A DNA stretch of 64,000 nt from contig JBMORX010000010.1 of the NCBI GenBank assembly GCA_049322615.1, positions 25,416-89,415 on the forward strand, in the 5' to 3' direction. The notes beneath the pieces are model-generated. The model was not told the origin of the DNA. It worked only from the letters and a program-made list of their open reading frames with translations, and did not search any database. Made by a program: the position numbers and the translations under genes. Shown one piece after another: positions 1 through 64,000 of the stretch (the stretch's first letter is position 1; the number at the start of each line of letters is the position of its first letter). This stretch comes from Patescibacteria group bacterium (GTDB lineage: Bacteria > Patescibacteriota > Microgenomatia > CAYGWK01).

Positions 1-79
1 CGAAAATAATTTTAAAAACCTTAGCTCAATTCAAAACGCCAAAGGTGGCGATTTGGTTTTTTAAAACTGCCTGGAATTT

Positions 80-997
80 TTGGAGGTGGACCAAATGAAA
101 GCAAGCGTGATTATTCCCGCTTACAATGCCCAAAAAACCATTAAAGACTTGCTTGCCTCGCTTGTTTCTCAAGATTATCCTCAAAAGGATTATGAGGTAA
201 TTGTCGTTGATGATGGCTCCAAAGATAATTTAAAATTGAAACTGGAAATTAAAAATTTAATTTTTCTGCAACAGAAACATCAGGGAGCGGGAGCGGCACG
301 GAATTTGGGGGCGAAAAAAGCCCAAGGTGAGATTTTGGTTTTTACGGATAGCGATTGTCTGATTCCCAAAGACTGGGTAAAAAATCACTTCAAAAGTCAG
401 GAAAAATATAAAGATTTTGGGATTATTGGTGGGGGAGTCAAAAAACCCAAGGAAGGAACTTATCTGGCTTGGGCTGATTTTCTCTCTTCTTGGTTTAATG
501 CCCATGAAGATTTGCCCAAACAGGAGGTTAAGGAATATCTTCCTAGCTTAAACATAAGTGTTAAAAAGGAGGTGTTTGAAGAACTTGGTGGTTTTTGGGA
601 GAAAAAATTAACTGGCGAAGATGTTGATTTTTGTTTTCGCGGCCGTCAAAGAGGAGTTAAAATTTTATTTGAGCCTGCCTTGGCTGTCTGGCATCAAGCC
701 CCAACTTTTCAGGGTTTCTTAAAACATAACTTCAATTGGGGTTATCACGCCTCATTTGTCCGCGGACAACATCAAGCTTTGAGTTTTCATTGGCTCCTTT
801 CTGGCGGTTTTTTTAAGGCTTTAATTTTATTTTTGCCCCTTGTTTGCGGGTATACTCTCTATTTGCTTATCCGTTGGTGGCGCTATCAACCCCTAAGATT
901 TATTCTCTGTTTGCCTTTAATTTTTTTCGGCAAGACAAGCTATGCTTTAGGTGTCTTGGTTGGTTCTTGGCAGAAATCATTGAAGAAAAATGATTAG
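80..997 (+). CDS. Glycosyltransferase family 2
   Basis: N-terminal VIIPAYNAQKTIKDLLASL...YEVIVVDDGSKDN is a classic GT2 (GT-A) motif; C-terminal TM helices. Confidence 0.8.
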   Translation: MEVDQMKASVIIPAYNAQKTIKDLLASLVSQDYPQKDYEVIVVDDGSKDNLKLKLEIKNLIFLQQKHQGAGAARNLGAKKAQGEILVFTDSDCLIPKDWVKNHFKSQEKYKDFGIIGGGVKKPKEGTYLAWADFLSSWFNAHEDLPKQEVKEYLPSLNISVKKEVFEELGGFWEKKLTGEDVDFCFRGRQRGVKILFEPALAVWHQAPTFQGFLKHNFNWGYHASFVRGQHQALSFHWLLSGGFFKALILFLPLVCGYTLYLLIRWWRYQPLRFILCLPLIFFGKTSYALGVLVGSWQKSLKKND

Positions 998-2072
998 TAA
1001 AGTCTTAAAAACAGCGCTTGTCAGCTCTCTTTTTGGCTGGCAACAACCGAAACATCTTATCTTCCATGTCACCAGTCGTTGTAATGCCCGCTGTGGAATG
1101 TGTTTTGTCTGGAAGAGATTGAACAAAAATAAGGATTTGACTCTTGAGGAAATTGAAAAAATTGCCAAAATCTTACCTGGTCTTATTTTTCTCGATATCT
1201 CCGGTGGCGAACCCTTTTTACGAGATGATTTAACCCAAATTCTGGCTATTTTTGAAAAAGAAAGCCCGGGTGTTTATGTTAATCTTCCCACCAATGGTCT
1301 AATGCCGGAAAGAATCGAAAAAGAAACCCGGAAAATTTTGCGGGAAACAGATCTATCAATTTCTCTTAATCTTTCTTTAGATGGACTGGAAAAGACTCAC
1401 GATGAAATAAGAGGAGTGAAGGGAAATTTTGAGAAGGTTTTGCAAACCTACCGTCGGCTGGCTCAAGTGAAGAAAGAAAATCCCCGCCTTTCTTTAAAAG
1501 TAGCCACCGTTGTCTCTAAACTAAACTTTCATGAGCTTGAGGGTCTGGCTGATTTTGTCAAAAGGGAAATGAAAGAGATTGATTTTCAAACCTTAATCTT
1601 AGTGAGGGGAGAACCAGCGGATAAAAGTTTTACTTTGCCTCCGCTTGAGGAGTTGAAAAAGCAACAATCAACCTTTTTTGAGATTTGGCAAAATTATGGT
1701 TATGGGAAAAATCTTGGTTGGTTTGGCTCAAAAGTGGCTAATTCCTCTCATCGTTTCCTTTTTCATCTTTATCTTAAAACCCTAAAAGAAAAGAAAATGT
1801 CCTTACCTTGTTTAGCCGGCAATGCCCATGTCGTTGTCTTTGCCAACGGAGATTTGTCTTTTTGCGAACTGCGCCAGCCAATCGGCAATTTGAGAAAAGT
1901 TAACTTTAACTTTTGGTCACTCTGGCAAGGAAAAGAGGCTCAAAAGCAACGCCAAGAAATTGCCCAAAACGCTTGTTTTTGTACCCATGGCTGTAACTGG
2001 ACAGATAACATTTTTTTCAGTCTCAAAACCTACCCGTTTCTTGTTCGAGAATTAATCAGAAGTTTTTGCTAA
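990..2072 (+). CDS. Radical SAM / SPASM-domain protein
   Basis: CNARCGMC (CxxxCxxC) 4Fe-4S motif near N-terminus; LSGGEPFLR; C-terminal Cys cluster CFCTHGCNW typical of an auxiliary SPASM cluster; paralog of 5710..6783. Confidence 0.75.
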   Translation: MISKVLKTALVSSLFGWQQPKHLIFHVTSRCNARCGMCFVWKRLNKNKDLTLEEIEKIAKILPGLIFLDISGGEPFLRDDLTQILAIFEKESPGVYVNLPTNGLMPERIEKETRKILRETDLSISLNLSLDGLEKTHDEIRGVKGNFEKVLQTYRRLAQVKKENPRLSLKVATVVSKLNFHELEGLADFVKREMKEIDFQTLILVRGEPADKSFTLPPLEELKKQQSTFFEIWQNYGYGKNLGWFGSKVANSSHRFLFHLYLKTLKEKKMSLPCLAGNAHVVVFANGDLSFCELRQPIGNLRKVNFNFWSLWQGKEAQKQRQEIAQNACFCTHGCNWTDNIFFSLKTYPFLVRELIRSFC

Positions 2073-2084
2073 AATGGTCTAAAA

Positions 2085-4835
2085 ATGAAAAGGATTTTGT
2101 CCATATTGGGACATTTATTGGCTTTAGGAGTGATTCTTTTATTTTGGTTTCCAATTGCCAAATCTTATTATCAGGCGGTACCGACCATTGGGGCTGATTT
2201 TTTACAATTCCCAACCTATGTCGCTTATATTAAAAACCATTTCCAGCTTCCCCCTGCTTCTTGGAAATACATTTGGTACTCTGGTTTTCCTTTAGTTTTC
2301 GATATGGCTTGGCTTCATATGTATTTGACCCTACCCCTGACTTTTTTTCTGAGTGTTGTTAATGCCTCTCGCGCTTATCTGATCTTGACGATGTTTGGAC
2401 AATTGGCTTTTTCTTATCTTTTGCTTTACGAGCTTTGCCGAAGTCGCTTTGTCTCCCTGGCGCTCACCCTCGCTCTTTCCTCCTCAGTTAATTTCTATCA
2501 TGGGCTTTGGGATGGGGGAACAGCCACTTTTTCGGCCACCCGAATGTTTCTTCCCTTAACCTTACTCTGGTTCGTCAAATATTTTAAAAGTAAAAATAAC
2601 AAATTTCTCCTTTTGTCAGGACTGATCATCGGCTTGGCGATCCTTGGCCACCCAGGCTCACTTTTTCTTATCATTCTCGGCCCGGCCGTCTTATTCTTTT
2701 TGTTTTGGCAAGATAAAGAAACTCCCCTTTTGAGCCTTAAGAAAATCTTAGGCACCATTGTTTTTACCTTAATCGGTTTTCTGATTGGCGGAGTCACTCT
2801 CTATCCAATTATCGAGCAGATTTTGACCCATCCTGGCTTTGCCCAATTCGGTCTGACGACTAAAATCCATGAAGATGCTTTAACCGGAATTTACAGCTTC
2901 AGCAATCCTTTTTTACTTTTTTTGTTTTTTCTTTTTAGCTTCTTAGTTTTCTTCAGAGGAAAGATTAGAAGAGTGCCTGAGGCGACTGCCTTTTTGATCC
3001 TTATCCTTTATGTTTTAGGTTCTTGCGTCCTTTATCTTATTGGCCATCATCCTTTATCTCAAGCTTTGGGACCGGGAAGAATTTGGTGGATTTTCTCTTT
3101 GGCTCTCGCGGGGGCAATTGCTCTTTTTTGGCAGGCTCTTTTTCCAAGTCGGGAGGGAAAATGGTGGGCGAAAAAAAATTTGCTTTCTTTTTTAAGCCTC
3201 TTGCTTTTTGTGCCTATTTTTGCTTCATTTTATCTTCCTAGCTTCAAAGAAAGACTAGATAAGATTACCGCTGAACATATGGGTTATCCTTCTAATGTTC
3301 AATTAGCAGTTATTAACGAAGACAGACAAGCAATCGAAAAAGCCATTGTTCCTTCATGGTTGAACACTCAATTAATTGATTACCGCTATTATGAAATCAG
3401 TCCCGGAGTAGAAACTTGGTGGAATTCAGTTTTTCCCCTACCCTTGGTTAAGGGTTATTATGGAATTTTTGGGGTCAAAGCGACTGACTGGCTTTATTGG
3501 GTTGATAATACGCTTTTGGGCGAGTATGTTTGGCATTTTGGCGTCCCTGAGGCGATTGCCAAAAAGCATGCTCTTTTTCTTATTGACTGGTATGCTATTC
3601 GCTATTTTGAGGGAGGAGGTTTGGCCTTGGCTGAGTATCTTGAGCAAGATCCAGGAGTGGTGGAAACCAAAACAGAAGTTAATATTGAAGCCAGTGAACC
3701 CCTCAAGCCCTATAAATTTTTTGATGAGATCACCTCGCCCATTATTCGCCCAACCAACTCACCAACGATTCTTATGGTGGGCGACACGGTCGCCTACGAT
3801 ACCTTCTTAAAGGTGTTGGCCACAGAAAACTTAAACTCGCGCTATCTTATTCCTCTTCATGGGCCGGAATATCTCGAGGATCTTTCTTCCTGGGACTTGG
3901 CAGATTTTGATGTTATTTTTCTTTACAGCTACAAATACCGTAACGAAAAAGATTTCCGTTCCCGACCTAATAGGGTTTGGGAAAAGCTTGAGGAGTATGT
4001 CCGAGCGGGGGGAAGGCTTCTGATTGAAACCGGGGAGGAGGTTATGGAATCTGATTCAAGCGCTCTTTCTTCTCGGGGTCAAGACATTCTTCCTGACGTT
4101 TTTCCGATAGAGAGAACCTTAAGAGGAGCCCTAGGAGAAAGTTGGGATTTGACCGTGACCGAGAGCCCAATTGTTGAGGGGATAGAATTTGGAAAATTTT
4201 CTCAACTTTTGTATGAAGGCTCTCCTTGGAAACTTTCTTATGCCTCAAATAGTGTTCGCCCCTGGGCGAAAACGATTTTATCTCAAGGAGGAAAGCCAAT
4301 TTTAGTTGAGGGCAAATTAGGGGAAGGGAAGGTTATCTGGAGCGGGATTAATCTTCCTTACCATTTTTTATATTATCTTAATCTAGAAGAGGGAGAATTA
4401 TTCAAAAATATTTTAGGAGAGATGGTTAGTTTAGGAAGGGAGGAAGATATTAAAACTGCTCGGGTTTGGCGAATCTCTCCGGAGAAAATTGAGGTTTCTG
4501 GAGAAAATTTTTCCGGGATAGTCTTTAAAGAGCAGGCCTATCCCGGCTGGCAAGGCAATCTTTTGGAGCCCCAAAACAAAAAACTTAAAGTTTATCGGGC
4601 TGGTCCCTATTTTATGTATTTTAAAATTCCCGAAGAGACAAAGGGAAAGATTAAAGCCAGTCTCACCTATAAAGGAGCCCCTTTGGGATGGTTATTATTT
4701 ATTATCAGCATGGAGACCATCATCTTTGTTTTCCTCGGTTTTATTTTTGAAAAAAGTCTTTCAAGGTTTATCTTAATCTTGAGCAGTAAGGTTGGAAGAA
4801 GGCTAAATACTTGGTGGGGGAAGGAGGAGGAATGA
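2085..4835 (+). CDS. Large polytopic membrane protein (916 aa); about 10 N-terminal TM helices and a large C-terminal soluble domain; possible glycosyl/oligosaccharyl-transferase-like role
   Basis: Long uninterrupted ORF with many hydrophobic stretches in the first 400 aa; sits between GT2 and rSAM genes. Confidence 0.55.
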   Translation: MKRILSILGHLLALGVILLFWFPIAKSYYQAVPTIGADFLQFPTYVAYIKNHFQLPPASWKYIWYSGFPLVFDMAWLHMYLTLPLTFFLSVVNASRAYLILTMFGQLAFSYLLLYELCRSRFVSLALTLALSSSVNFYHGLWDGGTATFSATRMFLPLTLLWFVKYFKSKNNKFLLLSGLIIGLAILGHPGSLFLIILGPAVLFFLFWQDKETPLLSLKKILGTIVFTLIGFLIGGVTLYPIIEQILTHPGFAQFGLTTKIHEDALTGIYSFSNPFLLFLFFLFSFLVFFRGKIRRVPEATAFLILILYVLGSCVLYLIGHHPLSQALGPGRIWWIFSLALAGAIALFWQALFPSREGKWWAKKNLLSFLSLLLFVPIFASFYLPSFKERLDKITAEHMGYPSNVQLAVINEDRQAIEKAIVPSWLNTQLIDYRYYEISPGVETWWNSVFPLPLVKGYYGIFGVKATDWLYWVDNTLLGEYVWHFGVPEAIAKKHALFLIDWYAIRYFEGGGLALAEYLEQDPGVVETKTEVNIEASEPLKPYKFFDEITSPIIRPTNSPTILMVGDTVAYDTFLKVLATENLNSRYLIPLHGPEYLEDLSSWDLADFDVIFLYSYKYRNEKDFRSRPNRVWEKLEEYVRAGGRLLIETGEEVMESDSSALSSRGQDILPDVFPIERTLRGALGESWDLTVTESPIVEGIEFGKFSQLLYEGSPWKLSYASNSVRPWAKTILSQGGKPILVEGKLGEGKVIWSGINLPYHFLYYLNLEEGELFKNILGEMVSLGREEDIKTARVWRISPEKIEVSGENFSGIVFKEQAYPGWQGNLLEPQNKKLKVYRAGPYFMYFKIPEETKGKIKASLTYKGAPLGWLLFIISMETIIFVFLGFIFEKSLSRFILILSSKVGRRLNTWWGKEEE

Positions 4836-5713
4836 TCAGCTGCAGCCTCGGGGTCATGGCTTACAATGAGGAAAAAAATATTGCCCGGGCCTTAGAGGCT
4901 CTTCTTTCCCAAAAACTGAAGAAAGTGAAAATAAAAGAAATCTATATCATTGCCTCAGGCTGCACTGACAGGACAATTCCGATCACTAAAAGAATCGCCA
5001 AAACCGACAAACGGATTAAACTCTTGATTCAAAAAAAACGGGAAGGAAAGTCGTCGGCCGTTAATCTATTTTTAAAGCACGCTCGGAGCAAAATTGTCGT
5101 TTTGGTCGGGGCGGATACGCTCCCTCAAGAGGATGTCGTCGAGAAATTAGTGACCCCTTTTTTAGATCCCCAGATAGGGATGACCGGGGCTCACCCCATT
5201 CCGGTTGATCCGGATAATACCTTTTTCGGTTTTGCGGCCCATCTTTTATGGGAACTGCATCATCAAGTTTCTTTAAGCTCACCTAAAATGGGGGAGATGG
5301 TGGCTTATCGGAAAGTTTTTGAGAGAATCCCTTATGCTTCGGTAGTCGATGAAGCCACGGTTGAACCCCTAATTGTGGGTCAAGGGTATAAACTTCTTTA
5401 TGTTCCTTCGGCGATTGTTTTTAACAAAGGAACAGAGAATTTAAGGGAATTTCTAAAACAACGCCGGAGAATTCATACCGGACATCTAGCTTTAATTAAA
5501 GTCCAAGGCTATAGCGTTTCTACCTTGAGCAAAAGGCGGCTGTTTTTGGCTTGGCTTAAAAGTTTTAGGTTTGAGCCAAGATTTATTTTTTGGTCACCAT
5601 TAGTGGCTTTTTTGGAGATTGTCGCCCGGCTCTTGGGGACTTATGATTTCTATTTTAAAAAAGATAAGCACACAATTTGGGAAGTCGCTTACTCAACTAA
5701 AAGATTGAAATGA
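4832..5713 (+). CDS. Glycosyltransferase family 2
   Basis: CSLGVMAYNEEKNIARALEALLSQ...IASGCTD, DXD-like VGADT; start chosen at MISCSL inside ORF 4811. Confidence 0.75.
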   Translation: MISCSLGVMAYNEEKNIARALEALLSQKLKKVKIKEIYIIASGCTDRTIPITKRIAKTDKRIKLLIQKKREGKSSAVNLFLKHARSKIVVLVGADTLPQEDVVEKLVTPFLDPQIGMTGAHPIPVDPDNTFFGFAAHLLWELHHQVSLSSPKMGEMVAYRKVFERIPYASVVDEATVEPLIVGQGYKLLYVPSAIVFNKGTENLREFLKQRRRIHTGHLALIKVQGYSVSTLSKRRLFLAWLKSFRFEPRFIFWSPLVAFLEIVARLLGTYDFYFKKDKHTIWEVAYSTKRLK

Positions 5714-6783
5714 GGCGAATACTTTTTAAAATTCCATTTTTCTGGTTTTTTTATTCTTTTGGCTGGCCCAAGGTTTTGCCGGCCAACTATACATTCAGTC
5801 TGACTTTTAAATGCAATTCTCGCTGTCTAACCTGCAATATTTGGCAAAAGAGTGAAGAGGGGGAATTAACCCAGGCAGAATGGCAGAAAATCTTTTTGGC
5901 TTTGGGTAAATCGCCTTACTGGGTAACTCTTTCTGGAGGGGAGCCATTTTTAAGAAAAGATTTAATTGAAATTGTTAAAAATCTTTGCCAAATTTGTCAG
6001 CCAAAAATAATTACTATCCCCACCAATGGAATTTCAACTGCTAAAATCCAAAAAGATGTTCAGGCAATTTTAAAAGGTTGCCCCAAGACGCGTTTAATTA
6101 TCAACCTTTCTCTAGATGGAATCGGGGAAAAACATGATCAAATAAGGGGGGTTAAAGGTAATTTTGATAAAGCAATGGCAACTTATAAAAAACTGAAAAG
6201 GATAAAATCAAGAAATTTTGTCTTAGGAATTCATACCGTTATTTCAAGAGAGAATGTTAAAGACTTTTCTGAAATCTGCGATTTTGTTTTGGACCAACTT
6301 AAGCCTGATTCATATGTGACAGAAATCGCTGAACAAAGGGTTGAACTTGAGACAATGGGTAAAGATATTACTCCTAGTCTTGAAAATTATCAAAGGGCAG
6401 TAGATTATTTAGAGCAGAAGATGAGAAGGCAAAAATTAAAGGGCTTTTTCAAATTAACTCAAGCCTTTAGATTTACTTATTATGATTTAGTTAAAAAAAT
6501 CATGGAAAAAAAAGCCCAAGTTATTCCTTGCTATGCTGGGATACTTTCTTGCCAGATAGCCTCCAATGGCGATGTTTGGCAGTGTTGTGTTCGCGCCGAT
6601 GTTTTAGGCAATTTAAAAAAAGAAAATTTTGATTTTTCAAAGATTTGGTTTTCAAAAAAAGCTGATAAAATAAGAAAATCAATCAAAAATAGAGAGTGTT
6701 ACTGCCCATTGGCTAATGCTTCCTATACTAATGTTTTAATGAGCCCAACCTCAATGACTAAAGTTATCTTTAATTTTTTTTAA
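5710..6783 (+). CDS. Radical SAM / SPASM-domain protein (paralog of 990..2072)
   Basis: CNSRCLTC motif; LSGGEPFLRKDL; PTNG; GVKGNF; C-terminal Cys-rich CQIASNGDVWQCC...CYCP. Confidence 0.75.
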   Translation: MRRILFKIPFFWFFYSFGWPKVLPANYTFSLTFKCNSRCLTCNIWQKSEEGELTQAEWQKIFLALGKSPYWVTLSGGEPFLRKDLIEIVKNLCQICQPKIITIPTNGISTAKIQKDVQAILKGCPKTRLIINLSLDGIGEKHDQIRGVKGNFDKAMATYKKLKRIKSRNFVLGIHTVISRENVKDFSEICDFVLDQLKPDSYVTEIAEQRVELETMGKDITPSLENYQRAVDYLEQKMRRQKLKGFFKLTQAFRFTYYDLVKKIMEKKAQVIPCYAGILSCQIASNGDVWQCCVRADVLGNLKKENFDFSKIWFSKKADKIRKSIKNRECYCPLANASYTNVLMSPTSMTKVIFNFF

Positions 6784-7706
6784 TGAATGTCTTAATTACC
6801 GGCGGGACAGGCTTTATTGGTAAGCATCTAGTTGATGCTTTAGTCAAAAAAGGGCACCTGGTGAAGGTTATTGCCAGAAATCCCCAAAAAGCAGAGCCAG
6901 TGAAAAAGTTGGGGGTTAGGGTTGTGATTGGCGATTTAGGAAATAAAGAGTTTTTGAAAAAAGAGCTTGAGGGAATTGAAATTGTTTATCATTTAGCGGC
7001 TATTCCAGGCCAAGCCTGGGGCATTCCTTGGGAGGAATATAAAAAGGTGAATGTTGATTTTACCAAGAATTTGCTTAAAGCAGCCGTTCAAAATAAAATT
7101 GAAAAATTTATCTTCTGCAGTTCGGTTCAAGCTGTTGATCCCTCGACTTTTTATGGCAAATCAAAACTTGAGGCAGAAAAAGAAGTTAAAAAAAGCAATT
7201 TGGAATACGTTATTGTCAGGCCTGGCGTAGTTTATGGACCAGGTGATAAGCAGGCAATTTTGCGGATTTGTCAGCTAGTTAAGAAGGGATTTTTCCCTTT
7301 GATTGGCGGAGGGAAGACAAAATTAGCGATTATTTTTATTGATGATTTAATTGATCTTTTTTTGCAATGTCTTACTTCGAAGGTAAAAAATAAAACAATT
7401 TGGGGAATTGGTGAAGAGATTACTTATAAAAACTTAGTCAAAATAATAGGCAAGGAGTTGGGCAAGCCCTGTTGGCAGGTTTTTTTACCGGCGCCATTGG
7501 TAAAAACAGTCGCTTTTCCTTTGGAGGCGATTTCCTCAATCACTGGGATTCGACCTTTGGTTACCCGAGCCCAGGTTGATTTTGTTACTTTTGGTTGGTA
7601 TTTTGCTGTTCCCAAGGAACAAAAACGAATTTGGCAGCCGAAGGCAAAGTTTGCCGAAGAAATTAAAAAAACAATTGAGTGGTATAAAGAAAATGGCTAT
7701 CTATAA
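6783..7706 (+). CDS. NAD-dependent epimerase/dehydratase (SDR family)
   Basis: MNVLITGGTGFIGKHLVDAL Rossmann GxxGxxG; YGKSK catalytic motif. Confidence 0.8.
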   Translation: MNVLITGGTGFIGKHLVDALVKKGHLVKVIARNPQKAEPVKKLGVRVVIGDLGNKEFLKKELEGIEIVYHLAAIPGQAWGIPWEEYKKVNVDFTKNLLKAAVQNKIEKFIFCSSVQAVDPSTFYGKSKLEAEKEVKKSNLEYVIVRPGVVYGPGDKQAILRICQLVKKGFFPLIGGGKTKLAIIFIDDLIDLFLQCLTSKVKNKTIWGIGEEITYKNLVKIIGKELGKPCWQVFLPAPLVKTVAFPLEAISSITGIRPLVTRAQVDFVTFGWYFAVPKEQKRIWQPKAKFAEEIKKTIEWYKENGYL

Positions 7707-8091
7707 AAAACTCCCGCTTTGGCAAAAATACAAACCCAAAATTTATGGTTTAGGAGAGGTTTATGAGCAGATTTCCGTAGAAAGAAAGAAAAAGAGATTA
7801 AAGGAAAAATTTGGGTCAGGAATTTTGTTTCTTTGTCCAAATAAAAAGCATTCTGGTAGGGGGTTAGCCCTAGAAGAACTGCAAGAAAAAGTCCGCCAGC
7901 AAAAATATCTAATTTTAACCAGTGGCTTTGTTGATTCACCACCGTGGCGATCTTCTCCTGGCAAAAGAAAAGGCTTGAAATTACCCCTTTTCTTGGCGAA
8001 AATAATTTTTTATGGCTTGAGTTTCTTGGAGTCTTTTTGGGAAGGAGAAGAAAATTCTCATATAGTTTATGTTTTAGGCAGAAAAAAGTAA
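7693..8091 (+). CDS. Hypothetical small basic protein
   Basis: ORF 7576..8091 overlaps the epimerase; internal Met at 7693 (MAIYKK) fits the gene spacing. Confidence 0.3.
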   Translation: MAIYKKLPLWQKYKPKIYGLGEVYEQISVERKKKRLKEKFGSGILFLCPNKKHSGRGLALEELQEKVRQQKYLILTSGFVDSPPWRSSPGKRKGLKLPLFLAKIIFYGLSFLESFWEGEENSHIVYVLGRKK

Positions 8092-8092
8092 G

Positions 8093-9467
8093 ATGAAAGT
8101 TTTATTGCTTCACCCCCAACTGAAAAAATATAAACAGCCCCGTCTTCCGCCTTTGGGACTTTTGTCAATTGCCGCCGTTTTGGAGAAAGAAGGACATCAG
8201 GTTTTTGTTTTGGATTTGAATGTTGAGCCTAATAACTTAGAAAGGTTTCTCAGAAAGAGATTTGATTTAGTTGGGATTACCGCAACCACTCCTTTAATCA
8301 AAGAAGCCTGGCGACTGACTAAGATTTGTAAGAGAAGAAAGTTGCCCGTAATTTTGGGCGGACCCCACCCTTCGGCTTTACCTGAAGAATCTTTAAAAAA
8401 GGGAATAGTTGATATTGTTGTTCGTCACGAGGGTGAGGAGACAATGAAAGAACTTTGTGCCAAATGGCCAAAATACCAAAAAATTGCGGGAATTTCTTAT
8501 ATTAAAAATGGGAAAGTTGTCCATAATCCTAATCGCCCCCTAATTCAAAACCTGGATAGTCTTCCTTTCCCTGCCCATCATCTTTTAGGCGATATTAGTC
8601 GCTATAGTCCCCCTCAACCTGTTTTAACTAAACAGAAAAAAACTTTGACCTTGATTTCTTCCCGCGGTTGTCCTTATCATTGTAATTACTGCTACAAGGG
8701 TGTTTTTGGCGATCGCTGGCGAGCCCACAGCCCGGAATATATTTTAAATCTTTGGGAATATTTGGTTAAGGAATTTGGGGTCGAAGAAATCGGAGTGGAA
8801 GACGATACTTTTAATCTAGACCCAAAAAGAGTCGAGGCAATTTGTGCTGGTTTGGGCAAAAGAAAAAATTAAAACTTCCTGGACCACCGCCCAGGGATTA
8901 AGGGCGGATAGAATCACCAAAGGCCTTTTAGTGAAAATGAAAAAAACTGGTTTTTATCGAACAGGCTTTGGGATTGAATCAGGCAGCCAAGAAATGGTTG
9001 ACAAAATCGGCAAAAATTTGAATTTAGCCAAGGTCCCCGAAGTCATTTCTTTCTGTAGAAACCTGGGGATAGAATCTATTGGTTATTTTATGATCGGTAA
9101 CGCTGGCGAAAACAAAAGGACGATGGAGGAAACGATTGATTACGCCATTAAGCTTGACCCAGATATTGCTCATTTTACTATTGCCACCCCCTTACCTGGT
9201 AGCCCCCTTTATGACCAGGTAAAAAAAGAAGGAAAACTGCTGATTACTGATTGGGATCTTTATGGTTATACCCAAGGCAGGTGTTATTTTGAGATGGGTG
9301 AGGTAAAAAAGGAGCTGGTGGAGAGGATGTGGCGAAAGGCTTATCGCCAATTCTACTTACGTCCTGCAGTGATTAAACGATTTTTAACCAGAAAAGAGAC
9401 GTGGCTTAACCTCCCCAAAATGGTTCAAGCTAGTCTTTCTTATCTGGGTATACGAAAGGAAACTTAA
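8093..9467 (+). pseudogene. B12-binding-domain radical SAM protein, split by a frameshift near 8840-8880 (two ORFs 8093..8872 and 8844..9467)
   Basis: N-terminal part has a B12-binding-like fold and SRGCPYHCNYC; the second ORF continues the homology (GFGIESGSQEM as in the two paralogs); the frameshift sits at the A-run gggcaaaagaaaaaatt. Confidence 0.6.
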
Positions 9468-10939
9468 TGGCGGATATCGTTTTAGTTCAACCAGTGGTGG
9501 GTCTTTTAGATAATATTAAGACGGCTCCTGGTTTGCCCCTCTCCCTTCTTTCGGCAGCTAAGTTGGTATCCAAGGAATTTAAGGTTAAGATTATTGACCA
9601 AAGGCTGGATTTTGCCTGGAGAGAAACCCTGAAAAAAGAATTGAAAAAGAAGCCTTTGTTGGTGGGGACAACGGCGATGCTTGGGCCGCAGGTTGAATTT
9701 GCCAGGATGGTTGGGGAGGAGGCAAAAAAGATAAATCCAGAAATCCCGGTAGTTTGGGGCGGACCCCATCCCTCTGTTTTGCCTGAGCAAACTCTTCAAG
9801 ATGAAACAGTGGATATCATTGTTGAGGGCGATGGGGAAGAGACGTTTTTAAAGCTGGCTCGGGGTTTGAAAAAAAAGAAATCTTTAAAAGCAATTCCTGG
9901 TCTTTATTTCAAAAAAGGAAACAAGGTGATTTACACCCGGCAGGCACCCCTAGTTGATTTAAATAAAATGCCGGATATTCCCTATGAGTTAGTTGATGTT
10001 TATCAATACTTGCCAAGAAGGGGAAAAGTGACGGCTTTGGATATGGAAACTTCTCGGGGTTGTCCTTATCGGTGTCGTTTTTGTTACAATCCCTTTTTTA
10101 ATCGCGGTCGCTGGCGGGCTTTAAAAGCGGAAATAGTTTTGGCAAGGATAAGGAAAATTGTTGAGAAATACAAAATTAAGGGGATTTGGTTTATTGATGA
10201 TGAATTTTTTATTGATCTTAAAAGAGCCAGAGAGATCATTGAGGGGTTGATAGAATTAAATCTTCACTGGACAATTCAGGGTGTAACTGCCAATTCGGTG
10301 CTAAGGATGGATGATAGTTTTTTGTCTTTGTTGGAGAAATCGGGTTGTGAACAATTAAATATTGGGGCTGAGTCAGGATCATTGCGGATTTTAAAAATGG
10401 TGGAAAAAGGCATTACTCCTCAAGATATTTTAAGGGTTAATCGCAAGCTTAAGCCCTACAAAATTATGCCCTGGTTTTATTTTATGATTGGCTTCCCTCA
10501 AGAAACGAAAACAGATGTTCACAAAACAATTAACCTCGTTCTTCGCTTACTTAAAGAAAACCCCAGGGCGAAAGTTTCCGGGATTGGCTGTTTTACTCCC
10601 TATCCGGGGACATCTCTTTTTGAGGAAGCGAAAAAAGAGGGTTTTGTGCCCCCCAAAGATCTTCTTGGTTGGCGGACTTTTTCGGTTGACCAAATTAATG
10701 TCCCTTGGTTAAAAGGGGAGAAAAAAGCAATGGTAGAAGCGGTTCAGTTCGCCTCCTTTTTTGTTGACGAAAAAGCCCGCGATGTGGCTTCTTCACTTTT
10801 GGTCAGACTGATTGCCGAGCTTTATCGACCCATCGCTCATTGGCGCCTAAAACGGAAGTTTTGGGGTTTACCTTTTGATGTTATGATTGGCAACCGGATT
10901 AAAAAAGAATTGGCTAAAAGGAGGATTTCCGTTTTTTAA
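9467..10939 (+). CDS. B12-binding-domain radical SAM protein (class B rSAM, methyltransferase-like)
   Basis: SRGCPYRCRFCYNP; N-terminal Rossmann-like B12-binding region; ATG overlaps the upstream stop (TAATG). Confidence 0.75.
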   Translation: MADIVLVQPVVGLLDNIKTAPGLPLSLLSAAKLVSKEFKVKIIDQRLDFAWRETLKKELKKKPLLVGTTAMLGPQVEFARMVGEEAKKINPEIPVVWGGPHPSVLPEQTLQDETVDIIVEGDGEETFLKLARGLKKKKSLKAIPGLYFKKGNKVIYTRQAPLVDLNKMPDIPYELVDVYQYLPRRGKVTALDMETSRGCPYRCRFCYNPFFNRGRWRALKAEIVLARIRKIVEKYKIKGIWFIDDEFFIDLKRAREIIEGLIELNLHWTIQGVTANSVLRMDDSFLSLLEKSGCEQLNIGAESGSLRILKMVEKGITPQDILRVNRKLKPYKIMPWFYFMIGFPQETKTDVHKTINLVLRLLKENPRAKVSGIGCFTPYPGTSLFEEAKKEGFVPPKDLLGWRTFSVDQINVPWLKGEKKAMVEAVQFASFFVDEKARDVASSLLVRLIAELYRPIAHWRLKRKFWGLPFDVMIGNRIKKELAKRRISVF

Positions 10940-10943
10940 AAAA

Positions 10944-12353
10944 ATGAAGTTCCTTTTTATTCAGAAAAGCGCTTTTCCTTTAGCTGGAGTGATGAGTCTT
11001 GGGGCGGTCATCAAAAAAACCGGCTGGCAAGTGGATCTAGTTTTAGCGGGAGAAGAGGATATTTTAAAAAAGGTTTGGGAGTTTCAGCCCCAGGTAGTGG
11101 CTTTTCCTGTTTTTACCGGTGAACATCAGTGGGTCCTTCGGCAGGCGCGGGTTTTAAAGAAAAAACATCCTCGTATTTTTATTCTTCTTGGTGGTTCCCA
11201 TCCCACTTATTATCCTGACATCGTTAAAGAAAAAGGAGTTGATGGCATTATTAGGGGAGAAGCCGAAGGAGCAGTTTTGGACTTATTGAAAGCTTTAGAA
11301 CAAAAAAAATCCTTAACTAAAATCAAGAATCTTTGGTTGAAGAAAGGAAAAAGGATTCATAAAAATCCCTTGCGTCCCCTGATTGAGGATTTGGATAGTT
11401 TGCCTGTTCCCTTAAGAGGAATTTATTATCAATATAATTTTTTAAAAAATGCCTCGGTCAAACAATTTTTAACCGGCAGGGGATGTCCTTATAATTGCAC
11501 TTTTTGCTCTAACCATCTTTTGCGCCAGATGTATCAGGGTAAGGGTAAATATCTTCGCCGACATTCTCCTTTAAGGGTTATTCAGGAGATAAAAGAAGTT
11601 TGGGAAAAATATGGCTTTAAGACAATTTCTTTTACTGACGATGTTTTTACTGTTGATAAAAATTGGTTAAAAGAATTTTTGCCTCTTTACCGAAAGAAGA
11701 TTGGGGTGCCTTTTATGGTGAATGTCACTGCCAACTCGTTGGATGAAGAATTAGCCAAGATGCTTAAAAAGGCTGGTTGTTACGGAATTGCCATGGGAAT
11801 TGAATCAGGAAGCCAAGAAATGAGGTTTAAAGTCCTTAAGAAATTTATCACCGATAAACAGATTTTTGAAGGAGGAAGATTGGCAAAAAAATACAATTTA
11901 GTTCTTAAGACCTACAATATTTTATCCTTGCCTGGCGAGACACTTCAAGATGCCATTAAGACGATTAAAATCAATGCTGCCCTTAAACCCTTATCAGCCA
12001 CGGCTTCCCTTCTTCAACCGTATCCAGATTACGAAATTACCCGCTACGCGGCCAGAAAAGGCTTTTTAGCGAAAAATTTTGGGATCGATGATGTCTTCGA
12101 AAGTATTTATCTGGCTTCCCCAATTAAGGGGAAAGAATCCCAAGAAATTGAAAACCTTCAGGCTTTTTTCCCTTTTTTGGTGGCCCATCCCAAATTTATT
12201 CCCCTCGTCAAACCATTGCTCAGGTTGCCATTCCGCTGGCTTTTTAGATTAGTGGCCAGAATTACTTACGGATTTTATATGAGCCGCGTCCATCGACTTT
12301 CTTTGCTAGATAAGATTCGATTCCTCCATCATATAGACCCTTTGAAGGTTTGA
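10944..12353 (+). CDS. B12-binding-domain radical SAM protein (third paralog)
   Basis: TGRGCPYNCTFCSNH; GIESGSQEM; start at MKFLFIQ just after the upstream stop. Confidence 0.75.
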   Translation: MKFLFIQKSAFPLAGVMSLGAVIKKTGWQVDLVLAGEEDILKKVWEFQPQVVAFPVFTGEHQWVLRQARVLKKKHPRIFILLGGSHPTYYPDIVKEKGVDGIIRGEAEGAVLDLLKALEQKKSLTKIKNLWLKKGKRIHKNPLRPLIEDLDSLPVPLRGIYYQYNFLKNASVKQFLTGRGCPYNCTFCSNHLLRQMYQGKGKYLRRHSPLRVIQEIKEVWEKYGFKTISFTDDVFTVDKNWLKEFLPLYRKKIGVPFMVNVTANSLDEELAKMLKKAGCYGIAMGIESGSQEMRFKVLKKFITDKQIFEGGRLAKKYNLVLKTYNILSLPGETLQDAIKTIKINAALKPLSATASLLQPYPDYEITRYAARKGFLAKNFGIDDVFESIYLASPIKGKESQEIENLQAFFPFLVAHPKFIPLVKPLLRLPFRWLFRLVARITYGFYMSRVHRLSLLDKIRFLHHIDPLKV

Positions 12354-12504
12354 AGACCTTGACCCGCCTAATCTTCCCTTGCGACTTTTCAGTTCTATTC
12401 GAACACGCCGCAAGGAGCGATTTATGTCGGGTCGGCGCCCCGCACCGAACTTTGTTCTGGTGCGGGGCTTGACTTTTCGATTTTTGGGATATAGGATAAA
12501 AGTA

Positions 12505-12753
12505 ATGAAGAAAAGATTGACTCCAGGGCAAATAGACCGCTGTTTTGGTGTTATCTTGGCGATTTTTTTGGCGTTTGCCGGATTTTTGTATTGGCAAGGC
12601 TATATCCAAGGGAGTGGTTTTTTACTTACGGCAATTGTTGTTTTATTAGCCGGAGCTTTCTGTGTTTTTAATACTCGAAGAGCCCAGAAAGATGGATTTT
12701 TAAATGGCTACGCTCGGGCAAAGGATGATTTTGAGAAAAAGAAAAAGGGTTAA
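12505..12753 (+). CDS. Small membrane protein (hypothetical)
   Basis: Two predicted TM helices (ILAIFLAFAGFLYW, LLTAIVVLLAGAFCVF); start picked at MKKRL after a purine-rich stretch. Confidence 0.35.
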   Translation: MKKRLTPGQIDRCFGVILAIFLAFAGFLYWQGYIQGSGFLLTAIVVLLAGAFCVFNTRRAQKDGFLNGYARAKDDFEKKKKG

Positions 12754-13085
12754 ATTTCTTCTAAAAGTTTTTCCGAAATATCCTTTCGACAGTGACCGCA
12801 GATAACCTCTTTTTCGTCTCCTTTAGCATAAGTTGGCTTTTCGCAAACATTACATTTAACAGATTTGTAGGGTGGGGGAACGACTAAACTTCTGGCAACT
12901 TCATCAAGAGTCAAAATCGTAAAGACAACCCCCAAGGGAATAATTATTAAGCCAAAAAACAAACTCCAGCCAGGAATTTTAGCAAGGAGAATGAGAATGC
13001 CGCCAAAGAAAAGACCTAAAGACAAGACAACCATTAAAACCTGTTTTGAGACAAGAGTCACCAGTTGGGAATTCTTAAACATCAC
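12750..13085 (-). CDS. Membrane protein with C-terminal zinc ribbon (CNVCEK...CGHCRK)
   Basis: Two N-terminal TM helices plus a CxxC...CxxC pair. Confidence 0.45.
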   Translation of the reverse strand: MMFKNSQLVTLVSKQVLMVVLSLGLFFGGILILLAKIPGWSLFFGLIIIPLGVVFTILTLDEVARSLVVPPPYKSVKCNVCEKPTYAKGDEKEVICGHCRKDISEKLLEEI

Positions 13086-13090
13086 TTAAT

Positions 13091-13182
13091 CATAGCAAGT
13101 GAAAAAGAAATTGTGAATGGTCAATTTTGAGTAGCATCATAGCAAGTGAAAAAGAAATTGTGAATGGTCAATTTTGAGTAGC
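13091..13182. repeat. Tandem direct repeat, 2 x about 46 bp (catagcaagtgaaaaagaaattgtgaatggtcaattttgagtagc)
   Basis: Two near-identical adjacent copies followed by the palindrome cctcgcaaggcgattccttgcgagg. Confidence 0.9.
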
Positions 13183-13976
13183 CTCGCAAGGCGATTCCTT
13201 GCGAGGCTAAAGGTCGTAATCGATTAAGGCAGTTTTGATTAAAGAAAAATCTTCTGTTTGTTTAACAAATGCTAGATAGTCTAATCGGGGATTCTTTTTA
13301 GAAAAATAAGAGAGTATTTCTTCTGGATGAACCCAGCTTGCTTGTCTTTGTCCTAAATATTCTGGCAACGAAGACGGTTGAGAAGTCCACCCACGAAAGG
13401 CATTGCCTTTTGAGGCTAATTCTTCAGGGTTGCGGTGAATATAACTAGTTAAATAAAGGAGTTGCTCTTCGGATTCAGCCATAACCGCTTTATATTGCGA
13501 TTGATACAGATGTCCAACGCGTTTATATTTTTTATTAAAAAACATGGTATATCTTGTCCCTAAAGAGTTCATAAATCTATCAATTGCATCTTTCGACTTT
13601 TGTTTTAAGAGAAAATGAAAATGGTTGGGCATTAAACAATAAGCGAGGAGAATTATTTCCCTCGAGAAGTTATTCAATCGCAAAAGTTTCAAAGCTTTGT
13701 CTTTCTCTTTGTAACTTGTTGATGGGCTAGAGAGTATTTCTCTAAGTTGCTTCTCGTTTTTGGGGAGGAGATATGTTTTAAGATATGAAAGAAAAACGGC
13801 ATAATCTTGTTCGTCAGAAAATATTTGGCGTTTTTCCACTCCCCGGTTATAAATATGATAGTAGCCATTTTCGATATATACTTTAAGAGCATTTTTAGCA
13901 GGCATAATTGCAGTCTTACACAAACGAAAGTATTTGTCAAGTTCACAAGGAGTTGCCTTGCGAGGCTAAAAGATCC
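13183..13976 (-). mobile_element. IS200/IS605-like (RAYT-like) HUH transposase element with flanking hairpins
   Basis: CDS 13207..13923 encodes YHIYNRGVEKRQIF and LMPNHFHFLL (HuH motif) plus a conserved Tyr region; a ccttgcgaggctaaa(g) motif flanks both ends (13191-13212 and 13953-13973). Confidence 0.65.
13207..13923 (-). CDS. IS200-like / REP-associated tyrosine transposase (Y1 HUH)
   Basis: HuH motif MPNHFHFLL; N-terminal YHIYNRG; 238 aa. Confidence 0.65.
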   Translation of the reverse strand: MCKTAIMPAKNALKVYIENGYYHIYNRGVEKRQIFSDEQDYAVFLSYLKTYLLPKNEKQLREILSSPSTSYKEKDKALKLLRLNNFSREIILLAYCLMPNHFHFLLKQKSKDAIDRFMNSLGTRYTMFFNKKYKRVGHLYQSQYKAVMAESEEQLLYLTSYIHRNPEELASKGNAFRGWTSQPSSLPEYLGQRQASWVHPEEILSYFSKKNPRLDYLAFVKQTEDFSLIKTALIDYDL

Positions 13977-14063
13977 GTTAGCGAAGGAGAGGAGGAAACT
14001 GGTGGGGAAGAGTAAGACTCGCCCGAAGTTTTTGAGCCCTTTTGAGAGAAATCTTGAAAGGGC

Positions 14064-14633
14064 TCATTTTTTGAGGTGTTCGACTATTTTATAAAGAATA
14101 ATTCCTGCCGAAACCATCACGTTTAAAGAACGGTTTATTCCTAACATTGGTAGTTCGACGATAACATCGGCTTTTTCTAAGACGCTTTTCGAGATACCAT
14201 ATGTTTCGTTGCCAACCACCACTGCTACAGGAAATTTTGGCTGTAAATCTTTATAGGAAATTGCTTCTTTTTTCTGCTCAACGCAAATTATTTGAACACT
14301 TTTTTTCTTCAGTGAATTGACAACTGAAAGAGCACTTTTTGAATATTCCCAAGGGACCCATTTCCAAGTGGAAACCGAAGCCTTTTTAATTTTTGGGTTA
14401 GGAGGGGTTTCGGTTTGACCACAAAGATAAATTTTTTCTGCCGCCACCGCATCAGCTAAGCGAAAAAGAGCGCCAACATTGTAGGTATCCAAAACATTAT
14501 CCAAAACAAGATAAATTGGATTGCGCTTGATTTTTTTAAGTTCTTCTTCGGTTGGTTCGGTCGTCCTTAGTTCTTTAGCGCCAAGTTTAAGCATCATGTT
14601 CATTTTAGCACAAAAATTTGCTATAATTAACAC
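14064..14633 (-). CDS. SpoU/TrmH-family RNA 2'-O-methyltransferase
   Basis: YLVLDNVLDTYNVGALFRLADA, VVGNETYGIS, LPMLGINRSLNVMVSAGIILYKI are SPOUT-family motifs. Confidence 0.8.
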   Translation of the reverse strand: MLIIANFCAKMNMMLKLGAKELRTTEPTEEELKKIKRNPIYLVLDNVLDTYNVGALFRLADAVAAEKIYLCGQTETPPNPKIKKASVSTWKWVPWEYSKSALSVVNSLKKKSVQIICVEQKKEAISYKDLQPKFPVAVVVGNETYGISKSVLEKADVIVELPMLGINRSLNVMVSAGIILYKIVEHLKK

Positions 14634-14701
14634 GGTTTTGGCCCCACCACGTCGGACGTGGTAGGGAGCCGCGTTTGACGCGGGAACGTCAGACGTTCCG
14701 C

Positions 14702-14774
14702 GGCCCCATCGTCTAGTGGTTTAGGACATGAGGTTTTCAGCCTTAAAACCAGGGTTCGAATCCCTGTGGGGTCA
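14702..14774 (+). tRNA. tRNA-Glu (UUC)
   Basis: Cloverleaf folded by hand: acceptor GGCCCCA/TGGGGTC, D-arm GTCT..GGAC, anticodon stem TGAGG/CCTTA with loop TTTTCAG, T-arm CAGGG TTCGAAT CCCTG; no encoded CCA. Confidence 0.8.
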
Positions 14775-16473
14775 CAGACAAGGATTTTGAGGTTTTAAAA
14801 TCGCTTTTTAGGGCGAAAAGACGGGCTAATTTAGGTGTTCGATTAACTAAATCATCATAAGTTGGCAACTCTTCGAAAAGTAACCCAAACATAGCTGCGT
14901 TTCTAAGGGGTTCGGAGCTTGAGAACAATAATTCTTCGGGGTGTTCGATGTAATATTTCAGGTATCCTAAGACTACCTGGACATCCACTTGTTGCTTTTC
15001 CTTTCGATCACGGATAAGAGTCGCTTGGGCTTTTTCTTGCTCCAAGTTGTCAATATCATCTTCTAAAAGCTTGATGGCTGCCACAGAAGTTAAGACTTTA
15101 ATCTTTTCTTTTAGGTTCTGAATTTCTTGTTCAATTTGGGTGACTCTTTGACCAAAGTTTATTGTATCATCAGATAAATTCTTCTCCCGCTTCTCCCACT
15201 CCTCCAAAACGATTTGCCTGAACCGAATAAAATACTCCTCACTAAACTTAACATCTTCTACGAAGGATTTAATTGTTTTATGAAACTCTGCAACTGGAAT
15301 CCCGATATATTTATGGTTCCTCCCACAGTTGCCGCAGTGATAATAACCATGACGTTCTCCGTTCTTGCTTCTGGAGAAAGAGGCTAAGAGAGACTTTCGA
15401 CAGATGGGACATAAAACATAGTGACGGTAAGGAAATAGGGGATTTTCCTTTAACTTCTTTTGCCCCCAAGGCGATTTTTGGTTTCTTAGAAGAGATACGG
15501 TTCCATCGGGATTTTCTACGATAACAATCTTGCCTCGGTTAGCTTTGTTAAACATGTCTATTGTAACTAAACCATCGAACCGTTCCTTAATTGGTTTACC
15601 TTCTGTCCAAAACTCATCGTTAATTCCAGCGTAGATGGGATTCTGAATATATCGTTGAAATTGTTTCACTGTTAATTTATTGCCACCGCCAAAACCTATT
15701 ATTTTCTTTTTATCGTTGGGGTCATGTCTTTTAAACTTTCTTGATCTAAAACCCATGTCGTTTATTTCCTTTACAATCTCTTTATCATCCAAATTTCCCT
15801 GAATCCTTAGCTCATACATGCGAATAAACCAAGGCGCTTCGGTAGGATCGCCTTCAAGAATTACTCTCATCCCACGCTCGGTTTCTATTTTTTGGTTGCG
15901 AAATCCCATCGGTGCCTGCCTAACATGGTATCCCATGCGAACATATCGAATTTCTGCCCCGATTAGTCTTGTCAAAATCGTTCTGACCTCCTCACGTGCC
16001 CGCTCTGCATCAAGAAGTTCAGTAATCCAGGTAGGGGAAAACTCTGACCAGTCGTATCGGACGTTTAGGTGTGCCAGGGTATTTATTTTTTGGGTGCCGA
16101 TAATTCCCATAACGTCTACAAGCTGGATTCCTAATTTTGAAAGTTGTGTTTTAAGAAGACCGTAGATGGTCGAACCACCTCTGGTAAATCTATCTATGCT
16201 TTTAGTGAAGAAGAACCTGATTTTGTTCGCGGGGTTTTTACAGTATTCTATAGCTTTTAAGACAGGTTGCGTGTCCAACTCGCCTGAAGCTGACTCAGTA
16301 AATTCGAATATCTTCCTAATTTCTATTCGGCAGTTAAGAAGTGTTCCTAATTGTTCTGCTCGAATTTTTATTTGTTCAAGCTGCTCTTCTGGAGAGTCAC
16401 CCGTCATCTCCTGCTTAAGAGAGCTTACCCGAATATCCGCAACCGCGTATTGAATTTCCCGCTCATCCTTCAT
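14743..16473 (-). CDS. Large serine recombinase (integrase); its 3' end overlaps the tRNA-Glu 3' half
   Basis: N-terminal resolvase domain YAVADIRVSSLKQ (catalytic Ser); recombinase domain; C-terminal zinc ribbon CPICRK...CGNCGRNH; coiled-coil tail; last residues PQGFEPWF are translated from the antisense of the tRNA T-arm. Confidence 0.8.
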   Translation of the reverse strand: MKDEREIQYAVADIRVSSLKQEMTGDSPEEQLEQIKIRAEQLGTLLNCRIEIRKIFEFTESASGELDTQPVLKAIEYCKNPANKIRFFFTKSIDRFTRGGSTIYGLLKTQLSKLGIQLVDVMGIIGTQKINTLAHLNVRYDWSEFSPTWITELLDAERAREEVRTILTRLIGAEIRYVRMGYHVRQAPMGFRNQKIETERGMRVILEGDPTEAPWFIRMYELRIQGNLDDKEIVKEINDMGFRSRKFKRHDPNDKKKIIGFGGGNKLTVKQFQRYIQNPIYAGINDEFWTEGKPIKERFDGLVTIDMFNKANRGKIVIVENPDGTVSLLRNQKSPWGQKKLKENPLFPYRHYVLCPICRKSLLASFSRSKNGERHGYYHCGNCGRNHKYIGIPVAEFHKTIKSFVEDVKFSEEYFIRFRQIVLEEWEKREKNLSDDTINFGQRVTQIEQEIQNLKEKIKVLTSVAAIKLLEDDIDNLEQEKAQATLIRDRKEKQQVDVQVVLGYLKYYIEHPEELLFSSSEPLRNAAMFGLLFEELPTYDDLVNRTPKLARLFALKSDFKTSKSLSVTPQGFEPWF

Positions 16474-16501
16474 GGTTTTATCCTCCTTCCATCTTACTAT
16501 T

Positions 16502-16750
16502 TTACGATATAAACCTCAAGGCTCCTTTCTCCTTATCCTCAAGAATCAAATCAATTAAACGATTAGCTAAAATTCTCATCCTGTCTTCTAGGTCTTGTTC
16601 TAATTGAACGCCTGAGATGGTAGTAATCCCCGACATAGTTGTATAGACCTCGGTAAATTTATCCAGAGTTGAATTAGTTTCTTGACCAAGAACTGTTTCT
16701 AATAAGACGTATGCCTGTGGTTCGCAGTAAACTGGCAGTAATTCAAGCAT
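16502..16750 (-). CDS. Hypothetical protein (82 aa), upstream of and co-oriented with the integrase; possible directionality factor
   Basis: ORF packed 29 bp from the integrase start. Confidence 0.35.
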   Translation of the reverse strand: MLELLPVYCEPQAYVLLETVLGQETNSTLDKFTEVYTTMSGITTISGVQLEQDLEDRMRILANRLIDLILEDKEKGALRFIS

Positions 16751-16752
16751 GG

Positions 16753-17001
16753 TTAGTAGTCCTCCAAAAAGGCAGACAAGACTTGGTTAAAATCTTTTTT
16801 GTTGGTATATTCACCATCGTTATAAGACCCACCGCCATAACTCACCCGCAGGTAAACTTTTAAAGGCCTATTTTGCCAATTAATCCTGCGTATTTTAGTG
16901 TAGAAACGGCGAATCGAGTGGGTCTCGTATCTTTCTACCAATTTACCGTTTTTGATAACCCGAAAAGTAAAATTTAGCCTGTTTTTGTTTTTCTTTTCCA
17001 T
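16753..17001 (-). CDS. Hypothetical protein (82 aa)
   Basis: ORF separated by 3 bp from the downstream gene; basic. Confidence 0.35.
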   Translation of the reverse strand: MEKKNKNRLNFTFRVIKNGKLVERYETHSIRRFYTKIRRINWQNRPLKVYLRVSYGGGSYNDGEYTNKKDFNQVLSAFLEDY

Positions 17002-17123
17002 ACTACCTCCTTAATCCTTATGTCATATATGTCATGTTTAGTGTCATATATGCTTTATTTCTTATAAGGGAGAAAAACATATTAGACTGAGAACATAGTC
17101 TTCTTACATATTCGGCTGATAAC

Positions 17124-17432
17124 TTAAAACATATCTTTTTCATAGCTTGGTTCTTCCATGGCTTCCTTCATCAAATATTCGTCATAACTTTTTAGAATTC
17201 CGTTTTTGATTGCTTGCCAGTCTTCAGGAGAATCTGTCTTGAAAATAGGCCTCCAACCATGGGGGGATAAATAACTAGGAGGGGTTACATAATTTGCTCC
17301 ACTCTCATCTCGGAGAACTTTGAAACCTTTGACCAAAAAACCGTCGAAGTGAATATCGGCACGGGCGATAACTTCACCTTTGTTAGCTTTGAAAATATCA
17401 ATCGAAAGAATTTTAAGTTTGGCTGCTTCCAT
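17124..17432 (-). CDS. spoVG: SpoVG-family nucleic-acid-binding protein
   Basis: KILSIDIFKANKGEVIARADIHFDGFLVKGFKVLRDESGANYVTPPS...GWRPIFKTDSPEDWQAIKNGIL matches the conserved SpoVG core. Confidence 0.6.
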   Translation of the reverse strand: MEAAKLKILSIDIFKANKGEVIARADIHFDGFLVKGFKVLRDESGANYVTPPSYLSPHGWRPIFKTDSPEDWQAIKNGILKSYDEYLMKEAMEEPSYEKDMF

Positions 17433-17685
17433 GATTTTTTCCTTTTTCCTTCATCTCAAAAACCATGTCTCGATAACTTTCTACCGAATCCAGTAAATCT
17501 TTTGCCTGAACTAAAGGGGCTTGTCTGCTTAGATAGGCGTTAACCAATTTCTCGCACCTATCTTTGGGGGCAAAAAGAAAATATATGGTCGTGCCAAGAA
17601 GTTTGGAACCAAGAAATTTAACATCAGGCTGAATCAGAAGATACGGCGTTAATTGTTTATCCTTTGTCTCAAATATATCGTTCAT
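17413..17685 (-). CDS. Hypothetical protein (90 aa)
   Basis: ORF overlapping the spoVG start by 20 nt (operon-like). Confidence 0.3.
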   Translation of the reverse strand: MNDIFETKDKQLTPYLLIQPDVKFLGSKLLGTTIYFLFAPKDRCEKLVNAYLSRQAPLVQAKDLLDSVESYRDMVFEMKEKGKNHGSSQT

Positions 17686-17977
17686 AATTTTTTCCCAACA
17701 AAAAAAGCCGCGAGCTTTTCACTCGTGGCTTAAACTTTTCCCACCTCGTTGTGGGATTTTAAACCCTTTATGATTTTATTTTACCCCTAAAATTTCGTTT
17801 GTCAATAGGCACTTGATGGACAACTTCAGAACCTATTTTACCTCAAATAAATCAATAAATTCCAACTTTCTTTATTTAGGAACCGATTTTTATCAAAACG
17901 ACTCCCAGAATCATATTGGGAAAACAGTAGCTTAAGGGAAAATTTGTTAAAGAAGACAATCCGTTCCTCAAAATAAG

Positions 17978-18016
17978 GAAATTCAATTCAATTCAATTCA
18001 AGTCAATTCAATTTAA
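17978..18016. repeat. Short satellite (aattcaattc)n
   Basis: aattcaattcaattcaattcaagtcaattcaattt. Confidence 0.8.
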
Positions 18017-18079
18017 GAAAAGATAATTCAAGTTAACATCGCTATTATACCAGAAAATTTGTATATTTTCAACTTCGTC

Positions 18080-18610
18080 TTACCCTCGCCAGCTCTCTAG
18101 TTTATCCTTGCAAGATAAGAGGGCTTCCTTAACTTCCTCTGCCGCCTTTAAAAGAGGCTGGTCTAAAAATCCTCCACCATAAGAAACTTTTCCTAAATCA
18201 TAATCAACTAAAACGTTATATCGATGAATTTTGGTGTAGGATTTTTGCAAATTTTCCTGTAGTTCCTCACTCAGAAAATAGATATCTCCCTTGGCGGTCG
18301 ACCAGGCTTCCGTTATAAACCGTATTTTTGCGTTATTAACCATAATATTTTCAGTTAACGCAAGATTTTCGTTAACTTCTGCCAATAATCGTTTTACCGT
18401 GCTTGCCCTGGCTTTTTCCTCTTCTTCTTTTCGCTTTTCTGACTCTTGTTCATAAACCGCTTTAATACTTTTCTCGGCGGCCTTAATCGAACCAAAATAT
18501 GATAACAATCCACCGATAACGGCTCCTATCAGACCGCTTAACAAATTACTTAGTTCCATGCTTAGACAATTATACTCCTCTCGGAGGCGATTACTAAAAG
18601 GGGGACTCAA
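18080..18610 (-). CDS. Hypothetical single-pass membrane protein (176 aa), translationally coupled to the upstream DUF4238-like gene
   Basis: TM helix LSNLLSGLIGAVIGGLLSYF followed by a charged/coiled segment; overlaps the upstream gene by 17 nt. Confidence 0.45.
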   Translation of the reverse strand: MSPPFSNRLREEYNCLSMELSNLLSGLIGAVIGGLLSYFGSIKAAEKSIKAVYEQESEKRKEEEEKARASTVKRLLAEVNENLALTENIMVNNAKIRFITEAWSTAKGDIYFLSEELQENLQKSYTKIHRYNVLVDYDLGKVSYGGGFLDQPLLKAAEEVKEALLSCKDKLESWRG

Positions 18611-19544
18611 TTTTTATACCTGGTTTTCTTGGCATCTTGTCAATCTTGCTCTTTTTAACCAGGTTCAAAAGTTGTTTTCTTTTCCTTGAGATGATAAACC
18701 TATCCGAAAAAAATATTGTCCTAAGGTTAAAATTGTTGATTATCTTATCATCTGCGTCCTGCCAAAAAGTCACCCCACCGTATTTGTGCATATATAGACA
18801 AATTCTAGAAGATAAAGGGAGGGTTAATTCGGCCAAACTGATATGATAAGGCTGAAGTGGGACGGCTCCAAATCTCATGACCGAAAAAGGGTTATCAGAG
18901 GTGAGGAAAAGATTATTTCTTGCTGACCTTACAAAAACCCAATTAAGACGAAAGAATATCCCGTAAAATTCTTTAAAGGACTCCAACATAAAGGTCAGAT
19001 GATATTCCTTCGGCACTTCTATCTTATATTTGTCTTCCTTAATAAATTTCATCGCCTCTTCTGGTGTTATATCGAATTTTTGGCCAGTGTTCCGCTCGAA
19101 ATTTTCAATAGTTTTCTGGGCCCGTTCCTCGTTAAAAAAGCTCATCCTTAACATAATTTTTGAAAATTGCTCGTAGGAATAACTCACATCTCGCCTGAAG
19201 GCTGTAGTTCGTAAGTATTGCGTGGTAACAAATTCACACAGGTCTCTTCTCTCTTCTGGCAAGTTAGGCAAAGTGCCCTTTTCAAGTTTTTCGATAACCC
19301 TGTTTGCCCTTTCTTCAATACTTTTTGCGAAAAGGTCAATTTCGATACTAAGGTTTTTGTCACCATCTTTAGTATGGAAAGTATAAAAATCCCTCTCGAT
19401 TGTCGTGTCTTTTGTAGGTTGTTTTCTCAACTCTTTCTTTTCCCTATCGTAAACCCAAACCATGGAATTGGTGTCGCTAAAACGCTTTAGGTAAAAATTG
19501 GGCATGGTGTGCTGTTTAACTGGTGCCCTTGGCTGGTTTTTCAT
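18594..19544 (-). CDS. DUF4238-like protein (316 aa)
   Basis: N-terminal HTMPNFYLKRFS resembles the hxxPxFYLKxF signature I associate with DUF4238; no catalytic motif recognised. Confidence 0.5.
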   Translation of the reverse strand: MKNQPRAPVKQHTMPNFYLKRFSDTNSMVWVYDREKKELRKQPTKDTTIERDFYTFHTKDGDKNLSIEIDLFAKSIEERANRVIEKLEKGTLPNLPEERRDLCEFVTTQYLRTTAFRRDVSYSYEQFSKIMLRMSFFNEERAQKTIENFERNTGQKFDITPEEAMKFIKEDKYKIEVPKEYHLTFMLESFKEFYGIFFRLNWVFVRSARNNLFLTSDNPFSVMRFGAVPLQPYHISLAELTLPLSSRICLYMHKYGGVTFWQDADDKIINNFNLRTIFFSDRFIISRKRKQLLNLVKKSKIDKMPRKPGIKIESPF

Positions 19545-19603
19545 AATTCACCCTTATATCGGATATTATACCGTTTATTGCCCAAAACAGTTAAAATATA
19601 AGT

Positions 19604-20137
19604 ATGGTTAGGAAGTATGATTGGCTTAAATTACAGCAAGAATTTATAACGGGTGGCTGGCTAACCGTCAGTGACTTCTTCAGGTCAAAGGGTGTCCCCT
19701 CCAACTCAAGAACACGCGCGAACGCTAAGGGATGGCGTGAGAAAAAAGTTGCCTACGGAAAAAGGGTGATTGCCGAGGTTAGAGAAAAAACAATCGAATC
19801 GGAAGCTGAAATACGGTTAAGACAACAACGGGCGGCAAAATATCTCCAGTATAAAGGCTTAAAGAAGCTGGAAGAACTGCCAGTCGAGAAACTTGATACG
19901 AAAGAGGCGAGAAAGTTGCTCGTGGATGGATTGCAACAAGAAAGGGAAGCTTTGGGTCTTGATAAGGACATAAAAGCCACGCAAATCAATATCAGTTATC
20001 CTTCTAGGACTGAATTAGATAAATTTATTGAGACCGCAACTTACGAACAAATTCTTGAGCTTATCGCCGAAGTTAAAAAGGAAAAGGCAAGAAGAAAATC
20101 AACTCTCGCATGCGAGAGTCTTCGAAACAAACTATAA
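19604..20137 (+). CDS. Hypothetical protein (177 aa); phage-like DNA-binding or terminase-small-subunit-like N-terminus
   Basis: YDWLKLQQEFITGGWLTVSDFFRSKGV then Lys/Arg/Glu-rich helices; divergent from the DUF4238 operon. Confidence 0.4.
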   Translation: MVRKYDWLKLQQEFITGGWLTVSDFFRSKGVPSNSRTRANAKGWREKKVAYGKRVIAEVREKTIESEAEIRLRQQRAAKYLQYKGLKKLEELPVEKLDTKEARKLLVDGLQQEREALGLDKDIKATQINISYPSRTELDKFIETATYEQILELIAEVKKEKARRKSTLACESLRNKL

Positions 20138-20361
20138 CAAATCGTGTCAATTCTAGTGACAAAATAGTGACTAACTCTTGCCTTAACTCGAGTAATATTT
20201 AAGCTTCTTAGCTTCTGACTGTTATAGACTGTTTCTTTCGCTAGCCAAAAATTTAAAAAAATCTCCCCTGTCAAAAAATTCTGTTCCTTACCAGGCTAAA
20301 ACGGCAGTCGTGGACTCTTCGTTGATAGGAGAAAATTTCTGAAAAATAACCTATATCATCC

Positions 20362-21171
20362 TTATAGATTGTCCTCAACAAAAGTGCGATTTGCTCTATC
20401 GGGCTCATCCCGACTGGTCTCTACATCTTTAAGCCAGGTGTAAAAGGGACTGGCACTAAAAGATTTCCAATCATCTTCAGTAAGGCTATTAGCTTGATTT
20501 TTCCCCAGAAAGGCTCTGAAATACTTCCCTATGCTTTTCGGAGAGTTAACCGTTATTCCTGCCTGCTTAATTGGATAGCCTGAGTGGTAAACTCCAGAGA
20601 TAAAATTTAACGCCCATAATTTAACAGTTGTTCCCGCAAATAGTTCAGGCCACTTGTTTACTATATTAACAACAACCCACTCACCATCTTCCTGTTGAAT
20701 CGCTGACACCATGGTCTCCTCTCCTCCCGCTTCTTCTCTGGCAATCTTAGAAAATATTTCTTGAGGGTCTGGTGTGGGGGTAGGAGTAGGCTTTTCCGTT
20801 GGTTTGGGGGTAGGCTCTATTGTGGGAGTTAGTGTGGGTGTGGGAGACGATACGGGCGCTGGAGTCGGCGAAGGCGACGGCGATGGACTGGGAGTAGGTG
20901 AAGGGGTGGCTAAAGTAACAGGTTTCGGTTTTGACTTATATGTCTCAGAAGAAGTAATAGCCATAACCCAGGCTGTTCCAAAAAGAATAGAAAAACCGAG
21001 AATTGGCAAAATCAAAAGCCACCTTAAAAGAAAATTCTTAATCTTGGTAGCTAAAAAATAGGACACTCCTCCGCCGATAACAAAAGGCCAAAAGAATAAT
21101 CCTAAACCAATTAAAATCAGCTTTGTCCACCACGCTTTTTGCCAAATATTTTTTATAATCTCAATTTTCAT
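20362..21171 (-). CDS. Membrane protein with a Pro/Thr/Ser-rich linker and a C-terminal extracellular domain
   Basis: 3 N-terminal TM helices; [45 protein letters not shown] linker. Confidence 0.5.
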
Positions 21172-21277
21172 CTTTTCCCCGTTTCGATACTAACGAAAAC
21201 TCATGTAAAAGTCAAGCTAAATCGCACACGCTCCGTCTGTAGACTGTCAGGGTGCTTCTTCATATCATCAGTTTGAT

Positions 21278-21499
21278 ATGGTTTTATCCAAACAAAACTT
21301 TCTTAAGCGTTTCGGCAAGAGAATAAAACAACTCCGCAAGAAGGGTAAAATTTCTCAGGAGGGATTAGCTTTTTCGGCGGGAGTTCATCGGACTTACATG
21401 GGAAGAATCGAAAGGGGAGAAAGTAACCCGCCGATTTATACGGTCTATAAGATTGCTAAAGCTTTAAAGATTAAATCTTCGGAACTTTCTCCTTTCTAG
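21278..21499 (+). CDS. XRE-family helix-turn-helix transcriptional regulator
   Basis: ISQEGLAFSAGVHRTYMGRIERGESNPPIYTVYKIAKALKI is a Cro/C1-type HTH. Confidence 0.7.
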   Translation: MVLSKQNFLKRFGKRIKQLRKKGKISQEGLAFSAGVHRTYMGRIERGESNPPIYTVYKIAKALKIKSSELSPF

Positions 21500-21637
21500 T
21501 TTAACTTGCGGCTTTATTGTGCGTAGGCATAAAGTGGAACGTCAATATTAAATCGGTTAAAAGTGTGGTATACTTTCTCCAGATAAGCAAAGAGAGAGTT
21601 CGTATCTAGGCTCTCTTGGCTCACTGATTCGGAGAAT

Positions 21638-21748
21638 CGGAATACTCGGAAAACTCGGAGTATCAGTGTATCAGATAATCTGATTATCAGATTTTTCTGA
21701 TTTCTCTGGCTCGCTGAGTATTCTGAGTTTTCTGATCCTCTGGAACTT
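21638..21748 (+). repeat. Repeat family A copy 1 (TCAGA/CTGA-rich, about 130 bp), immediately upstream of tRNA-Lys
   Basis: Aligns with 31119-31250 and 45040-45208: ctcggaaaactcggag..tcagat..ctgattatcagat..ctgagttttctgatYctctgRaac. Confidence 0.8.
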
Positions 21749-21823
21749 GGGCCCGTAGCTCAATGGCAGAGCGCCAGCCTTTTAAGCTGGGCGTTGGAGG
21801 TTCGACTCCTCCCGGGCTCACCA
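21749..21823 (+). tRNA. tRNA-Lys (UUU), CCA encoded
   Basis: GGGCCCG/CGGGCTC acceptor; anticodon stem CCAGC/GCTGG with loop CTTTTAA; T-loop TTCGACT. Confidence 0.85.
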
Positions 21824-21934
21824 TCCTTCGCTGAAGCTTCGGATGGCATGCCCTTAATAGCTCGGAGAGCGTCGGAGGGCAAGCCGAAGCGGATACGAAG
21901 ATATCCTCCGTAGCTTTATGCGAAGGAGGAACAA

Positions 21935-22171
21935 ATGCATTACGTTTATATTTTAAGATTAGAAAACGATACATTTTATACAGGTTATACAAACGATTTA
22001 AAGAGAAGACTTATTGATCACAAAGGTGGTAATACGCCACATACGAAAAAATTTAAGCCAGTAGAATTGGTTTATTATTCAGCCTTTAAAAACAAAACAA
22101 GAGCTTTAGGTTTTGAAAAATATCTAAAATCTGGATCAGGAATTGCTTTTAGAAATAAAAGGTTAATTTGA
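21935..22171 (+). CDS. GIY-YIG nuclease superfamily protein (UPF0213/YhbQ-like, 78 aa)
   Basis: YVYILRLENDTFYTGYTNDLKRRLIDH is the GIY-YIG core; RBS aaggagga upstream. Confidence 0.75.
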   Translation: MHYVYILRLENDTFYTGYTNDLKRRLIDHKGGNTPHTKKFKPVELVYYSAFKNKTRALGFEKYLKSGSGIAFRNKRLI

Positions 22172-22173
22172 AT

Positions 22174-22245
22174 TGCCGGGTGGTGTAATGGTTGCACGCC
22201 AGTCTTTGGAACTGGAAATTCTAGGTTCGAATCCTAGCCCGGCAG
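22174..22245 (+). tRNA. tRNA-Gln (UUG)
   Basis: U1-A72 acceptor TGCCGGG/CCCGGCA; anticodon stem CCAGT/ACTGG with loop CTTTGGA; T-loop TTCGAAT. Confidence 0.8.
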
Positions 22246-22308
22246 CTAACTTACCAGTTTCGCAAACCTATTCCGATCCAGGATCGGAAAACAGGAAAGA
22301 ACAGGCTC

Positions 22309-22337
22309 TTGACAAAATGTGCCCCTTTTGTTATTAT
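22309..22337 (+). promoter_or_regulatory. sigma70-like promoter (TTGACA-17-TATTAT) upstream of 16S
   Basis: cTTGACAaaatgtgccccttttgtTATTATatc. Confidence 0.6.
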
Positions 22338-22681
22338 ATCTTCGGTATGAGATAGAAGTTTTCGCCAAGCTTGCAACCACGGAAGCACAGAAGGTTGCAG
22401 AAGCACAGAAAGTGCCCCGCTTGGCGGGGCTTTTCAGTTTTACATACCTTGAAAAATGCACCTTAATAAGTGAATAGAAAATCTATTCACATCCTTGACA
22501 ACCGCGCTCAGCGCGGTTTAAGCCGAGCTCAGCTCGGCAATCAAGATGTGACAGGAAACGAACAAAAGTTCGATTTCTTGCCCGCCTAAATTTTCGCACT
22601 CGGCCTTTCAGTACTATTCGTACACGCCTCGTGCCAAAATTTTTGGCGGACTGCAAAAATTGAACTTCGTTCAATTTTTTT

Positions 22682-22724
<43 letters not shown>

Positions 22725-23478
22725 TAGGCATGCAAGTCGATCGGTCGTTCGTGTCTCACTTTCGTTCGACACTTACTCCCTCAATAGCAAATATTAAATA
22801 GTAAAAATCAAAAATACATAGTAAACATTAAAAATATTTAAATTTTGATATGTATATTTACTATTTAATTTTTAATATTTAATTTTGAGCGAGTGGTGAG
22901 CGGGAGCGAGACACGAGCGATAGAGGCAGACGGGTGAGTAATGCGTACCAACCTACCTCCAAGTGAAGCATAGCCATTCGAAAGGATGGGTAATACTGCA
23001 TACGGTGGGTGGAGTTCTAAGGGTAGAAATGAAAAATGAAAATAGAAAAAATAAGCAAGCTTGTTGCTAGCGCAATAAAAATGACAATTAAAAATTTTAA
23101 AATTTTACATTGTAATTTTTCATTTTTATTTTTTAGTTTTTAATTTTATCAGTTTATTTAGCAACTTTTACTTTTAGATCTCCATCCATCAAAGAGAGTA
23201 ACTTCTCGCTCGGAGATGGGGGTGCGTCCTATCAGCTTGTTGGTGGGGTAAAAGCCTACCAAGGCGATGACGGGTAGCTGGACTGAGAGGTCGGTCAGCC
23301 ACAAGGGGACTGAGAGACGGCCCCTACACCTACGGGTGGCAGCAACTAGGAATCGTTCGCAATGGGGGAAACCCTGACGACGCGACGCCGCGTGGAGGAT
23401 GAAGGCCTTCGGGTTGTAAACTCCTTAATCCCGAACGATAGCGAGGGAGGATTAAGCACCCACTAACTACGTGCCAGC

Positions 23479-23721
23479 CACGTACAATTTTTGCGATGGC
23501 TGGTGGCGCGTAGTCTAAATCCGACTATATGCTGGGAACTCTTTTGATGTCCGCAAACAGTGTTGTGGTTTTTATGACCCGCGTCAAAAGACAATCAGCA
23601 GGCAACCCGACGTTCAGTTTACATAAACGTGGGAAGTCCTCAGAGACTATACGTCGGATTCCGATAGAATCGGGAAAGATATAGTCCAAATGTTACGTAG
23701 CAAAAATGTTACGTGGCCAGC
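23479..23721 (+). mobile_element. Group I intron (no ORF) at the 16S 515-region
   Basis: Splits GTGCCAGC|..|AGTTGCGGTAA; contains the P7-type core cagagactatacgtcgg...gatatagtcc. Confidence 0.6.
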
Positions 23722-24548
23722 AGTTGCGGTAAGACGTAGGGTGCAAGCGTTATCCGGATTTATTGGGCGTAAGGCGTTTCGTAGGCGGTCCGATGAGTCC
23801 CGACTTAAATACCCCGACTCAATCGGGGAAGTGGTTGGGATACTATCGGACTTGAGGTTTTTGGGAGGTGCTGGAATTCGCGGTGAAGCAGTGAAATGCG
23901 TTGATATCGCGAGGAACACCAAGGGCGAAGGCAAACACCTAAAAAACATCCCGTAAATTGCCTTCGGCAATAACGGGACTCCCGTAAAGAGCAATCTTTA
24001 TGGGAATTCTGTATGCCAAAAGAATTGAGGGAACCCCGTTAGTCTTGAGCGTAAGCGAAAGACTTTACGGGGCCTGACGCTGAGGAACGAAAGCTAGGGG
24101 AGCGAAAGGGATTAGAGACCCCTGTAGTCCTAGCCGTAAACTATGCTCGCTAGATGCCCGGCTTGTGCTTCGCACAAGTTTCCGAATTAATCCGAATGCT
24201 TGGTTTTGGTTTAAAATTTATTCGGATAAATTCGGATGAAGAACTTGACCTAGAAGATCAGTCTCAACATCCGAATAAATCCAAATAAGAAAAGCAAACA
24301 AACACATTAGGATTAAATTCGGATATCTCGTGCGGAGCACGAGCTAGGTGTCGTAAGCTAACGCGTTAAGCGAGCCGCCTGGGAAGTACGGCCGCAAGGC
24401 TAAAACTTAAAGGAATTGACGGGGAGCTGCACAACCAGGGGAGCGTGTGGTTTAATTCGAGACGAAACGAAGGACCTTACCTGGGTTTGACATGCCGACG
24501 TTCTAGTCCGATGAAAATCGGACAAGTCCGCAAGGAGGTCGGCACAGC

Positions 24549-24579
<31 letters not shown>

Positions 24580-25015
24580 GGGTGTTGGCTTCAGTGCCAT
24601 AACGAGCGCAACCCCTATTGTCTGTTAAATTTTCAGACGAAACCGCCCCGCCTATTTTGTCGCGGTTGTTAACACTATTTATTCTTGAGTTACAACCTGA
24701 ATTTAGTTAATAATGGCGGCGCAAGGGCGAATAGCCCTGCCCTATTCGGGCACAGCGCCGCGATTGGAATCAACGGCGGCAAATATGGCGGGGAGGAAGG
24801 AGGGGACGACGTCAAGTCAGCACGGCGCTTATGTCCAGGGCAACACACACACTACAATGGACAAAAACAGCGAGTTGCAAGCACGTAAGTGTAAGCTAAT
24901 CTCGGAAATTTGTCCTCAGTTCAGATTGTGGGCTGCAACTCGCCCACATGAAGATGGACTTGGTAGTAATCGCGGGTCAGCAAACCGCGGTGAATACGTT
25001 CTCAGCTCTTGTACA

Positions 25016-26053
25016 AAAATTGCGCCTACCGGTTTGGTTTTCCATTCCGTTGAAATCGGAACCAAAAAGAATAATTTTTGGAAGCGAAATAACATCCTCC
25101 GATGGTGACATCGAAGCGAGAAGGGTTAAAGTAGCATTTTCTAGCTTGCAGTCGAGACGGTCCCGCCTATTTGATGACCTTTCGTACAAATAGGGAAATC
25201 ACTTATTCTAATTTTGCCTTTAAAAATAAGCAAAATAGGCGGGATATTTGGGCTCGAGATGGAAAAGAAAGGAAAACCAAATTACGTAGGGAGATCTGCC
25301 ATTGACCCACCAAAAAATTGCAGCATGAGCCGCAGTTGAAATCAACTAAGGCGAATGCTAAAATTTAGGCGGGTAGTTGTCGGTGTGAACTAACAACGTA
25401 AATGGTAGAAGTCTGCAGAGTGCGTAGTACCCCGCCGAAGCGCACCACGAGCCGTGTATGAATAATACTGAAAAGGCGAGTGGCAAGCGAATGGCTGGGG
25501 GAAGGCACGTAAACTATCCAAATGGGCGCATACAAAATCATCAGTCCTTGGTATATCGTTGGTTTTACCGAGGGAGAAGGTTGTTTTGCCATAATTCTTT
25601 CGAGACATAAAACAAAGAAGGCTAAAAGGGATGCCGGACTTTGTTTTGAAATTGAGCTTCGGGGGGACGACAAACCAATCCTTGAAAGAATTCAAAAGAG
25701 GCTGGGGTGTGGTCAAATTATTGATCTTGAGTACGAGCGTTATGGTTGGAAACCCCATGTGAAGTATGTCGTTAGAAAGCAAAAAGATCTTTTCTTTAAG
25801 GTGATTCCTTTTTTCAAACAGTTTCCGCTACAAGGCAAAAAACAAAAAGATTTTGAGCTTTTTTGCCAAGCCGCGGAAATTATAAAAAATAGGGAACACT
25901 TAAAAGATGATGGAATCAAAAAACTTGAAAAAATCAGGGAATTTATGAATGAGCGCCGACCGATGTTTGGATAGTCATTCGCGAGGGTGCGGGAAAACCG
26001 CGTGCCCCGTGAGAATAGAAAATATTTTGAGCAATCAGATATTTATCTATGAA
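25016..26053 (+). mobile_element. Intron at the 16S 1391-type site carrying a LAGLIDADG HEG
   Basis: Exon junction cttgtaca|cactgcccgtca reconstitutes CTTGTACACAC(C/T)GCCCGTCA. Confidence 0.65.
25522..25974 (+). CDS. LAGLIDADG homing endonuclease (single-motif, 150 aa)
   Basis: WYIVGFTEGEGCFAI motif; inside a 16S intron. Confidence 0.8.
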   Translation: MGAYKIISPWYIVGFTEGEGCFAIILSRHKTKKAKRDAGLCFEIELRGDDKPILERIQKRLGCGQIIDLEYERYGWKPHVKYVVRKQKDLFFKVIPFFKQFPLQGKKQKDFELFCQAAEIIKNREHLKDDGIKKLEKIREFMNERRPMFG

Positions 26054-26144
26054 CACTGCCCGTCAGATGAACAAAGTCAGGGGCACTTGAAGTCCCGATT
26101 TAATCGAGATTAAAGTGAACTTGGCGATGAGCATCAAGTCGTAA

Positions 26145-26920
26145 AAAAGTTGCGACTCCCGACGGTAACGTCGGGAAAAAATCTGGCTATATCGGGGAAG
26201 CCTAAATCTGCTAAAATTAAATTAGGGATATGGTAACCGCGAGGGAACCTCGATTTAATCGGGGACTCCGTAGAGACTATACGCCAGTTCCTGTCAGAAA
26301 ATGACGAAAGCATATTTGCTGGGAGCACTCCATGATGCTACCGAGCGAAAAACCACCTATCGCATTGCTCAAAAGAGCAAATCGTATATTGAATTTCTAG
26401 CCGAAGGGATTAGATCCTTGGGCCGAAAAGCCTGGATGTACAAGGAAGGAAAATCAAGAAATCTTTATGTAGTTGAATTTTCTAAATCCTTATTAAAAAA
26501 TACTAAAATTTCCTCTCGGCAAGAAAAAATTGACTATGTGCGTGGCTATTTTGATGCGGAGGGTGGAATTGCTCGAGATCCGAAAGTGAATTATTATTTG
26601 TATTTTGCTCAGAAAAATTTGGGAGATTTACAAAAAACTAAACATTTTTTGGAAGAATTAGGCATCAGTTGTGGAAGAATTCATAACCCAAGCAAAAGGG
26701 CGGATCCAGATTACTGGCGATTCTTTATAAGAGCAAAATCTTATGAAGATTTTGCCAGAATAATTGGTTCGGATCATCCAGAAAAAAGTCATTTTCTGAG
26801 AGGATAAAGAGATAGTCCATGCCTCTGGAAACAGAAGGAAGAACCCCGAATAATTTTACCGTTCGCCGGAGTATCATTCGAACTGCGGCTCACGGAGCAA
26901 TTCAACGGGGTGAACATGAA
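26145..26920 (+). mobile_element. Group I intron at the 16S 1506-type site carrying a LAGLIDADG HEG
   Basis: Splits GAAGTCGTAA|CAAGGTA; P7-type strands gtagagactatacgcc (26272) and agatagtcc (26812). Confidence 0.6.
26301..26807 (+). CDS. LAGLIDADG homing endonuclease (168 aa)
   Basis: RGYFDAEGGIA motif; second motif region LLGALHDATE; inside a 16S intron. Confidence 0.7.
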   Translation: MTKAYLLGALHDATERKTTYRIAQKSKSYIEFLAEGIRSLGRKAWMYKEGKSRNLYVVEFSKSLLKNTKISSRQEKIDYVRGYFDAEGGIARDPKVNYYLYFAQKNLGDLQKTKHFLEELGISCGRIHNPSKRADPDYWRFFIRAKSYEDFARIIGSDHPEKSHFLRG

Positions 26921-27156
26921 CAAGGTATCCCTACTGGAAGGTGGGGATGGATCACCTCCTTTCTAAGGAGTAATTCGGAGCGATTAAGCAACTAAGCAAT
27001 TGAGCTATTGAGTTTTTCTTAATAGCTTAGTAGCTGAATAGCTTAATAGCTAAAATACACCCGAGAAGGCGAACTCGTTAAAATCGCCAAATTTCCTGTC
27101 ACGTAAGAACGTTGATTTTGCTCTGCAAAATCTTACGTTCAACGTGACTAGGGACG

Positions 27157-27519
27157 TTAGACGTAATCCGCCTTTGGCGGAAACGTCTTTTCGTCCCTGT
27201 CACATCTTGGTTGTTGAGGAGCGAAGCGACGAAATCCGCCGAAAAGTAAGCTTAGGCGTTTTTGTACTATTGTAATAGGACAGTGATACAAGTTGGAAGT
27301 GTTTTTCAAATAGGAAACAAAAAACCCCGATTTAAATCGGGGTTTTTTGATAGAAGCCAGTGTTTGATTTCCCTTTTTGGGATTTCGCCCACTGTCGGTG
27401 GTCCAGCCGATCAGGTCCCCGGTCTCAAACCCGGGATTGACTGGTCCGTCGGCGAGAGCCACGGTCGGAACCATTGCTATCGCCAAAACGATAGACACTG
27501 CCAGCAAACGCCATTTCAT
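27157..27519 (-). CDS. Small secreted protein (signal peptide MKWRLLAVSIVLAIAMVPTVALA); the ORF probably reads through a terminator hairpin, so the true 3' end is uncertain
   Basis: Sec-type signal peptide; the downstream part of the ORF overlaps the bidirectional terminator at 27331-27364 and looks non-protein-like. Confidence 0.3.
   Translation of the reverse strand: MKWRLLAVSIVLAIAMVPTVALADGPVNPGFETGDLIGWTTDSGRNPKKGNQTLASIKKPRFKSGFFVSYLKNTSNLYHCPITIVQKRLSLLFGGFRRFAPQQPRCDRDEKTFPPKADYV
27331..27366. terminator. Bidirectional intrinsic terminator hairpin
   Basis: aaaaaaccccgatttaaatcggggttttttga: GC stem with U-runs on both strands. Confidence 0.6.
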
Positions 27520-27846
27520 CTGCTTTCTCCTACTTACTTATTTTTTCTGCCGCTACCTGTCAGCAGAACGCCATTTCTCTTTTCAAGGAGCAAAAGCACC
27601 GCGTTTGCGACGCAGACCTCGCCGAAGTCCGCCAGCAGGCGAGACGAAGGCGGGTCAAGCTGCGTTTTAAAACCAAAAAGTGGAACATAATTTACCACTT
27701 CCGATTTTAAACCCGAGAGAATTCTATTATAAACAAAGAGAAAAGTCAATATTATAGGGTTATAGGGTGAGAATGGAATGCGCCCAAGAAGATGAGATTT
27801 TGTCCCAAATCCTTGGGCGCGGTTTAACAAGTGAATGGCGTTGTTC

Positions 27847-28551
27847 TTAAGAGACTGGACCACCTGAATGATTTGGTGGTGGGATAGCCCGATAGATATG
27901 GACCTGGACGCCAAACGGCGGCCGCGGGCTGGTGTGAAGGTTTTCCCAGTTAAGGATAACCTGATCTGGGTTACAGACGAGTGAGGCAATGCTCACTCGG
28001 AGAGTCCACCCCCGATCCCCCCAGTCGAAGAGGTAAATCGTCTCACCCTTTCCGGGGTGGAACAGAATTACTTCCTCGAAGGAGTCCATTGCCATTCTCC
28101 CCGCTGGTTGTCCACCAATCTCCTTCCAGTAAAATTCGACGACTCTCCAATTAGGGTTATTCACCCTTATTTGAAGAGGCGGACATGAAGGGGGAGGAAC
28201 AGGAGGAGGTGGGACGGCCGTGGGCGGTGGTGGTGGAGGTGGTGGAGGAGGTGGGGGAGGTGGTGGACAATCCGGTTCGCCGTGCAGACACCCCTGAGGA
28301 GACGCATGGTTGTTGCCAGGATTTCCTGGACGACCATGCAGGTCACCATTACTGCTTCCGGTCTCCACCGGATTTCCTGGTCCGCCAGGCTGTCCGTGAC
28401 CATTTCCCTGGCTGTGAGGCGGAGGTCCTCCAGCCACCACAGTTGCTGGTGCTGCCAGTACCAGTACCAGCATGCAAATCGCGAGAATTCTTACCGCTCT
28501 CATTTCCTTCTCCTTCCCATTTTTATTTTTCGTACGCCATTCACTTGTCAA
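27847..28551 (-). CDS. Secreted Pro/Gly-rich protein with a 20-residue poly-Pro tract
   Basis: Signal peptide MRAVRILAICMLVLVLAAPATVVAG; GNGHGQPGGPGNP..; CPPPPPPPPPPPPPPPPTAVPPPPVPPP. Confidence 0.5.
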   Translation of the reverse strand: MTSEWRTKNKNGKEKEMRAVRILAICMLVLVLAAPATVVAGGPPPHSQGNGHGQPGGPGNPVETGSSNGDLHGRPGNPGNNHASPQGCLHGEPDCPPPPPPPPPPPPPPPTAVPPPPVPPPSCPPLQIRVNNPNWRVVEFYWKEIGGQPAGRMAMDSFEEVILFHPGKGETIYLFDWGDRGWTLRVSIASLVCNPDQVILNWENLHTSPRPPFGVQVHIYRAIPPPNHSGGPVS

Positions 28552-28764
28552 GGAACAAATGCGCCAACATTTGTGACGCAGACCTCGCCGAAGTCCGCCA
28601 GCAGGCGAGACGAAGGCGGGTCAAGGAACAATTAAAGAATTTGTCTTTAATAACCAAAAAAGAATGGACAGCAGAAATCGCCCATTCCTAGTTATTAAAT
28701 TGCGGCGATAGTAGCATAAGACTTGCCAAAAATCAAGTTTTTTAGTAAAATATTTTTAAGATTG

Positions 28765-28805
28765 GGCGATTAGCTCAGTTGGTTAGAGCAGCCCGCCAAA
28801 ATTTT
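28765..28805 (+). other. Orphan tRNA 5'-half fragment (tRNA-Ile-like acceptor, D-arm and 5' anticodon stem) directly upstream of tRNA-Ile
   Basis: GGGCGATTAGCTCAGTTGGTTAGAGCAGCCCGCCAAAATTTT; near-identical to 31294-31335. Confidence 0.6.
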
Positions 28806-28877
28806 GGGTCGGTAGTTCACCGGTAGAACGCTTACCTGATAAGTAAGAAGTAGATGGTTCGACTCCATCCCGACCCA
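28806..28877 (+). tRNA. tRNA-Ile (GAU)
   Basis: GGGTCGG/CCGACCC acceptor; anticodon stem CTTAC/GTAAG with loop CTGATAA; T-loop TTCGACT. Confidence 0.85.
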
Positions 28878-28923
28878 CAGTTTTGAAGAAGAAGGCGAAT
28901 CGGGAAGGGCGCTCCGCTCCAAA

Positions 28924-28952
28924 TTAGCCTCTTGACAAAAAATCGCACGTGC
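28924..28952 (+). promoter_or_regulatory. sigma70-like promoter (TTGACA-16/17-GATAAT) with an internal CGCACGTGCG palindrome
   Basis: cTTGACAaaaaatcgcacgtgcgATAATTtg, upstream of ORF 29209. Confidence 0.5.
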
Positions 28953-29208
28953 GATAATTTGTCAATAAATTAGCCTCAAAATTTAAAAGAAAAACCCAAA
29001 AATTCTAAAGAACAATGTTTAAAACTTTAAAGGCGCAACCGGTGGAGTCAACAAGAAATTGCTTTCCGTTGCCCGATTGCGCCATCAAAAAAAGCAATCT
29101 CCAAAATGTTGACTCCAATAACAATATACCAAAACTAAGAATAGAAAAACAAGTGGATTTCGGTACTTGAATTTTGAAAATATGATATACTTTTACTTGG
29201 AGGTAAAA

Positions 29209-29982
29209 ATGGAAAATCAAATAAGCATAGGTGATCAAAATAGCCAGCAAATTGGCCAAAATTCGATAAATCCACTTATCAGCAACAAACAGGACACAAA
29301 GCCCGTTTGGCAATCCGACGCCTTTATCATATTGACTCTATTATTATTTTGGCCAGTGGGCTTGTTTCTGATGTGGAAATATGGACCGTGGAGGAAGTTG
29401 GTAAAGTGGTTACTTACCGTATTTTTTACACTAGCGTGGTGGCCGGTCATTTTAATATTTTTGTTTATAGTTTTTCTCAAGGGGGTTGGAGTGGCCAATA
29501 AGGCTTATTACTCTCTGCCGATGGTAAAGAAAAACACTGATATTTTTTCTTGCAGTGCTGTTACCCAACCATGGGGCAAGTGTAAAAATACGGAAGTTGG
29601 TTTTTCATTCGAATATCCGGCTGACTGGTACTATAAAGTTGTAAATCCGCCAAAGGATATAGTATTTAGTGATAAGCAAGAAAAATTAGAAGAAGCTTAT
29701 ATTATTTCTCTTTACCATGATTTCTACGACACCGAAGAAAGAGCTAAAAGAAAAGAGGATGTAAACGATAAAGAACTAGTTGTAAATGGTTTATGGGCTA
29801 CTAGACATGATGTACGATCTAGTGGAATTTATGCTTCACGCGTAAAAATATTATATAATCGTACACTTTACACATTCCAAATAATGCTAACTCCCGGATT
29901 GGGAGGGAGGCAATATTCTGAAACAGAGCTGAAGAATTTTGACTCTATATTTGATCATATGTGGAACAGTTTTCAAATCTAG
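29209..29982 (+). CDS. Membrane protein (hypothetical), 2-3 TM helices plus a C-terminal domain
   Basis: RBS ggagg 8 nt upstream of MENQIS; hydrophobic FIILTLLLFWPVGLFLMW and WWPVILIFLFIVFL. Confidence 0.5.
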   Translation: MENQISIGDQNSQQIGQNSINPLISNKQDTKPVWQSDAFIILTLLLFWPVGLFLMWKYGPWRKLVKWLLTVFFTLAWWPVILIFLFIVFLKGVGVANKAYYSLPMVKKNTDIFSCSAVTQPWGKCKNTEVGFSFEYPADWYYKVVNPPKDIVFSDKQEKLEEAYIISLYHDFYDTEERAKRKEDVNDKELVVNGLWATRHDVRSSGIYASRVKILYNRTLYTFQIMLTPGLGGRQYSETELKNFDSIFDHMWNSFQI

Positions 29983-29991
29983 AAGTAATTT

Positions 29992-30210
29992 ATGAATGAC
30001 GATACACTGAAGAGCAAAGAAAAGATCATAGTTTGGATTGCAAATTTAATAAATCCTTTGATTGCCGGGTTTTTATTTTATTACTCGTGGAGGAAAAGAT
30101 TTCCAAATAAAGCAAAACAGGCAAATACAATTTCTTTTCTAGCTCTTGGGATTGACTTTATTATTTATATTTTGCTAACTAACTGGTTTAAACTAGGGAG
30201 AACGTTTTAA
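29992..30210 (+). CDS. Small membrane protein (72 aa, hypothetical)
   Basis: Two hydrophobic helices; 10 bp after the upstream stop. Confidence 0.3.
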   Translation: MNDDTLKSKEKIIVWIANLINPLIAGFLFYYSWRKRFPNKAKQANTISFLALGIDFIIYILLTNWFKLGRTF

Positions 30211-30413
30211 ATTTGCTCGGCGGAGCCGAGCAAAAATCGCGCGCGCGAAACATAAGCGAGGCCGAAGGCCGAGCCCTTCGACTGCGCTCAGGGTAAACTC
30301 CAAGATGGCGCGGCGAGTGGGCGGCGGCACTCGCGGCGCTACCCTTGAAATAAAGTCCGAATTTTTTCGTAAAGAGTCCACCGTTTCCCAAACTGCCCAA
30401 AGAGCAGTTTTTT

Positions 30414-30866
30414 ATGCGAGAAAGAGAAGACCTTAGTCAGCAAATAAGAGAAATAAAAAAAAGAGCCTTGCTCGTTCTTCAGGGGGAAAGGCGAGAGGTA
30501 ATTCTTTGGTCTTTTGGAGCACCTTTGCCCAAAGAGGTGGAAGAAGCAATTTTAGAGTTTGAAAGAGAGTATGAGGATCCTAGAAGAAATATTTTTTCCT
30601 CCGCCAGAGAAGAAGTTTATTCTGGTTTGCGAATTTGGGTTCAAACAAAAGACTATCCTCTAAAAGGTCTGTCTTCCCATCGGGATGCTGAAATTATCTT
30701 AAGACAAAAAGTTCGGAATTTTCCGGCTAGACCGCCCCATATTCCCCACCTTCCTTCCATGCCCCATCGATTTTCTCATCAAGAGGAATGGAGAGTAATT
30801 AATTTTAGTTGGCAGAGAATACTTGAACGAATTCGAGAAAAGTTGGCTTCGTTCCTTCGGGCTTAA
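30414..30866 (+). CDS. Hypothetical protein (150 aa)
   Basis: Charged N-terminus; no recognisable domain. Confidence 0.4.
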   Translation: MREREDLSQQIREIKKRALLVLQGERREVILWSFGAPLPKEVEEAILEFEREYEDPRRNIFSSAREEVYSGLRIWVQTKDYPLKGLSSHRDAEIILRQKVRNFPARPPHIPHLPSMPHRFSHQEEWRVINFSWQRILERIREKLASFLRA

Positions 30867-30932
30867 CCCTGTACAACACTTACCTGCTCCCGAATACTTC
30901 GTGTTCGCGTCGCAAGGGCGTGTATGCGGGGC

Positions 30933-30961
30933 TTGACAAGACAAAATGCCTTTGTTATAAT
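30933..30961 (+). promoter_or_regulatory. Consensus sigma70 promoter (TTGACA-17-TATAAT) upstream of the tRNA/23S/5S block
   Basis: gcTTGACAagacaaaatgcctttgtTATAATgc. Confidence 0.65.
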
Positions 30962-31118
30962 GCTTTTTAGTTAGGAGTCAGTCCTAAGTTTAATTCATGA
31001 GAAGCCTAAGAAATTTAATAAGTCGTTTAAGACAGTTTTTGCGTGGGAAATAGTTTGGGCTTTTCAAAGCACATTAAGCTGGCTCCGATAAGGAGCCATT
31101 TTGTTTCGGAGTAATCAG

Positions 31119-31244
31119 AAGACTCGGAAAACTCGGAGAATCAGGCGGTCAGATTGTCAGAAATTCTGATTATCAGATTTCTCTGATCTTTCCGACGCAC
31201 TGAGTTTTCTGATTCTCTGAAACGAGGGCCCGTAGTTCAACTGG
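31119..31244 (+). repeat. Repeat family A copy 2, followed by tRNA 5'-fragments
   Basis: Aligns with 21638-21767, including the GGGCCCGTAG(T/C)TCAA tRNA-Lys-like 5' end. Confidence 0.8.
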
Positions 31245-31293
31245 CCCCGTAAATCCGCCTTCGGCGGTAACGGGGTAAACAGAACATTTTGGG

Positions 31294-31458
31294 CCGTTAG
31301 CTCAACTGGCTAGAGCAGCCCGCCAAAAATTGTGAGAAGGGCCTATGGCGTAACGGTAGCGCATTTCGTTTGCAACGAAAAGGTTGGGAGTTCGATTCTC
31401 CCTAGGTCCACACAATTTAGGCGGGAGGTAGAGGGTTCGAATCCCTCACGGTCCACTA
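31294..31458 (+). other. tRNA-like split gene: 5' half (31294-31338) and 3' half (31411-31458) flanking a complete tRNA-Ala
   Basis: 5' half GGGCCGTTAGCTCAACTGGCTAGAGCAGCCCGCC; 3' half TAGGCGGGAGGTAGAGGGTTCGAATCCCTCACGGTCCA; the acceptor and CCCGCC/GGCGGG stems are complementary; 7-bp inverted repeat AATTGTG/CACAATT brackets the inner tRNA. Confidence 0.5.
31339..31410 (+). tRNA. tRNA-Ala (UGC)
   Basis: GGGCCTA/TAGGTCC acceptor; anticodon stem TTTCG/CGAAA with loop TTTGCAA; T-loop TTCGATT. Confidence 0.85.
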
Positions 31459-33116
31459 GCACCTTAACAATTGAAGAGAACCGCATTTATTCTAATTCAT
31501 GGCCTAATTTTTATTAAAGCAAATGGTGGATGCCTTGGTGGCAAGAGCCGAGGAAGGACGCGGCAGGTGGCGATACTCGTCGGGGAGAAACCTAGCATTC
31601 TTTGATCCGGCGGTTTCCGAATGGGGCAACCCGGCGCAGTGAAAACTGCGTCAAGCGCTGTTTCACTGCGATATTAAATAGTAAATAGTAAAAATCAAAA
31701 ATACATATTAAAATTCAAAAAGATTTTTCTCTTTAAAATTTTACTATCTATATTTACTATTTAATTTTTAATATTTGATATCGCTGCGAAGCAGCGTTGG
31801 GGAACCACCCGAACTGAAACATCTAAGTAGGGTGAGGAAAAGATAGAGCTTGTGCTTCGCACAAGTTTCCGAATGAATCCGAATGCTTTTCATTGGTCTA
31901 AAATCTATTCGGATAAATTCGGATGAAGAACTTGACTTGAAAGTTAGTTTCAACATCCGAATAAATCCGAATAAACAAAATCAAGAAAGCGTATTAGGAC
32001 TAAATTCGGATACTCGCGCGAAGCGCGAGCAGATTCCGCAAGTAGCGGTGAGCGAAAGCGGAAAAGCCTAAACTCGTGCGGAGCACGAGTTCGCTGAACT
32101 ACGCTGATTCATACGCTGAACTACGCTGAAACCTAATTTTCTTCTGCGTTAATCCGCGTCTTGATCTGCGTTTATCGGCGATCTCATGCTTCGCATGAGA
32201 GTTGGAGGACTCCAACGTGGGAGTGTCGAGGGTAGTCGAAGGACATGGAATTGTCCACCAGAGAAAGTGAAAGTCTTGTAGACGAAACCTGAAACACCCC
32301 TAGGAGCACCTAAGTACCATGGGGCAAATACCCTGTGAGAATCTGGCCGAACCATCGGCTAAGGCTAAATACTCTTGCTGACCGATAGTGTACCAGTACC
32401 GTGAGGGAAAGGTGAAAAGAAGGGTTTAAAACCTAGTGAAATAGAACCTGAAACCGTTTGCTTTCAAACAGATAGAGGCCCGGGAGTGAATTCTGTTTAC
32501 AATCTTCAGCGATTTTCAGCGTTTTGTTCAGCGTCAATCAGCGCTAATCGCTGATAAACGCGGATAACTACGCGGATTAACGCTGAAATAATTGTAGATA
32601 GTACTCACTTCCGAGCTAATATCGTGCCTATTGAAGAATGAACCGGCGAGTAACTATGTGTTGCGTTTTGGTTAATCCCATTTAAATGGGAGAAGCCGTA
32701 GCGAAAGCGAGTCTTAATAGGGCGTTAAGTAGCACATAATTGACCCGAAACCGGGCGAGCTAACCATGGGCAGGGTGAACCCGCCTAAATCGGCGAGGGG
32801 AGGCCCGAACCCGTTGCTGTTGCAATAGCATGGGATGACCGGTGGTTAGAGGTAATATGCCAAACGAGCCCGGAGATAGCTGGTTCTCCCCGAAATATAT
32901 ATAGGTATAGCCTTAATTTTAACTCCTCCTGAGGTAGAGCACTGGATGGTCTCGGCAGCGCAAGCTGTCGTGATCAACCAAACTCCGAATTCGGGGGCGA
33001 GAAATTGAGGAGTCAGAACGACCGGGCTAAGCTGGTCGCTCGAGAGGGAAACAACCCAGACTTTCGTCTAAGGTCTCAAAACTTTGGCTTAAGTGGAAAA
33101 GGAAGTATTTACCCTA

Positions 33117-33153
<37 letters not shown>

Positions 33154-34125
33154 AAAAGAAAGCGTAACAGCTCACTGGAAGACCCGTCTCGACTCAGTCG
33201 AGCCGAGGCGGATTGGGTGGGTGCGCCGAAAATTTACCGAGGCTAAAAGCCAATACCGAAGACAAAGGTTTCGTGCAGAGCACTGCTCTGCGCGAGGCAG
33301 TAGGGGAGCGTCCCGATAGCAGTGAAGTCCTTCCGCAAGGTCAGGATGGAGCTGTCGGGAGTGAGAATGCCGGTATGAGTAGCGAAAGTCCGATAAGAAT
33401 TCGGACCGCCGAAAACCCGAGGTTTCCCCCGCAATGTTCGTCAGCGGGGGGTTAGTCGGTCCTAAGCCAAGTCCCCGATTTAATCGGGGAGTAGGCGATG
33501 GAGGAGCCGTTTATATTCGGCTACAGGAAAGAAATCATTTTTAGTCGGGGATTGACAGAAATGGAAGAGCCAAGTCTCGAAATGACACGGGATTTAAGTT
33601 ATAAGGCAGTTCCGATAGGAAAATCCATCGGAACGTTTTAACCGAGTAACAAATAAGAGTCCAACCCGCAAGGGAAGGGCAATTTGGTAAGCTTTCAATT
33701 CTTGAAAAAAGATTCGCGACGAACCCGAATAGTCTTACCATTCGCCTTAGTACATTTGTACTGCGGCTTATGGAGCGACTTAACGGGTCTAGGATTTCTT
33801 TTTTACCGTACCGCAAACCGACACAGGTGGGTTGGACCAGAAGTCTAAGGCGAGCGGGAGAAGGAAGTTTGAGGAACTCGGCAAAAAATCTGGGCGTAAG
33901 CTATGCAAGATGCCCTCCCCCACACCAAATTTTGGTGTGGGGGTGCAACAAAAGATTGTTTGGCGACTGTTTAACTAAAACACAGGCCTCTGCAAAGGGT
34001 AATACCCAAGGTATAGGGGCTGAAGCCTGCCCAGTGCCGGAAGGTTATGGGGACTTGTCCTTCGGACATTTGCCCGGAGGGCGAGAAACTTAAGCCCCGG
34101 TGAACGGCAGCAGTAACTATAAACG

Positions 34126-34538
34126 AAAGTATTGTAGTTATAAAACTTGGCTATATGCTGGAAAGTCCGTCCTGAAAAAAGAATAGCATGCAGTGGTACC
34201 CTTGATACCGTGATGTTGTACTATTGTAATAGTACAGTGAAACAAAAGGCGATATAAAGGGTAAAAATCCACCTGCTGCGGACAATCAGCAGGAAAGACC
34301 AAGAAATATCAAATATAAAATATCAAAAAGTAAATATACAGATTAAAAATAAAATATTTTAATTTTGCTTTGTATTTTTGATATTTAATCTTTAATTTTT
34401 GATTTTCTTCGGAATCCTCAGAGACTATACGCCAAGGTCGCCGAATTGGCGACATGAGATAGTCCGACCTCCCAAGAGATTGGGAGAGCCGTAAACAATC
34501 GGTCTTAGGGACGTCAAACGTCCCGAGTAACAAAGTGA
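34126..34538 (+). mobile_element. Group I intron (no ORF) at the 23S 1917-type site
   Basis: Splits GTAACTATAAACG|..|GGTAGCGAAGTCCCTCGTCGGGTAAGTTCCGACC; P7 core cagagactatacgcc...gagatagtccgacc resembles the Tetrahymena CAGACUAAAUGUCGG...AUAUAGUCGGACC. Confidence 0.6.
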
Positions 34539-35137
34539 ACTGTTCGATGGTAGCGAAGTCCCTCGTCGGGTAAGTTCCGACCCGCACGAAAGGCTAAACG
34601 ACCAAACAACTGTCTTGAACTTTCACCCGGCGAAATTGAAATGGCTGTGAAGATGCGGCCTACATGCTCTTGGACAAAAAGACCCCGTGGAGCTTTACTA
34701 TAGCTTGGCATTGGGTTGGGTTTTGAAATTGTCTAGCGTAGGAGGGAGCTTGTGCGTAGCACAAGCACGCGGATAAACGCTGATTTTGACGCCGATTGAC
34801 GCTGATTTTTTTTCAGCGTTCTTCAGCGTTTTATTCAGCGTAATTCAGCGTGCTCGCGCTGCGCGCGAGCATTAATGTAACACCTCTCTTTTCAAGACTT
34901 CAATTCTTACCTATGGGCTTTGCAAACAAGCTCGGGAAAAGTGTCAGGTGGGTAGTTTGACTGGGGAAGTCGCTTGCTAAAAGGTAACGCGAGCGCACAA
35001 AGGTCGGCTTAGTCCGGATGGAAATCGGACCGAACGTGCAAAGGCGAAAGCCGGCTTGACAGTGAGACCGACAGGTCGAACTGGTGCGAAAGCAGGTCTT
35101 AGTGATCCCCCGCCTGTTCGTGGGAACGGCGGGGCTT

Positions 35138-35174
<37 letters not shown>

Positions 35175-35217
35175 GGACCCGAGAGTCCATATCGACGGTC
35201 CGGTTTGGCACCTCGAT

Positions 35218-36126
35218 AAACAAGAGTCGATTGTCGAGGTTAAACTCAGCTCATAACGGTGAAATCCTTATCATTTTAGAACCCAGCTTGAGAATGTTAA
35301 AATAAATGAGAGGACAATACCGTGGGAAGTTATTGGGAAAACAAAAACTTACAGAGACGATGGGTTCTTCTTAAGAAAGGCTTGCGATTGACACAAAAGC
35401 AGAGATCAGTGTTAATTGGTTCCTTACTTGGAGATGGAACATTGAGACGTGGCATAAGAGCAATCAATGTTAATTTTAAAGTTGAACACGGTTTGCGTCA
35501 GAAAGAATATGTTTTCTGGAAGTATCTGGTTTTCAGAAATTGGGTATTTACTGAACCTAAATTGAGTTACAGATATAGAGATAATGGGAAGAGATATTTA
35601 AAATCTTGGTGGTTTAGGACAGTTCGGCACCCTGTTTTAACCAAGTATTGGAAGCATTTTTACTCTGGCAGGAAAAAGATTATTCCAGATTTAATCGACA
35701 AACTGTTTGATTCATTGGTTTTGGCTGTTTGGGTCATGGATGACGGGTGTTATCAACACGGAAGAATTGATATTAGCACCTATGCTTTTACACTTAAAGA
35801 AATCCATCGTTTACAGGATGCATTAAGGACGGTGTTTGCTCTTGAATCTCACTATTTCAAGGATAGAGAAAAAGGTTATCGGATATATTTCTCTGTTTCG
35901 GAGACAAAGAAAGTTATAAATTTTATTCGTCCTTATATAATTCCTTCAATGCAGTATAAAATTGGTTTATCCCAACAACCCCGTAACGACTGATCCCTGA
36001 AGTATGCGCGCAAGTGCTTAATTTTGGGGTGAGATGGAAAGAATTCTTTCTTCCATCACACGCTGAGTCCTGGACTGTTTGGCCCAGGAAAGGTATAGTC
36101 TACACCATTAGTAATATTGGATTTTG
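35218..36126 (+). mobile_element. Intron with a LAGLIDADG HEG in 23S domain V (after GGCACCTCGAT)
   Basis: Exon CACCTCGAT|..|GTCGGCTCATCGCATCC. Confidence 0.65.
35322..35993 (+). CDS. LAGLIDADG homing endonuclease (double-motif, 223 aa), GTG start
   Basis: LIGSLLGDGTL and LAVWVMDDGCY motifs; RBS gagagga. Confidence 0.8.
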   Translation: MGSYWENKNLQRRWVLLKKGLRLTQKQRSVLIGSLLGDGTLRRGIRAINVNFKVEHGLRQKEYVFWKYLVFRNWVFTEPKLSYRYRDNGKRYLKSWWFRTVRHPVLTKYWKHFYSGRKKIIPDLIDKLFDSLVLAVWVMDDGCYQHGRIDISTYAFTLKEIHRLQDALRTVFALESHYFKDREKGYRIYFSVSETKKVINFIRPYIIPSMQYKIGLSQQPRND

Positions 36127-36723
36127 TGGTCGGCTCATCGCATCCTCCCGCTGAAGTAGGCGGGAAGGGTTGGACTGTTCGTCCATTAAAGCGGTACGTG
36201 AGCTGGGTTCAGAACGTCGTAAGACAGTTCGGACTCTATCCAGAGCATGCGTTGATTTCTGAGGGGAGCTCTCCTTAGTACGAGAGGACTAGGAGGGAGG
36301 AATCCCTGGTGTGTCGGCTGTTCCGTCAGGAGCATCGTCGAGTAGCCACATTCCTAGTGGATAACCGCTGAAAGCATCTCAAGTGGGAAGCCCACCCCAA
36401 GATTAGAAATCGTTAAAGACCCGTCGAAGATGACGACGTTTCCCCCTTCGCTGCTTTGCAGCTTCGGGGGGACCCCGCGTAGCTCGCAAGAGCGAAGTGG
36501 GGGATAGGCTGGAGGTTAAAGGGCAGTAATGCCTTAAGCTTACCAGTACTAATCGGTCAAAAGAATTAGGCCATGAACTAGAATAAATGAAGAGGCGTAA
36601 AAGTTTTTGCGCTTAAGCCTTTCGGTCTCCGGAGCGGACTGGAGCCACTCCTTCCCATTCCGAACAGGATAGTGAAACAGTCCAGCGACCCGTAAAATTT
36701 GCGCAATTTAAGATTTCAAAGTA

Positions 36724-36842
36724 TAATAAATATGCTTCGGTGATAAGAGCGCCGTCGAACTACTCCTTTCCATTCCGAACAGGATAGTAAAAGGCGGCAG
36801 CGGGGACGATAGTTAGACCTTGTGTTTAGCGAAAATACCTCA
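36724..36842 (+). rRNA. rrf: 5S rRNA (119 nt)
   Basis: Helix I GCTTCGG..CCGAAGC; loop C region CCATTCCGAACAGGATAGTAAAAG; followed by a T-run. Confidence 0.65.
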
Positions 36843-37187
36843 TTGCCGAAGCTTTTTTATTGCGCAAATTAACGGGTCAGGGACGTTACGAAGCTTTACG
36901 TCCCGCTGACGATAGTTCCCCGTCTAACGGGGGCGAAAATAGGTCGAGGCCGGAGGACTTGAGCGCAAAAACTTATCCCGTTGAACCGCGTGGTCACGCG
37001 GCATGGGACTTTGCGCGGCGCTTCAAAGACGTTATTCCGCTTACAGGGATATTGTTTTCCTCCCCCAAAAGGGGTAAAATTAAAAAAATCCTAAAAAGAA
37101 AGAAGGTTGAGATGGGTGGGAAAAACAAAAGTATCACAAGAAGCAAAAGTATCACGAGTATCACGGGCTAAAAAAGAACCCCAGACA

Positions 37188-38243
37188 ATGGCGGAACTCC
37201 TGGCATCCTCTTCTTATCAAATAAAAGGTTTGAAGCGTGGAGAAGAAAGAGAAGGGATTGTGACCGGGATTTCCTCAAAAGCAGTTTTTGTTGATATTGG
37301 TGCCAAAACCGAGGGACTGGTGGTTAACCGGGAGTTTGAAGCAGCGTGCGAATATATAAAAAATTTAAAAATTGGCGATAAAGTTTTAGTTTCCATAGTC
37401 TCTCCAGAAGACCATTTGGGTCAAATTCTTCTTTCCTTAAAAAGGGCGGCTTATACCTTGGCTTGGAAAAAATTTCTTGAGGCAGAGCATACCCAGGAAG
37501 AAGTCGAAGTTAAGGTATTAGAGGCAACCCCGGCTGGACTTTTAGTTGAAGCCTTTGGACTTTCAGGTTTTATTCCTCAATCACAAATCGGGAAAAGTTG
37601 CCAGGGGAAGGCAAAAGAGTTGATAGGTAAAAGACTTAAAGTAAAAGTCCTGGAGACAGACCAGCTTCAAAACCGCCTCGTCTTTTCCGAAAAGCAAGTG
37701 TCGGAGAAGGAAAAAATTGCCAAAGTAAAAAAATTTTTGGGAAAAGTGAAAATCGGACAAATTTTTGAAGGAGAAATAACTGGTTTTGTCCCTTTTGGAA
37801 TTTTTGTCCAAATAAAAGTTGACGGAGAAGAAATTGAAGGACTGGTTCATATTTCCGAAGTTTCTTGGGATAAGGTAGTTGACCCAACAGAACTTTTTAA
37901 GGAAGGAGAGAAAATCAAAGTTAAGGTGATTGGTAAGGACAAGGAGGGAGAAAGACTTTCTCTTTCACTTAAGCAAACAGTGCCTGATCCTTGGCAAGAG
38001 AAAGTTAAGAAATATCCGCCTGAGAGTATAATTTCCGGTAAAGTTTCTCGCCTTATTTCTTATGGAGCCTTTGTGGAGATAGAGGAGGGTTTAGAGGGAC
38101 TTTTACATATTTCAAAAATACCTCCGGAGACAAAAATTGATATTGGAGAGAAAATTACTTGTTTCGTTGAGAAAATTGAGCCTGAAAAAAGAAGACTTTC
38201 TTTGGGGTTGGTTTTAAAGGAAAAACCAGTAGGATATAAATAA
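37188..38243 (+). CDS. rpsA: 30S ribosomal protein S1 (4 S1 domains); an alternative TTG start at 37107 is possible
   Basis: Repeated S1 folds: GIVTGISSKAVFVDIGAKTEGLV; FEGEITGFVPFGIFVQI..GLVHISEVSW; GKVSRLISYGAFVEIEEGLEGLLHISK. Confidence 0.75.
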   Translation: MAELLASSSYQIKGLKRGEEREGIVTGISSKAVFVDIGAKTEGLVVNREFEAACEYIKNLKIGDKVLVSIVSPEDHLGQILLSLKRAAYTLAWKKFLEAEHTQEEVEVKVLEATPAGLLVEAFGLSGFIPQSQIGKSCQGKAKELIGKRLKVKVLETDQLQNRLVFSEKQVSEKEKIAKVKKFLGKVKIGQIFEGEITGFVPFGIFVQIKVDGEEIEGLVHISEVSWDKVVDPTELFKEGEKIKVKVIGKDKEGERLSLSLKQTVPDPWQEKVKKYPPESIISGKVSRLISYGAFVEIEEGLEGLLHISKIPPETKIDIGEKITCFVEKIEPEKRRLSLGLVLKEKPVGYK

Positions 38244-38354
38244 ATAAGTACCAATGTCAAATAAATACCAATAAATACAAATGACCAATAAAAAAATTGT
38301 GAATTTGACATTTGAAATTGGTATTATTTGAAATTACGAGGAGGAGCAAGCATT

Positions 38355-39779
38355 ATGCGAGCGACGACGAAGTTTGTCTGCCAGCAATGTGGATATGAGT
38401 CGGCTGGGTTTTTGGGCCGCTGTCCAAATTGCCAAACCTGGGGAAGTTTAGTTGAGACGTTGGTGCCAGGAGAAGAGACCCGCCTTCGCCAAGGCTTCGG
38501 CGGGCAAGGGGCGGAGGTAAAACCAGTGAGTCTTGGAGAAATTAAAGTTTCCACCCTTCAAAGAATTTCCACCAAAATCCAAGAGTTTGATCGGGTTTTG
38601 GGTGGAGGAATCGTCCCAGGCTCGGTTATTCTTTTGGCTGGCGACCCAGGAATTGGAAAATCAACCCTGCTTCTTCAGGTAGCAGCAGAAATAAGTGATA
38701 AGGGCGAAGGGCGAAGTGGGAAGCAGGGAAATTTAGTTCTCTACGTTTCGGGAGAGGAATCGCCGGAGCAGATAAAAATTCGAGCCGAAAGGCTGGGGAT
38801 TAAGAATAAAAATATTTTGTTTTTGACCGAGACGAATGTAGAAGCGGTAATTGAGGAGATAGAGAAATGGGAAATGAGAAATGGGTCGGGAAGTGGGGGT
38901 GGGAACTGGGAAAACAAAAATCATCTCACTTCTCACATCTCACCCCCACCCATTCTAGTTATTATCGATTCCATCCAAACCCTCTATACTTCCTCTTTAA
39001 CCGGAACCGCGGGGAGCGTTGGTCAGGTAAGAGAGTCTGCGGGAAAATTACTCAATTTTGCCAAAACGCACGGAATTCCCATGTTTTTTATTGGTCATGT
39101 AACCAAAGAAGGGGCGATTGCCGGACCAATGGTTTTGGCTCATTTAGTTGATACGGTTTTGTTTTTTGAAGGAGAGAGATTTCAGAGTTTAAGAATCCTT
39201 AGGAGTTTTAAAAATCGTTTTGGACCAACCGATGAAGTTGGCGTTTTTGAAATGGGAGAAAAGGGACTTGAGGAGGTCTCAAATCCTTCAAAATTATTTT
39301 TAGAAGAAAGAAGAGAAAAAGTTCCTGGATCAGTCGTTACTTGCCTAATGGAGGGTTCAAGACCCTTGCTTTGCGAAATTCAGGCGTTGACTGTTCCCAG
39401 CCAACTTGCCATTCCTCGCCGGGTTGGGCAGGGAATAGACTGGAATAGACTTCAGCTTTTGGTGGCGGTTTTATCAAAAAGAGCAGGCCTTCCCCTCTCT
39501 TCTTTTGATGTCTTTGTTAATGTCGCTGGCGGAATTAAGGTGGCAGAACCTGGAGTAGATTTAGCTGTCTGTCTTGCTATTGCCTCATCTTTTGCCGATA
39601 AGCCCTTGGACCCCAAAATCTGCGCCTTAGGCGAAGTTGGACTGTTAGGAGAAGTCAGACAGGTCGGAAATTTAGAAAAAAGAGCCAAAGAAGCCCGCCG
39701 ACTGGGATTCACAAAAATTTTAAGCCCCAGGGAAGTCAGAACCGTTTCTTCAGCCATCAAAACCTTCATCGGCAAATAA
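38355..39779 (+). CDS. radA: DNA repair protein RadA (Sms)
   Basis: N-terminal Zn finger CQQCGYESAGFLGRCPNCQTW; Walker A LLAGDPGIGKSTLLLQ; KNRFG; Lon-like C-terminal domain. Confidence 0.85.
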   Translation: MRATTKFVCQQCGYESAGFLGRCPNCQTWGSLVETLVPGEETRLRQGFGGQGAEVKPVSLGEIKVSTLQRISTKIQEFDRVLGGGIVPGSVILLAGDPGIGKSTLLLQVAAEISDKGEGRSGKQGNLVLYVSGEESPEQIKIRAERLGIKNKNILFLTETNVEAVIEEIEKWEMRNGSGSGGGNWENKNHLTSHISPPPILVIIDSIQTLYTSSLTGTAGSVGQVRESAGKLLNFAKTHGIPMFFIGHVTKEGAIAGPMVLAHLVDTVLFFEGERFQSLRILRSFKNRFGPTDEVGVFEMGEKGLEEVSNPSKLFLEERREKVPGSVVTCLMEGSRPLLCEIQALTVPSQLAIPRRVGQGIDWNRLQLLVAVLSKRAGLPLSSFDVFVNVAGGIKVAEPGVDLAVCLAIASSFADKPLDPKICALGEVGLLGEVRQVGNLEKRAKEARRLGFTKILSPREVRTVSSAIKTFIGK

Positions 39780-40884
39780 CTTTTGGGACCACAAAATCCA
39801 GCACAAAATCCAGGACTATCCTGGGTTGTCTCTGTAAACAATCGAATCACCATCGAATGACTACTGAATTACTACAGAATCACCTTCTTATTTAGAATTG
39901 TCAACCTTTTCCTCAATTTATCCACAAAATCCTAAAACTTCTAAAAATTAGTCAAAATTGAAGCTATTTCCCTGGAGAATTTTCTTATAAGACATAGCAT
40001 TTTTACTCATCTTTTTCTTATAGGATTGACAAACTTGACAACCTGTGATATATTTGGAAGTGTATGAGCAAGAGATTTTTGGGAAACTTCTTAAAAAGAA
40101 GAATCAAGGTAAAATTACCTAATTTAGGTAATGGAAAAACCATTCTAGGTCTTTGGGGAAGCGAGCAAATTAAAAAATTAGGGAGTCTGGGGCAGGATTT
40201 GGTAATAATGAGAATGTCCGCCTAATCTTACTTCTCGCCTTACCCCGTCTGACGGGGTGCGGCTCGAAGAGCGATTATCGGCGGATAAAGGATGAAGGTA
40301 GTAAGTAATTAGTAATTAGTAATTGGTAATTTGGATTAGTTCATTGAAATTTTTCGCGTTAATCAGCGCGCGACACAAGTAGACACTTAAGGTAATCAGA
40401 GGTTTGCGTGTCGCGTAATCTGCGTTAATCCAGGCCTATCAGCGGGGAAAGAGTTCCAGAATGAACAAAAGAGCATTGCTATCGCTGGTTTGATAGAGTC
40501 TTACCACGAGTAGCAATGCTCTTCGAACGGTTTTCAAGTTTGGACAGGAAACTTGTAAAACCGTATTGACAATAGCATATCCTAACAAGTCTGTCAAGGG
40601 GTAAACCAGAATAATATTCGGTTTACCCCGCAGACCCCGCGTATAGTGCGGCGTTGCCGCAACGCGGCTTTACGCCGTTAAAATCGCGCCATGAGTCGCG
40701 CTACGAATAGTAGATAAGACGAATGGCAAGATTATACGGGGTCAAGTGGATAAGTTGGTTGACTTTAATTTTGTTCGACCCTAGAGATGGCGGGTGGTAT
40801 GTAGGGCAGGCGTACCACCTGCCTTTTGTGGGGTCGAAAATTGTTTTACGTGCCAGGCGTACTCTGTTTTCATAATTTTGGGTC

Positions 40885-40913
40885 TTGACAAGAGTAGAAA
40901 TTTCGTTTAAATT
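40885..40913 (+). promoter_or_regulatory. sigma70-like promoter (TTGACA-17-TAAATT) upstream of rho
   Basis: tcTTGACAagagtagaaatttcgttTAAATTag. Confidence 0.5.
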
Positions 40914-40979
40914 AGAATTGGATCACGATTGAATCGTGGTGGATTTTCCCCAAATGTTTTCTTTTTTCCTCTAAATCTT

Positions 40980-42149
40980 ATGATTTCTAAAACAAAAGGC
41001 ATATCTGTTGACAATCGAGTGTTGCCTGACTCAAGCCTTCCGACGGAATACCTTGAGGGAATCCTGGATATTTCCGAAGAAGGTTCAGGAGTTTTGCGAC
41101 CGAAGTTTATTCCTTCTGAGAAGGATATTTATATTTCCGCCTCACAAATCCGCCGCTTTTCTTTGCGTCAGGGAGATTTAGTTGGTGGTCAAGCCCGGGC
41201 TCCGAAAGAAAATGAACGCTACTTTGGTTTACTTAAAGTCGAGAAAATTAACGGTCTTGAAGCCGAGGGAGAGGAAATCCAAAAAAGACCATTTATTGAT
41301 GACCTAACGCCAATTTTCCCCCAACCCCAAATCAAACTTGAAACGGAAAAAGATGTTTTAACTTGTCGGATGATTGATTTGGTCTCTCCAGTTGGTTTTG
41401 GTCAAAGGGGACTGATTGTCTCACCGCCCAAGGCTGGCAAAACTTGGTTACTCAAAGATATTGCTGCGGGAATTGCTAAAAACTATCCCAAAGTTCACCT
41501 AATGGCGGTTTTAATAGGGGAGCGACCGGAGGAGGTCACTGATATCTCTCGAAGCGTTAAGGGCGAAGTGGTGGCTTCAAATTTTGATGAACCCCCAACT
41601 CATCAAACCAAAACTGCGGAAATTGCCCTTGAGCGAGCCAAACGCTTAGTCGAACTAGGAAAAGATGTCTTTATTATTTTGGACTCAATCACCAGACTTG
41701 CTCGCGCCTATAATCTGGCGATGCCGACCTCGGGCAGGACTCTTTCTGGCGGGTTTGATCCGGCCGCCCTTTTTCCCGCCAAGCACTTTTTTGGGGCGGC
41801 TCGAAAAATTGAAAAAGGCGGCTCTTTGACGATTATTGGCACTTGTCTTGTCGATACTGGTTCGCGCATGGACGATTTAATTTATGAGGAGTTTAAAGGC
41901 ACCGGCAACATGGAACTTCATTTGGACCGTCGCCTGGCGGAACGCCGGGTCTTTCCCGCCATTGATATTCAAAGATCGGGCACTCGCCAGGAAGAGCTTT
42001 TATATGAGCCCAAAGTGTACGAAAAGATTGTCACCATGAGGAGAATGATCGACATGCTTTCCCCTGAAGAGAGAACCGATGTCTTTATTGAGAGACTTAA
42101 GAAAACCAAAAGTGATAAAGAATTTTTAGAAAGCCTGAATAAGGGTTAG
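40980..42149 (+). CDS. rho: Transcription termination factor Rho
   Basis: CSD-like RNA-binding domain (GILDISEEGSGVLR..DIYISASQIRRFSLRQGDLV); Walker A GQRGLIVSPPKAGKT; RecA-like core; start codon uncertain. Confidence 0.85.
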   Translation: MISKTKGISVDNRVLPDSSLPTEYLEGILDISEEGSGVLRPKFIPSEKDIYISASQIRRFSLRQGDLVGGQARAPKENERYFGLLKVEKINGLEAEGEEIQKRPFIDDLTPIFPQPQIKLETEKDVLTCRMIDLVSPVGFGQRGLIVSPPKAGKTWLLKDIAAGIAKNYPKVHLMAVLIGERPEEVTDISRSVKGEVVASNFDEPPTHQTKTAEIALERAKRLVELGKDVFIILDSITRLARAYNLAMPTSGRTLSGGFDPAALFPAKHFFGAARKIEKGGSLTIIGTCLVDTGSRMDDLIYEEFKGTGNMELHLDRRLAERRVFPAIDIQRSGTRQEELLYEPKVYEKIVTMRRMIDMLSPEERTDVFIERLKKTKSDKEFLESLNKG

Positions 42150-42270
42150 AGAATAAATACCAATTAACCAATTATCCAATCAACTAATTATCCAATTTAA
42201 GATTTGTTGATTTGCTGATTAGATGATTAGTTGATTTGTTCCCCTTTTTGTGTTATCAATTTAATACTGA

Positions 42271-43356
42271 ATGAAAGAGCTGATTTCGGATTTTGTTTTA
42301 TTCTTGCGTGCTTGGGGAAATTATCTTTCCAAAACAAGTTTTCGCACCTATGTTTATTTTGAAAAAGCCAAAGATGCCTTGGTGGAAAAATTAACCTTCG
42401 GGCGAGGTAGGCTGGTTCGGCCCTTTGTTCATTCGGGAATGGCGGCTTTAGTGATTTTGGGAATGGCTCTGGCACCAGTGATTGCCTCTTCTGGCTTTGC
42501 TCAAAAGTCTTGGCAGGAGGTCCCCTCTCCTTCGGCAGTTTTATCCTCGGCAACTACCGCTGATCCCCAAACCACGACCTTAATCTCGGAAAAACCAAGA
42601 AGCGAAATTATAAACTATACTGTCCAGAGCGGTGATACTGTTTCTGGGATTGCCCAAAAATTTGGAATTTCCATTGACACCATTCGTTGGGCAAATAATC
42701 TTGAGTCTATCTCGGCAATCAAGCCTGGTCAAACCCTGCGGATTCTTCCGGTCACTGGCGTTTCCCATAAAGTTAAAAAAGGCGAGACAATTTATTCAAT
42801 TGCTAAATATTATTCAACTGATCCCCAAGGGGTGGTTGATTTTCCCTTTAATACCTTTGTTAATGATGAAACTTTTGCTTTGGCCGTCGGTCAAGTCTTG
42901 ATTGTTCCAGATGCAGTGATGCCTAAAGTCACTCCTTGGGCACCAGGGGTTTATATTGCCCGGAAGACTCCAGATGCCGGAACGGTCGTTGCTTCAGGAG
43001 TCTTTGTCTGGCCAGCCGGAGGAACAATTTCCCAACCATTTAGGTGGTATCATAAAGGGATTGATATTGCCAACAAAGGGGGTCCGGCGATTTTGGCCGC
43101 CGATGCAGGGAAAATTATTATTGCTGGTTGGCCTGATGGCGGAGGATACGGAAACAGGGTTTTGATTGACCACGGTAATGGCTATCAAACTTTATATGCT
43201 CATCTTTCAAGGATTTATGTCACTTCCGGTCAGACTGTCAAAAGGGGAGACCAAATAGGGGTGATGGGTTCAACCGGTCGGTCAACCGGCATTCATCTTC
43301 ACTTTGAGGTTCACAAGGATGGCGTTTCAATTGACCCAATGGGGGTTTTGAGATAA
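42271..43356 (+). CDS. LysM-domain / M23 family metallopeptidase
   Basis: Two LysM repeats (YTVQSGDTVSGIAQKFGIS.., HKVKKGETIYSIAKYY); M23 motifs HKGIDIA.., DHGNGYQTLYAHL, GSTGRSTGIHLHFEV. Confidence 0.8.
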   Translation: MKELISDFVLFLRAWGNYLSKTSFRTYVYFEKAKDALVEKLTFGRGRLVRPFVHSGMAALVILGMALAPVIASSGFAQKSWQEVPSPSAVLSSATTADPQTTTLISEKPRSEIINYTVQSGDTVSGIAQKFGISIDTIRWANNLESISAIKPGQTLRILPVTGVSHKVKKGETIYSIAKYYSTDPQGVVDFPFNTFVNDETFALAVGQVLIVPDAVMPKVTPWAPGVYIARKTPDAGTVVASGVFVWPAGGTISQPFRWYHKGIDIANKGGPAILAADAGKIIIAGWPDGGGYGNRVLIDHGNGYQTLYAHLSRIYVTSGQTVKRGDQIGVMGSTGRSTGIHLHFEVHKDGVSIDPMGVLR

Positions 43357-43692
43357 AATTAGAGAAATAAGCAAATAAGCAAATAAGCAAATAAGCAAAT
43401 AAGCAAATGACAAATATCAAATTATAATTTGTAATATTTGTTTATCGCGAAGCGACAAGTTTTGCTTATTTGAGATTTGTAGTATTTGCTTATTCTTGTG
43501 GGGCCTATAGGTAAACGGTATACCGCACCCTTCGCATGGGTGAATTCCGAGTCCGATTCTCGGTAGGTCCACCACGTAATCCCGCCTCTGGCGGGAAACG
43601 TGGTAGGAACGTTTTCGCCAAAGGCGAATTACGTTCCACCCTTCGTCGGGGGCATGCCCCAGACATGCACCCTTAATTCTTGATTTTAATTC

Positions 43693-43721
43693 TTGACATT
43701 TTTCTGAGCCAATGTTATCCT
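43693..43721 (+). promoter_or_regulatory. sigma70-like promoter (TTGACA-17-TATCCT) followed by the palindrome CAGCGTTACGTAACGCTG
   Basis: tcTTGACAtttttctgagccaatgtTATCCTc; palindrome at 43728-43745. Confidence 0.5.
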
Positions 43722-43761
43722 CTTTGTATCAGCGTTACGTAACGCTGTAACAAGAGAGGGG

Positions 43762-44292
43762 GTGAAGAGAGTGAGGAGGAGTTTTGAACCAAGAGAAAAA
43801 AGATTAGAGAAATTATCAAAAGAGCAACAATTAGATTTAATCTTTGACCTTATCAATGCCTTTAGTTTAGTAAGAAATCCTTACGAGACGGCTCTTTTAA
43901 TGGAGGATCTTTTGACCGCTGATGAGGTAAAAGATTTGGGCAAGAGGTTGCGCATCGCTAAGTTATTGCTTTTGGGGAAAACCCAGAGAGAGATTTCCGA
44001 AGAACTTCATTGTAGTCTGGCGACGGTGGCTAAAGTAAATTTGTGGCTTAACCAGAAAGGGGAGGGTTTTAAAAGAATTATTGCCAAATTGCCCAAAAAA
44101 TATCAAATGCCAAAGTTGCCTAGCCGACCTTTGACTTATCATTTCCCAGAAACATTAATAAGTTTAGCTTCCCATGCATTAGCCGTAAGACAAAAAAGAC
44201 AACTAGAGAATTTTGCTGACAAGATGGCGGACAAGGCCGTTATGGACAAATCGTTTCAAGAAGCAGTTGACGAAAAGTACCGAAATTCTTAA
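43762..44292 (+). CDS. TrpR-like YerC/YecD family DNA-binding protein (with an extended C-terminus)
   Basis: LLTADEVKDLGKRLRIAKLLLLGKTQREISEELHCSLATVAKVNLWL matches the YerC/YecD helix-turn-helix core. Confidence 0.6.
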   Translation: MKRVRRSFEPREKRLEKLSKEQQLDLIFDLINAFSLVRNPYETALLMEDLLTADEVKDLGKRLRIAKLLLLGKTQREISEELHCSLATVAKVNLWLNQKGEGFKRIIAKLPKKYQMPKLPSRPLTYHFPETLISLASHALAVRQKRQLENFADKMADKAVMDKSFQEAVDEKYRNS

Positions 44293-44388
44293 AAGAATTT
44301 TTTAAAAGATAGTCAGTTACAGTGTTACGTAACACTGTAACAAAGAGAGGTGGCGTTTGTGGTATAATAAATTGTGGCAGAATAATTT

Positions 44389-44464
44389 GGGCCGTTAGCT
44401 CAGTTGGTAGAGCGTCCCGATGGCATCGGGAAGGTCACCAGTTCAAATCTGGTACGGTCCACCA
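44389..44464 (+). tRNA. tRNA-Ala (GGC), CCA encoded
   Basis: GGGCCGT/ACGGTCC acceptor; anticodon stem TCCCG/CGGGA with loop ATGGCAT; T-loop TTCAAAT. Confidence 0.75.
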
Positions 44465-44758
44465 CACTTCGTCCCGATTAAATCGGGACTACGCGTGGCG
44501 AGCCACGAGTCAAGAAGTGTGCCCCGCGTCGGGTTTTGCCTTTAGAAATAAAAGATTAATTTGATTTGTTAGTGAGTATTCTGAAATTTGCTTTTTAAGT
44601 TTAAAAAGAGTATAGTCTAACAAGGAGTCGCGGATCAGCGTGAATCAGCGTTGTCTGAAAAGCACCTTCTCCTGGACGCGGAAAAACGCGGATACAAGAA
44701 GGAATCTTTGAGCAACGGAAGTATCTGCGTTAATCTGCGTTTCCAGAGAGGAGGTGAG

Positions 44759-45040
44759 AAAATGCCATTTACTGATCAAACATTAAAATGCCGTGATTGC
44801 GGCAAGGATTTTGTTTGGACTGCCTCAGAGCAGGAGTTTTACCAACAAAAAGGTTTTACTAATGCTCCGGTTCGCTGTCCAGATTGCCGGCAGGCAAAAA
44901 AGCAACAGAGAATGGGAGAAAGACAAATGTTTACCATTACCTGTGCCCAATGCGGAAAAGAGGACCAAGTTCCCTTTGAACCAAAAGGAGACAGACCAGT
45001 TCTTTGTCGAGAGTGCTTTAGAAAATCAAGGGGAGCGTAA
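44759..45040 (+). CDS. Double zinc-ribbon protein (93 aa, hypothetical)
   Basis: Strong RBS gagaggaggtgag; CRDCGKDF..CPDCRQ and CAQCGKED..CRECF CxxC pairs. Confidence 0.55.
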   Translation, partial: KMPFTDQTLKCRDCGKDFVWTASEQEFYQQKGFTNAPVRCPDCRQAKKQQRMGERQMFTITCAQCGKEDQVPFEPKGDRPVLCRECFRKSRGA

Positions 45041-45208
45041 TTCGGAAAACTCAGAGAAATCGGTGTGTCAGAAAAATCAGATAAGTCAGACAGTCAGAGT
45101 GTCAGATTTTCTGAGTCTCTGGAATTCTGATTCACTGGCGCTCTGAGTATTCCGACCGCGTCTGACGCGGTTCCGAGTTTTCTGATCCTCTGACTCTCCG
45201 AATTAGGG
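45040..45208 (+). repeat. Repeat family A copy 3
   Basis: ttcggaaaactcagagaaatc..tcagaaaaatcagataagtcagacagtcagagtgtcagattttctgag..ttccgagttttctgatcctctga; contains the hairpin ccgcgtctgacgcgg. Confidence 0.75.
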
Positions 45209-47164
45209 TGTCGGGCTAACCTCTGGCTCGACTCCAGTTGGGAGGCTTAGAGGAGGCTTTATTCCTGGGGGAAGCGGCTGGGGTTGACTAAGGGTTTCTG
45301 ATGGTTTTTGCGATTCTTTTTCCGCCTTTTCTCCTAATTTTTTCTTTAGGGCTTCAAGTTCGGAATTTGCTTTAGTAAAGTCATCAGAGTCTTTAGGAAC
45401 CAGGGAAAGAGTTGTTTCCATTGCGGAAACTGCTTTCTCGTAGTCTTTCTTTTCCCTTAAGGCAGCCGAAAGATTATAATGACCGTTGGCAAAATTTGGT
45501 TTAAGGGAAACTGTCTGTTCAAATAATCTTTGCGCCTCATCCCAGTTCTGCAGACTAAAATAAACTCCACCTAGGGAAAGTCTCAATTGGGGATTTGCTG
45601 GGTCAAGGCTGATTGCCTGCTGATAGGCGGCGATGGTCCAAGAATCTGACCCTTGGGCAAAATTAATTAAGGAACGATAAATTCCCGCTAAGTTTTCCCA
45701 AGAAATTGAATTTCTTGGGTCTAAAGCGACGGCTCCCTTTCCCTCTCTGATTGCCTGCTGGACTAAAATTGAGATATTCTGCCTGTCTTGGTCTGATAGT
45801 CCGCCAGCTGGCGGATTTGCCGCCAGGGAATTGGCTAAAGCCAAGTTTGTTTGCGAATAGGTCAGCCGATAATTAACTCGATAAGGAGCAAGGGTGATGG
45901 CTTGAATTTGGAAATTATAAGTTTCTGTTCCCTTGTTTTGGGCTAAGGCATCCAAGGAGCGCTTAAAATAAACTTCGGCGGCATAGGCTCGACCGATAAA
46001 GTACAAAGTGGAGAGGGCGAAGAGTGAAGTGGGGACGAAGATCACCCAGGGCAGGATTTTTGATTCCTCGGAGTATTCTTTGGTTGGAAGGCTTGCGGCC
46101 AAAAGAGCAAGTAAAAAGTAAAAAGTAAAAAGTAAAAGAAAATTGGCAGGAAGGACAAAAAACAGGAGCAGAGAGACTAAGAGACTAAGATACAAAGTGC
46201 TCTTAATATCATAATATCTTAATATCTTAATCTCCTTTAATATTTGCCAGATTAACCAGAGAAACATTCCTAAACCAATTACACCAACTGTTGTCAAAAG
46301 TTGAAGATAGAAGTCCGAAGAGACCCCGAATTTAACTGCCCAAAAATCTGAAAGATTGAAAGCCAAAGGTCTTAGTTGATTGAAGGCGACAATAAAACTC
46401 GTTGGACCAACCCCAAAAAGGGGAGCAAATTTTAAGGTTTCAATGGCAATCTGCCAGCCGGTTTGGATTGGGAGAAGGAGGGGTCGGGCACTGGTAAGCA
46501 ATTGATAAAGAGAAACACCTAATCCACCTAAAATAAATACCAATAATACCAATAAATACCAATAAGTACCAATAGAGAATCGGCGTTGATCAGCTTTTAA
46601 ATCAGCGTAAATCCGCGTGATGGTAAGCACCAGCGCCACCACCAGAAAGGTCGCCAAAGGTAAAAGACCACCGGCTGGGGTAAAGGTTTTTTGAACAAGC
46701 CAGACGGGAAGATTCAAATTCCAGACCTTGGCAAATTCTAAGAAAGAGAAAATGCTAATAAGTGCCAGGATACTGGCACTAGCAATATAGCAATATAGCA
46801 ATTTAGCAATATAGTTTTCTTTGAGATTGTTAACAATGATGAAGTAGAGAAGAGTTAGCGCCAGAATCGTTCCCGCTCCCCCAGGGAGAATGAGGGCTTC
46901 GGCTTTATTTGGGCTGACCGCAAAGGTTGAGAGCAAAAAAGCGGCGGTAATGGCTAAAACTGGGAGATCAAATGGTGTTCTTCTGAAAACAACCTTCTTT
47001 TCAAGAACCATCTTCAAAAGCCAAACAATTAGCAATATAGCAACATAGCAATAAAGCAAGATATTTTTATTAAATTCATAAAATTCCGAAGTTATCGGCA
47101 GGAAAAACAAAGGCAAAAGAAAAACTAAGATAATAAGCCCCCAGTTTATGATTTTGTTAAGCAT
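45203..47164 (-). CDS. Polytopic membrane protein with C-terminal TPR repeats (O-antigen-ligase/Wzy-like + TPR architecture)
   Basis: About 12 TM helices over the N-terminal 400 aa; C-terminal TPR-like repeats (AIYRSLINFAQGSDSWTIAAYQQAISLDP.., AQRLFEQTVSLKPNFANGHYNLSAAL); Pro-rich tail. Confidence 0.55.
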   Translation of the reverse strand: MLNKIINWGLIILVFLLPLFFLPITSEFYEFNKNILLYCYVAILLIVWLLKMVLEKKVVFRRTPFDLPVLAITAAFLLSTFAVSPNKAEALILPGGAGTILALTLLYFIIVNNLKENYIAKLLYCYIASASILALISIFSFLEFAKVWNLNLPVWLVQKTFTPAGGLLPLATFLVVALVLTITRIYADLKADQRRFSIGTYWYLLVLLVFILGGLGVSLYQLLTSARPLLLPIQTGWQIAIETLKFAPLFGVGPTSFIVAFNQLRPLAFNLSDFWAVKFGVSSDFYLQLLTTVGVIGLGMFLWLIWQILKEIKILRYYDIKSTLYLSLLVSLLLFFVLPANFLLLFTFYFLLALLAASLPTKEYSEESKILPWVIFVPTSLFALSTLYFIGRAYAAEVYFKRSLDALAQNKGTETYNFQIQAITLAPYRVNYRLTYSQTNLALANSLAANPPAGGLSDQDRQNISILVQQAIREGKGAVALDPRNSISWENLAGIYRSLINFAQGSDSWTIAAYQQAISLDPANPQLRLSLGGVYFSLQNWDEAQRLFEQTVSLKPNFANGHYNLSAALREKKDYEKAVSAMETTLSLVPKDSDDFTKANSELEALKKKLGEKAEKESQKPSETLSQPQPLPPGIKPPLSLPTGVEPEVSPTP

Positions 47165-47468
47165 AGGTGGCTAGCTCCTTTTGGTGGATTTCTTCTAATT
47201 TTCTTAGGGTTTTAAACTCTTCTTTGGTTGGCATATCAGCCTTTAAGTCAGAAACATCTCTTTTGATATCTCTGACATCCGTTTCCACCCTTTCAAGTCT
47301 TTCTTCTACCATTTTTAGTTCCTTTTTGGTAGCTAAATTTTCAAGATCTTCTTTAGTCGCCACATTTTCCAAGGCTTTCGTTATGGCTCTTGAAATTTGG
47401 GCCACTGCCTCCTCAATTTGCCTTTTTATAAGTTCATTAATCTCTTGAAGGTCTTTTTTAGTTAGCAT
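47157..47468 (-). CDS. Coiled-coil protein (103 aa, hypothetical)
   Basis: Heptad-rich, charged sequence; overlaps the downstream gene by 8 nt. Confidence 0.4.
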   Translation of the reverse strand: MLTKKDLQEINELIKRQIEEAVAQISRAITKALENVATKEDLENLATKKELKMVEERLERVETDVRDIKRDVSDLKADMPTKEEFKTLRKLEEIHQKELATYA

Positions 47469-47530
47469 ATTAGTTTATCACCCACAAATTGAATTTTATC
47501 TCACGATCTATCGGCGTGTCAACCCCGACT

Positions 47531-50500
47531 TTATTTAATTGTCATCCCCTCGACCGTAACTCCGCTTATATTCATATCTCCAGTTGCCAGATTAACTGTT
47601 TGGGTCATACACCAATCAGAGCTGCCACCACTAACTTCTGCTCTAACTCGATATTGATAAGTATGACCTGAAGAAACGTTGGTATCAGTATGAGAAGTAC
47701 TGTCAATTGCCTTGTCTATCAAAAAAGTAAATCCTCCACTATCGGTATTCTTTTCAATTCGATAACCTGTCTCAACCGCGGTATTGTCCTGCCATTTAAC
47801 TATCAGCTGACTTGGTTGACCGCTATCATCAATCAAACAACCTGTTGGTGGGTAAAATGAAGCGGTGGTAAAAGAATAAACCGGAGACTGGGTGGTACTC
47901 CAGATATTTGAACCGCCTGGATCAATCGCATAAGAGCGCCAATAATAGGTTGTTAGGGGAGAGAGAGCCGATTGAACAGTATAAGTCGCTTGAGTGCCTG
48001 AAGTGTAAGCAGTTCCTCCTTGGGTATTCTGACCCGACCAGCCAGTTTGAGAAGAGGTTTGGTCAAAGGTTTGGCAATTTTGAGTCATTCCAGAGTCGGT
48101 ACAAACTTGAATTTTATATCTTAGGTAATCGCTTTCGGTATCAGTGGCGGTAGTTTTCAAAGCAGGAGTTAGACTAACATTGGTGGCAGCGTTAGTTGGT
48201 GAATCCAAACTTGGCGTATTCGGACGATTGTTGATCGTGTAGTTAATAGTGACACTGGTAAGTTGGGGAGAAACTTGAGTGTCATTGGTGGAAAGAATGG
48301 CGCGATATTGAATATAACGATTAGCTGTCGAGGAAATAGTTGAGCCTCCCGGCGTCGTGAGATAGTTGGTATTTGAGCGGAAATCATCAAGGTACATGGT
48401 AAAACCTTCGGAAGCATCCAAAATTCGCAACCCTAGCCTAACAATGGCATTCCTGTCGGCAACGGAAACATCACCAATATCCCAATATTCTCTTTGCCAT
48501 TTGAAAACATCGGCATCAGTAGAGTAGCCGCCAGAAGGGGCAGTTCCCGACCAGGAAGAAACGGTGACCAGTCCTGAAGAAATTGAACTTACCTCTCCTT
48601 GCATAATATAGAGAGTGCCATTGTAATTTTCTCGGACAATGACGGTGTCGCCTTTATAAAGCCCGGTGGTTGAATCAGGGGTGAATTGGGTGTCCGAAGT
48701 TGAAGTCGGACCATCGGAACCAGCGGTGGTGACAAAATCAACATTTACCTGATGCGTTCTCAAGCTATATTGATAAGCCAGGCGGATTTCCTCAGGCGTG
48801 CGGGCGGTATTAGAGATGCGGACTTCGTCAATAATTCCTTTATAAAATTGAGTCATACTCCCATTATTATTAGCCGCTCCTATAGAAGCATTTGTGACGA
48901 CGAGGGCATTTCTTGAGGTTGTATCACTACCGATTTGATTGCTATCCAGGTAGAGTTTTCTGTCGCTGGCACTTGATTGAACAAAAGCCACATGATGCCA
49001 TAGACCATCGGAGACACTTTGAGAATAGGTAATAATACTACCGCCTGTTCCGCCACTGTCTCGATACCAAACTCGAATCCCACCATTGGTTGAAGGATTG
49101 TCTCCGTAGTAAATAATAAAGAGGTTATTGGACCAGTTTGCCGGGGTTCCCTCTGAGTATACGACCGGAGCAGTGGTGAAGACGCCTAATTCCGCTTTTG
49201 CCCAAAACTCGACTGTATAAGCAGTGCCTTCGGTGACTCCAATATCAGGGAGTCCAATATAGTCATTTAATCCATTAAAATATCTTCCATTACCAATTTT
49301 TCCTTGGGTAATGGTATGCTCTGGACCAGCATAATTACCTAAAGAGGTTAAAGAGCCATTGCTAATTAAATGGTTAGCGTAGCTTAAGGAGCCGGCATTA
49401 TAAATTACCTTTCTTATTGTTCCCGAACCGTTGGTAATGGCGATAGCATCAAAATATCCAGTTCTCGTTGAAGTGGTATCGTCCTCACAGGCAACATCAA
49501 AATAAGTAATTGTTTTGCCAACGTGACCACTTGGTAAGGCGATTTTTCGGTGGTACCATTTCCCTAGAGCCTTGGCATCGAGATCGGTATTAGGATGGGC
49601 ATTCAAGTTATTTTGATCAACAACACCGGCATCTCGAAGAGTTGCTCCATCAGAGGTGGTGTAATCAAAGGCGATCTTGTCAAGCGAAGCTGTCCAATAA
49701 ATATCGTATTCAAGATAATCTCCTGACTGAATAACATAGTCGGCAACTCCAGTTAAATCAATATAAGCATAGGAGTTTCCCGAGGCAGTCATCGAATAAA
49801 CAGTTCTTAAAGAATTATAGGAAGTGCCGTCATTATTGTTTGCTGAACTGTCGTCAAGATTAGTGGATTGGTCATCTAAATGCCAAAGACCCCTAGTGTT
49901 GGTATCTGTTCCATAAACCGAATGGTCCGTTTCCCCAATATAGGTTTCGGCAATGGTTCCTTGACGGTCAGCAGCAAAATAAAAGGGAACTTTGGTTTTG
50001 CCTGAAAGATCGGTTGAGGAGATGGTTTTTTGTAATCGATGGTCTCTTCCTGCCCGATAGGCTTCGGCAATTTCCTCGGCGGTCATCGCCGTCGCTTTGA
50101 CAAATGGTTCATCGATAATGCCGTCGAAAAACGAGGCAGGGGTGGAGGTCATTGACGCCCCAATTCCAAAAGAACCAGTGTTGTCGAAGATACCTGAAGA
50201 ATAAGAAGTTGTTCCGATTAATGCCCCATCAAGATAAATTTTTAAGGCAGAACCATCATAAACTCCGACTGCCAAATGCCATTGGTAAGTGGGAACGGCC
50301 GAAGTGCCCGAGACGCCGGCGAGGGCTGTTCCGTTTGAGGAGACTAAAAAATCTAGAGAGCCGTCGGCTGAACCCGAACAGGCGCCACAAACATAAAGAT
50401 AGTAACCATATTGTCCAGAATCTCCACCTTTGGTGACAATCGAATGGTCGGCGTCAGTGTTGGCATGGGGGTAAACCCAAGCCCCGACTGTCCAGCCACC

Positions 50501-53386
50501 ACTACCGGTATAGTCGAGTTTGGTTGTTCCTCCGCAATTTCCATCGGTACAAGAAAGATATTGACTTGAACCGGAAAATTCCCTGGCGCTTGAGAAAAAT
50601 CCGCTGTTGGTGACGGTTGCCCCGGTTGGGGTGAGGTCATTATTTAAGGAAGTTTCATCTTGAATATAAGCACTCGACCCTCCTGTTTCTTCTAAGTGCC
50701 AAAGACCTCGGGTATTGGCGTCTGTTTGGGGAGCGCCGACAGTGGATTTTAAGGAACCTGTACCTTCCATTTTAATCGTTGATTCATCGGTTTTGGTAAG
50801 CATCGTTGTACTTGAGGTTGACCAATTAGTGGCATCTGAATCCATTGAGGCAATAGCAGTTTCATTGGTGATTGGTCTCCACTCTTCCCAAGTGGAATTG
50901 TCAGCCGAGGTTCGGGTCTGAAATTCCACATCCGCCCCAACCCCGGCAACAGGTTCGGGAGAGGAGTATTGGTGGACCCTTAAGTCATCAACATAAAAAG
51001 TCGTAGTTCCGCCCCAATAGCCCTGAACCCTTATTTGGGTAATGGTTGTAATTTGTCCCGTAAGAGTTCCTACTTGGTTTCCATCTATAAAAAATGTTAT
51101 CTCACCAGTAGATTTCATCCTAATAGCAAATTTATGCCAGCCAGTGGTTCTAGCAACCGTTGTGGCAGTATAAGTGAAAGCTGTATTGTGATATACATAG
51201 TTAGTAGAAGAGCTATCTGTCCAAACTCCAATCCCAACTGTATTGGTGCCATCATATAACCGAATCACCTTAAAGGCGGTGGTGTCCGAGTCATCATACA
51301 TATCAAAAGTAAGATAAATATTGGGAGTAGTAAATGCCTTATAAGCCGTTATTGAGGTATCCACTGAGTTTGTCTGGACGAGCTTGCCGCTATAGCTACC
51401 TCTTTTTGCCTGCTCGGTTGAAGCTGACCAAGTGCCGGCAGTTGGATTGAGAACAGTCCAATCGCTAACATCCCCATCCTCAAAATTATCCCAAAAAGGG
51501 AAAGTAGCCGAGCCATTACTTCCGGTGCTGGCTCCGGAATTTCCATACCACATAAAGATAGTCGTAAAGGAACTGGCGGTGATTGAGTCCACCTCCACCC
51601 AAACCTTTGCCCAGGCGCCATCGGCTTTATCTTCAATCCAATAATCAAGACTTGTTCCTGAAGAATTAGTAAAGCGCAAATCATCAAAGTCTGTTTGCAT
51701 ATTGGAGTCATAGTCAACGTTGACTTTGACTTGATAATTAGTCAAAGTGTTGGAATTTTGGGTATTATCAATAATCACCGGTTTGTAGTTGCTCCAGCCT
51801 GGAAGTGAAGCGCTTGAAGAAGCAGTATCACTCCAAGATAAAGAATCAAGACTGGTAACTTTTGAAGTGCCGGAGGTTAGGTCAATTGAATCAGAAGTGT
51901 GGATTCCATAAGGAAATCTTTGGGCATCCTGGCGAATTTCCTCAGGGGTGCGGGCGATGTCAGAGATGCGGACTTCGTCAATTACACCATTAAAATAATC
52001 GCCACTATACCAAGACGCTTTACCAATTGTCGGGGCAGTGGTGTCTTGAGACAAGGCAGACGCAGTTCCAGTACCTGTCAAAATTCCATTTATATAGATT
52101 TTTATACTTGAACCATCCCAAGTGCCAGCAAGATGGCTCCATGTTCCGCTTGGAAGGGCAACCGTACTTGTTGCAGATGGGCATGTTGATGGGGTGCAGA
52201 TATTAAAAAATGGAATACCGCTACTTGTTACTTCTAATTTATAACCTATCCAATTCCCGCCATACTTTGAAAAAATAGCACAATTGGTATCGGCCCCTGT
52301 ACAGGTAAAATTAGTTGGTTTTACCCAGGCTTCAACAGTAACCGCTGATGTAGGTTTTAGTGAAGAAGAGTCAGAGAAAGAAATATAATCACTTGAACCG
52401 TTAAAACTCCGGGCATTGCCGAATTTGCCGGTGGTGACATTAGTGCTACTTGCTGATGTGCCGGTGTTTGAGTTTCCAGAGCTATCGGCGACAGTGGTGG
52501 TTCCTGAACTTTCATTCATATGCCATAATCCTACGGTCCGAATATCGGCTGCAAGTTCATGGTAGGGAAGCTCAAGTTTTGGCGAGGAGCCGGAACCAGC
52601 ATCGCTAATTCGATTGAAGGTGCCGGTGGAGAATTCAGAAGAGGTATCGTGGACGACCGAAGGGTCAATAATAACCGGATATTGGCGAGCCGGATGAGAA
52701 AGCCAGTCTGAAGAAGGCGAGATGATAATCTCGTAAGACGTAGAACCAGAAAGACTTGAACGCGAAACAACGCGGAGTTCAACCTCGGTGCTTCTGGCGC
52801 CCGCCGCATCAACCATAAAAGGCTTGGGAATATGGAAGCGATATTGACCATCTTGGGTGTCAATAAAGTAAGTTGAAACTCTGCCATCTAAGGATTTCCT
52901 TGGCACCGCATTCTTTAAATTAAGCGCGAATCTAAATTGCTTAATTGCTAGATTGCTAGATTGCTGATTGCTGAGAATAATTTCTTCCTTAATGCCTTTA
53001 TCGTTAAGCGAATATTTAATATCAATTCCCGGCTGGATATCTTTATAAAGAAGTGAGCTACAGTTCACCTCCGAGGTGGAAGAGGCTCCGCCTTCGGCGG
53101 AGAGACACCTCGGAGGTGGATTTCCAAATTCGGCAGGAGAAAATTCTGCGGACGAGTCTTCTTGTTCAAATTTGACTTTGGGTTTGTTTTCTTGAAGCCT
53201 ATCTCCCAGATATACTGCGAAATCTTTAGATATATTTTGATAGAGATAAGAGGTGGTTGGGGGAGCAGGTGATAATTGGGGGACAGAGGCTTTTTTGGGA
53301 GAAGGCTTAATTACGGAAAAAGCTATAATAATTATAATTATTATAATTGTTATAAATTTTATAATCTTTATAATTTTTTTCTTCAT
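47531..53386 (-). CDS. Giant secreted/surface protein (1951 aa) with LamG/concanavalin-like and FN3-like domains
   Basis: N-terminal signal anchor MKKKIIKIIKFITIIIIIIIIAF; three copies of the LamG-type core (SIKIYINGILTG..FNGVIDEVRISDIARTPEEIRQ; LKIYLDGALIGT..FDGIIDEP; KLYLDSNQIGSD..YKGIIDEVRISNTARTPEEIR); Ser/Thr-rich; FN3-like region near the N-terminus. Confidence 0.7.
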   Translation of the reverse strand: MKKKIIKIIKFITIIIIIIIIAFSVIKPSPKKASVPQLSPAPPTTSYLYQNISKDFAVYLGDRLQENKPKVKFEQEDSSAEFSPAEFGNPPPRCLSAEGGASSTSEVNCSSLLYKDIQPGIDIKYSLNDKGIKEEIILSNQQSSNLAIKQFRFALNLKNAVPRKSLDGRVSTYFIDTQDGQYRFHIPKPFMVDAAGARSTEVELRVVSRSSLSGSTSYEIIISPSSDWLSHPARQYPVIIDPSVVHDTSSEFSTGTFNRISDAGSGSSPKLELPYHELAADIRTVGLWHMNESSGTTTVADSSGNSNTGTSASSTNVTTGKFGNARSFNGSSDYISFSDSSSLKPTSAVTVEAWVKPTNFTCTGADTNCAIFSKYGGNWIGYKLEVTSSGIPFFNICTPSTCPSATSTVALPSGTWSHLAGTWDGSSIKIYINGILTGTGTASALSQDTTAPTIGKASWYSGDYFNGVIDEVRISDIARTPEEIRQDAQRFPYGIHTSDSIDLTSGTSKVTSLDSLSWSDTASSSASLPGWSNYKPVIIDNTQNSNTLTNYQVKVNVDYDSNMQTDFDDLRFTNSSGTSLDYWIEDKADGAWAKVWVEVDSITASSFTTIFMWYGNSGASTGSNGSATFPFWDNFEDGDVSDWTVLNPTAGTWSASTEQAKRGSYSGKLVQTNSVDTSITAYKAFTTPNIYLTFDMYDDSDTTAFKVIRLYDGTNTVGIGVWTDSSSTNYVYHNTAFTYTATTVARTTGWHKFAIRMKSTGEITFFIDGNQVGTLTGQITTITQIRVQGYWGGTTTFYVDDLRVHQYSSPEPVAGVGADVEFQTRTSADNSTWEEWRPITNETAIASMDSDATNWSTSSTTMLTKTDESTIKMEGTGSLKSTVGAPQTDANTRGLWHLEETGGSSAYIQDETSLNNDLTPTGATVTNSGFFSSAREFSGSSQYLSCTDGNCGGTTKLDYTGSGGWTVGAWVYPHANTDADHSIVTKGGDSGQYGYYLYVCGACSGSADGSLDFLVSSNGTALAGVSGTSAVPTYQWHLAVGVYDGSALKIYLDGALIGTTSYSSGIFDNTGSFGIGASMTSTPASFFDGIIDEPFVKATAMTAEEIAEAYRAGRDHRLQKTISSTDLSGKTKVPFYFAADRQGTIAETYIGETDHSVYGTDTNTRGLWHLDDQSTNLDDSSANNNDGTSYNSLRTVYSMTASGNSYAYIDLTGVADYVIQSGDYLEYDIYWTASLDKIAFDYTTSDGATLRDAGVVDQNNLNAHPNTDLDAKALGKWYHRKIALPSGHVGKTITYFDVACEDDTTSTRTGYFDAIAITNGSGTIRKVIYNAGSLSYANHLISNGSLTSLGNYAGPEHTITQGKIGNGRYFNGLNDYIGLPDIGVTEGTAYTVEFWAKAELGVFTTAPVVYSEGTPANWSNNLFIIYYGDNPSTNGGIRVWYRDSGGTGGSIITYSQSVSDGLWHHVAFVQSSASDRKLYLDSNQIGSDTTSRNALVVTNASIGAANNNGSMTQFYKGIIDEVRISNTARTPEEIRLAYQYSLRTHQVNVDFVTTAGSDGPTSTSDTQFTPDSTTGLYKGDTVIVRENYNGTLYIMQGEVSSISSGLVTVSSWSGTAPSGGYSTDADVFKWQREYWDIGDVSVADRNAIVRLGLRILDASEGFTMYLDDFRSNTNYLTTPGGSTISSTANRYIQYRAILSTNDTQVSPQLTSVTINYTINNRPNTPSLDSPTNAATNVSLTPALKTTATDTESDYLRYKIQVCTDSGMTQNCQTFDQTSSQTGWSGQNTQGGTAYTSGTQATYTVQSALSPLTTYYWRSYAIDPGGSNIWSTTQSPVYSFTTASFYPPTGCLIDDSGQPSQLIVKWQDNTAVETGYRIEKNTDSGGFTFLIDKAIDSTSHTDTNVSSGHTYQYRVRAEVSGGSSDWCMTQTVNLATGDMNISGVTVEGMTIK

Positions 53387-53946
53387 CTTGATTTTCCTTT
53401 CTTAAACTCTAGTCTTTTTCTAAACAGGTTTTCTCTAAATCCGCCCTCTTTGATAAATCTTTCCTCGGTCCAGCGGAGTTTTTGGTCTAACAGAGAGTTG
53501 GTTTGGTTGATAAGACAGATTAGGGTGTTGGCGGCCGTCTCGGGAGATTTCTGAATATAAATTTTATAATCTTTATAACTTTTATAATTTTTATAGGCGA
53601 TTCTTCGAATCGCCAGGGATCGAGGATCGTCTTTCAGCCAAAGAGTAAGTCCTCTTTGTCTTAAAAAATCTAAGAAGTCGTTTAGAAGTTCTTCGTAGGA
53701 GCCCCGAGAAACTCCTAGCATCTTTAATCTCCCTTCAACGCTTTTTTGGAGGTAGCCCTCGGCAATGCACTGTTTGCCGGATCTTGCGGCTTGAGTCATT
53801 TGCTCTTTTTGGCGAAGAGAGCGGATATAGCGGTCGCAAAACTCAACCGTTCCATCGTAAACAATCTCCGCCTGTTGGAAGAAGGGAAGGGTTTTATAAC
53901 CGCTAGGTTTCAAACTCTGCTTATAACCTTTATAATTTTTATCCAT
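53383..53946 (-). CDS. Four-helix-bundle protein (TIGR02436-like, the '23S rRNA intervening-sequence protein' family) with an N-terminal Tyr/Lys-repeat extension
   Basis: MTQAARSGKQCIAEGYLQKSVEGRLKMLGVSRGSYEELLNDFLDFL matches the family's xQxxRAAxSxxxNIAEGyxR...ARGSxxEL pattern; N-terminal YKNYKSYKDYKIY repeats. Confidence 0.55.
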   Translation of the reverse strand: MDKNYKGYKQSLKPSGYKTLPFFQQAEIVYDGTVEFCDRYIRSLRQKEQMTQAARSGKQCIAEGYLQKSVEGRLKMLGVSRGSYEELLNDFLDFLRQRGLTLWLKDDPRSLAIRRIAYKNYKSYKDYKIYIQKSPETAANTLICLINQTNSLLDQKLRWTEERFIKEGGFRENLFRKRLEFKKGKSR

Positions 53947-53947
53947 C

Positions 53948-56900
53948 TTAATTTATTATCCACCAGTTAAACCTTATCTCTTGGTCAATTGGGGTATCAA
54001 TTCCAACCTTAAACCATTCGCCAGATTTCTTGGCCGAAACGTACAAGACCTTATTTTGAGTATCTGAAACTGGAGTAAGATAAACTAAAGTATTTTCGCT
54101 GACTTTTGGATTAAAAATTGTAAATTCAGTTGAGCCCGCAGGTAAAATTCCCAACCCCGAGGTGGCGTTAGTTCGGATTTCTGCCAGGCTTGCCGATTGG
54201 GTAGCCGAGTAATCGGCGGCAATGACCAGAGAGGCAAATTGGGCTGAACCCGAAGCATCGATTGAGGCGACGGTCTCCCCAAGCGGGTTTTGAATCGCCA
54301 AGAGCTTGCCAAAAGCAGATTCTTCTGGGGAGGTCGAACCTCCGGAGAGGTTCGACCTCTTAAGGACTAAACCAGAAGCCGAGATCTCACCGCCGACTGC
54401 CAGATTGCCGGCGACCTGAACATTGCCATCGGTATCAATCGTCATCTTTCCTGCCAGAATATCAACTGGTCCCCAACCAGAGGACTGAAGACGGAGGACA
54501 GAAGACGGAAGAGAGTTGATACCCGTGCTGTCGATAACAACTGCTCCATCAACCATTAATTGTCCAGCCACAGTCGTGTCAGCCAAAGAGGTTCGGCCTA
54601 AAACCTTTAAGTTTGCGGTGATTTTCAGGTCAGAAGAAGGATCGGTGATTGGCCAAGATTGAGTCTCAGCTAAAAGACTGCTTGCAGTTGCGGTTTCGTT
54701 GGCATATGATAGAGTTGGCGTGGGGTTGGCAGGTTGGCTGGATGGGCTTGTCAAGCCACGTCCATCGGGTTCAACTCCCGACAGCTCCACGCCCTCTTGA
54801 GATTGGGACTTGACAGGCGTGTTATTATCTGTTATATTATTGTCAAGCTTGACAGGCCCATCTATTAGCGAACTTGCTGGACTTACCAGAGCCGCTTCAT
54901 TTGAGGCGGTTTTTTGGTTCTCGAGATTTTCTAACCTTGCCAATAATTCTCCAAAGCTGCCCCTTAAGGCGCTTATTTCTTTAGTTTCTATCTTGTCCGC
55001 GTAGAGGGTGCCGGAAACCGTCGCATCTTGGGTTACTTGTAACGTCTCACTTGTCACCTGTCCGGCGAAGCTTGCTGAGCCGGAAGAATCTATACTCGCC
55101 ACCGTTTCTCCTTGCTCATTCTGAACCAGAAGCTTGCCGAAGCCAGATCCTTCGGAGGTCGAACCTCCTTGGAGGTTCGACCTCTTAAGGGAAATCACGA
55201 TTTCCGAAGAGTCTGGTAATGGTGAAATAATTCCAGTCTCAACCACCGGCGAGATAATCTTCTTCTCGGCGATTAATCTTTGTCCAAAAATCGTTCCTGC
55301 TTCGTCAATTGAGGCAATGGTTTTACCAAGAGAGTCTTTAATCTCAAGAACTTTTTCAGCTACATCAACTGCCTTCTTGGTGTTAATAACTACCTTATTT
55401 AAAGTGGCTACTCCCAATTCGTCAATTAACCAATTGCCGTCCGTTGATTTAATAGTCTTAGTCACTATTTCCTGGGCTTGTATTTGTTCCTCTGGTGGTG
55501 AGTCTTGGTTCCAAGAGAGATTGGCAAAGGCGGTAACTTCTCCTAGGGCATTGATGTCTCCATTGGTTTCAAAGGGAGAAAGGGCGATTCCGATAGTTCT
55601 TACTTTACCGGTCGCCTTCATTGCCCGACCCGGGACAGGTGAGGCCGTCAAGAAATCGCCTCTTTTGATCGAGCCGCCAATTCCAGAAACCTTAACTGGA
55701 ACACGACCCGCAAGAGCAAGAGGATATTTAAATTTAGCTTCGGGCATATCGCCGTCAAGAGTTATAGCGGGCGCAGTCGAAATAATACCCAAAACATCCC
55801 CTTGATTAGCCTTTGTAGTCCTTACCAGGTTTTCGTTGTTATTTGGGTCAACAGCAACTAGTTCTCCCGGTTCAAGGGGCATACTAGCGGGAAACATTTC
55901 TGCTAAATCAAAACCGTTAGATAGACGACAACATTGAGCATACCAACCCGGATTACAAGTTCCGGGGCAGGAGCCTCCCCCTGAAACAGAGGTACATTTA
56001 TAAGTGGTGGAAATATTACTACAAGCAGTATTCCCGGTTATACCATTGCAATCTGCGGAAGTTGTACATTCAATATTTAACGCCGTACCACTTTTTCTTA
56101 TTTGACCAGTAAAGTTAATATCTCCGGAAACATCTAATTTATAGGAGGGCCCCGTCGTCCCGATGCCGACGTTGCCGTTCATATAAATCTTACCTTCACT
56201 ATCTACAATTTCCCCATAACCCGCATGCTTATACATCTGAATGTATGCACCAGCAGTACCTTCGTACAATCTTAATTTCGCTTCGCTACCACTTGTAGAT
56301 GTTCCAGCAACAATGTCCCCTGCAACTGCCAATTTAAAATTTGAACCAAGATTATTCCAGATATTAGAACCAACTTGTGTGAGATACGCTGGACTCGTCG
56401 TCCCGATGCCGACATTGCTACCATCCAGAGTCATTACATTCGCAACACCGAGATTAGTGAAAGTCAATTTACTACTTAAATTTTCGATTCTCCAGGTTTT
56501 TCCTGCGGTAGAGTTTGTAAGGTCCAGTTGGACATCGCCAGCACGTTCAATATCTAAAGCAACTGTTGGACTTGTCGTCCCGATTCCGATATTGCCAGCG
56601 TTGGTAATTCTTAGCCTTTCTGTTGCTCCGGCGTCGCCTCCAACCGAGGTATAAAAAGCCAAATCGCCAGCGTTTAAGGTATAAATCTTGGAAAGTCCGG
56701 AAGTGGGGAGAAGAGTAAGATTGGGGGTGCCGGAAATTGAGGCAATTCCACCCATCGTTAAATTGCCAACATTAATTAAGTTGTCACTTGCAAGAGAAAT
56801 ATTATTTGAGGCAGCGTTAATGGTAATATCTCCTGAACTATTGCTAATTAAAGATTGGGCGCCGCCAACAGTCAAACTTCCACTTTGGGTGGAGGAACCG

Positions 56901-59900
56901 CCGGCATCCAAAGACCATTTAGAAACACCATTATTTTGAATATCAAAGAGTTTCCTGCCAGTAGAGAGAGTATTTGCGGTATTGAAAAGATAAGCAGTAT
57001 TTGAGCCGGTATCAGCCACCGTTGAAAGCAAGGTTAATTGTCCGCTTGCGCCAATGGTAAAAGAGGTATAATTTGAGGCATTGTAGGCAAGCCTTAATTG
57101 CTCGGTTGTCTTTAAGACCTCCAAAAGAGCGTTCGGTGAAGTCGTCCCGATGCCGACGTTGCCGGCGACTAAAAGGGAATTGGTGGAAGCGGCTGGGTCT
57201 AAGAAATAGGCAGTATTGGCGGTATCCACAAACCGAGCGGCATTAACATAGTTTGAAGAATCAATCGTCACTCCGCCGGAATTAAAAGAAGCGGTTCCGG
57301 TGGTAGTAATATTGCCGGCATTAGAAATTGTAAATCTGGGGGTGCCAGAGGAGGAGGCGGTAAAGATGTCATTTACTGTTCCGGTTTCATTTAGGATGGT
57401 CAAAGCCTTGCCGGTGGTAGTGCCATCAACATGAAGTTTGGTTAAAGGAGAGGTGGTGCCAATGCCGACGTTGCCAGAAATATACGTGTTGTGTGCCAAA
57501 ATCCCGTTACCGACAAAGTTATGAGTCCCCTCAACCTCTATGTCATAAACTTGTTCTTCTCCTACATACTTAATGGATTGGATTTTGTCCCACACCACAT
57601 ATGGTTCGGAGTTCGAAGAGCGAAGATCGGAGAAAGAAACGGTAGCGATAGAATCGCCAGGCTGGAGATAGATTACTTTTGACCAGAGGAGGTTTTGAGA
57701 TAATTGATGAGGCTGGTAATCATTTTGCGAATCTGATGGGTTTGTCCCAACAGAGGCTTGATTTGCTGTTCCGTCAGATAGCCTAATTCCACTGCCAGTC
57801 TGAGACAGGCTACTACCTCGAAGAGGCTGCCTCTGGCTTGATAGAGAAACTGGATAAACTCTGTCTTGTGATACCTGCCCGACCCCTCGGCTAGGTTGAG
57901 GAGAATCGAGACCACCGCTCTCCTTAACTGATCCGCCAGACCATACTGTTCGTGTTTGGGAAAATTCGTAATCAGTTGATAAACTGCCTTGACTAAGATC
58001 ATAGTCTTTTTCCAAACCTCCAGTTTCTCGAAGTTGAACTCTTCGTTGGTATTCATCATAAGTTAATTGTACCAGATAGGGATGGTTACCAGTAGTTCTA
58101 ATTTCTTTGCCGCTTTCAGTCTTGAGCTTAAAGACTGGTTTAATCCCCATGTCCAAAAGTTTGTTAATCTTCGCTGGTTGAACTTTACCTGTCTGCTCAT
58201 TCCTTGAGTAAACCAGTGTTCCTGGTTGAACATCTTTAATCTGAACTTCGCTCTTCGAACTTCGATCTTCAGAAACTTCACCTTGTTTATCTAGGTCTTG
58301 AGTAACAATAGAGAGGAGGGTATCACCGGTAACGCACTGACCTTCAACGTGAAGTTTCTGAACAGGCCCCGTCGTCCCGATGCCGACGTTGCCGCTTACA
58401 TATAAAATATTGTTCCCTGCCCCTGGACTTCCACCTACTCCAAACCCCCCGCTGGTATAGAATTGCCCCCACCCAGTCGAGTAAATAATACCCGCTTGAG
58501 TATTATCTGTACGAGTGCTTTCAATAAGAGCAGTATCTGAATCAGCCGCAAAATTCAATGCAGCATTATTAAACCCAGCGCCGATGATAACATTACCTCC
58601 ACTAACATGTAACTTCGCCCCCGGTCCCGTCGTCCCGATGCCGACGTTGCCGGAGGCTAATAACATCGTGTCACTGCTACGTCCACTCTCTCGAAATCCC
58701 AAACCGGCACTTGAGGTAATTCTTGCGTTATTGCTGTCAAAAGTCAGAATATTTCCATAGTTTAAGGTTTCAACACCTTGGGTAGTAACTGTCCAACGAT
58801 TAGCCGTCCCATCTGACAAAATCAGTGAGGGATTTGACGAAGAAGAATCCTGAACAACAAATCTCGCCCCCGGCCCCGTCGTCCCGATGCCGACGTTGCC
58901 GGCGTTAGTGATGGTCATTCTTGGAGTTAGTCCCGCATCTCCACCAACCGAGGTCTGGAAATCAAGCCTTGAGCCATTTAAGACATCAATCGTTCCTGGC
59001 GAGGTTCCTCGTAAAACCAAACTCCCTGAAGCCGAGGCATCTCCGACAATATCAAGCGAATCATCAGTCTTAAGCCAATTGGCGGCCGAGCGGTAAAGAT
59101 TAGTGTCAGTTCCAAAAGTAATTCCCGAGGCAGCGTCGCCATCAGTTGAGGCAAGTTGTAAAGAGTAAGTATCGGCATCAGCAATATAAAGACCAATATC
59201 AGTTGAGCCGCCAGCAGTTTGATTGCCAATGTAGATACCATAATTGTTGGAAAGGGTTCCGCCACCACTATTTATGGCATCACCAACATAAAAGCCGTAG
59301 GCGTTAGTTATTGTTCCGGTTGAGAGATTGGACCGACTGGTATAAAACGAATAGGCATTGTTAACTGTTCCATTAGAGGTGTTTTCTATCGAAGCATAAT
59401 TGCCGGCTGCTTGGGTAACAGTTCCCGAGCCGGCATGGATCGCCTTGGCGTTGGTTCCCCACAGGGCACCGATATTTTGCGCTCCCATTCCGTAAGCCTG
59501 TGCCTGGTGTCCATAGAAGTTGGCGGTTGAGGCGGAGGCTGGGTTGGCGACAGCTTCGGTGTAGAGAGCGGTTACCTCTCCACTGGTGTTTGTAAAAACT
59601 TCTCTAGACATTGTGGTTTTAGTTGTGTCAAAGAAACCGCCGGAGCCGAGGGCAACGTTGCTAGCAGCGAAAAATTGATCATCTGTTCCCAATCTGTTTG
59701 CCGCCGAGCGGTAAAGGTTGGTGTCAGGAGCCCCTGAACCTGAACCCCATCGAAGATAACCAGCACTTGCTCCGGTACCAATGACTTGAAAGTAGGCAGA
59801 ATTGGTGGCAGTTCCTCCAATTAAAAGATCATCAGTAATATTAGTGGGGGATAAAGCCCCGGCGTTTCTCTGCCAATATCCGGAGGTTCCTGTTCCCGGA

Positions 59901-62900
59901 GCGTAGATATTATTAACATAAAGATTATTCCAATATAAAGCAGAGGAGCCCAGATTGTAAGTAGAGGTAGCTGAAGGAAGAAGATTAGCCGTTAAGGAAA
60001 CATCTCCTCCTGAAGGAGCGATGGTTAAATCGCCCCCTGAAGAAACAGTAAAGGTTGTCTGATTTGAACCATCATATTCTAATTCTAGTTGAGTCGCTGT
60101 GCCACGCACCGACAGCTTGCTGTCTGGTGCTGTGGTCCCGATGCCGACGTTGCCGCCAGATTTTAAGTACACCTGATTTGCCGTTGTATCTGTCCCTAAA
60201 GCCACATCAGATCCGCTTGCAGTATTTCGTATTCTTGCAACTCCAGGACTTCCAGGATTTTCTATGGTAATGTCCCCATTGTAGATGTGAAGTTTAGTAC
60301 TTGGTCCCGTCGTCCCGATGCCGACATTGCCTACCGTATTTACCGTCAAAGCCGGTGTCCAAGAGTTAACTCCGGATTTGTAGTCAAGAGTAAGTATGCC
60401 ATTAGTTCTTGGTCTGACTGCTCCTCCCGAAGCAAGATACAGATTACTGGAAACAGAAGCATCGCCGGAGACATCAAGTGTAGCTAAAGGAGAGGTGGTC
60501 CCAATCCCAATCTGACTGCCAGTTTCGTAGATTATCGAATCAGTTAAAGATGAAGAAGTACTCCATTTCGGAATGTAATTTTGCGTTCCTGAACCCGAAA
60601 CCCCACTTGCTCCTGAAGCAACTGCCTTCCAAGAAGAACCATCACAATAGTAGTATTCATCTTGGGCATTGTCATAGTACATTTTCCCTTCAGAGGAAGC
60701 ATTACAAGTTCCGGCATATGCCTGAACTTGCGGACCAAGGGAAAGAGTACCGGAAATAGTCGCATCCTCGGCCAAAGTTAAATCATTGAGAATATAGGTA
60801 TTATGAGCGACAATCCCATTAGCGACAAAATTATGGGTTCCCTCAACCTCAATATCATAGACCTGCTCATGACCTACATACTCAATTGAGGCAATTTTTG
60901 CCCACTTGACTCGGCTGCCAATTCCTTCACCATCCGAGGAGTCCTTCGGCCACCTCGGAGGTGTTCCCTTGGCAGCCTCGTCCGAAGTGTCAGCAACGGC
61001 AATTTCCATTCCCGGCTTAAGGTAAATTACCTTAGTCCATTGTCCATTGACAGGAGAATGATTATCTGTTAGATTGTTTTTAATGGTTTTTGATTTAAAG
61101 CTAGCCAAATTGCTTTCTGATTTTTTCTTAGACATTGCCAAGGCATTTTTTATTGCAACTTTTGTAACACCATCCTTAACAGGAGTCTCTTCAACCCCTG
61201 AACTATTTTTAATATTGACAAAGGGATTAGGTAATGTTACGATGTTTTTAGTCCTTTCCTGGTATTTAGCTAAATTGGAGGAAAGATTATGAATCAAATC
61301 AACTGGCTTGATGTTTTCAACTCGGCGACTACCTTTGGTGTTTTGACTGTTATTGCCGTTGCCTTGTTGTTCTTGCTTTTCCGAAGAGATTTCGGCTCCA
61401 AATCCACCAAGCGATGAGAGTTTAACCAGATACGGATGGTTTCCGGTTGTTCTTATCTGTCTTCCGTCTTCAGTCGTCAGTCTATAGACTGGTTTGACCC
61501 CCATATCCAACAATCCCTTGATTTTCGCCGGCTCGATTTTACCAGTTTTTTCGTTTAAGGAAAGAACATATTCTCCACCTTTAATGTCCTTGATCTGGAC
61601 GAAGGAGATATTAGGTGATTTTTCTTTTTTGTTTTCGCTCTTAGTATCATAGTCTCTTAGTATCTTAGTATCTTCTGTTGCCACGATTGGTAAAAGACTG
61701 TCTCCTGTAACACATTGTCCTTCTACATGGAGCTTTTGGGTAGGACTCGTCGTCCCGATGCCGACGTTGCCGCTACTTCTTTGAATAAACATTCTCGGTG
61801 TCCCTGGATACGCCGCCGATTCATCAGAGATTTGAAAATCCCCATTGGTCGTTGTCATCTGCATACCCCATGAATATGAACCTCTCTGTATCAAGGCTAT
61901 TGCAGGCATGTAAGCCGTACTGCTAACCTCTGCCAAAATTTGACCCTCTGTAGTGGAATCCTTTTTTACATTGAGTGCCCAGCTTGGCCCCGTCGTCCCG
62001 ATGCCGACGTTGCCATCATTTCGGACATAAAGTAGGGAAGTCCCCGAGGAATTGTAAACCTGAAGTCCGGCTTTAGTTGAGTCGGCGGTTGAACCTTGGA
62101 TATAAGTATTGTGAGCCACAATCCCGTTAGCGACAAAGTTAGCCGTATTGGCAATTTGAAGATCATAGACATGCCTTGTACCGGTTTTTTTAATAGAAAC
62201 AATTTTCTCCCAGCCTAGGGTAGGAGACTTGACATCGCCACTTTCATTTATGCTAGAATGGGAATCGGTGAGGAAATTATCTTCAGACCAGCGGAGAGCA
62301 TTTACAGAATTTTGGGCTAATTTTGCCGTTGTTTGGTTAGCCGCAGGGGTTGTCCCCTCATTTGTGACCGGTAAAATTAGTGTTGAAGAAGTTAAATCAG
62401 TGGTCGCCTCTCTCGTTTGGGGTGGAGTTTCTTTATTGTTTATGCTATATTTTAGTAGAGGAGGCAAGAAATGAATTTCTGGCCGGCTTATGCCCTCGCC
62501 TCGGCGATGACGGCGGCGATTATTGTTTTCATTTATTTTCTTGTTAGAAAAGGATAAATTATGTCTGATACCACGGCCACGGTTGTCATCTTGTTGTCCA
62601 TGGTTATTGCTGTCTTTGTTCTCTGGCGTCTTTCCCGCGAGCGTTGAGGAGACCCCTTTAGTCAAGACGGCGATTTCCTGATTTTTATTAAGATAGACGA
62701 CCTTTTCCCAACCTTCTTTAGTTAAGTACGGATGATTTCCGGTGGTTTCGATTCTTTTTCCTGATTCGGTTTTTAGTTCATAGACTTCCTGAATACCTTT
62801 ATCCAGAGTTTTTTCCACTTTCTGCCATTCAAATTTGCCAGTTTGTTCGTTTAAAGAAAGGACTTGGTCGCCAGGTTTTATATCTTTAATCTTCTCTCTT

Positions 62901-63904
62901 CGCCCTTCTCTCTTCTCACTTCTCTCTTCGCCCTTCTCTCTTCTCACTTCTATTAAGGAATTCTCTTCCACACATTCGCCGATGACCTTAAGTTTATTTG
63001 TTCCCGGGTCGGTCGTTCCAATTCCGACATTCCCTAAATTATTAACCGTCAAGGCCGGTGTCCAGGAGTCGACTCCGGATTTATAGGAAAGAGAAAGACT
63101 ACCGCTGGTCCTTGGTCTGACTTCTCCTCCGGCGGCAAGATATAAGTTCCCGGAAACCGAAGCATCTCCAGAAACATCAAGTTTAGCCAGGGGAGAAGTT
63201 GTTCCAATTCCAATCTGGGAACCAGTCTCATAAATAATAGAGTCAGTCAAAGTCGAGGAAGTAGACCACTTGGGAATATAATTTTGTGTTCCCGAACCCG
63301 AGACGCCACTTGTTCCTGAAGCCACTGCTTTCCAAGAAGAACCATCACAGTAGTAGTATTCATTATTAGCATTGTCATAGTACATCTTTCCTTCAGAAGA
63401 AGCGTTACAAGTCCCAGCGTAAGCCTGAACCTGGGGTCCTAAAGCCAAAGTCCCAGAGATAGTGGCATTACCGGCAATATCGAGTTTCTGCGATGGAGAA
63501 GTTGTCCCGATGCCGACGTTGCCGCTATCAATGACCATTCTCGTGCCACCTTGATAGAAACTGAGTTTTCCTCCAGTATCAATATTTTTGCCAATTATCC
63601 ATTTGGTAGAATCTGCATCACCTGTAGCAAAGAAGCCGATTGAAGCTTCTGCATTGGCAGTTGAAGCAATTGCCTGAATTTGGCCATAACTAGTTGTACC
63701 GTACACTGACAGTTTTGCGCTTGGTCCCGTCGTCCCGATGCCGACGTTGCCATTCGTTATCGTCATTGTCTCTGTTCCACCGGCTACTAGACCTAATTTA
63801 TCTGCCGCAGTGCTGTAAAGACCGGTATTTGTATCACCTGTAAATGTTAAAGATGGCGTTGCCGCCGCCCCTGCTGGTAAGAGAGCATATCCAGAAGAAT
63901 TCAC
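53948..63904 (-). CDS. Giant repeat-containing surface protein (>3318 aa), interrupted by three inteins; the N-terminus runs off the window (the same frame stays open to 64000)
   Basis: More than 25 copies of G-N-V-G-I-G-T-T-(S/G)-P modules (DNA motif gtcgtcccgatgccgacgttgcc on the + strand); Ser/Thr/Gly/Asn-rich beta-type repeats; Cys-rich segment TGNTACSNISTTYKCTSVSGGGSCPGTCNPGWYAQCC near the C-terminus. Confidence 0.7.
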   Translation of the reverse strand: MNSSGYALLPAGAAATPSLTFTGDTNTGLYSTAADKLGLVAGGTETMTITNGNVGIGTTGPSAKLSVYGTTSYGQIQAIASTANAEASIGFFATGDADSTKWIIGKNIDTGGKLSFYQGGTRMVIDSGNVGIGTTSPSQKLDIAGNATISGTLALGPQVQAYAGTCNASSEGKMYYDNANNEYYYCDGSSWKAVASGTSGVSGSGTQNYIPKWSTSSTLTDSIIYETGSQIGIGTTSPLAKLDVSGDASVSGNLYLAAGGEVRPRTSGSLSLSYKSGVDSWTPALTVNNLGNVGIGTTDPGTNKLKVIGECVEENSLIEVRREKGEERSEKREGRREKIKDIKPGDQVLSLNEQTGKFEWQKVEKTLDKGIQEVYELKTESGKRIETTGNHPYLTKEGWEKVVYLNKNQEIAVLTKGVSSTLAGKTPENKDSNNHGQQDDNRGRGIRHNLSFSNKKINENNNRRRHRRGEGISRPEIHFLPPLLKYSINNKETPPQTREATTDLTSSTLILPVTNEGTTPAANQTTAKLAQNSVNALRWSEDNFLTDSHSSINESGDVKSPTLGWEKIVSIKKTGTRHVYDLQIANTANFVANGIVAHNTYIQGSTADSTKAGLQVYNSSGTSLLYVRNDGNVGIGTTGPSWALNVKKDSTTEGQILAEVSSTAYMPAIALIQRGSYSWGMQMTTTNGDFQISDESAAYPGTPRMFIQRSSGNVGIGTTSPTQKLHVEGQCVTGDSLLPIVATEDTKILRDYDTKSENKKEKSPNISFVQIKDIKGGEYVLSLNEKTGKIEPAKIKGLLDMGVKPVYRLTTEDGRQIRTTGNHPYLVKLSSLGGFGAEISSEKQEQQGNGNNSQNTKGSRRVENIKPVDLIHNLSSNLAKYQERTKNIVTLPNPFVNIKNSSGVEETPVKDGVTKVAIKNALAMSKKKSESNLASFKSKTIKNNLTDNHSPVNGQWTKVIYLKPGMEIAVADTSDEAAKGTPPRWPKDSSDGEGIGSRVKWAKIASIEYVGHEQVYDIEVEGTHNFVANGIVAHNTYILNDLTLAEDATISGTLSLGPQVQAYAGTCNASSEGKMYYDNAQDEYYYCDGSSWKAVASGASGVSGSGTQNYIPKWSTSSSLTDSIIYETGSQIGIGTTSPLATLDVSGDASVSSNLYLASGGAVRPRTNGILTLDYKSGVNSWTPALTVNTVGNVGIGTTGPSTKLHIYNGDITIENPGSPGVARIRNTASGSDVALGTDTTANQVYLKSGGNVGIGTTAPDSKLSVRGTATQLELEYDGSNQTTFTVSSGGDLTIAPSGGDVSLTANLLPSATSTYNLGSSALYWNNLYVNNIYAPGTGTSGYWQRNAGALSPTNITDDLLIGGTATNSAYFQVIGTGASAGYLRWGSGSGAPDTNLYRSAANRLGTDDQFFAASNVALGSGGFFDTTKTTMSREVFTNTSGEVTALYTEAVANPASASTANFYGHQAQAYGMGAQNIGALWGTNAKAIHAGSGTVTQAAGNYASIENTSNGTVNNAYSFYTSRSNLSTGTITNAYGFYVGDAINSGGGTLSNNYGIYIGNQTAGGSTDIGLYIADADTYSLQLASTDGDAASGITFGTDTNLYRSAANWLKTDDSLDIVGDASASGSLVLRGTSPGTIDVLNGSRLDFQTSVGGDAGLTPRMTITNAGNVGIGTTGPGARFVVQDSSSSNPSLILSDGTANRWTVTTQGVETLNYGNILTFDSNNARITSSAGLGFRESGRSSDTMLLASGNVGIGTTGPGAKLHVSGGNVIIGAGFNNAALNFAADSDTALIESTRTDNTQAGIIYSTGWGQFYTSGGFGVGGSPGAGNNILYVSGNVGIGTTGPVQKLHVEGQCVTGDTLLSIVTQDLDKQGEVSEDRSSKSEVQIKDVQPGTLVYSRNEQTGKVQPAKINKLLDMGIKPVFKLKTESGKEIRTTGNHPYLVQLTYDEYQRRVQLRETGGLEKDYDLSQGSLSTDYEFSQTRTVWSGGSVKESGGLDSPQPSRGVGQVSQDRVYPVSLSSQRQPLRGSSLSQTGSGIRLSDGTANQASVGTNPSDSQNDYQPHQLSQNLLWSKVIYLQPGDSIATVSFSDLRSSNSEPYVVWDKIQSIKYVGEEQVYDIEVEGTHNFVGNGILAHNTYISGNVGIGTTSPLTKLHVDGTTTGKALTILNETGTVNDIFTASSSGTPRFTISNAGNITTTGTASFNSGGVTIDSSNYVNAARFVDTANTAYFLDPAASTNSLLVAGNVGIGTTSPNALLEVLKTTEQLRLAYNASNYTSFTIGASGQLTLLSTVADTGSNTAYLFNTANTLSTGRKLFDIQNNGVSKWSLDAGGSSTQSGSLTVGGAQSLISNSSGDITINAASNNISLASDNLINVGNLTMGGIASISGTPNLTLLPTSGLSKIYTLNAGDLAFYTSVGGDAGATERLRITNAGNIGIGTTSPTVALDIERAGDVQLDLTNSTAGKTWRIENLSSKLTFTNLGVANVMTLDGSNVGIGTTSPAYLTQVGSNIWNNLGSNFKLAVAGDIVAGTSTSGSEAKLRLYEGTAGAYIQMYKHAGYGEIVDSEGKIYMNGNVGIGTTGPSYKLDVSGDINFTGQIRKSGTALNIECTTSADCNGITGNTACSNISTTYKCTSVSGGGSCPGTCNPGWYAQCCRLSNGFDLAEMFPASMPLEPGELVAVDPNNNENLVRTTKANQGDVLGIISTAPAITLDGDMPEAKFKYPLALAGRVPVKVSGIGGSIKRGDFLTASPVPGRAMKATGKVRTIGIALSPFETNGDINALGEVTAFANLSWNQDSPPEEQIQAQEIVTKTIKSTDGNWLIDELGVATLNKVVINTKKAVDVAEKVLEIKDSLGKTIASIDEAGTIFGQRLIAEKKIISPVVETGIISPLPDSSEIVISLKRSNLQGGSTSEGSGFGKLLVQNEQGETVASIDSSGSASFAGQVTSETLQVTQDATVSGTLYADKIETKEISALRGSFGELLARLENLENQKTASNEAALVSPASSLIDGPVKLDNNITDNNTPVKSQSQEGVELSGVEPDGRGLTSPSSQPANPTPTLSYANETATASSLLAETQSWPITDPSSDLKITANLKVLGRTSLADTTVAGQLMVDGAVVIDSTGINSLPSSVLRLQSSGWGPVDILAGKMTIDTDGNVQVAGNLAVGGEISASGLVLKRSNLSGGSTSPEESAFGKLLAIQNPLGETVASIDASGSAQFASLVIAADYSATQSASLAEIRTNATSGLGILPAGSTEFTIFNPKVSENTLVYLTPVSDTQNKVLYVSAKKSGEWFKVGIDTPIDQEIRFNWWIIN
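57488..58336 (-). mobile_element. Intein C (283 aa) with an embedded alternative-frame four-helix-bundle ORF
   Basis: ..KLHVEGQ|CVTGDTLLSIV...TTGNHPYLVQL...THNFVGNGILAHN|TYIS; the central about 400 nt encodes a TIGR02436-like protein in a different frame. Confidence 0.7.
57673..58059 (-). CDS. Four-helix-bundle protein (TIGR02436-like, 128 aa) encoded inside intein C in an alternative frame
   Basis: FEKLEVWKKTMILVKAVYQLITNFPKHEQYGLADQLRRAVVSILLNLAEGSGRYHKTEFIQFLYQARGSLFEVVACLRLAVELGYL matches the family consensus closely. Confidence 0.6.
   Translation of the reverse strand: MMNTNEEFNFEKLEVWKKTMILVKAVYQLITNFPKHEQYGLADQLRRAVVSILLNLAEGSGRYHKTEFIQFLYQARGSLFEVVACLRLAVELGYLTEQQIKPLLGQTHQIRKMITSLINYLKTSSGQK
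60800..61714 (-). mobile_element. Intein B (mini-intein, 305 aa)
   Basis: ..KLHVEGQ|CVTGDSLLPIV...TTGNHPYLVKL...THNFVANGIVAHN|TYIL. Confidence 0.7.
62108..62974 (-). mobile_element. Intein A (mini-intein, 289 aa) in the giant protein
   Basis: ..KLKVIGE|CVEENSLIEV...TTGNHPYL...FVANGIVAHN|TYIQ: Cys1, block B TxxH, terminal HN, +1 Thr; low-complexity linker instead of an endonuclease domain. Confidence 0.7.
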
Positions 63905-64000
63905 TCCAAACAGATCACCAGAACCAACGGTGAGGAGATAGGCAGGTGAAGCATCCCCGATGCCGACGTTGCCGGTTGTATCTATGACTACTTTGCCCCT

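Follow-up and report, generated by a model that had tools for sequence, protein, structure and literature searches.

A conserved operon of radical-SAM enzymes and glycosyltransferases in a Patescibacteria group bacterium, with a possible role in tailoring a cell-surface sugar

What could be made by a set of glycosyltransferases and radical-SAM enzymes packed into a single operon of a Patescibacteria group bacterium, and on which molecule would they act? The window, i.e., the whole stretch of 64,000 nucleotides analyzed here, opens with such a set. A first-pass annotation had described it as twelve co-directional genes that would fit radical C-methylation or epimerization at a glycan, glycolipid or envelope polymer. 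The density of the cluster, its domains and the common (+) strand proved real, but the region from 95 to 12353 contains ten genes in 11 ORFs, translationally coupled, with neighboring stop and start codons that overlap or are separated by gaps of at most 12 nt. Their order is GT2a, rSAM-a, MEM, GT2b, rSAM-b, SDR, orf132 and three B12-domain radical-SAM genes (Table 1). A Shine-Dalgarno-like GGAGGTGG precedes GT2a at 83-90. The left boundary of the cluster is an artefact of the window, and the operon continues upstream: in frame 3, no stop occurs between position 3 and a TGA at 96-98 that overlaps the GT2a ATG at 95. The final 31 residues of this frame, KIILKTLAQFKTPKVAIWFFKTAWNFWRWTK, can be aligned with the C-terminal ends of B12-rSAMs encoded before GT2a in two related loci (L138 and L140). 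By this alignment, the truncated ORF is probably a fourth class-B radical-SAM gene. The five radical-SAM enzymes originally counted, two twitch-type and three class-B, were all recovered, and this probable one at the left edge brings the total to six. None of the enzymes reached the cut-off of a curated NCBIfam family, and therefore no reaction can be assigned to any of them.

Table 1. Features of the cluster, with positions in the window
Feature	Position	Strand	Basis or remark
Upstream gene, 3' end only, cut by window edge	1..98	+	Probably fourth B12-binding radical-SAM
GT2a, family-2 glycosyltransferase with C-terminal hydrophobic helices	95..997 (ORF from 80)	+	PF00535 101 bits
rSAM-a, radical-SAM with one auxiliary 4-Cys cluster (twitch-like)	990..2072	+	PF04055 75 bits, CX3CX2C
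MEM, 916-aa GT-C-like membrane protein	2085..4835	+	AF2/Foldseek; Pfam of homologs
GT2b, family-2 glycosyltransferase, cellulose-synthase-like minimal type	4811..5713 (likely start ATG 4832)	+	PF00535 82 bits, PF13632
rSAM-b, twitch-type radical-SAM, anchor of conserved module	5710..6783	+	PF04055 + PF13186
Extended SDR, NAD-dependent epimerase/dehydratase/3beta-HSD type	6783..7706	+	PF01370 111 bits, PF01073 98 bits
orf132, small conserved protein, 132 aa	7693..8091	+	Identity to same-position genes in relatives
B12-rSAM 1, frameshifted	8093..9467 (ORFs 8093-8872 and 8844-9467)	+	PF02310 + PF04055 spread over two ORFs
B12-rSAM 2	9467..10939	+	PF02310 60 bits, PF04055 82 bits
B12-rSAM 3	10887..12353 (likely start ATG 10944)	+	PF02310 56 bits, PF04055 82 bits

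The arrangement is not due to chance, as the gene set, and largely also the order, is repeated in several independent genomes and metagenomes. One relative (L007) has the same genes in the same order at 36-68% amino acid identity, and another (L059) the same set with MEM relocated. L138 and L140 keep the order GT2a-rSAMa-MEM-GT2b-rSAMb, next to further PTPS_related GT-C-like proteins, GT2, methyltransferases and B12-rSAMs, and one to three GT-C-like proteins of ca. 900 aa are consistently found inside related clusters. The link between radical-SAM and glycosyltransferase genes is thus conserved in these four and in other loci. In an Altiarchaeota genome, the GT2b gene adjoins and overlaps that of rSAM-b, and the locus additionally codes for PMT_2, Polysacc_synt and two EamA-like membrane proteins of small size. 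A gap of 1 nt separates the two genes on a bacterial contig of 1.8 Mb, and one of ca. 3 kb in a Nitrospiraceae contig. Of 53 metagenome loci, 21 have a GT2b-type gene immediately upstream of rSAM-b; where 3 kb was available on both sides, GT2b was found within 5 kb of rSAM-b in 13/20 and a B12-rSAM within 8 kb in 10/20. The commonest Pfam domains of 103 neighboring ORFs were Radical_SAM (13), GT2 (11), B12-binding (10) and Epimerase (7), with GT1 and PMT_2 also present. Judged by these comparisons, GT2b and rSAM-b form a highly conserved module, often with an SDR, other B12-rSAMs and GT-C genes next to it. By the same kind of evidence, the cluster or its core is recurrent in several Patescibacteria and DPANN genomes, and the initial impression that it was unusual for a CPR genome did not hold.

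The two twitch-type enzymes are indeed paralogs (34% identity), as first proposed, but their assignment to the SPASM type did not survive. In rSAM-b, C35/C39/C42 plus C274/C292/C330/C332 are invariant, and rSAM-a shares the four auxiliary cysteines (alignment A2), while its SPASM profile match falls slightly under the cut-off. With only four invariant auxiliary cysteines, there should be one extra Fe-S cluster, twitch-like, rather than a full 7-Cys SPASM. The ca. 15 rSAM-a orthologs found (58-76% identity) always come after a GT2a-type gene, and before a MEM homolog in L138 and L140. Full-length rSAM-b homologs (52-78% identity) occur in Patescibacteria, DPANN archaea, Cloacimonetes and Nitrospiraceae, and those of bacteria and archaea are still 52-58% identical; on sequenced plasmids, no ortholog was found, the best matches being at most 28% identical. 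The AF2 model of rSAM-b (pLDDT 93.4) has its best TM-score with BlsE (0.65/0.70), with further matches to SkfB, SuiB, MoaA, DesII and BtrN. An N-terminal RRE is absent; the radical-SAM core begins near residue 30, and SkfB aligns from its residue 105 onward. The identity across domains, the missing RRE, the BlsE match and those to DesII and BtrN all suggest that rSAM-b acts on a small molecule or sugar.

Both family-2 glycosyltransferases were confirmed as ORFs and by domain, as were the 916-aa polytopic membrane protein and the SDR, previously labeled an NAD sugar epimerase. GT2a has hydrophobic segments at residues 237-294, and in NCBIfam it comes closest to MftF, at 130 bits for a cut-off of 280, and EpsD, at 127 bits for one of 370; orthologs precede rSAM-a in L138, L140 and L141. 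Orthologs of GT2b (170-460 bits) adjoin rSAM-b on its upstream side in bacteria and archaea, and 27 of them conserve D46, D95, D173-E174 and Q210-R211-x-R213-I214. The last motif, QRxRI, resembles the QxxRW motif typical of cellulose-synthase-like or lipid-acceptor GT2s and not of polyprenyl-phosphate sugar synthases (DPMS/GtrB/ArnC). The best PDB match of GT2b is 6yv7, “Glycosyl transferase, family 2,” that to GtrB being weak (22.8 bits). Because of this motif and the weak GtrB matches, the lipid carrier may not be polyprenyl phosphate.

The SDR shows GxxGxxG and YxxxK, and its best NCBIfam match is HpnA (143 bits over the full length, cut-off 368). It is as similar to 3beta-HSD, OleD and sterol-type SDRs as to nucleotide-sugar epimerases, and matches MoeE5 and UDP-GlcA 4-epimerase. 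It lies directly 3' of rSAM-b in only 9/51 loci (within 5 kb in 7/20), and therefore radical-SAM plus SDR as an “epimerase pair” is not an obligate unit. The next gene, orf132, had been left out of the first-pass annotation. It gave no match in the Pfam search, but is 41-44% identical to the same-position genes of L007 and L059 and conserved over its full length. Homologs make up only 51 clusters among 1.84 billion representatives, one of which (P0285) is a GT2 domain fused to an orf132 domain; by this fusion, orf132 is probably a GT2 accessory protein.

The three tandem B12-rSAM paralogs predicted earlier are present, although the first is not intact: a one-base frameshift at about 8850-8869 splits it into two ORFs. 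The halves are otherwise intact, and in a tblastn search with the unbroken L007 ortholog they matched in two different frames, at 68% and 65% identity. Once repaired, its best match is HpnJ (208.7 bits, near full length). HpnJ is also the best match of B12-rSAM 2 (148 bits), and B12-rSAM 3 matches BchE (138 bits) and HpnJ (129 bits), all below cut-off (577.6 for HpnJ). The second and third are 57% and 56% identical to their L007 orthologs, and the nearest solved structure to the second is 9ccb (QCMT, 63 bits). Below-cut-off matches to ApyD and rSAM_ocin_1 were also found. For HpnJ, the proposed role is to contract the glucosamine ring of a glycolipid (PMC13459092). A lipid C-methylase of the HpnP/HpnR type, suggested at first, is not indicated: the scores for HpnR, 59-101 bits, fall short of its cut-off (650), and the matches listed did not include HpnP.

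MEM has ca. 11 N-terminal transmembrane helices, an extracytoplasmic domain of ca. 470 aa and a C-terminal transmembrane helix. MEM itself had zero Pfam matches, while its homologs matched PTPS_related (5/9), YfhO (1) and PMT_2 (1). In the AF2 model (pLDDT 75.6), Foldseek related the transmembrane part to STT3 (6ezn_F, 7oci_F and 8age_A, TMq 0.30-0.33) and AftD (0.34). For the C-terminal part, the matches were of the GH42/GH164/STM3548 type. The loop that follows the first helix carries an Asp (G-x-D, D38) kept in all eight sequences covering the site. The modeled fold is thus GT-C-like, an assignment based on modest TM-scores (0.30-0.34) and on weak profile matches in homologs only. More distant homologs of MEM belong to glycan clusters of the classical kind, which include GT2, GT4, methyltransferases, an epimerase and PMT_2. 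The glycan, glycolipid or envelope target originally put forward fits this protein and the gene neighborhoods.

Because its core is found again in many uncultured bacteria and archaea, the operon probably makes an unusual cell-surface sugar. The reading we favor, at a probability of about 0.5, is a single operon that makes a lipid-linked sugar or short glycan, tailors it by radical chemistry and delivers it to the cell surface; the substrates, individual reactions, product and acceptor that we infer are as follows. GT2a and GT2b, membrane associated at the cytoplasmic face, would load a sugar onto a lipid carrier or a lipid-linked acceptor, perhaps with orf132 assisting one of them. The twitch-type enzymes, each translationally coupled to a GT2, would abstract hydrogen from the sugar, with oxidation, dehydration or decarboxylation as the likely outcome (as in BtrN, DesII and BlsE), and the SDR would next reduce or epimerize the product. 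The three, probably four, class-B enzymes could add C-methylation or an HpnJ/OxsB-like ring rearrangement. The lipid-linked sugar would then be flipped across the membrane, where MEM, as a YfhO/PTPS-related GT-C enzyme, may transfer it to an extracytoplasmic acceptor, e.g., a wall polymer, S-layer or pilin protein. As a precedent, a GT2 or other lipid-carrier synthase is known to work with a flippase and a GT-C, and in such systems the lipid-linked sugar can be a substrate of auxiliary epimerases (PMC11127046).

The closest competitor, which we consider possible but rather unlikely, is a pathway for a membrane glycolipid head group. GT2 would glycosylate a membrane lipid, perhaps scavenged in a CPR cell, and the radical-SAM enzymes would turn the sugar into a carbocycle or modified head group, as in the HpnI/HpnJ cyclitol ether of bacteriohopanetetrol or Cds calditol. 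In a variant they methylate the lipid, and the product remains in the membrane with no GT-C transfer. The best curated matches belong to hopanoid side-chain families (HpnJ at 209, 148 and 129 bits and HpnA at 143), the QxxRW-like motif of GT2b is of a kind common among lipid-acceptor GT2s, the SDR resembles sterol-type enzymes, and ring contraction of a lipid-bound sugar is the chemistry proposed for HpnJ and Cds. However, every score is far under its equivalog cut-off, the cluster has neither squalene/hopene genes nor an HpnK-like deacetylase, and the conserved GT-C-like proteins would be left unexplained. Also, according to a review, Cds homologs are found mainly in organisms of acidic environments, which counts against this pathway.

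Improbable as well is a soluble, exported specialized metabolite (aminoglycoside-, nucleoside-sugar- or moenomycin-like) or cofactor, made by a GT, a twitch enzyme, the SDR and B12-rSAM methylases. Most known sugar-acting twitch and class-B enzymes come from such pathways (BtrN, DesII, BlsE and AprD4 were matched here, and GenK and MoeK5 are class-B methyltransferases according to a review), and the MoeE5 and UDP-GlcA 4-epimerase matches of the SDR and the MftF match of GT2a agree with them. Still, a secondary metabolite would not typically have a core pair so well conserved over many phyla, among them CPR and DPANN with their very small genomes. Also against it are the setting among GT-C-like proteins and envelope glycan genes, the lack of orthologs on sequenced plasmids and, within the cluster, that of an aminotransferase, cyclase, NDP-sugar synthase or exporter. 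A RiPP cluster, in which SPASM-like enzymes and B12-rSAM C-methyltransferases modify a peptide (as in polytheonamide and bottromycin) and the GT2s glycosylate it, seems very unlikely, as the first-pass annotation had argued. RiPP maturases (HxsC, ScmE, WgkB, SkfB and SuiB) do appear among the best NCBIfam, PDB and fold matches of rSAM-a and rSAM-b; the B12-rSAMs match ApyD and rSAM_ocin_1, and GT2b weakly matches SunS. Yet the overlapping genes leave no intergenic space or candidate precursor ORF, and the cluster has no precursor peptide, RRE domain, PqqD-like gene, protease or exporter; orf132, conserved end to end and fused to a GT2 in one homolog, is unlike a precursor. The cross-domain identity of rSAM-b and its GT-C, GT2, GT4, SDR and methyltransferase neighbors also speak against a peptide. 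Finally, housekeeping radical-SAM genes (MiaB, RlmN, MoaA, etc.) lying by chance beside unrelated glycosyltransferases are refuted by conserved synteny and family scores: MoaA, at 70 bits, and MiaB/RimO, at 21-42 bits, stay far under cut-off, and the genes are translationally coupled and linked in many genomes.

Among known systems, the favored reading, a tailored sugar delivered to the surface, comes closest to three-component glycosylation (GtrA/GtrB/GtrC, CsbB/GtcA/YfhO, ArnC/ArnEF/ArnT, and PPPRS/MATE/GT136), which likewise combines a cytoplasmic-face GT with a large polytopic GT-C-fold enzyme carrying an extracytoplasmic domain, and where the sugar, while still on its lipid, can be modified by auxiliary enzymes ahead of transfer (PMC11127046). 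The architecture of MEM is YfhO-like. However, those systems have a flippase, and no flippase gene (GtrA, Wzx or ArnE/F type) was found in the cluster, while GT2b is cellulose-synthase-like, unlike GtrB/DPMS. A full-text literature search combining radical SAM, GT-C and undecaprenyl found no three-component system with a radical-SAM or B12-rSAM enzyme. The hopanoid side-chain enzymes HpnI (GT2), HpnJ (B12-domain radical-SAM), HpnA (SDR) and HpnH (radical-SAM) are of the same classes and act on a lipid-bound sugar, but the gap in scores is wide, HpnH reaching 51 bits against a cut-off of 225, and GT-C proteins are absent from hpn clusters. BlsE, BtrN and DesII share the fold and the single auxiliary cluster with rSAM-b at a sequence identity of only 13-15%. 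Their substrates are a soluble nucleoside, NDP-sugar or aminocyclitol of antibiotic pathways, whereas the rSAM-b family is coupled to GT2 in CPR, DPANN and other anaerobes. The solved class-B enzymes (QCMT 9ccb, TokK, TsrM, OxsB and CysS), and AprD4 besides, have the same N-terminal Rossmann B12-type domain and CX3CX2C core, with similarity at the superfamily level only (31-63 bits); they act on peptides, carbapenams or nucleosides, and cobalamin binding by the enzymes described here is predicted. A 36-kb plasmid block of Brachyspira hyodysenteriae, linked to colonization and virulence and with a proposed role in LOS biosynthesis or glycosylation, has a similarly dense mix: six radical-SAM genes, GT1/GT2, an NAD epimerase, rfbC and rfbF, and also two HAD genes. 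No GT-C-like protein was reported for it and Brachyspira was absent among the listed top plasmid matches to rSAM-b; the likeness is one of gene classes.

The ORFs at 80-12353 stand in single file on the forward strand and fill it. At every junction the stop and the start overlap or lie no more than 12 nt apart, so the cluster reads as one translationally coupled unit with no space for a small precursor gene. We count 10 genes in 11 ORFs, against the 12 genes of the first-pass annotation, whose named domains agree with Pfam. The gene that is split is the first of three class-B radical-SAM genes (B12-rSAM 1 to 3) at the 3' end. An intact ortholog on a related MAG contig (L007) aligns to it in two different frames (68% and 65% identity), and the frame switch falls between AICAGL and KEKIKTSW, within 8850-8869, where there are GGG and A runs. 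This frameshift of one extra base reflects an error of assembly or else a mutation of very recent date. On the other side, an ORF running off the left edge of the window ends in a TGA at 96-98 that overlaps the ATG of the first glycosyltransferase gene (GT2a). Its final 31 residues align to the C termini of B12-rSAMs encoded ahead of GT2a in two related loci (L138 and L140), and hence the cluster extends upstream of the window; judging from the content of these two loci, a fourth B12-rSAM gene is likely there, and the adjoining 10 to 15 kb are predicted to hold one or two GT-C-like proteins and a GT2 ahead of it. A promoter and terminator scan was uninformative, with scores slightly above those of shuffles. 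Recent tandem duplication was ruled out by the low identity between paralogs (34% for the two twitch-type radical-SAM enzymes, rSAM-a and rSAM-b, and ca. 30% among the B12-rSAMs) and by the lack of any BLASTP similarity between GT2a and GT2b. By their sequence divergence, the paralogs are old.

Coordinates of the cluster genes and of other features along the window
Feature	Position	Strand	Remarks
GT2a, family-2 glycosyltransferase	80-997	+	Pfam GT2; likely start ATG 95
rSAM-a	990-2072	+	Pfam Radical_SAM, weak SPASM match
MEM, 916-aa membrane protein	2085-4835	+	No Pfam match
GT2b, family-2 glycosyltransferase	4811-5713	+	Pfam GT2
rSAM-b	5710-6783	+	Pfam Radical_SAM and SPASM
SDR (extended)	6783-7706	+	Pfam
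orf132, 132-aa gene	7693-8091	+	Same-position genes in L007 and L059
B12-rSAM 1	8093-9467	+	Pfam B12-binding and Radical_SAM; split ORFs 8093-8872 and 8844-9467
B12-rSAM 2	9467-10939	+	Pfam B12-binding and Radical_SAM
B12-rSAM 3	10887-12353	+	Pfam B12-binding and Radical_SAM
IS200-like Y1 transposase	13207-13923	Opposite to cluster	Directly downstream of cluster
SpoU methylase	14064-14633	Opposite to cluster
tRNA-Glu	14702-14775	+	Overlapped by start of recombinase-like ORF
576-aa recombinase-like ORF	14743-16473	Opposite to cluster	Pfam Recombinase 19 bits, under cut-off
DUF4238 protein	18594-19544	-	153 bits
SSU rRNA	22676-25051		2376 nt (model, 1533 nt)
Group I intron	23474-23703		Rfam; inside the SSU
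16S-23S spacer	25051-31503		ca. 6.4 kb; tRNA-Ile (28806), tRNA-Ala (31339)
LSU rRNA	31503-35313		3811 nt (model, 2925 nt)
Partial 5S-like match	36634-36686		Model positions 14-66, 39 bits
5S rRNA, full	36736-36851
Giant ORF	47531-53386	-	1951 aa
Giant ORF	53948-63904	-	3318 aa

The gene set is kept in related CPR loci. On L007 (11.96 kb), MEM, GT2b, rSAM-b, SDR, orf132 and the three B12-rSAM genes follow each other in the order of the window with 36 to 68% identity, and in L059, which shares these genes, MEM stands between orf132 and B12-rSAM 1. Another locus (L001) has a methyltransferase, a B12-rSAM, two large unannotated proteins (the one of 914 aa being a MEM paralog) and MEM (56% identity), followed by GT2b (72%), rSAM-b (62%), a HAD protein, a methyltransferase and a B12-rSAM. 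Both L138 and L140 have two PTPS_related proteins of ca. 900 aa, followed by a GT2, a B12-rSAM, GT2a, rSAM-a and MEM. Directly 3' of MEM, L138 retains the core with GT2b, rSAM-b, a methyltransferase and a B12-rSAM. In L140 a methyltransferase comes after MEM, and beyond it the opposite strand encodes a GT2, a radical-SAM/SPASM protein, a radical-SAM protein with a faint B12-binding match and a GT2. Finally, L141 combines a GT4, a UDP-GlcNAc 2-epimerase, four B12-rSAMs, the pair GT2a and rSAM-a, a 959-aa PMT_2-like protein, another radical-SAM gene and an SDR. The first-pass annotation had considered the cluster unusual for a CPR genome and had proposed synteny as a check; conservation among relatives is borne out, and the cluster recurs in CPR and DPANN genomes, so that the supposed unusualness is not supported. 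In L140 a small ferredoxin, an HTH regulator and NifS/NifU-like Fe-S assembly genes (18127-20243 of that contig) come directly after the rSAM/GT cluster; their products could serve the numerous Fe-S enzymes, unless the genes are neighbors by coincidence.

Beyond the cluster the window is chromosomal, with tRNAs, an rRNA operon interrupted by long insertions and by a group I intron, genes for S1, a RadA-like protein, Rho and an M23/LysM peptidase, and two giant ORFs. That the cluster might be a horizontally acquired island was suggested by its low GC content (0.36 to 0.41, versus 0.42 to 0.49 further along the window) and by the IS200-like gene, recombinase-like ORF and tRNA-Glu downstream. The idea was set aside because the rRNA operon makes up most of the higher-GC region and because synteny of the cluster extends to related CPR genomes. 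An integrated element may lie to the right of tRNA-Glu; the GC content is 0.38 to 0.39 at 16-20 kb, and this low-GC stretch beyond the recombinase-like ORF contains the DUF4238 protein among ORFs without a Pfam family. The 16S-23S spacer holds several ORFs of 130 to 270 aa on both strands, the partial 5S-like match ahead of the full gene is possibly a remnant duplication, and a 187-aa ORF between the giant ORFs has a weak 23S_rRNA_IVP match.

All the radical-SAM enzymes of the cluster belong to the superfamily, with PF04055 scores above the gathering cut-off, namely 68 to 82 bits in rSAM-a, rSAM-b and B12-rSAMs 2 and 3 (32 and 29 bits on the two halves of B12-rSAM 1) and the CX3CX2C motifs CNARCGMC, CNSRCLTC, CPYHCNYC, CPYRCRFC and CPYNCTFC in the translations. 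The first-pass annotation had called rSAM-a and rSAM-b SPASM paralogs, a label that has to be replaced. PF13186 matches are weak (21 to 27 bits), the CX2CX5CX3C motif of seven-cysteine SPASM domains, which bind two auxiliary 4Fe-4S clusters, is absent, and the only auxiliary cysteines invariant in 25 family members, rSAM-a included, are C274, C292, C330 and C332 (rSAM-b numbering). Four such residues point to a single extra Fe-S cluster in a twitch-like domain. The best NCBIfam matches are HxsC (76 bits) and MoaA (71 bits) for rSAM-a and ScmE (80 bits) and WgkB (71 bits) for rSAM-b. The predicted structure of rSAM-b (pLDDT 93.4) has its highest TM-score (0.65/0.70) with BlsE, a twitch enzyme with a sugar nucleoside as substrate, and also matches SkfB, SuiB, MoaA, DesII, BtrN and viperin.

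The rSAM-b family, 52 to 78% identical over the full length, is found in Patescibacteria, in Aenigm-, Alti-, Nano- and Micrarchaeota, in Cloacimonetes and in Nitrospiraceae. A GT2b-type gene lies immediately 5' of rSAM-b in an Altiarchaeota genome (4-nt overlap) and on a 1.8-Mb bacterial contig (1 nt apart), and a Nitrospiraceae contig has GT2b, rSAM-b and SDR inside 4 kb. Across 80 metagenome loci, the GT2b-type gene was directly upstream of rSAM-b in 21 of the 53 with enough flank. Where 3 kb could be seen on both sides (20 loci), GT2b was found within 5 kb in 13, a B12-rSAM within 8 kb in 10 and an SDR within 5 kb in 7. Pfam annotation of 103 neighboring ORFs from 16 loci gave Radical_SAM (13), GT2 (11), B12-binding (10), Epimerase (7), GT1 (3) and PMT_2 (2). 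The Altiarchaeota locus has in addition a PMT_2 protein, a Polysacc_synt flippase, methyltransferases, an SDR and two small EamA-like membrane proteins.

Both glycosyltransferases have the GT-A domain with its acidic residues (PF00535, 101 bits in GT2a and 82 bits in GT2b). GT2a has a DSD motif, and toward its C terminus it has hydrophobic helices (residues 237-294). In GT2b there is a single hydrophobic segment (251-269); its orthologs keep D46, D95, D173-E174 and Q210-R211-x-R213-I214 (QRxRI, QxxRW-like), and among solved structures its best relative is 6yv7, whose deposited title is "Glycosyl transferase, family 2." Matches to polyprenyl-phosphate sugar synthases are weaker than to other GT2s, both for GT2a (DPMS, 35 bits; ArnC, 30; GtrB, 23) and for GT2b (GtrB, 23 bits), and GT2b does not look, from its sequence, like a glycosyltransferase of the GtrB/DPMS type. 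The top curated match of GT2a is MftF (130 bits; cut-off, 280), but the cluster does not belong to the mycofactocin systems (MftA-F), since MftC scores only 51 to 59 bits (cut-off, 265) and the other Mft genes are absent. The SDR is closest to HpnA, over its full length (143 bits; cut-off, 368). As for orf132, it has no Pfam or NCBIfam family, but the same-position genes in L007 and L059 are 41 to 44% identical, which indicates a real gene. Its family is tiny, with 51 clusters in a set of 1.84 billion representatives; in one of the members the orf132 domain is joined to a GT2 domain in a single protein.

By the fusion of PF02310 (56 to 77 bits) with PF04055, the three B12-rSAMs fall in class B, with a predicted use of cobalamin; a review of the class sets AprD4 and similar family members apart as unrelated enzymes. 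HpnJ (cut-off, 577.6 bits) is the top NCBIfam match of B12-rSAM 1, once repaired (208.7 bits), and of B12-rSAM 2 (148 bits), while B12-rSAM 3 (129 bits) scores slightly better against BchE (138 bits). BchE, ApyD and PhpK are the other strong matches. Among solved structures, 9ccb (QCMT) comes closest to B12-rSAM 2, at 63 bits a likeness at the superfamily level only. A comparison with HpnP-like lipid C-methylases, suggested in the first pass, gave HpnR scores (101, 59 and 72 bits) far under the cut-off of 650, and HpnP is not among the NCBIfam matches listed for the cluster. Pfam and NCBIfam scans of the cluster genes and selected other ORFs of the window gave no squalene- or hopene-synthesis family.

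MEM has no Pfam or NCBIfam family and only nine word-index homologs. Of nine family members scanned with Pfam, five match PTPS_related, one YfhO and one PMT_2. A pattern scan of GTDB genomes, a set without the source genome, recovered 48 loci, mostly from Patescibacteria, with a best match of 36% identity; the C-terminal half alone was also found in Dormibacterota, Chloroflexi and some archaea. The AlphaFold model (pLDDT 75.6) has ca. 11 N-terminal helices, a mixed alpha/beta domain of ca. 470 aa and a C-terminal helix. In Foldseek searches the helical part resembled STT3 of the yeast OST (TMq 0.30 to 0.33) and mycobacterial AftD (0.34), and the soluble part GH42/GH164 C-terminal domains and STM3548. 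A G-x-D motif after TM1 (D38 in MEM) is kept in all eight sequences covering the region, as the acidic residue of the first external loop is in GT-C enzymes. The large extracytoplasmic domain of such enzymes has its counterpart in the mixed alpha/beta domain, which the model places between the TM module and the C-terminal TM helix. Its modeled fold is that of a putative GT-C, though the TM-scores are modest and the protein itself lacks a Pfam match. More distant homologs are located in ordinary glycan clusters without rSAMs (GT2, GT4, methyltransferases, epimerase, PMT_2). Five Microgenomates-type MAG contigs (L012, L013, L016, L017 and L021) carry two to three tandem or nearby MEM-family paralogs of ca. 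900 to 1000 aa with no rSAM genes nearby, which suggests an expansion of this GT-C-like family in such lineages. Several TPA_asm records with CPR-type MEM homologs (L009, L010, L012, L014 and others) are titled "uncultured Gammaproteobacteria bacterium"; given the gene content of those contigs, the titles look unreliable.

Domain content, operon structure, conserved linkage, the GT-C-like fold and the twitch-type cysteine pattern support a membrane-associated pathway of GT2 sugar attachment, radical tailoring and GT-C transfer, in which we infer the carrier, the sugar, each reaction, the flippase and the acceptor. The GT2 enzymes would put a sugar onto a lipid carrier or lipid-linked acceptor, the twitch rSAM coupled to each of them would tailor it together with the SDR and several class-B rSAMs, and the GT-C enzyme would transfer the product outside. 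As a working hypothesis for the function of the cluster, GT2b and rSAM-b, together with the SDR and the B12-rSAMs, would perform a widespread, O2-independent rewriting of a lipid-linked sugar before its placement at the surface by a GT-C, possibly an epimerization via a radical-generated keto intermediate, a C-methylation to branched-chain sugars or a contraction to a carbocycle. We hold this tentatively, with a probability of roughly 0.3. Weak points of the pathway are the dissimilarity of GT2b to GtrB/DPMS, the modest GT-C TM-scores, an SDR that is not always next to rSAM-b and the absence of a flippase gene; Pfam scans of 1-12353 gave no flippase-like gene, the small EamA-like proteins being present only in the Altiarchaeota relative. 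Of the parts of a three-component glycosylation system, the cluster has the GT-C-like protein, and the GT2s are candidates for the carrier-sugar synthase. A pathway for a membrane glycolipid head group, to which the HpnJ and HpnA top matches and the lipid-GT-like motif of GT2b would also be suited, leaves the conserved GT-C proteins unexplained, and we consider it rather improbable.

Other readings have much less in their favor. Enzymes resembling SkfB invite the idea of a RiPP cluster, already argued against in the first pass, rightly by our results: there is neither a precursor gene nor an intergenic gap of >12 nt that could hold one, no RRE is present (the SkfB alignment begins at SkfB residue 105), and no PqqD-like match, protease or exporter was found among the scanned cluster genes. 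With rSAM-b conserved across domains of life and neighbors of the glycan type, a RiPP is very improbable. Hardly better placed is a soluble specialized metabolite, given the spread of the genes in minimal genomes, their envelope context and the failure to find orthologs on sequenced plasmids. A chance juxtaposition of housekeeping rSAMs is refuted. MiaB, RimO and MtaB score 21 to 42 bits (cut-offs, 251 to 606) and MoaA 46 to 71 bits (231 to 325), RlmN is not among the NCBIfam matches listed, and none of the cluster rSAMs reaches the cut-off of any curated family.

CPR bacteria and DPANN archaea live attached to hosts. If the rewriting of a lipid-linked sugar is correct, they would display surface sugars of a class never described, made by an enzyme chemistry new to the biosynthesis of envelope glycans. 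There would be new sugar chemistry on the surface of ultra-small episymbionts, about whose contacts with other cells little is understood, and cobalamin and Fe-S clusters would have to be supplied in genomes with minimal metabolism. To our knowledge, sugar-acting radical-SAM and B12-radical-SAM enzymes are nearly all from antibiotic pathways, apart from two that concern lipid head groups (HpnJ and Cds); here they are wired into what appears to be primary cell-envelope glycosylation. Between Patescibacteria, DPANN archaea, Cloacimonetes and Nitrospiraceae, the pair of GT2b and rSAM-b retains over 50% identity. Should the pathway model be wrong, the module would still be a large uncharacterized radical-SAM family with a clear genomic partner, and GT2b with rSAM-b offers a compact, testable two-gene unit for enzyme discovery.

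In the searchable literature on rSAMs with glycosyltransferases in Patescibacteria, on rSAMs with GT-C and undecaprenyl, and on B12-binding rSAMs of CPR bacteria, this module was not found described. The nearest parallel in a cultured organism is a plasmid block of Brachyspira hyodysenteriae with six rSAM genes next to GTs, HADs, an epimerase and rfb genes, linked to colonization and of unknown function. Orthology between the two is unproven, because tblastn against 72,556 plasmids gave only distant superfamily matches (at most 28% identity for rSAM-b and 34% for B12-rSAM 2). We classify the cluster as putative lipid-carrier-based envelope glycosylation, in a variant with radical-SAM tailoring. 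This function is a hypothesis, and it is common for anaerobes to carry rSAM-rich clusters without an assigned role. The proposed auxiliary tailoring of a lipid-linked sugar has an analogue in the three-component systems of extracytoplasmic glycosylation, in which the sugar, while linked to the lipid, can be a substrate of auxiliary epimerases (PMC11127046), and HpnI/HpnJ and Cds are analogues for the proposed radical chemistry on lipid-bound sugars (PMC13459092).

Follow-up and report, generated by a model that had tools for sequence, protein, structure and literature searches.

The closest described counterpart of the locus considered here is a single DUF4238-domain protein cloned from a P2 hotspot, which conferred strong resistance to phage T7 (Rousset et al. 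2022, PMC9122126). A DUF4238 domain is also included in a TIR-containing defence system of E. coli (PMC11350192). The family has already entered the PADLOC collection as a defence gene, under the model DUF4238-Pers, and to call its function unknown, as the original prediction for this locus did, is therefore not simply correct; a defence reading of a DUF4238 gene is reasonable, and it is not new. A second point of comparison is provided by type I R-M operons, since accessory genes of the PrrC/RloC type occur within hsd loci. The defence systems known from Patescibacteria are very few (PMC12366544).

Here we describe a DUF4238 gene from a Patescibacteria group bacterium, located in a 64,000-nucleotide stretch of contig JBMORX010000010.1 that we refer to throughout as the window. 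A small gene for a membrane-anchored protein lies immediately downstream of it, and the two had been proposed to form a two-gene defence module on a mobile element. We consider it probable that the element instead carries DUF4238 as a defence gene that acts alone, and that the small membrane gene, mobile in its own right, has come to lie next to it in this lineage only. The features of the element are as follows, in order along the window:

14702..14775, plus strand: tRNA-Glu(UUC), where the element probably integrated and has its left boundary.
14743..16473, minus strand: large serine recombinase (PHROG 95 integrase, E 3.7e-28, residues 6-492).
16502..17685, minus strand: four small backbone genes of 82, 82, 102 and 90 aa (ORFs, Pfam).
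18080..18559, minus strand: 159-aa membrane-anchored protein of an uncharacterised family (ORF, NCBI annotation, family alignments).
18594..19544, minus strand: DUF4238 (PF14022) gene, 316 aa (ORF and Pfam profile), a candidate stand-alone anti-phage gene.
19604..20137, plus strand: 177-aa protein, divergent from DUF4238, with no Pfam or NCBIfam match.
20362..21171, minus strand: 269-aa membrane protein whose linker is rich in Pro/Thr/Ser, with no Pfam or NCBIfam match and possibly part of the cargo.
21278..21499, plus strand: XRE-family HTH regulator (HTH_3, E 2.8e-14), close to where the element probably ends on the right.

The expectation that the genes sit on an integrative element is supported, and the evidence points to an element of ~7 kb, of the large-serine-recombinase type, at tRNA-Glu. 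The 3' end of the recombinase gene overlaps the 3' end of the tRNA gene by 33 nt, and the N-terminal motif RVSSxKQ (RVSSLKQ here) can be read from its sequence; the Pfam Recombinase profile matches it weakly, at 19.4 bits, below the cut-off of that profile. We found neither a displaced second copy of the tRNA-Glu 3' end nor flanking direct repeats, the lack of which is not unusual for serine integrases, and we estimate the right end of the element to lie at ~20.2-21.7 kb. A related element is present in two of the homologous loci examined below (L006/L016; such loci are given by L numbers throughout), with a recombinase 47% identical to that of the window and a homologue of the 90-aa backbone gene, as seen in L006. 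The 102-aa backbone protein is weakly SpoVG-like. The XRE regulator, which had been described as adjoining the pair, is less close than that: two genes and 1.7 kb stand between it and the pair, and it lies towards the estimated right end of the element.

The divergent arrangement of the 177-aa gene and DUF4238 recurs in one locus, L010, which has the same cassette with a 166-aa protein 54% identical to the 177-aa protein and a spacer of ~60 nt; the intergenic regions of L010 and the window share TTATATTTTA and GGTATAAT. We considered the 177-aa gene as a general conserved partner of DUF4238 and rejected it, as it recurs only there.

Judged by its sequence, the 316-aa protein is a true member of the DUF4238 family, as its N-terminal signature PNFYLKRFS had suggested. 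The PF14022 profile matches it with an E-value of 1.1e-44 (153.4 bits, for a cut-off of 27), and the alignment runs end to end, pairing residues 10-289 of the protein with positions 1-280 of the 281 in the profile. The family motifs H-x-x-P-x-x-Y-L-x-x-F (N-terminal), T-S-D-N-P (central) and S-D-R-F (C-terminal) are all present, and a 100% identical NCBI entry is named DUF4238 domain-containing protein. The PADLOC model DUF4238-Pers matches as well (E 4.2e-12, 44 bits), in an alignment of residues 11-224 with profile positions 7-222 of 309 that spans only two thirds of the protein.

An alignment of 25 homologues, reaching down to 24% identity, contains a set of invariant residues, namely H12, D33, R34, E68, E77, D217-N218-P219, N273 and D281-R282; P15, Y18, T215 and S216 are nearly invariant in the same alignment. 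Taking conservation as the sole basis, the invariant polar residues lead us to infer an enzyme active site, and DUF4238 is most likely a single-polypeptide enzyme. The AF2 model of the protein is confident (pLDDT 89.5, pTM 0.86) and of mixed alpha/beta structure. A Foldseek search of the PDB with this model returned nothing meaningful (best E 0.28, TM at most 0.15), and the DUF4238 profile found no relative among PDB sequences; no fold-based function can therefore be assigned to DUF4238. In particular, the window protein has neither sequence nor fold similarity to anticodon nucleases.

Outside cellular chromosomes, distant DUF4238 copies occur on 36 plasmids, and the identity between the window protein and enterobacterial and plasmid DUF4238 proteins is 22-27%. 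A tblastn search of the phage collection gave no match to DUF4238. The sole viral match was a structural one (E 3.5e-9), to an uncharacterised protein of Stenotrophomonas phage Smp131, which we take to be a P2-like phage. The literature retrieved under the identifier PF14022 consists of unrelated Plasmodium gene identifiers only.

To place the gene in context, we examined the neighbourhoods of DUF4238 homologues in 88 loci, 64 of which are non-redundant at 90% identity; 46 of these have at least 600 nt of downstream sequence. Several of the loci place DUF4238 in or beside defence systems. In L028 it stands within a type I R-M locus, in the order hsdM - Bro-N - hsdS - DUF4238 - hsdR, and overlaps the gene on either side by 4 nt; an OLD-family ATPase/TOPRIM nuclease gene lies directly downstream of it in L040; a type III R-M system adjoins it in L011, as do SocA_Panacea and a serine recombinase in L009; and a C5-methyltransferase, a 311-aa ORF and Vsr lie directly upstream in L105, which holds the closest homologue (71% identity). 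XRE genes related to that of the window occur near DUF4238 in L009, L011 and L079. In batch scans, DNA methyltransferases, serine/tyrosine recombinases, trypsin-like peptidases and AAA_21/AAA_15 ATPases headed the families matched by 141 neighbouring ORFs. Overall, with OLD/AbiEii-type ATPases, R-M genes and recombinases among its neighbours, the contexts in this sample fit those of a defence-island gene; some homologues adjoin housekeeping genes.

These neighbourhoods also bear on the question of a partner. The commonest neighbour families occur in just 7 and 6 of the 64 non-redundant loci, and the fact that no family exceeds 7 agrees with a one-gene DUF4238 system. Among the 46 loci with this much downstream sequence, only 18 have an ORF following closely on the same strand as DUF4238; these ORFs are mutually unrelated, and only four of them are small with an N-terminal hydrophobic helix.

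The small gene itself requires a correction to its start. A TTG codon at 18610 would give a protein of 176 aa and a 17-nt overlap with DUF4238, and on this start the pair had been described as translationally coupled. NCBI places the start at the ATG at 18559, giving 159 aa (P0026), and close homologues are all 159-170 aa long, with an ATG just before the hydrophobic helix and a Shine-Dalgarno-like sequence upstream. With the ATG at 18559 backed by the NCBI annotation and by homologues alike, a gap of 34 nt separates the two genes, and the overlap, with the coupling drawn from it, falls away along with the unsupported TTG. The following sites surround the two genes:

17711..17725, minus strand: terminator-like hairpin, the first one after the small gene (pattern match only).
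17970..18036, no strand assigned: (AATTC)n pentamer repeat tract directly downstream of the small gene (repeat family D2).
18560..18593, minus strand: 34-nt spacer from the DUF4238 stop to the supported small-gene ATG, containing GAGAGGAG and TATAAT (read from sequence).
19565..19594, minus strand: promoter-like site TTAACT-18-TATAAT upstream of DUF4238 (consensus match only), in the 59-nt divergent intergenic region.

Between the promoter-like site at 19594-19565 and the hairpin at 17725-17711 there is no terminator-like site, and co-transcription of DUF4238 and the small gene is plausible; promoter- and terminator-like sites are no more numerous in this region than in shuffled sequence. A true operon, too, would show such close spacing, a shared strand and no intervening terminator.

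One reading of this arrangement is that the pair is a true two-gene system, recently assembled and specific to the lineage, in which DUF4238 would sense or process a phage component and the membrane protein would act as effector, through membrane disruption or abortive infection. Apart from the shared strand, the 34-nt spacing, the single promoter-like site upstream and the lack of a terminator-like site in between, this reading could draw on L054, a distant DUF4238 locus in which a 189-aa ORF of similar architecture lies downstream. That ORF was tried as a homologue of the small protein and rejected, its similarity of 8.8 bits being not significant. The lack of conservation of the pair across the sampled loci speaks against a unit. 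Neither narrow nor broad profiles of the small protein gave a significant match in any of the 88 DUF4238 loci, and DUF4238 is likewise missing from all 18 loci of the small protein. The gene is not found beside any of the six closest DUF4238 homologues, which have identities of 71% (L105, where only ~170 nt of sequence is available downstream of DUF4238), 65% (L012), 62% (L017), 61% (L010), 60% (L009) and 48% (L011). Moreover, the validated DUF4238 protein works alone (PMC9122126), and the 17-nt overlap depends on the unsupported start codon. We conclude that the small gene is not the conserved partner of DUF4238, and we regard a lineage-specific two-gene system as improbable. Of the defence module originally predicted, what stands is the DUF4238 gene, with a proven anti-T7 member in its family (PMC9122126) and R-M, OLD and recombinase contexts; what does not is the two-gene unit, for which the pair's conservation as a unit had been proposed as the test.

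The small protein begins with a glycine-rich hydrophobic helix, LSGLIGAVIGGLLSYFGSI (KD19 = 1.67). In the family alignment this segment appears as an N-terminal LLSGLIGAxIGG helix, followed by a charged stalk rich in Lys and Glu and a C-terminal helical bundle that probably faces the cytoplasm; E61, N65, Y108 and N115 are conserved. The TM helix and coiled segment described for the protein at the outset are thus recognizable as the hydrophobic N-terminal helix and the charged helical stretch, in a protein of 159 rather than 176 aa. The AF2 model is all-helical and of moderate confidence (pLDDT 68), with one helix over residues 2-75, and Foldseek returned only generic helical bundles for it (E > 0.4).

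Searches of the small protein against Pfam, NCBIfam, PADLOC, PHROGs and PDB profiles returned no significant family, and no match was found in phage, plasmid and viral-contig collections; two members of its family match the Pfam family 'Glycine zipper 2TM' weakly (E 0.009). At E <= 1e-3, a collection of 1.84 billion representatives yielded 182 clusters of the family, nearly all of them 150-180 aa long. Only 4 of ~185,000 species genomes contain the small protein, at 47-62% identity, and these belong to four different lineages, being MAGs of Humimicrobiia, Chloroflexi and Actinomycetes together with an unclassified bacterium. We read this scatter of lineages as horizontal transfer.

The contexts of the small gene that we could examine amount to 18 loci, about nine of them non-redundant, out of the 182 clusters. 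In L006, on the element related to that of the window, a 245-aa gene without known function takes the place of DUF4238 upstream of the small gene. Elsewhere the small gene follows a NucS_C/YhcG-type nuclease gene, near an MmeI-type R-M system and SIR2 (L003/L004, one context), a gene for a T5orf172-SeqA_C protein (L001/L002), or hsdR and a 72-aa gene (L103). In a distant branch (L099-L101) it follows a class II ribonucleotide reductase gene, with a nucleotidyltransferase/HEPN pair coming next in one locus, and in L014 it follows a lipoprotein-like gene beside a decarboxylase. A conserved 4-TM protein follows the small gene in L001-L005; we looked for a remnant of it in the 395-nt gap downstream of the small gene in the window and found none. 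These contexts are suggestive of a defence-island or mobile-element gene, and they are mixed and few.

The same loci raise the alternative that interchangeable upstream genes (DUF4238, a NucS_C/PD-(D/E)xK nuclease, T5orf172-SeqA_C, the 245-aa protein, or hsdR with the 72-aa gene) share the 159-aa protein as a modular effector or adaptor, the window pair then being one instance of such a gene coupled to a membrane module. In every locus the small gene is on the same strand as its upstream neighbour and downstream of it; most of these upstream genes are nuclease-like or defence-like; and the gap is short in the window (34 nt) and in L006 (27 nt), with an overlap in L103. L006 also has, immediately downstream of the small gene, a 274-aa paralogue that shares only the N-terminal membrane module and has a different C-terminal domain, as if the module could be reused. 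However, the gaps in the other loci are 80-440 nt, the ribonucleotide reductase and lipoprotein-like neighbours of L099-L101 and L014 do not fit the pattern, and about nine non-redundant contexts are too few for statistical enrichment. Taken together, we judge the modular reading to be unlikely.

A broader proposal concerns the family as a whole. The ~160-aa protein might represent an unrecognised defence-associated family, absent from all current defence catalogues, that spreads between phyla on small integrative elements, either as an anti-phage or exclusion gene that works at the membrane on its own, or as a portable effector that DUF4238, the NucS-like nuclease, T5orf172 and hsdR recruit. 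We put this forward as a rather doubtful idea.

It could also be argued that neither gene is anti-phage here, and that both are element-maintenance or neutral cargo, with roles such as keeping out competing elements, addiction, or some membrane task in an epibiotic lifestyle. Very few defence systems are known, and only one phage has been described, for Patescibacteria (PMC12366544), and some homologues of both DUF4238 and the small protein lie beside housekeeping genes. Against this stand the experimental anti-T7 activity within the DUF4238 family (PMC9122126) and the repeated occurrence of DUF4238 inside R-M systems or as a neighbour of these and of Abi-type ATPases; we hold a locus with no defence role to be decidedly improbable.

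On the reading that we favour, of two independent mobile genes, the cargo of the element would include a stand-alone anti-phage gene, DUF4238, which by analogy with the validated P2-hotspot homologue would need no partner to block phage; the activity of the window copy is predicted from that of its family. Its active site would be formed by the invariant polar residues H12, D33-R34, E68, E77, D217-N218, N273 and D281-R282. The 159-aa gene, 34 nt downstream, would have come to neighbour DUF4238 in this lineage alone, and is probably transcribed together with it. Its product would be anchored in the membrane by the glycine-zipper-like N-terminal helix, extended by the charged stalk and completed by the C-terminal bundle. 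The family to which it belongs appears to hop between unrelated phyla and to settle at the 3' flank of varied nuclease and defence genes, and from this position our best guess is that the small protein acts on its own at the membrane, as an accessory of the exclusion or abortive-infection type. What the analysis shows is that the two proteins belong to their families, that they are not conserved as a pair, that they occur in mobile and defence settings, and how they are built; we infer the function of the small protein, the enzymatic nature of DUF4238 and the anti-phage activity of the window copy.

If this reading is correct, a catalogued defence family joins the short list of immune genes in Patescibacteria, and it is mildly notable that in a Patescibacterium it travels on a compact serine-recombinase element. 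The confident DUF4238 model, which has no solved match, together with its invariant polar residues makes the mechanism testable by mutagenesis. A plausible operon inference that proved wrong is corrected at the same time, in that the membrane gene falls outside the DUF4238 system; as a rare and horizontally mobile family, the small membrane gene is a weak-to-modest lead in its own right and is worth a neighbourhood survey.

Among known systems, the small protein is most readily set beside small single-pass or glycine-zipper Abi and exclusion effectors, with which it shares a small size, a GxxxG-rich hydrophobic N-terminal helix, and a family found on mobile elements and beside defence genes. 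The resemblance is one of architecture only, with no homology detectable in PADLOC, PHROG, Pfam or PDB. Both families also recall the accessory genes of type I R-M operons: the DUF4238 homologue of L028 is inserted between hsdS and hsdR with 4-nt overlaps, and in L103 a relative of the small protein follows hsdR and the 72-aa gene with overlapping stop and start codons. Unlike such operons, the locus in the window is without R-M genes. The system of Rousset et al. 2022, from a P2-like prophage hotspot of E. coli, is the nearest counterpart. The window protein is very distant from it in sequence, its anti-phage activity is predicted only, and in place of a P2 prophage hotspot its gene occupies a serine-recombinase element that sits at a tRNA gene of a Patescibacterium host. 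As in that system, however, the protein belongs to the same Pfam family over its full length, is carried as cargo of a mobile element, and has homologues with no obligatory partner.

Immediately upstream of the DUF4238 gene (PF14022 family) on the window's serine-recombinase element lies a divergently oriented gene for a 177-aa protein, and an equivalent arrangement was recovered from a second locus, L010:

19545-20137: divergent 177-aa gene and intergenic region (counterpart at L010 4077-4638)

The window 177-aa protein shares 54% identity with the divergent neighbor of the L010 DUF4238 gene, and the intergenic regions of roughly 60 nt have both TTATATTTTA and GGTATAAT in common. The recombinases of the two elements are only 25% identical, and among the other 86 DUF4238 loci of our sample no copy of this divergent pair was seen. 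The window and L010 look like two instances of a conserved two-gene divergent cassette, carried on otherwise different serine-recombinase elements.

A different setting is provided by a related genome:

L017 18-1547: DUF4238 homologue (62% identity) and methyltransferase gene

Here approximately 440 nt separate the DUF4238 gene from a SpoU/TrmH-type methyltransferase homologue that is 54% identical to the SpoU/TrmH-type methyltransferase gene of the window host (14064-14633), and the locus contains no recombinase, tRNA, or small gene (that is, the 159-aa membrane-anchored protein gene found downstream of DUF4238 in the window). The DUF4238 gene may persist at this chromosomal neighborhood without the element backbone.

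Relatives and look-alikes of the small protein were observed in the following places:

L006 5236-7315, equivalent to L016 5221-7300: related integrative element cargo, consisting of a 245-aa gene, a small-protein homologue, and a 274-aa paralogue, in that order
L054 821-1390: 189-aa ORF, with a distant DUF4238 gene 118 nt upstream

The 245-aa gene, positioned upstream of the small-protein homologue, is uncharacterized. In the L006 paralogue, similarity is confined to the glycine-rich helix at the N-terminus and the segment next to the membrane; a different C-terminal domain follows, so the membrane module is reused. The L054 ORF has the architecture of the window small protein (a glycine-rich helix at the N-terminus, then a charged helix), and its score against the small-protein family profile was not significant (8.8 bits).

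Several further features lie in and around the window element:

17970-18036: (AATTC)n pentamer repeat tract, directly 3′ of the small gene
18072-18044 (−): strong promoter-like site (11 of 12 consensus positions plus an upstream TG), which the repeat tract adjoins
20362-21171: 269-aa ORF
21935-22171: 78-aa ORF between tRNA-Lys and tRNA-Gln
23474-23703: group I intron inside the 16S gene
36634-36686: partial 5S match
36736-36851: second 5S match

At its N-terminus the 269-aa ORF, possible element cargo with no family match, has a membrane region, which a long Pro/Thr/Ser-rich linker joins to a globular C-terminal part. The 78-aa ORF has an N-terminal stretch (YVYILR...FYTGYTNDLKRR) that we take to be typical of GIY-YIG-type nucleases; it has no NCBIfam match, and a homologue occurs in DUF4238 locus L051. 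To the right of the element, the rRNA operon (22676-36851) is heavily interrupted: its 16S match extends over 2,376 nt, tRNA-Ile follows only 3.7 kb beyond the 16S end, and its 23S match is 3,811 nt long, against 2,925 nt in the model.

Other DUF4238 neighborhoods include the following:

L028 362-8052: type I restriction–modification operon with embedded DUF4238 (hsdM, Bro-N protein, hsdS, DUF4238, hsdR)
L021 6465-7304: Trypsin_2 peptidase gene, with similar genes in 4-6 further DUF4238 loci

In L028, the DUF4238 gene overlaps its neighbor by 4 nt on each side, and in L040 an OLD-family ATPase/TOPRIM nuclease lies downstream of DUF4238. By clustering, trypsin-like (Trypsin_2) peptidase genes are the commonest neighbor family (7 of 64 non-redundant loci), and those beside DUF4238 match the PADLOC RT-Protease_XI models.

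What the first reader, a model, noticed from the sequence alone, without database searches (positions are those of the whole stretch)
21598..21767. Repeat family A: about 130-150-bp TCAGA/CTGA-rich element in three copies, two of them fused to tRNA 5' ends
Copies are at 21638-21748, 31119-31244 and 45040-45208. They are built from iterated motifs (ctcggaaaactcggag, tcagat, ctgattatcagat, ctgag, ttctgat) and contain several short palindromes. Copy 1 abuts tRNA-Lys. Copy 2 ends in a tRNA-Lys-like 5' fragment (GGGCCCGTAGTTCAACTGG), so a piece of the tRNA was co-duplicated with the element. Copy 3 starts exactly at the stop codon of the Zn-ribbon gene. This could be a tRNA-promoter UP/regulator-binding array or a small non-autonomous mobile element that targets tRNA genes.
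Basis: seen in the sequence. Interest (0 to 1): 0.55.

Follow-up and report, generated by a model that had tools for sequence, protein, structure and literature searches.

The report
Selfish palindromic repeat of Patescibacteria
The three copies belong to a widespread, apparently undescribed family of about 90-160-bp palindromic repeats in Patescibacteria (CPR bacteria); relatives sit between genes, in tRNA/rRNA spacers, inside rRNA genes and in frame inside essential protein genes, much like the palindromic elements of Rickettsia, so they are not a tRNA-promoter device.

Summary
Three related copies (about 81% pairwise identity) lie at 21628-21744, 31100-31226 and 45041-45202. Each is a long imperfect palindrome: a left array of TCRGA words and a right array of TCYGA words, spaced 8-9 nt.

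A pattern scan of JGI metagenomes returned at least 120 loci, giving 101 non-redundant relatives with the conserved termini TTCRGAAAACTCRGAAWACTC. A profile built from those termini alone hits only the three window copies in the 64 kb.

- Only 1 of 101 relatives lies within 100 nt of a tRNA.
- 29 of the 104 elements analysed (all from metagenome loci) lie in frame and stop-free inside real genes (LeuRS, RadA, DnaX and others). They read as hydrophilic peptides and avoid TGA.
- Others sit between genes inside operons, and three sit in or just before a 23S gene.
- One filled/empty orthologous site was found.
- There is no sense-strand G:U bias and no element-specific arm complementarity, which argues against a dedicated structured RNA.

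The host is a Patescibacteria MAG, and one element-bearing RadA is from Candidatus Woesebacteria.

Verdict: a new MITE/RPE-like selfish repeat family. The promoter or regulator reading is not supported, and "targets tRNAs" is not supported. However, a similar word-array palindrome precedes tRNA-Lys in one relative.

The parts
21628..21744 (.). Family A copy 1: an imperfect palindrome of TCRGA then TCYGA words, lying between a by-eye extended -10 and tRNA-Lys.
   Evidence: fold -56.0 kcal/mol, z -6.8. The nhmmer terminus profile hits both arms (E 5.6e-8 and 6.2e-6).
31100..31226 (.). Family A copy 2 (core 31105-31224), in the leader upstream of tRNA-Ala/23S/5S.
   Evidence: fold -63.4 kcal/mol, z -8.2. 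The profile hits both arms (E 1.8e-5 and 6.8e-3).
45041..45202 (.). Family A copy 3. It fills the whole gap between two convergent stop codons and carries an extra side hairpin, ACCGCGTCTGACGCGGT, in the right arm.
   Evidence: The profile hits both arms (E 1.5e-6 and 4e-3). The same region appears in the Logan contig L166.
21749..21823 (+). tRNA-Lys(UUU), which begins 4 nt after the copy 1 hairpin.
   Evidence: ARAGORN and Rfam tRNA at 69.7 bits.
31228..31246 (+). A tRNA 5'-end fragment, GGGCCCGTAGTTCAACTGG, directly after copy 2.
   Evidence: By my own by-eye comparison it matches the tRNA-Lys 5' end at 17 of 19 positions and the 5' half of the tRNA-like gene at 31291 at 16 of 19.
21566..21574 (+). 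A possible extended -10 (TGGTATACT) about 55 nt upstream of copy 1. If it is used, copy 1 is part of the tRNA-Lys leader transcript.
   Evidence: Seen by eye. The promoter scan did not list it, so this is an inference.
30933..30961 (+). A perfect sigma-70-type promoter match (TTGACA-17-TATAAT with TG), about 140 nt upstream of copy 2.
   Evidence: 12 of 12 matches.
31080..31098 (+). A terminator-like hairpin followed by TTTTGTTT, immediately before copy 2.
45038..45040 (+). The TAA stop of the zf_Tbcl zinc-finger gene. Copy 3 begins at the next base.
45203..45205 (-). The stop codon of the convergent TPR gene (45203-47164). Copy 3 ends at the preceding base.

Best explanation
The three copies are members of a widespread family of short (about 90-160 bp), non-coding, palindromic selfish repeats of Patescibacteria. 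The family is MITE-like in anatomy and RPE-like in behaviour.

Anatomy (shown). Each element has two opposed arms. The left arm is an array of about 5-9 oriented words TCRGA. The right arm holds the mirror words TCYGA, so both are instances of TCNGA. Words are spaced 8 or 9 nt apart. The outer units are conserved (TTCRGAAAACTCRGAAWACTC and its mirror), and the interior is variable.

Spread and persistence (spread inferred, locations shown). The family has spread to many sites, by a trans-acting enzyme that is not identified. It persists wherever an insertion is tolerated:
- in A/T-rich gene boundaries inside operons;
- in tRNA and rRNA leaders and spacers;
- inside rRNA genes;
- in frame in surface loops of proteins, where it appears to be translated as a hydrophilic low-complexity peptide.

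Unit number changes by gain and loss of 8-9-nt units.

The window copies. All three lie outside genes.
- Copy 1 sits 5' of tRNA-Lys, where one relative (L168) carries a similar word-array palindrome.
- Copy 2 sits in the leader of the tRNA-Ala/23S unit. It may have arisen by a local duplication that also carried a tRNA 5' end.
- Copy 3 fills the gap between two convergent genes.

If transcribed, copies 1 and 2 would form leader hairpins that are removed with the leader when RNase P cuts the tRNA 5' end (inferred). No role in promoter activity is needed to explain them.
For: Family membership:
- A metagenome scan with a pattern shared by the three copies gave at least 120 loci, most with the same architecture.
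- These reduce to 104 non-redundant palindromes, including the 3 window copies.
- A terminus profile built only from metagenome copies hits the three window copies on both arms and nothing else in the 64 kb.

Architecture:
- Word spacing is 8 nt (326 cases) or 9 nt (325 cases), and termini are conserved.
- 94% of words obey the left/right polarity.
- The distance between paired termini has a median of 117 nt, and no member is large enough to be autonomous.

Presence/absence and persistence:
- L116 carries an element directly after a TAA stop where the orthologous loci L140 and L095 have none.
- Orthologous filled sites keep their termini while interior units turn over.

Copies inside genes:
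- 29 of 104 lie in frame and stop-free.
- Pfam domains match on both sides of the insert in LeuRS, RadA (three loci, same site), DnaX, an amine oxidase, a GT1 glycosyltransferase and DUF2298.
- The window's own RadA lacks the insert at that site.
- On the sense strand, right-arm words are TCCGA in 61 of 137 cases inside ORFs against 94 of 402 in intergenic copies. This avoids TGA.

Other locations:
- Intergenic copies lie between complete, distinct genes of operons, such as rpsC|rplP and atpH|atpA.
- In L138, two copies lie within the span matched as 23S rRNA and one lies just upstream of it.

No tRNA link: 1 of 101 relatives is within 100 nt of a tRNA.

Host:
- A 100%-identical GIY-YIG protein is annotated as from a 'Patescibacteria group bacterium' MAG.
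- The RadA carrying an insert in L088 is KKQ74991.1 of Candidatus Woesebacteria.

Known analogue: RPEs are about 150 bp and often inserted in frame in Rickettsia ORFs (PMC10969869).
Against: - No transposase or autonomous partner has been identified.
- No consistent target-site duplication was found.
- Only one filled/empty site was found. The 'empty' orthologues carry a single word-like remnant (TTTTACGAA in L140, TTCAGATAA in L095), so deletion cannot be told from insertion.
- Sampling is biased.
- Genes in the loci were called with a crude longest-ORF method.
- Translation of the in-ORF copies is inferred from sequence alone.
- The L168 element upstream of tRNA-Lys has the word architecture but is not hit by the terminus profile at E<=0.01.
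- Both window rRNA transcription units are preceded by a copy, and L138 also has one before its 23S gene. Some preference for, or use in, stable-RNA leaders is therefore not excluded.
- The copy number in the source genome is unknown.
Confidence: 0.78

Rival explanations
1. The array is a set of binding sites (iterated TCAGA half-sites) for a transcription factor or an UP-like activator of tRNA and rRNA promoters.
For: - Copies 1 and 2 both precede stable-RNA transcription units: tRNA-Lys..16S and tRNA-Ala/23S/5S.
- L138 has a copy directly upstream of its 23S gene.
- L168 has a similar palindrome 5' of tRNA-Lys.
- The words have a palindromic core (TCNGA) and regular spacing, as binding sites might.
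Against: - The promoter-like sites lie upstream of the copies, not downstream. Copy 1 ends 4 nt before the tRNA, leaving no room for a promoter.
- Copy 3 lies between convergent stop codons.
- 1 of 101 relatives is near a tRNA.
- 29 of 104 lie inside ORFs, and many lie between genes of one operon.
- The spacing of 8-9 bp is out of phase with the DNA helix.
Confidence: 0.04
2. The element acts as a structured RNA: a long leader or intergenic hairpin serving as an RNase III processing site, a terminator or attenuator, or an mRNA-stabilising element, as shown for some REP, ERIC and Correia elements.
For: - The predicted hairpins are very stable (z -5.4 to -8.2).
- Copies 1 and 2 fold 14-19 kcal/mol better on the + strand, which is the strand of the tRNA and rRNA genes.
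- Relatives fill intergenic gaps inside operons and must be co-transcribed.
- Copy 3 sits where a bidirectional terminator would be.
- Copies within the span of a 23S gene could be RNase III-excised intervening sequences (from my own knowledge).
Against: - Over the family, G:U versus A:C pairs on the sense strand of co-directional intergenic copies number 273 versus 267, so there is no strand selection.
- The arms of one element are no more complementary at non-word positions than arms taken from different elements (57% against 60-61%), so there is no compensatory maintenance.
- In-ORF copies are shaped by coding constraints and not by pairing (A:C excess, 246 against 136).
- No Rfam family matches.
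- No U-tract follows the hairpins.
Confidence: 0.1
3. The arrays serve the host at the DNA level. They could be clusters of TCNGA sites for a DNA methyltransferase or restriction-modification system, or loading sites for a nucleoid or replication protein, dispersed because they are useful.
For: - Every word is an instance of the palindromic motif TCNGA. From my own knowledge, TCNGA is a known restriction-modification specificity (Hpy188I).
- Word identity, polarity and spacing are conserved while the spacers vary. This suggests that the words themselves are what is recognised.
Against: - TCNGA is not depleted or enriched in the rest of the window. There are 264 sites against about 240 expected from base composition, including about 40 inside the copies (and my arithmetic).
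- Presence/absence between close relatives, location in protein loops and varying copy interiors fit a parasite better than a required site.
- Recognition of the words by the element's own mobilising enzyme explains the same features.
Confidence: 0.06

Closest known systems
Rickettsia palindromic elements (RPE)
   Same: - Palindromic repeats of about 100-150 bp in a reduced-genome lineage.
- Many copies.
- Found in intergenic DNA and, unusually often, in frame inside unrelated housekeeping genes, where they add a peptide without destroying the protein (PMC10969869).

Here, 29 of 104 elements are in frame in LeuRS, RadA, DnaX and other genes.
   Different: - The host phylum is different (Patescibacteria/Woesebacteria).
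- Sequence relatedness to RPEs was not tested.
- The arms here are arrays of 8-9-nt units around a TCNGA core, with unit-number variation.
- The encoded peptide is not a conserved ORF. It is a frame-dependent low-complexity string (SENSE.., QKTQK.., ..SDSPSF).
- None of the three window copies is inside a gene.
Bacterial MITEs (for example Correia/NEMIS, ERIC, RUP, BOX)
   Same: - Small and non-coding, with terminal inverted repeats.
- Multi-copy and mostly intergenic, often co-transcribed with flanking genes.
- Fold as hairpins.
- Show presence/absence polymorphism.
   Different: - No target-site duplication was found and no parent insertion sequence is known.
- No sequence match in E. coli genomes, so the element is not ERIC, REP or BIME.
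- The whole element is made of short iterated words. It is not a unique core flanked by terminal inverted repeats.
REP/BIME elements with RAYT transposases
   Same: Extragenic palindromes that fill the gaps between genes of an operon.
   Different: - REPs are 20-40 nt, G+C-rich and tagged by GTAG or CGTC (PMC3733652 abstract).
- These elements are 90-160 nt and A+T-rich, with the termini TTCRGAAAAC.
- An associated RAYT gene was not looked for.
Eukaryotic foldback (FB) transposons (from my own knowledge)
   Same: Long inverted arms that are themselves tandem arrays of short subrepeats, with variable unit number.
   Different: FB elements are eukaryotic, kilobase-scale, and some carry genes. 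The likeness is one of architecture only.
Intervening sequences and expansion inserts of CPR rRNA genes (from my own knowledge: Brown et al. 2015)
   Same: - In L138, family A copies lie within the span matched as a 23S gene.
- The window's 16S and 23S genes each carry a 90%-identical hairpin insert of a second word-repeat family.
   Different: The window's family A copies lie outside the rRNA genes. Whether such inserts are excised from the rRNA was not tested.

Membership tests
MITE (miniature inverted-repeat transposable element) | Small size (under about 500 bp) with no transposase gene | tested here: met
   Window copies span about 117-162 nt. The family median between paired termini is 117 nt and the largest palindrome is 241 nt.
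MITE (miniature inverted-repeat transposable element) | Terminal inverted repeats conserved across copies | tested here: met
   The terminus TTCRGAAAACTCRGAAWACTC is conserved at both ends in inverted orientation. The profile hits both arms of each window copy.
MITE (miniature inverted-repeat transposable element) | Target-site duplication flanking each copy | tested here: inconclusive
   No direct repeat recurs. Flanks are only A/T-rich at positions -1 to -3, and end definition is imprecise.
MITE (miniature inverted-repeat transposable element) | Multiple dispersed copies and insertion polymorphism | tested here: met
   There are 3 copies in 64 kb, and several contigs carry 2-3 copies. L116 is filled while L140 and L095 are empty at one orthologous site. 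That is a single case.
MITE (miniature inverted-repeat transposable element) | A related autonomous element with the same termini that supplies the transposase | not tested
   No pair of termini more than about 620 nt apart was seen in the fetched loci, but these were selected by a pattern that demands a short element. The genome-wide search was not possible.
Rickettsia palindromic elements (RPE) | Palindromic repeat of about 100-150 bp inserted in frame in protein-coding genes and compatible with protein function | tested here: met
   Met at the family level, not in the window. 29 of 104 elements are in frame and stop-free, with Pfam domains on both sides and TGA avoidance. Function of the host proteins was not tested.
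Rickettsia palindromic elements (RPE) | Sequence membership in one of the RPE families of Rickettsia | not tested
   No RPE sequences were at hand. The host is Patescibacteria, so I class the element as an analogue and not as a member.
REP/BIME | 20-40-nt G+C-rich palindrome with a GTAG or CGTC tag | tested here: not met
   The sequences are 117-162 nt and A+T-rich with no such tag. There is no blastn match in 5,426 E. coli genomes.
UP element / upstream activator array of stable-RNA promoters | Lies directly upstream of the -35 hexamer of a promoter that drives the tRNA or rRNA | tested here: not met
   No promoter-like site lies inside or after the copies. The candidates lie upstream of them. 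Copy 3 has no downstream gene on either strand.
Any Rfam RNA family | Covariance-model match at or above the gathering score | tested here: not met
   No match at the copies at the gathering score. Around copy 2, only chance-level miRNA hits appeared (E about 0.6).

The most novel reading that the evidence does not exclude
Patescibacteria may carry a whole, so far undescribed superfamily of 'word-array' palindromic elements:
- family A, built on TCNGA words;
- a second family, built on CCGAAT words, found in the window's 16S and 23S genes;
- composite forms with outer ACGAATA arrays;
- further families glimpsed as peptides in a LeuRS loop.

If so, these elements would be a major source of the short insertions that mark CPR rRNAs and essential proteins. 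They would be mobilised by an unknown enzyme that reads short oriented words and not unique terminal repeats. That would make them an independent counterpart of the Rickettsia RPEs in another reduced-genome lineage.
Probability: 0.4. Interest if true: 0.7.

Novelty: new member of a known kind. Interest (0 to 1): 0.55.

Why it matters
CPR/Patescibacteria are known for odd insertions in their rRNA genes and proteins. A dispersed palindromic repeat found between genes, in tRNA/rRNA spacers, within a 23S gene and in frame in LeuRS, RadA and DnaX offers a concrete, testable source for part of that oddity.

It would also be a second, independent case of the 'selfish DNA inside protein-coding genes' phenomenon, so far known mainly from Rickettsia.

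There are practical consequences too:
- Such repeats break assemblies. A Logan contig for this genome ends inside copy 1.
- They inflate protein lengths.
- They can be mistaken for regulatory arrays or small-RNA genes.

For the window itself the result is sobering. The neat position next to tRNA genes does not indicate a promoter device.

Tried and rejected
- **Genome collection scan.** I scanned genome contigs with the 18-mer GAGTTTTCTGATYCTCTG. It gave 40 hits against about 35 expected by chance.
- **Viral contig scans.** Two patterns gave only chance or partial hits.
- **Strand-specific RNA idea.** Copies 1 and 2 fold much better on the + strand. I dropped the idea after the family showed sense G:U versus A:C of 273 versus 267 and no element-specific complementarity.
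- **Target-site duplication.** The search found nothing consistent.
- **Exact-protein look-ups for near relatives.** These returned only Logan contigs of the same sample, SRR32167786.
- **Peptide searches.** A profile of in-ORF peptides against 5.8 billion proteins gave no hit at E<=0.01. phmmer with the 39-aa open frame of copy 1 against 1.84 billion representatives gave no hit at E<=0.001. The queries were too short and too low in complexity, so the number of proteins carrying in-frame copies stays unknown.
- **blastn** against E. coli genomes, plasmids and phages gave no match.
- **Literature searches.** Searches on CPR/Patescibacteria with palindromic, MITE, RPE or in-frame terms, and on the motif itself, found no description of this family.
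- **Terminus profile on L168.** The tRNA-Lys spacer element was not hit at E<=0.01, so I call it a word-array palindrome of the same architecture and not a proven family member.

Full report
**1. The observation**

The three copies are real. A three-way alignment has 67% mean column identity, with a shared 5' block TCGGAAAACTCRGAG and a shared 3' block GAGTTTTCTGATYCTCTG. Gapped pairwise identity is about 81%. A gapped pattern common to all three matches exactly three times in the window, with none expected in 100 shuffles. A word-density scan finds only these three strong clusters.

Each copy is more than a collection of motifs. The left half is an array of TCRGA words and the right half is an array of the mirror words TCYGA, so the whole folds as one long imperfect hairpin:
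- copy 1: -56.0 kcal/mol, z -6.8;
- copy 2: -63.4 kcal/mol, z -8.2;
- copy 3: -65.5 kcal/mol, z -5.4.

Refined extents are 21628-21744, 31100-31226 and 45041-45202.

**2. Surroundings in the window**

The window carries a 16S gene with a group I intron (22676-25051), a 3.8-kb 23S gene (31503-35313), a 5S gene and seven tRNAs, all on the + strand.

- **Copy 1** ends 4 nt before tRNA-Lys(UUU). That tRNA is followed by a small GIY-YIG ORF, tRNA-Gln, an 11/12 promoter match and the 16S gene.
- **Copy 2** lies downstream of a perfect promoter match (30933-30961) and of a terminator-like hairpin (31080-31098). It lies upstream of a tRNA 5' fragment, a tRNA-like gene that encloses tRNA-Ala, and the 23S gene.
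- **Copy 3** fills exactly the 162 nt between the TAA stop of a zf_Tbcl zinc-finger gene and the stop of a convergent TPR gene.

No promoter-like site lies within or just after any copy.

**3. Host**

A protein 100% identical to the window's GIY-YIG ORF is annotated as from a 'Patescibacteria group bacterium' MAG, on a 161,724-nt contig. The next-best named hits are from Candidatus Woesebacteria. Exact-protein look-ups otherwise found only Logan contigs of one run, SRR32167786. One of those contigs ends inside copy 1.

**4. The family**

One scan of JGI metagenome contigs used TCAGANNNTCTGAN{30,60}GAGTTTTCTGA. A few were chance hits, but the large majority show the same architecture.

After palindrome alignment and removal of duplicates I kept 104 elements, including the 3 window copies. 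Their features are:
- Like words are 8 nt apart in 326 cases and 9 nt apart in 325 cases. The outer units are 9-mers such as TCAGAAAAC, TCGGAAAAC and TCAGAATAC.
- Termini are sharply defined as TTCRGAAAACTCRGAAWACTC, preceded by an A/T-rich flank.
- 94% of strict words obey the left/right polarity.
- The distance between paired termini has a median of 117 nt, with 5-95% between 89 and 152 nt.

An nhmmer profile built from 171 metagenome termini, without the window copies, hits the window only at the three copies, and on both arms of each (E from 5.6e-8 to 7e-3). I take that as an independent membership test.

**5. Where family members sit**

By a crude longest-ORF gene call:
- 42 lie between co-directional genes.
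- 4 lie between convergent genes and 4 between divergent genes.
- 29 lie inside long ORFs.
- The rest are at contig ends.

The co-directional cases lie between complete, different genes of operons: rpsC|rplP, atpH|atpA, gatB|dnaE and trx|trxB. They often run from just after the stop codon to a few bases before the next start.

The 29 in-ORF cases are in frame and free of stops. They read as hydrophilic strings such as SENSENSE, QKTQKTQ and RHSDSPSF. Ten host ORFs tested against Pfam are real genes, and most have domain matches on both sides of the insert: two LeuRS, three RadA with the insert at the same site, DnaX, an amine oxidase, a GT1 glycosyltransferase, DUF2298 and an ABC ATPase.

The window's own RadA (38328-39779) has an unrelated short loop at that site. 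One insert-bearing RadA is the deposited protein KKQ74991.1 of Candidatus Woesebacteria bacterium GW2011_GWB1_38_5b.

In L138, two elements lie within the span matched as a 23S rRNA gene and a third lies directly upstream of it.

**6. Is it tied to tRNAs?**

No. The 706 kb of loci hold 22 tRNAs, and only one of the 101 metagenomic elements lies within 100 nt of one. That is about the chance expectation.

There is one notable exception by descent. The closest relative found through the GIY-YIG protein (L168, 81% identity) has the synteny tRNA-Glu, a 128-nt spacer, tRNA-Lys(UUU), GIY-YIG, tRNA-Gln. The spacer is filled by a palindrome of 13 TCNGA words with the same polarity that folds as a hairpin. 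Its termini are too divergent for the profile to hit.

A more distant relative (L169, 73%) keeps the synteny but has other small palindromes in the spacer. L170-L172 (67%) have none. The position 5' of tRNA-Lys therefore looks inherited within a narrow clade and is not a property of the family.

**7. RNA structure or DNA element?**

Copies 1 and 2 fold 14-19 kcal/mol better on the + strand, which at first suggested a transcribed hairpin. The family does not bear this out:
- On the sense strand of co-directional intergenic copies, G:U and A:C oppositions number 273 and 267.
- The arms of one element are no more complementary at non-word positions than arms from different elements: 57% against 60-61%, with alignment scores of 57.9 against about 52.

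The palindromy therefore lies in the shared termini and the polarity of the words, not in compensated base pairs.

In-ORF copies show the opposite bias, 136 G:U against 246 A:C on the sense strand. In the frame that would read TGA, the right-arm word is TCCGA instead of TCTGA: 61 of 137 in ORFs against 94 of 402 in intergenic copies. This is the mark of a translated sequence.

**8. Mobility**

At one site L116 carries an element directly after a TAA stop. The orthologous loci L140 and L095, with flanks about 77-85% identical, have only a few bases there. The 'empty' sites each hold one word-like stretch, so I cannot tell insertion from deletion.

At another orthologous site three loci all carry the element. 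The termini are conserved and the interior units have been gained, lost or changed. One LeuRS insert holds about ten tandem TCAGAAAAC units, which points to unit slippage.

I found no target duplication and no autonomous-size member. My sample was selected for short elements.

**9. Comparison with known elements**

- The anatomy is MITE-like: small, non-coding, inverted termini and many copies.
- The behaviour is that of the Rickettsia palindromic elements. A recent review describes these as about 150 bp and unusually often inserted in frame in unrelated genes (PMC10969869).
- It is not a REP/BIME, ERIC or other E. coli repeat.
- It is absent from the plasmid and phage collections and from viral contigs.
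- It matches no Rfam family.
- Arms made of tandem short units recall eukaryotic foldback elements (from my own knowledge).
- Eight literature searches found no description of this family. The library is incomplete, so this is weak evidence of novelty.

**10. A wider pattern**

- The window's 16S and 23S genes each hold a roughly 185-nt insert. The two inserts are 90% identical, are built from CCGAAT/ATTCGG words, and fold at -81 kcal/mol (z -11.4).
- Some family A members carry outer arrays of ACGAATA words.
- At the LeuRS site that holds family A in L126 and L060, 58 of 120 close homologues have a 28-residue loop. Most of the others have inserts of 14-66 residues, several of which look like translations of other repeats (NSKHEIRNKSKIQNSNDQN, ESGIMNHES, VIPAKAGI).

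This suggests several such families in Patescibacteria, but I did not test it further.

**11. Verdict**

The promoter or regulator reading is not supported. The mobile-element reading is supported, but without tRNA targeting.

The best explanation is a selfish, non-autonomous palindromic repeat family (confidence 0.78). The enzyme that moves it, any target duplication, its copy number in this genome and the fate of transcribed or translated copies all remain open.

Noticed in passing
window 24160-24348 (in 16S) and 31848-32032 (in 23S): A second repeat family. A roughly 185-nt insert occurs in both rRNA genes, and the two copies are 90% identical. It is built from CCGAAT/ATTCGG words between two tetraloop hairpins (CTTGTGC-TTCG-GCACAAG and CTCGCGC-GAAG-CGCGAG). 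It folds as one long hairpin (-81 kcal/mol, z -11.4).
   Followed up: partly
window 31291-31456: A complete tRNA-Ala(UGC) (31339-31411) is nested at the tip of the extended 'anticodon' arm of an outer tRNA-like cloverleaf. The outer structure has its own acceptor, D and T arms but no anticodon loop, and the minimum-energy fold reproduces the nesting. It is preceded by a tRNA 5' fragment and a GC-rich hairpin at 31228-31276.
   Followed up: partly
window 30933-31106: A perfect 12/12 sigma-70 promoter match with TG is followed about 110 nt later by a terminator-like hairpin and a T-run. The roughly 130-nt stretch between them folds with z -3.9 and has no ORF longer than 25 aa or Rfam match. It may be a small RNA gene or a leader attenuator in front of copy 2.
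   Followed up: partly
window 22676-25051, 23474-23703, 31503-35313, 36634-36686: The 16S gene is 2.4 kb and holds a group I intron. The 23S gene is 3.8 kb. A partial second 5S match lies just upstream of the 5S gene. 16S and 23S are separated by about 6.4 kb that holds ORFs and tRNA-Ile.
   Followed up: no
L138 1-1984: A partial 23S rRNA gene (model positions 1-913 spread over 1766 nt) has two family A elements (219-378 and 1001-1120) within its span. A third (1767-1984) lies directly upstream, after two tRNAs.
   Followed up: partly
P0121-P0240 (LeuRS homologues), loop between CxxCAKEGKSWF and GWYPVPE: The loop is a hot spot for insertions. 58 of 120 homologues have 28 residues there. Most others have 14-66 extra residues that resemble translations of other repeat families (NSKHEIRNKSKIQNSNDQN, ESGIMNHES, VIPAKAGI).
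   Followed up: partly
L046 1320-1510, L066 1355-1560, L142 845-1030: A composite subfamily. The family A element is flanked symmetrically by arrays of ACGAATA / TATTCGT words, with a conserved outer end ATCAACGAATWACGAAT.
   Followed up: no
L169 509-625: In a relative with the same tRNA-Glu / tRNA-Lys / GIY-YIG / tRNA-Gln synteny, the spacer holds two copies of a different unit in place of a TCNGA element. The unit is GGGTTTAYCCT plus an AAAAAG..CTTTTT palindrome.
   Followed up: no
window 21935-22171; L168, L169: A 78-aa stand-alone GIY-YIG ORF between tRNA-Lys and tRNA-Gln is conserved in position in related Patescibacteria. It has several hundred homologues (772 at E<=1e-10) of the same length.
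   Followed up: no
window copy 3 (45152-45172) and L098 around 380-400: A subfamily carries a small side hairpin centred on a TCNGA word. Its stem differs compensatorily between copies: CCGCG-TCTGA-CGCGG in one and CCAAG-TCTGA-CTTGG in the other.
   Followed up: no
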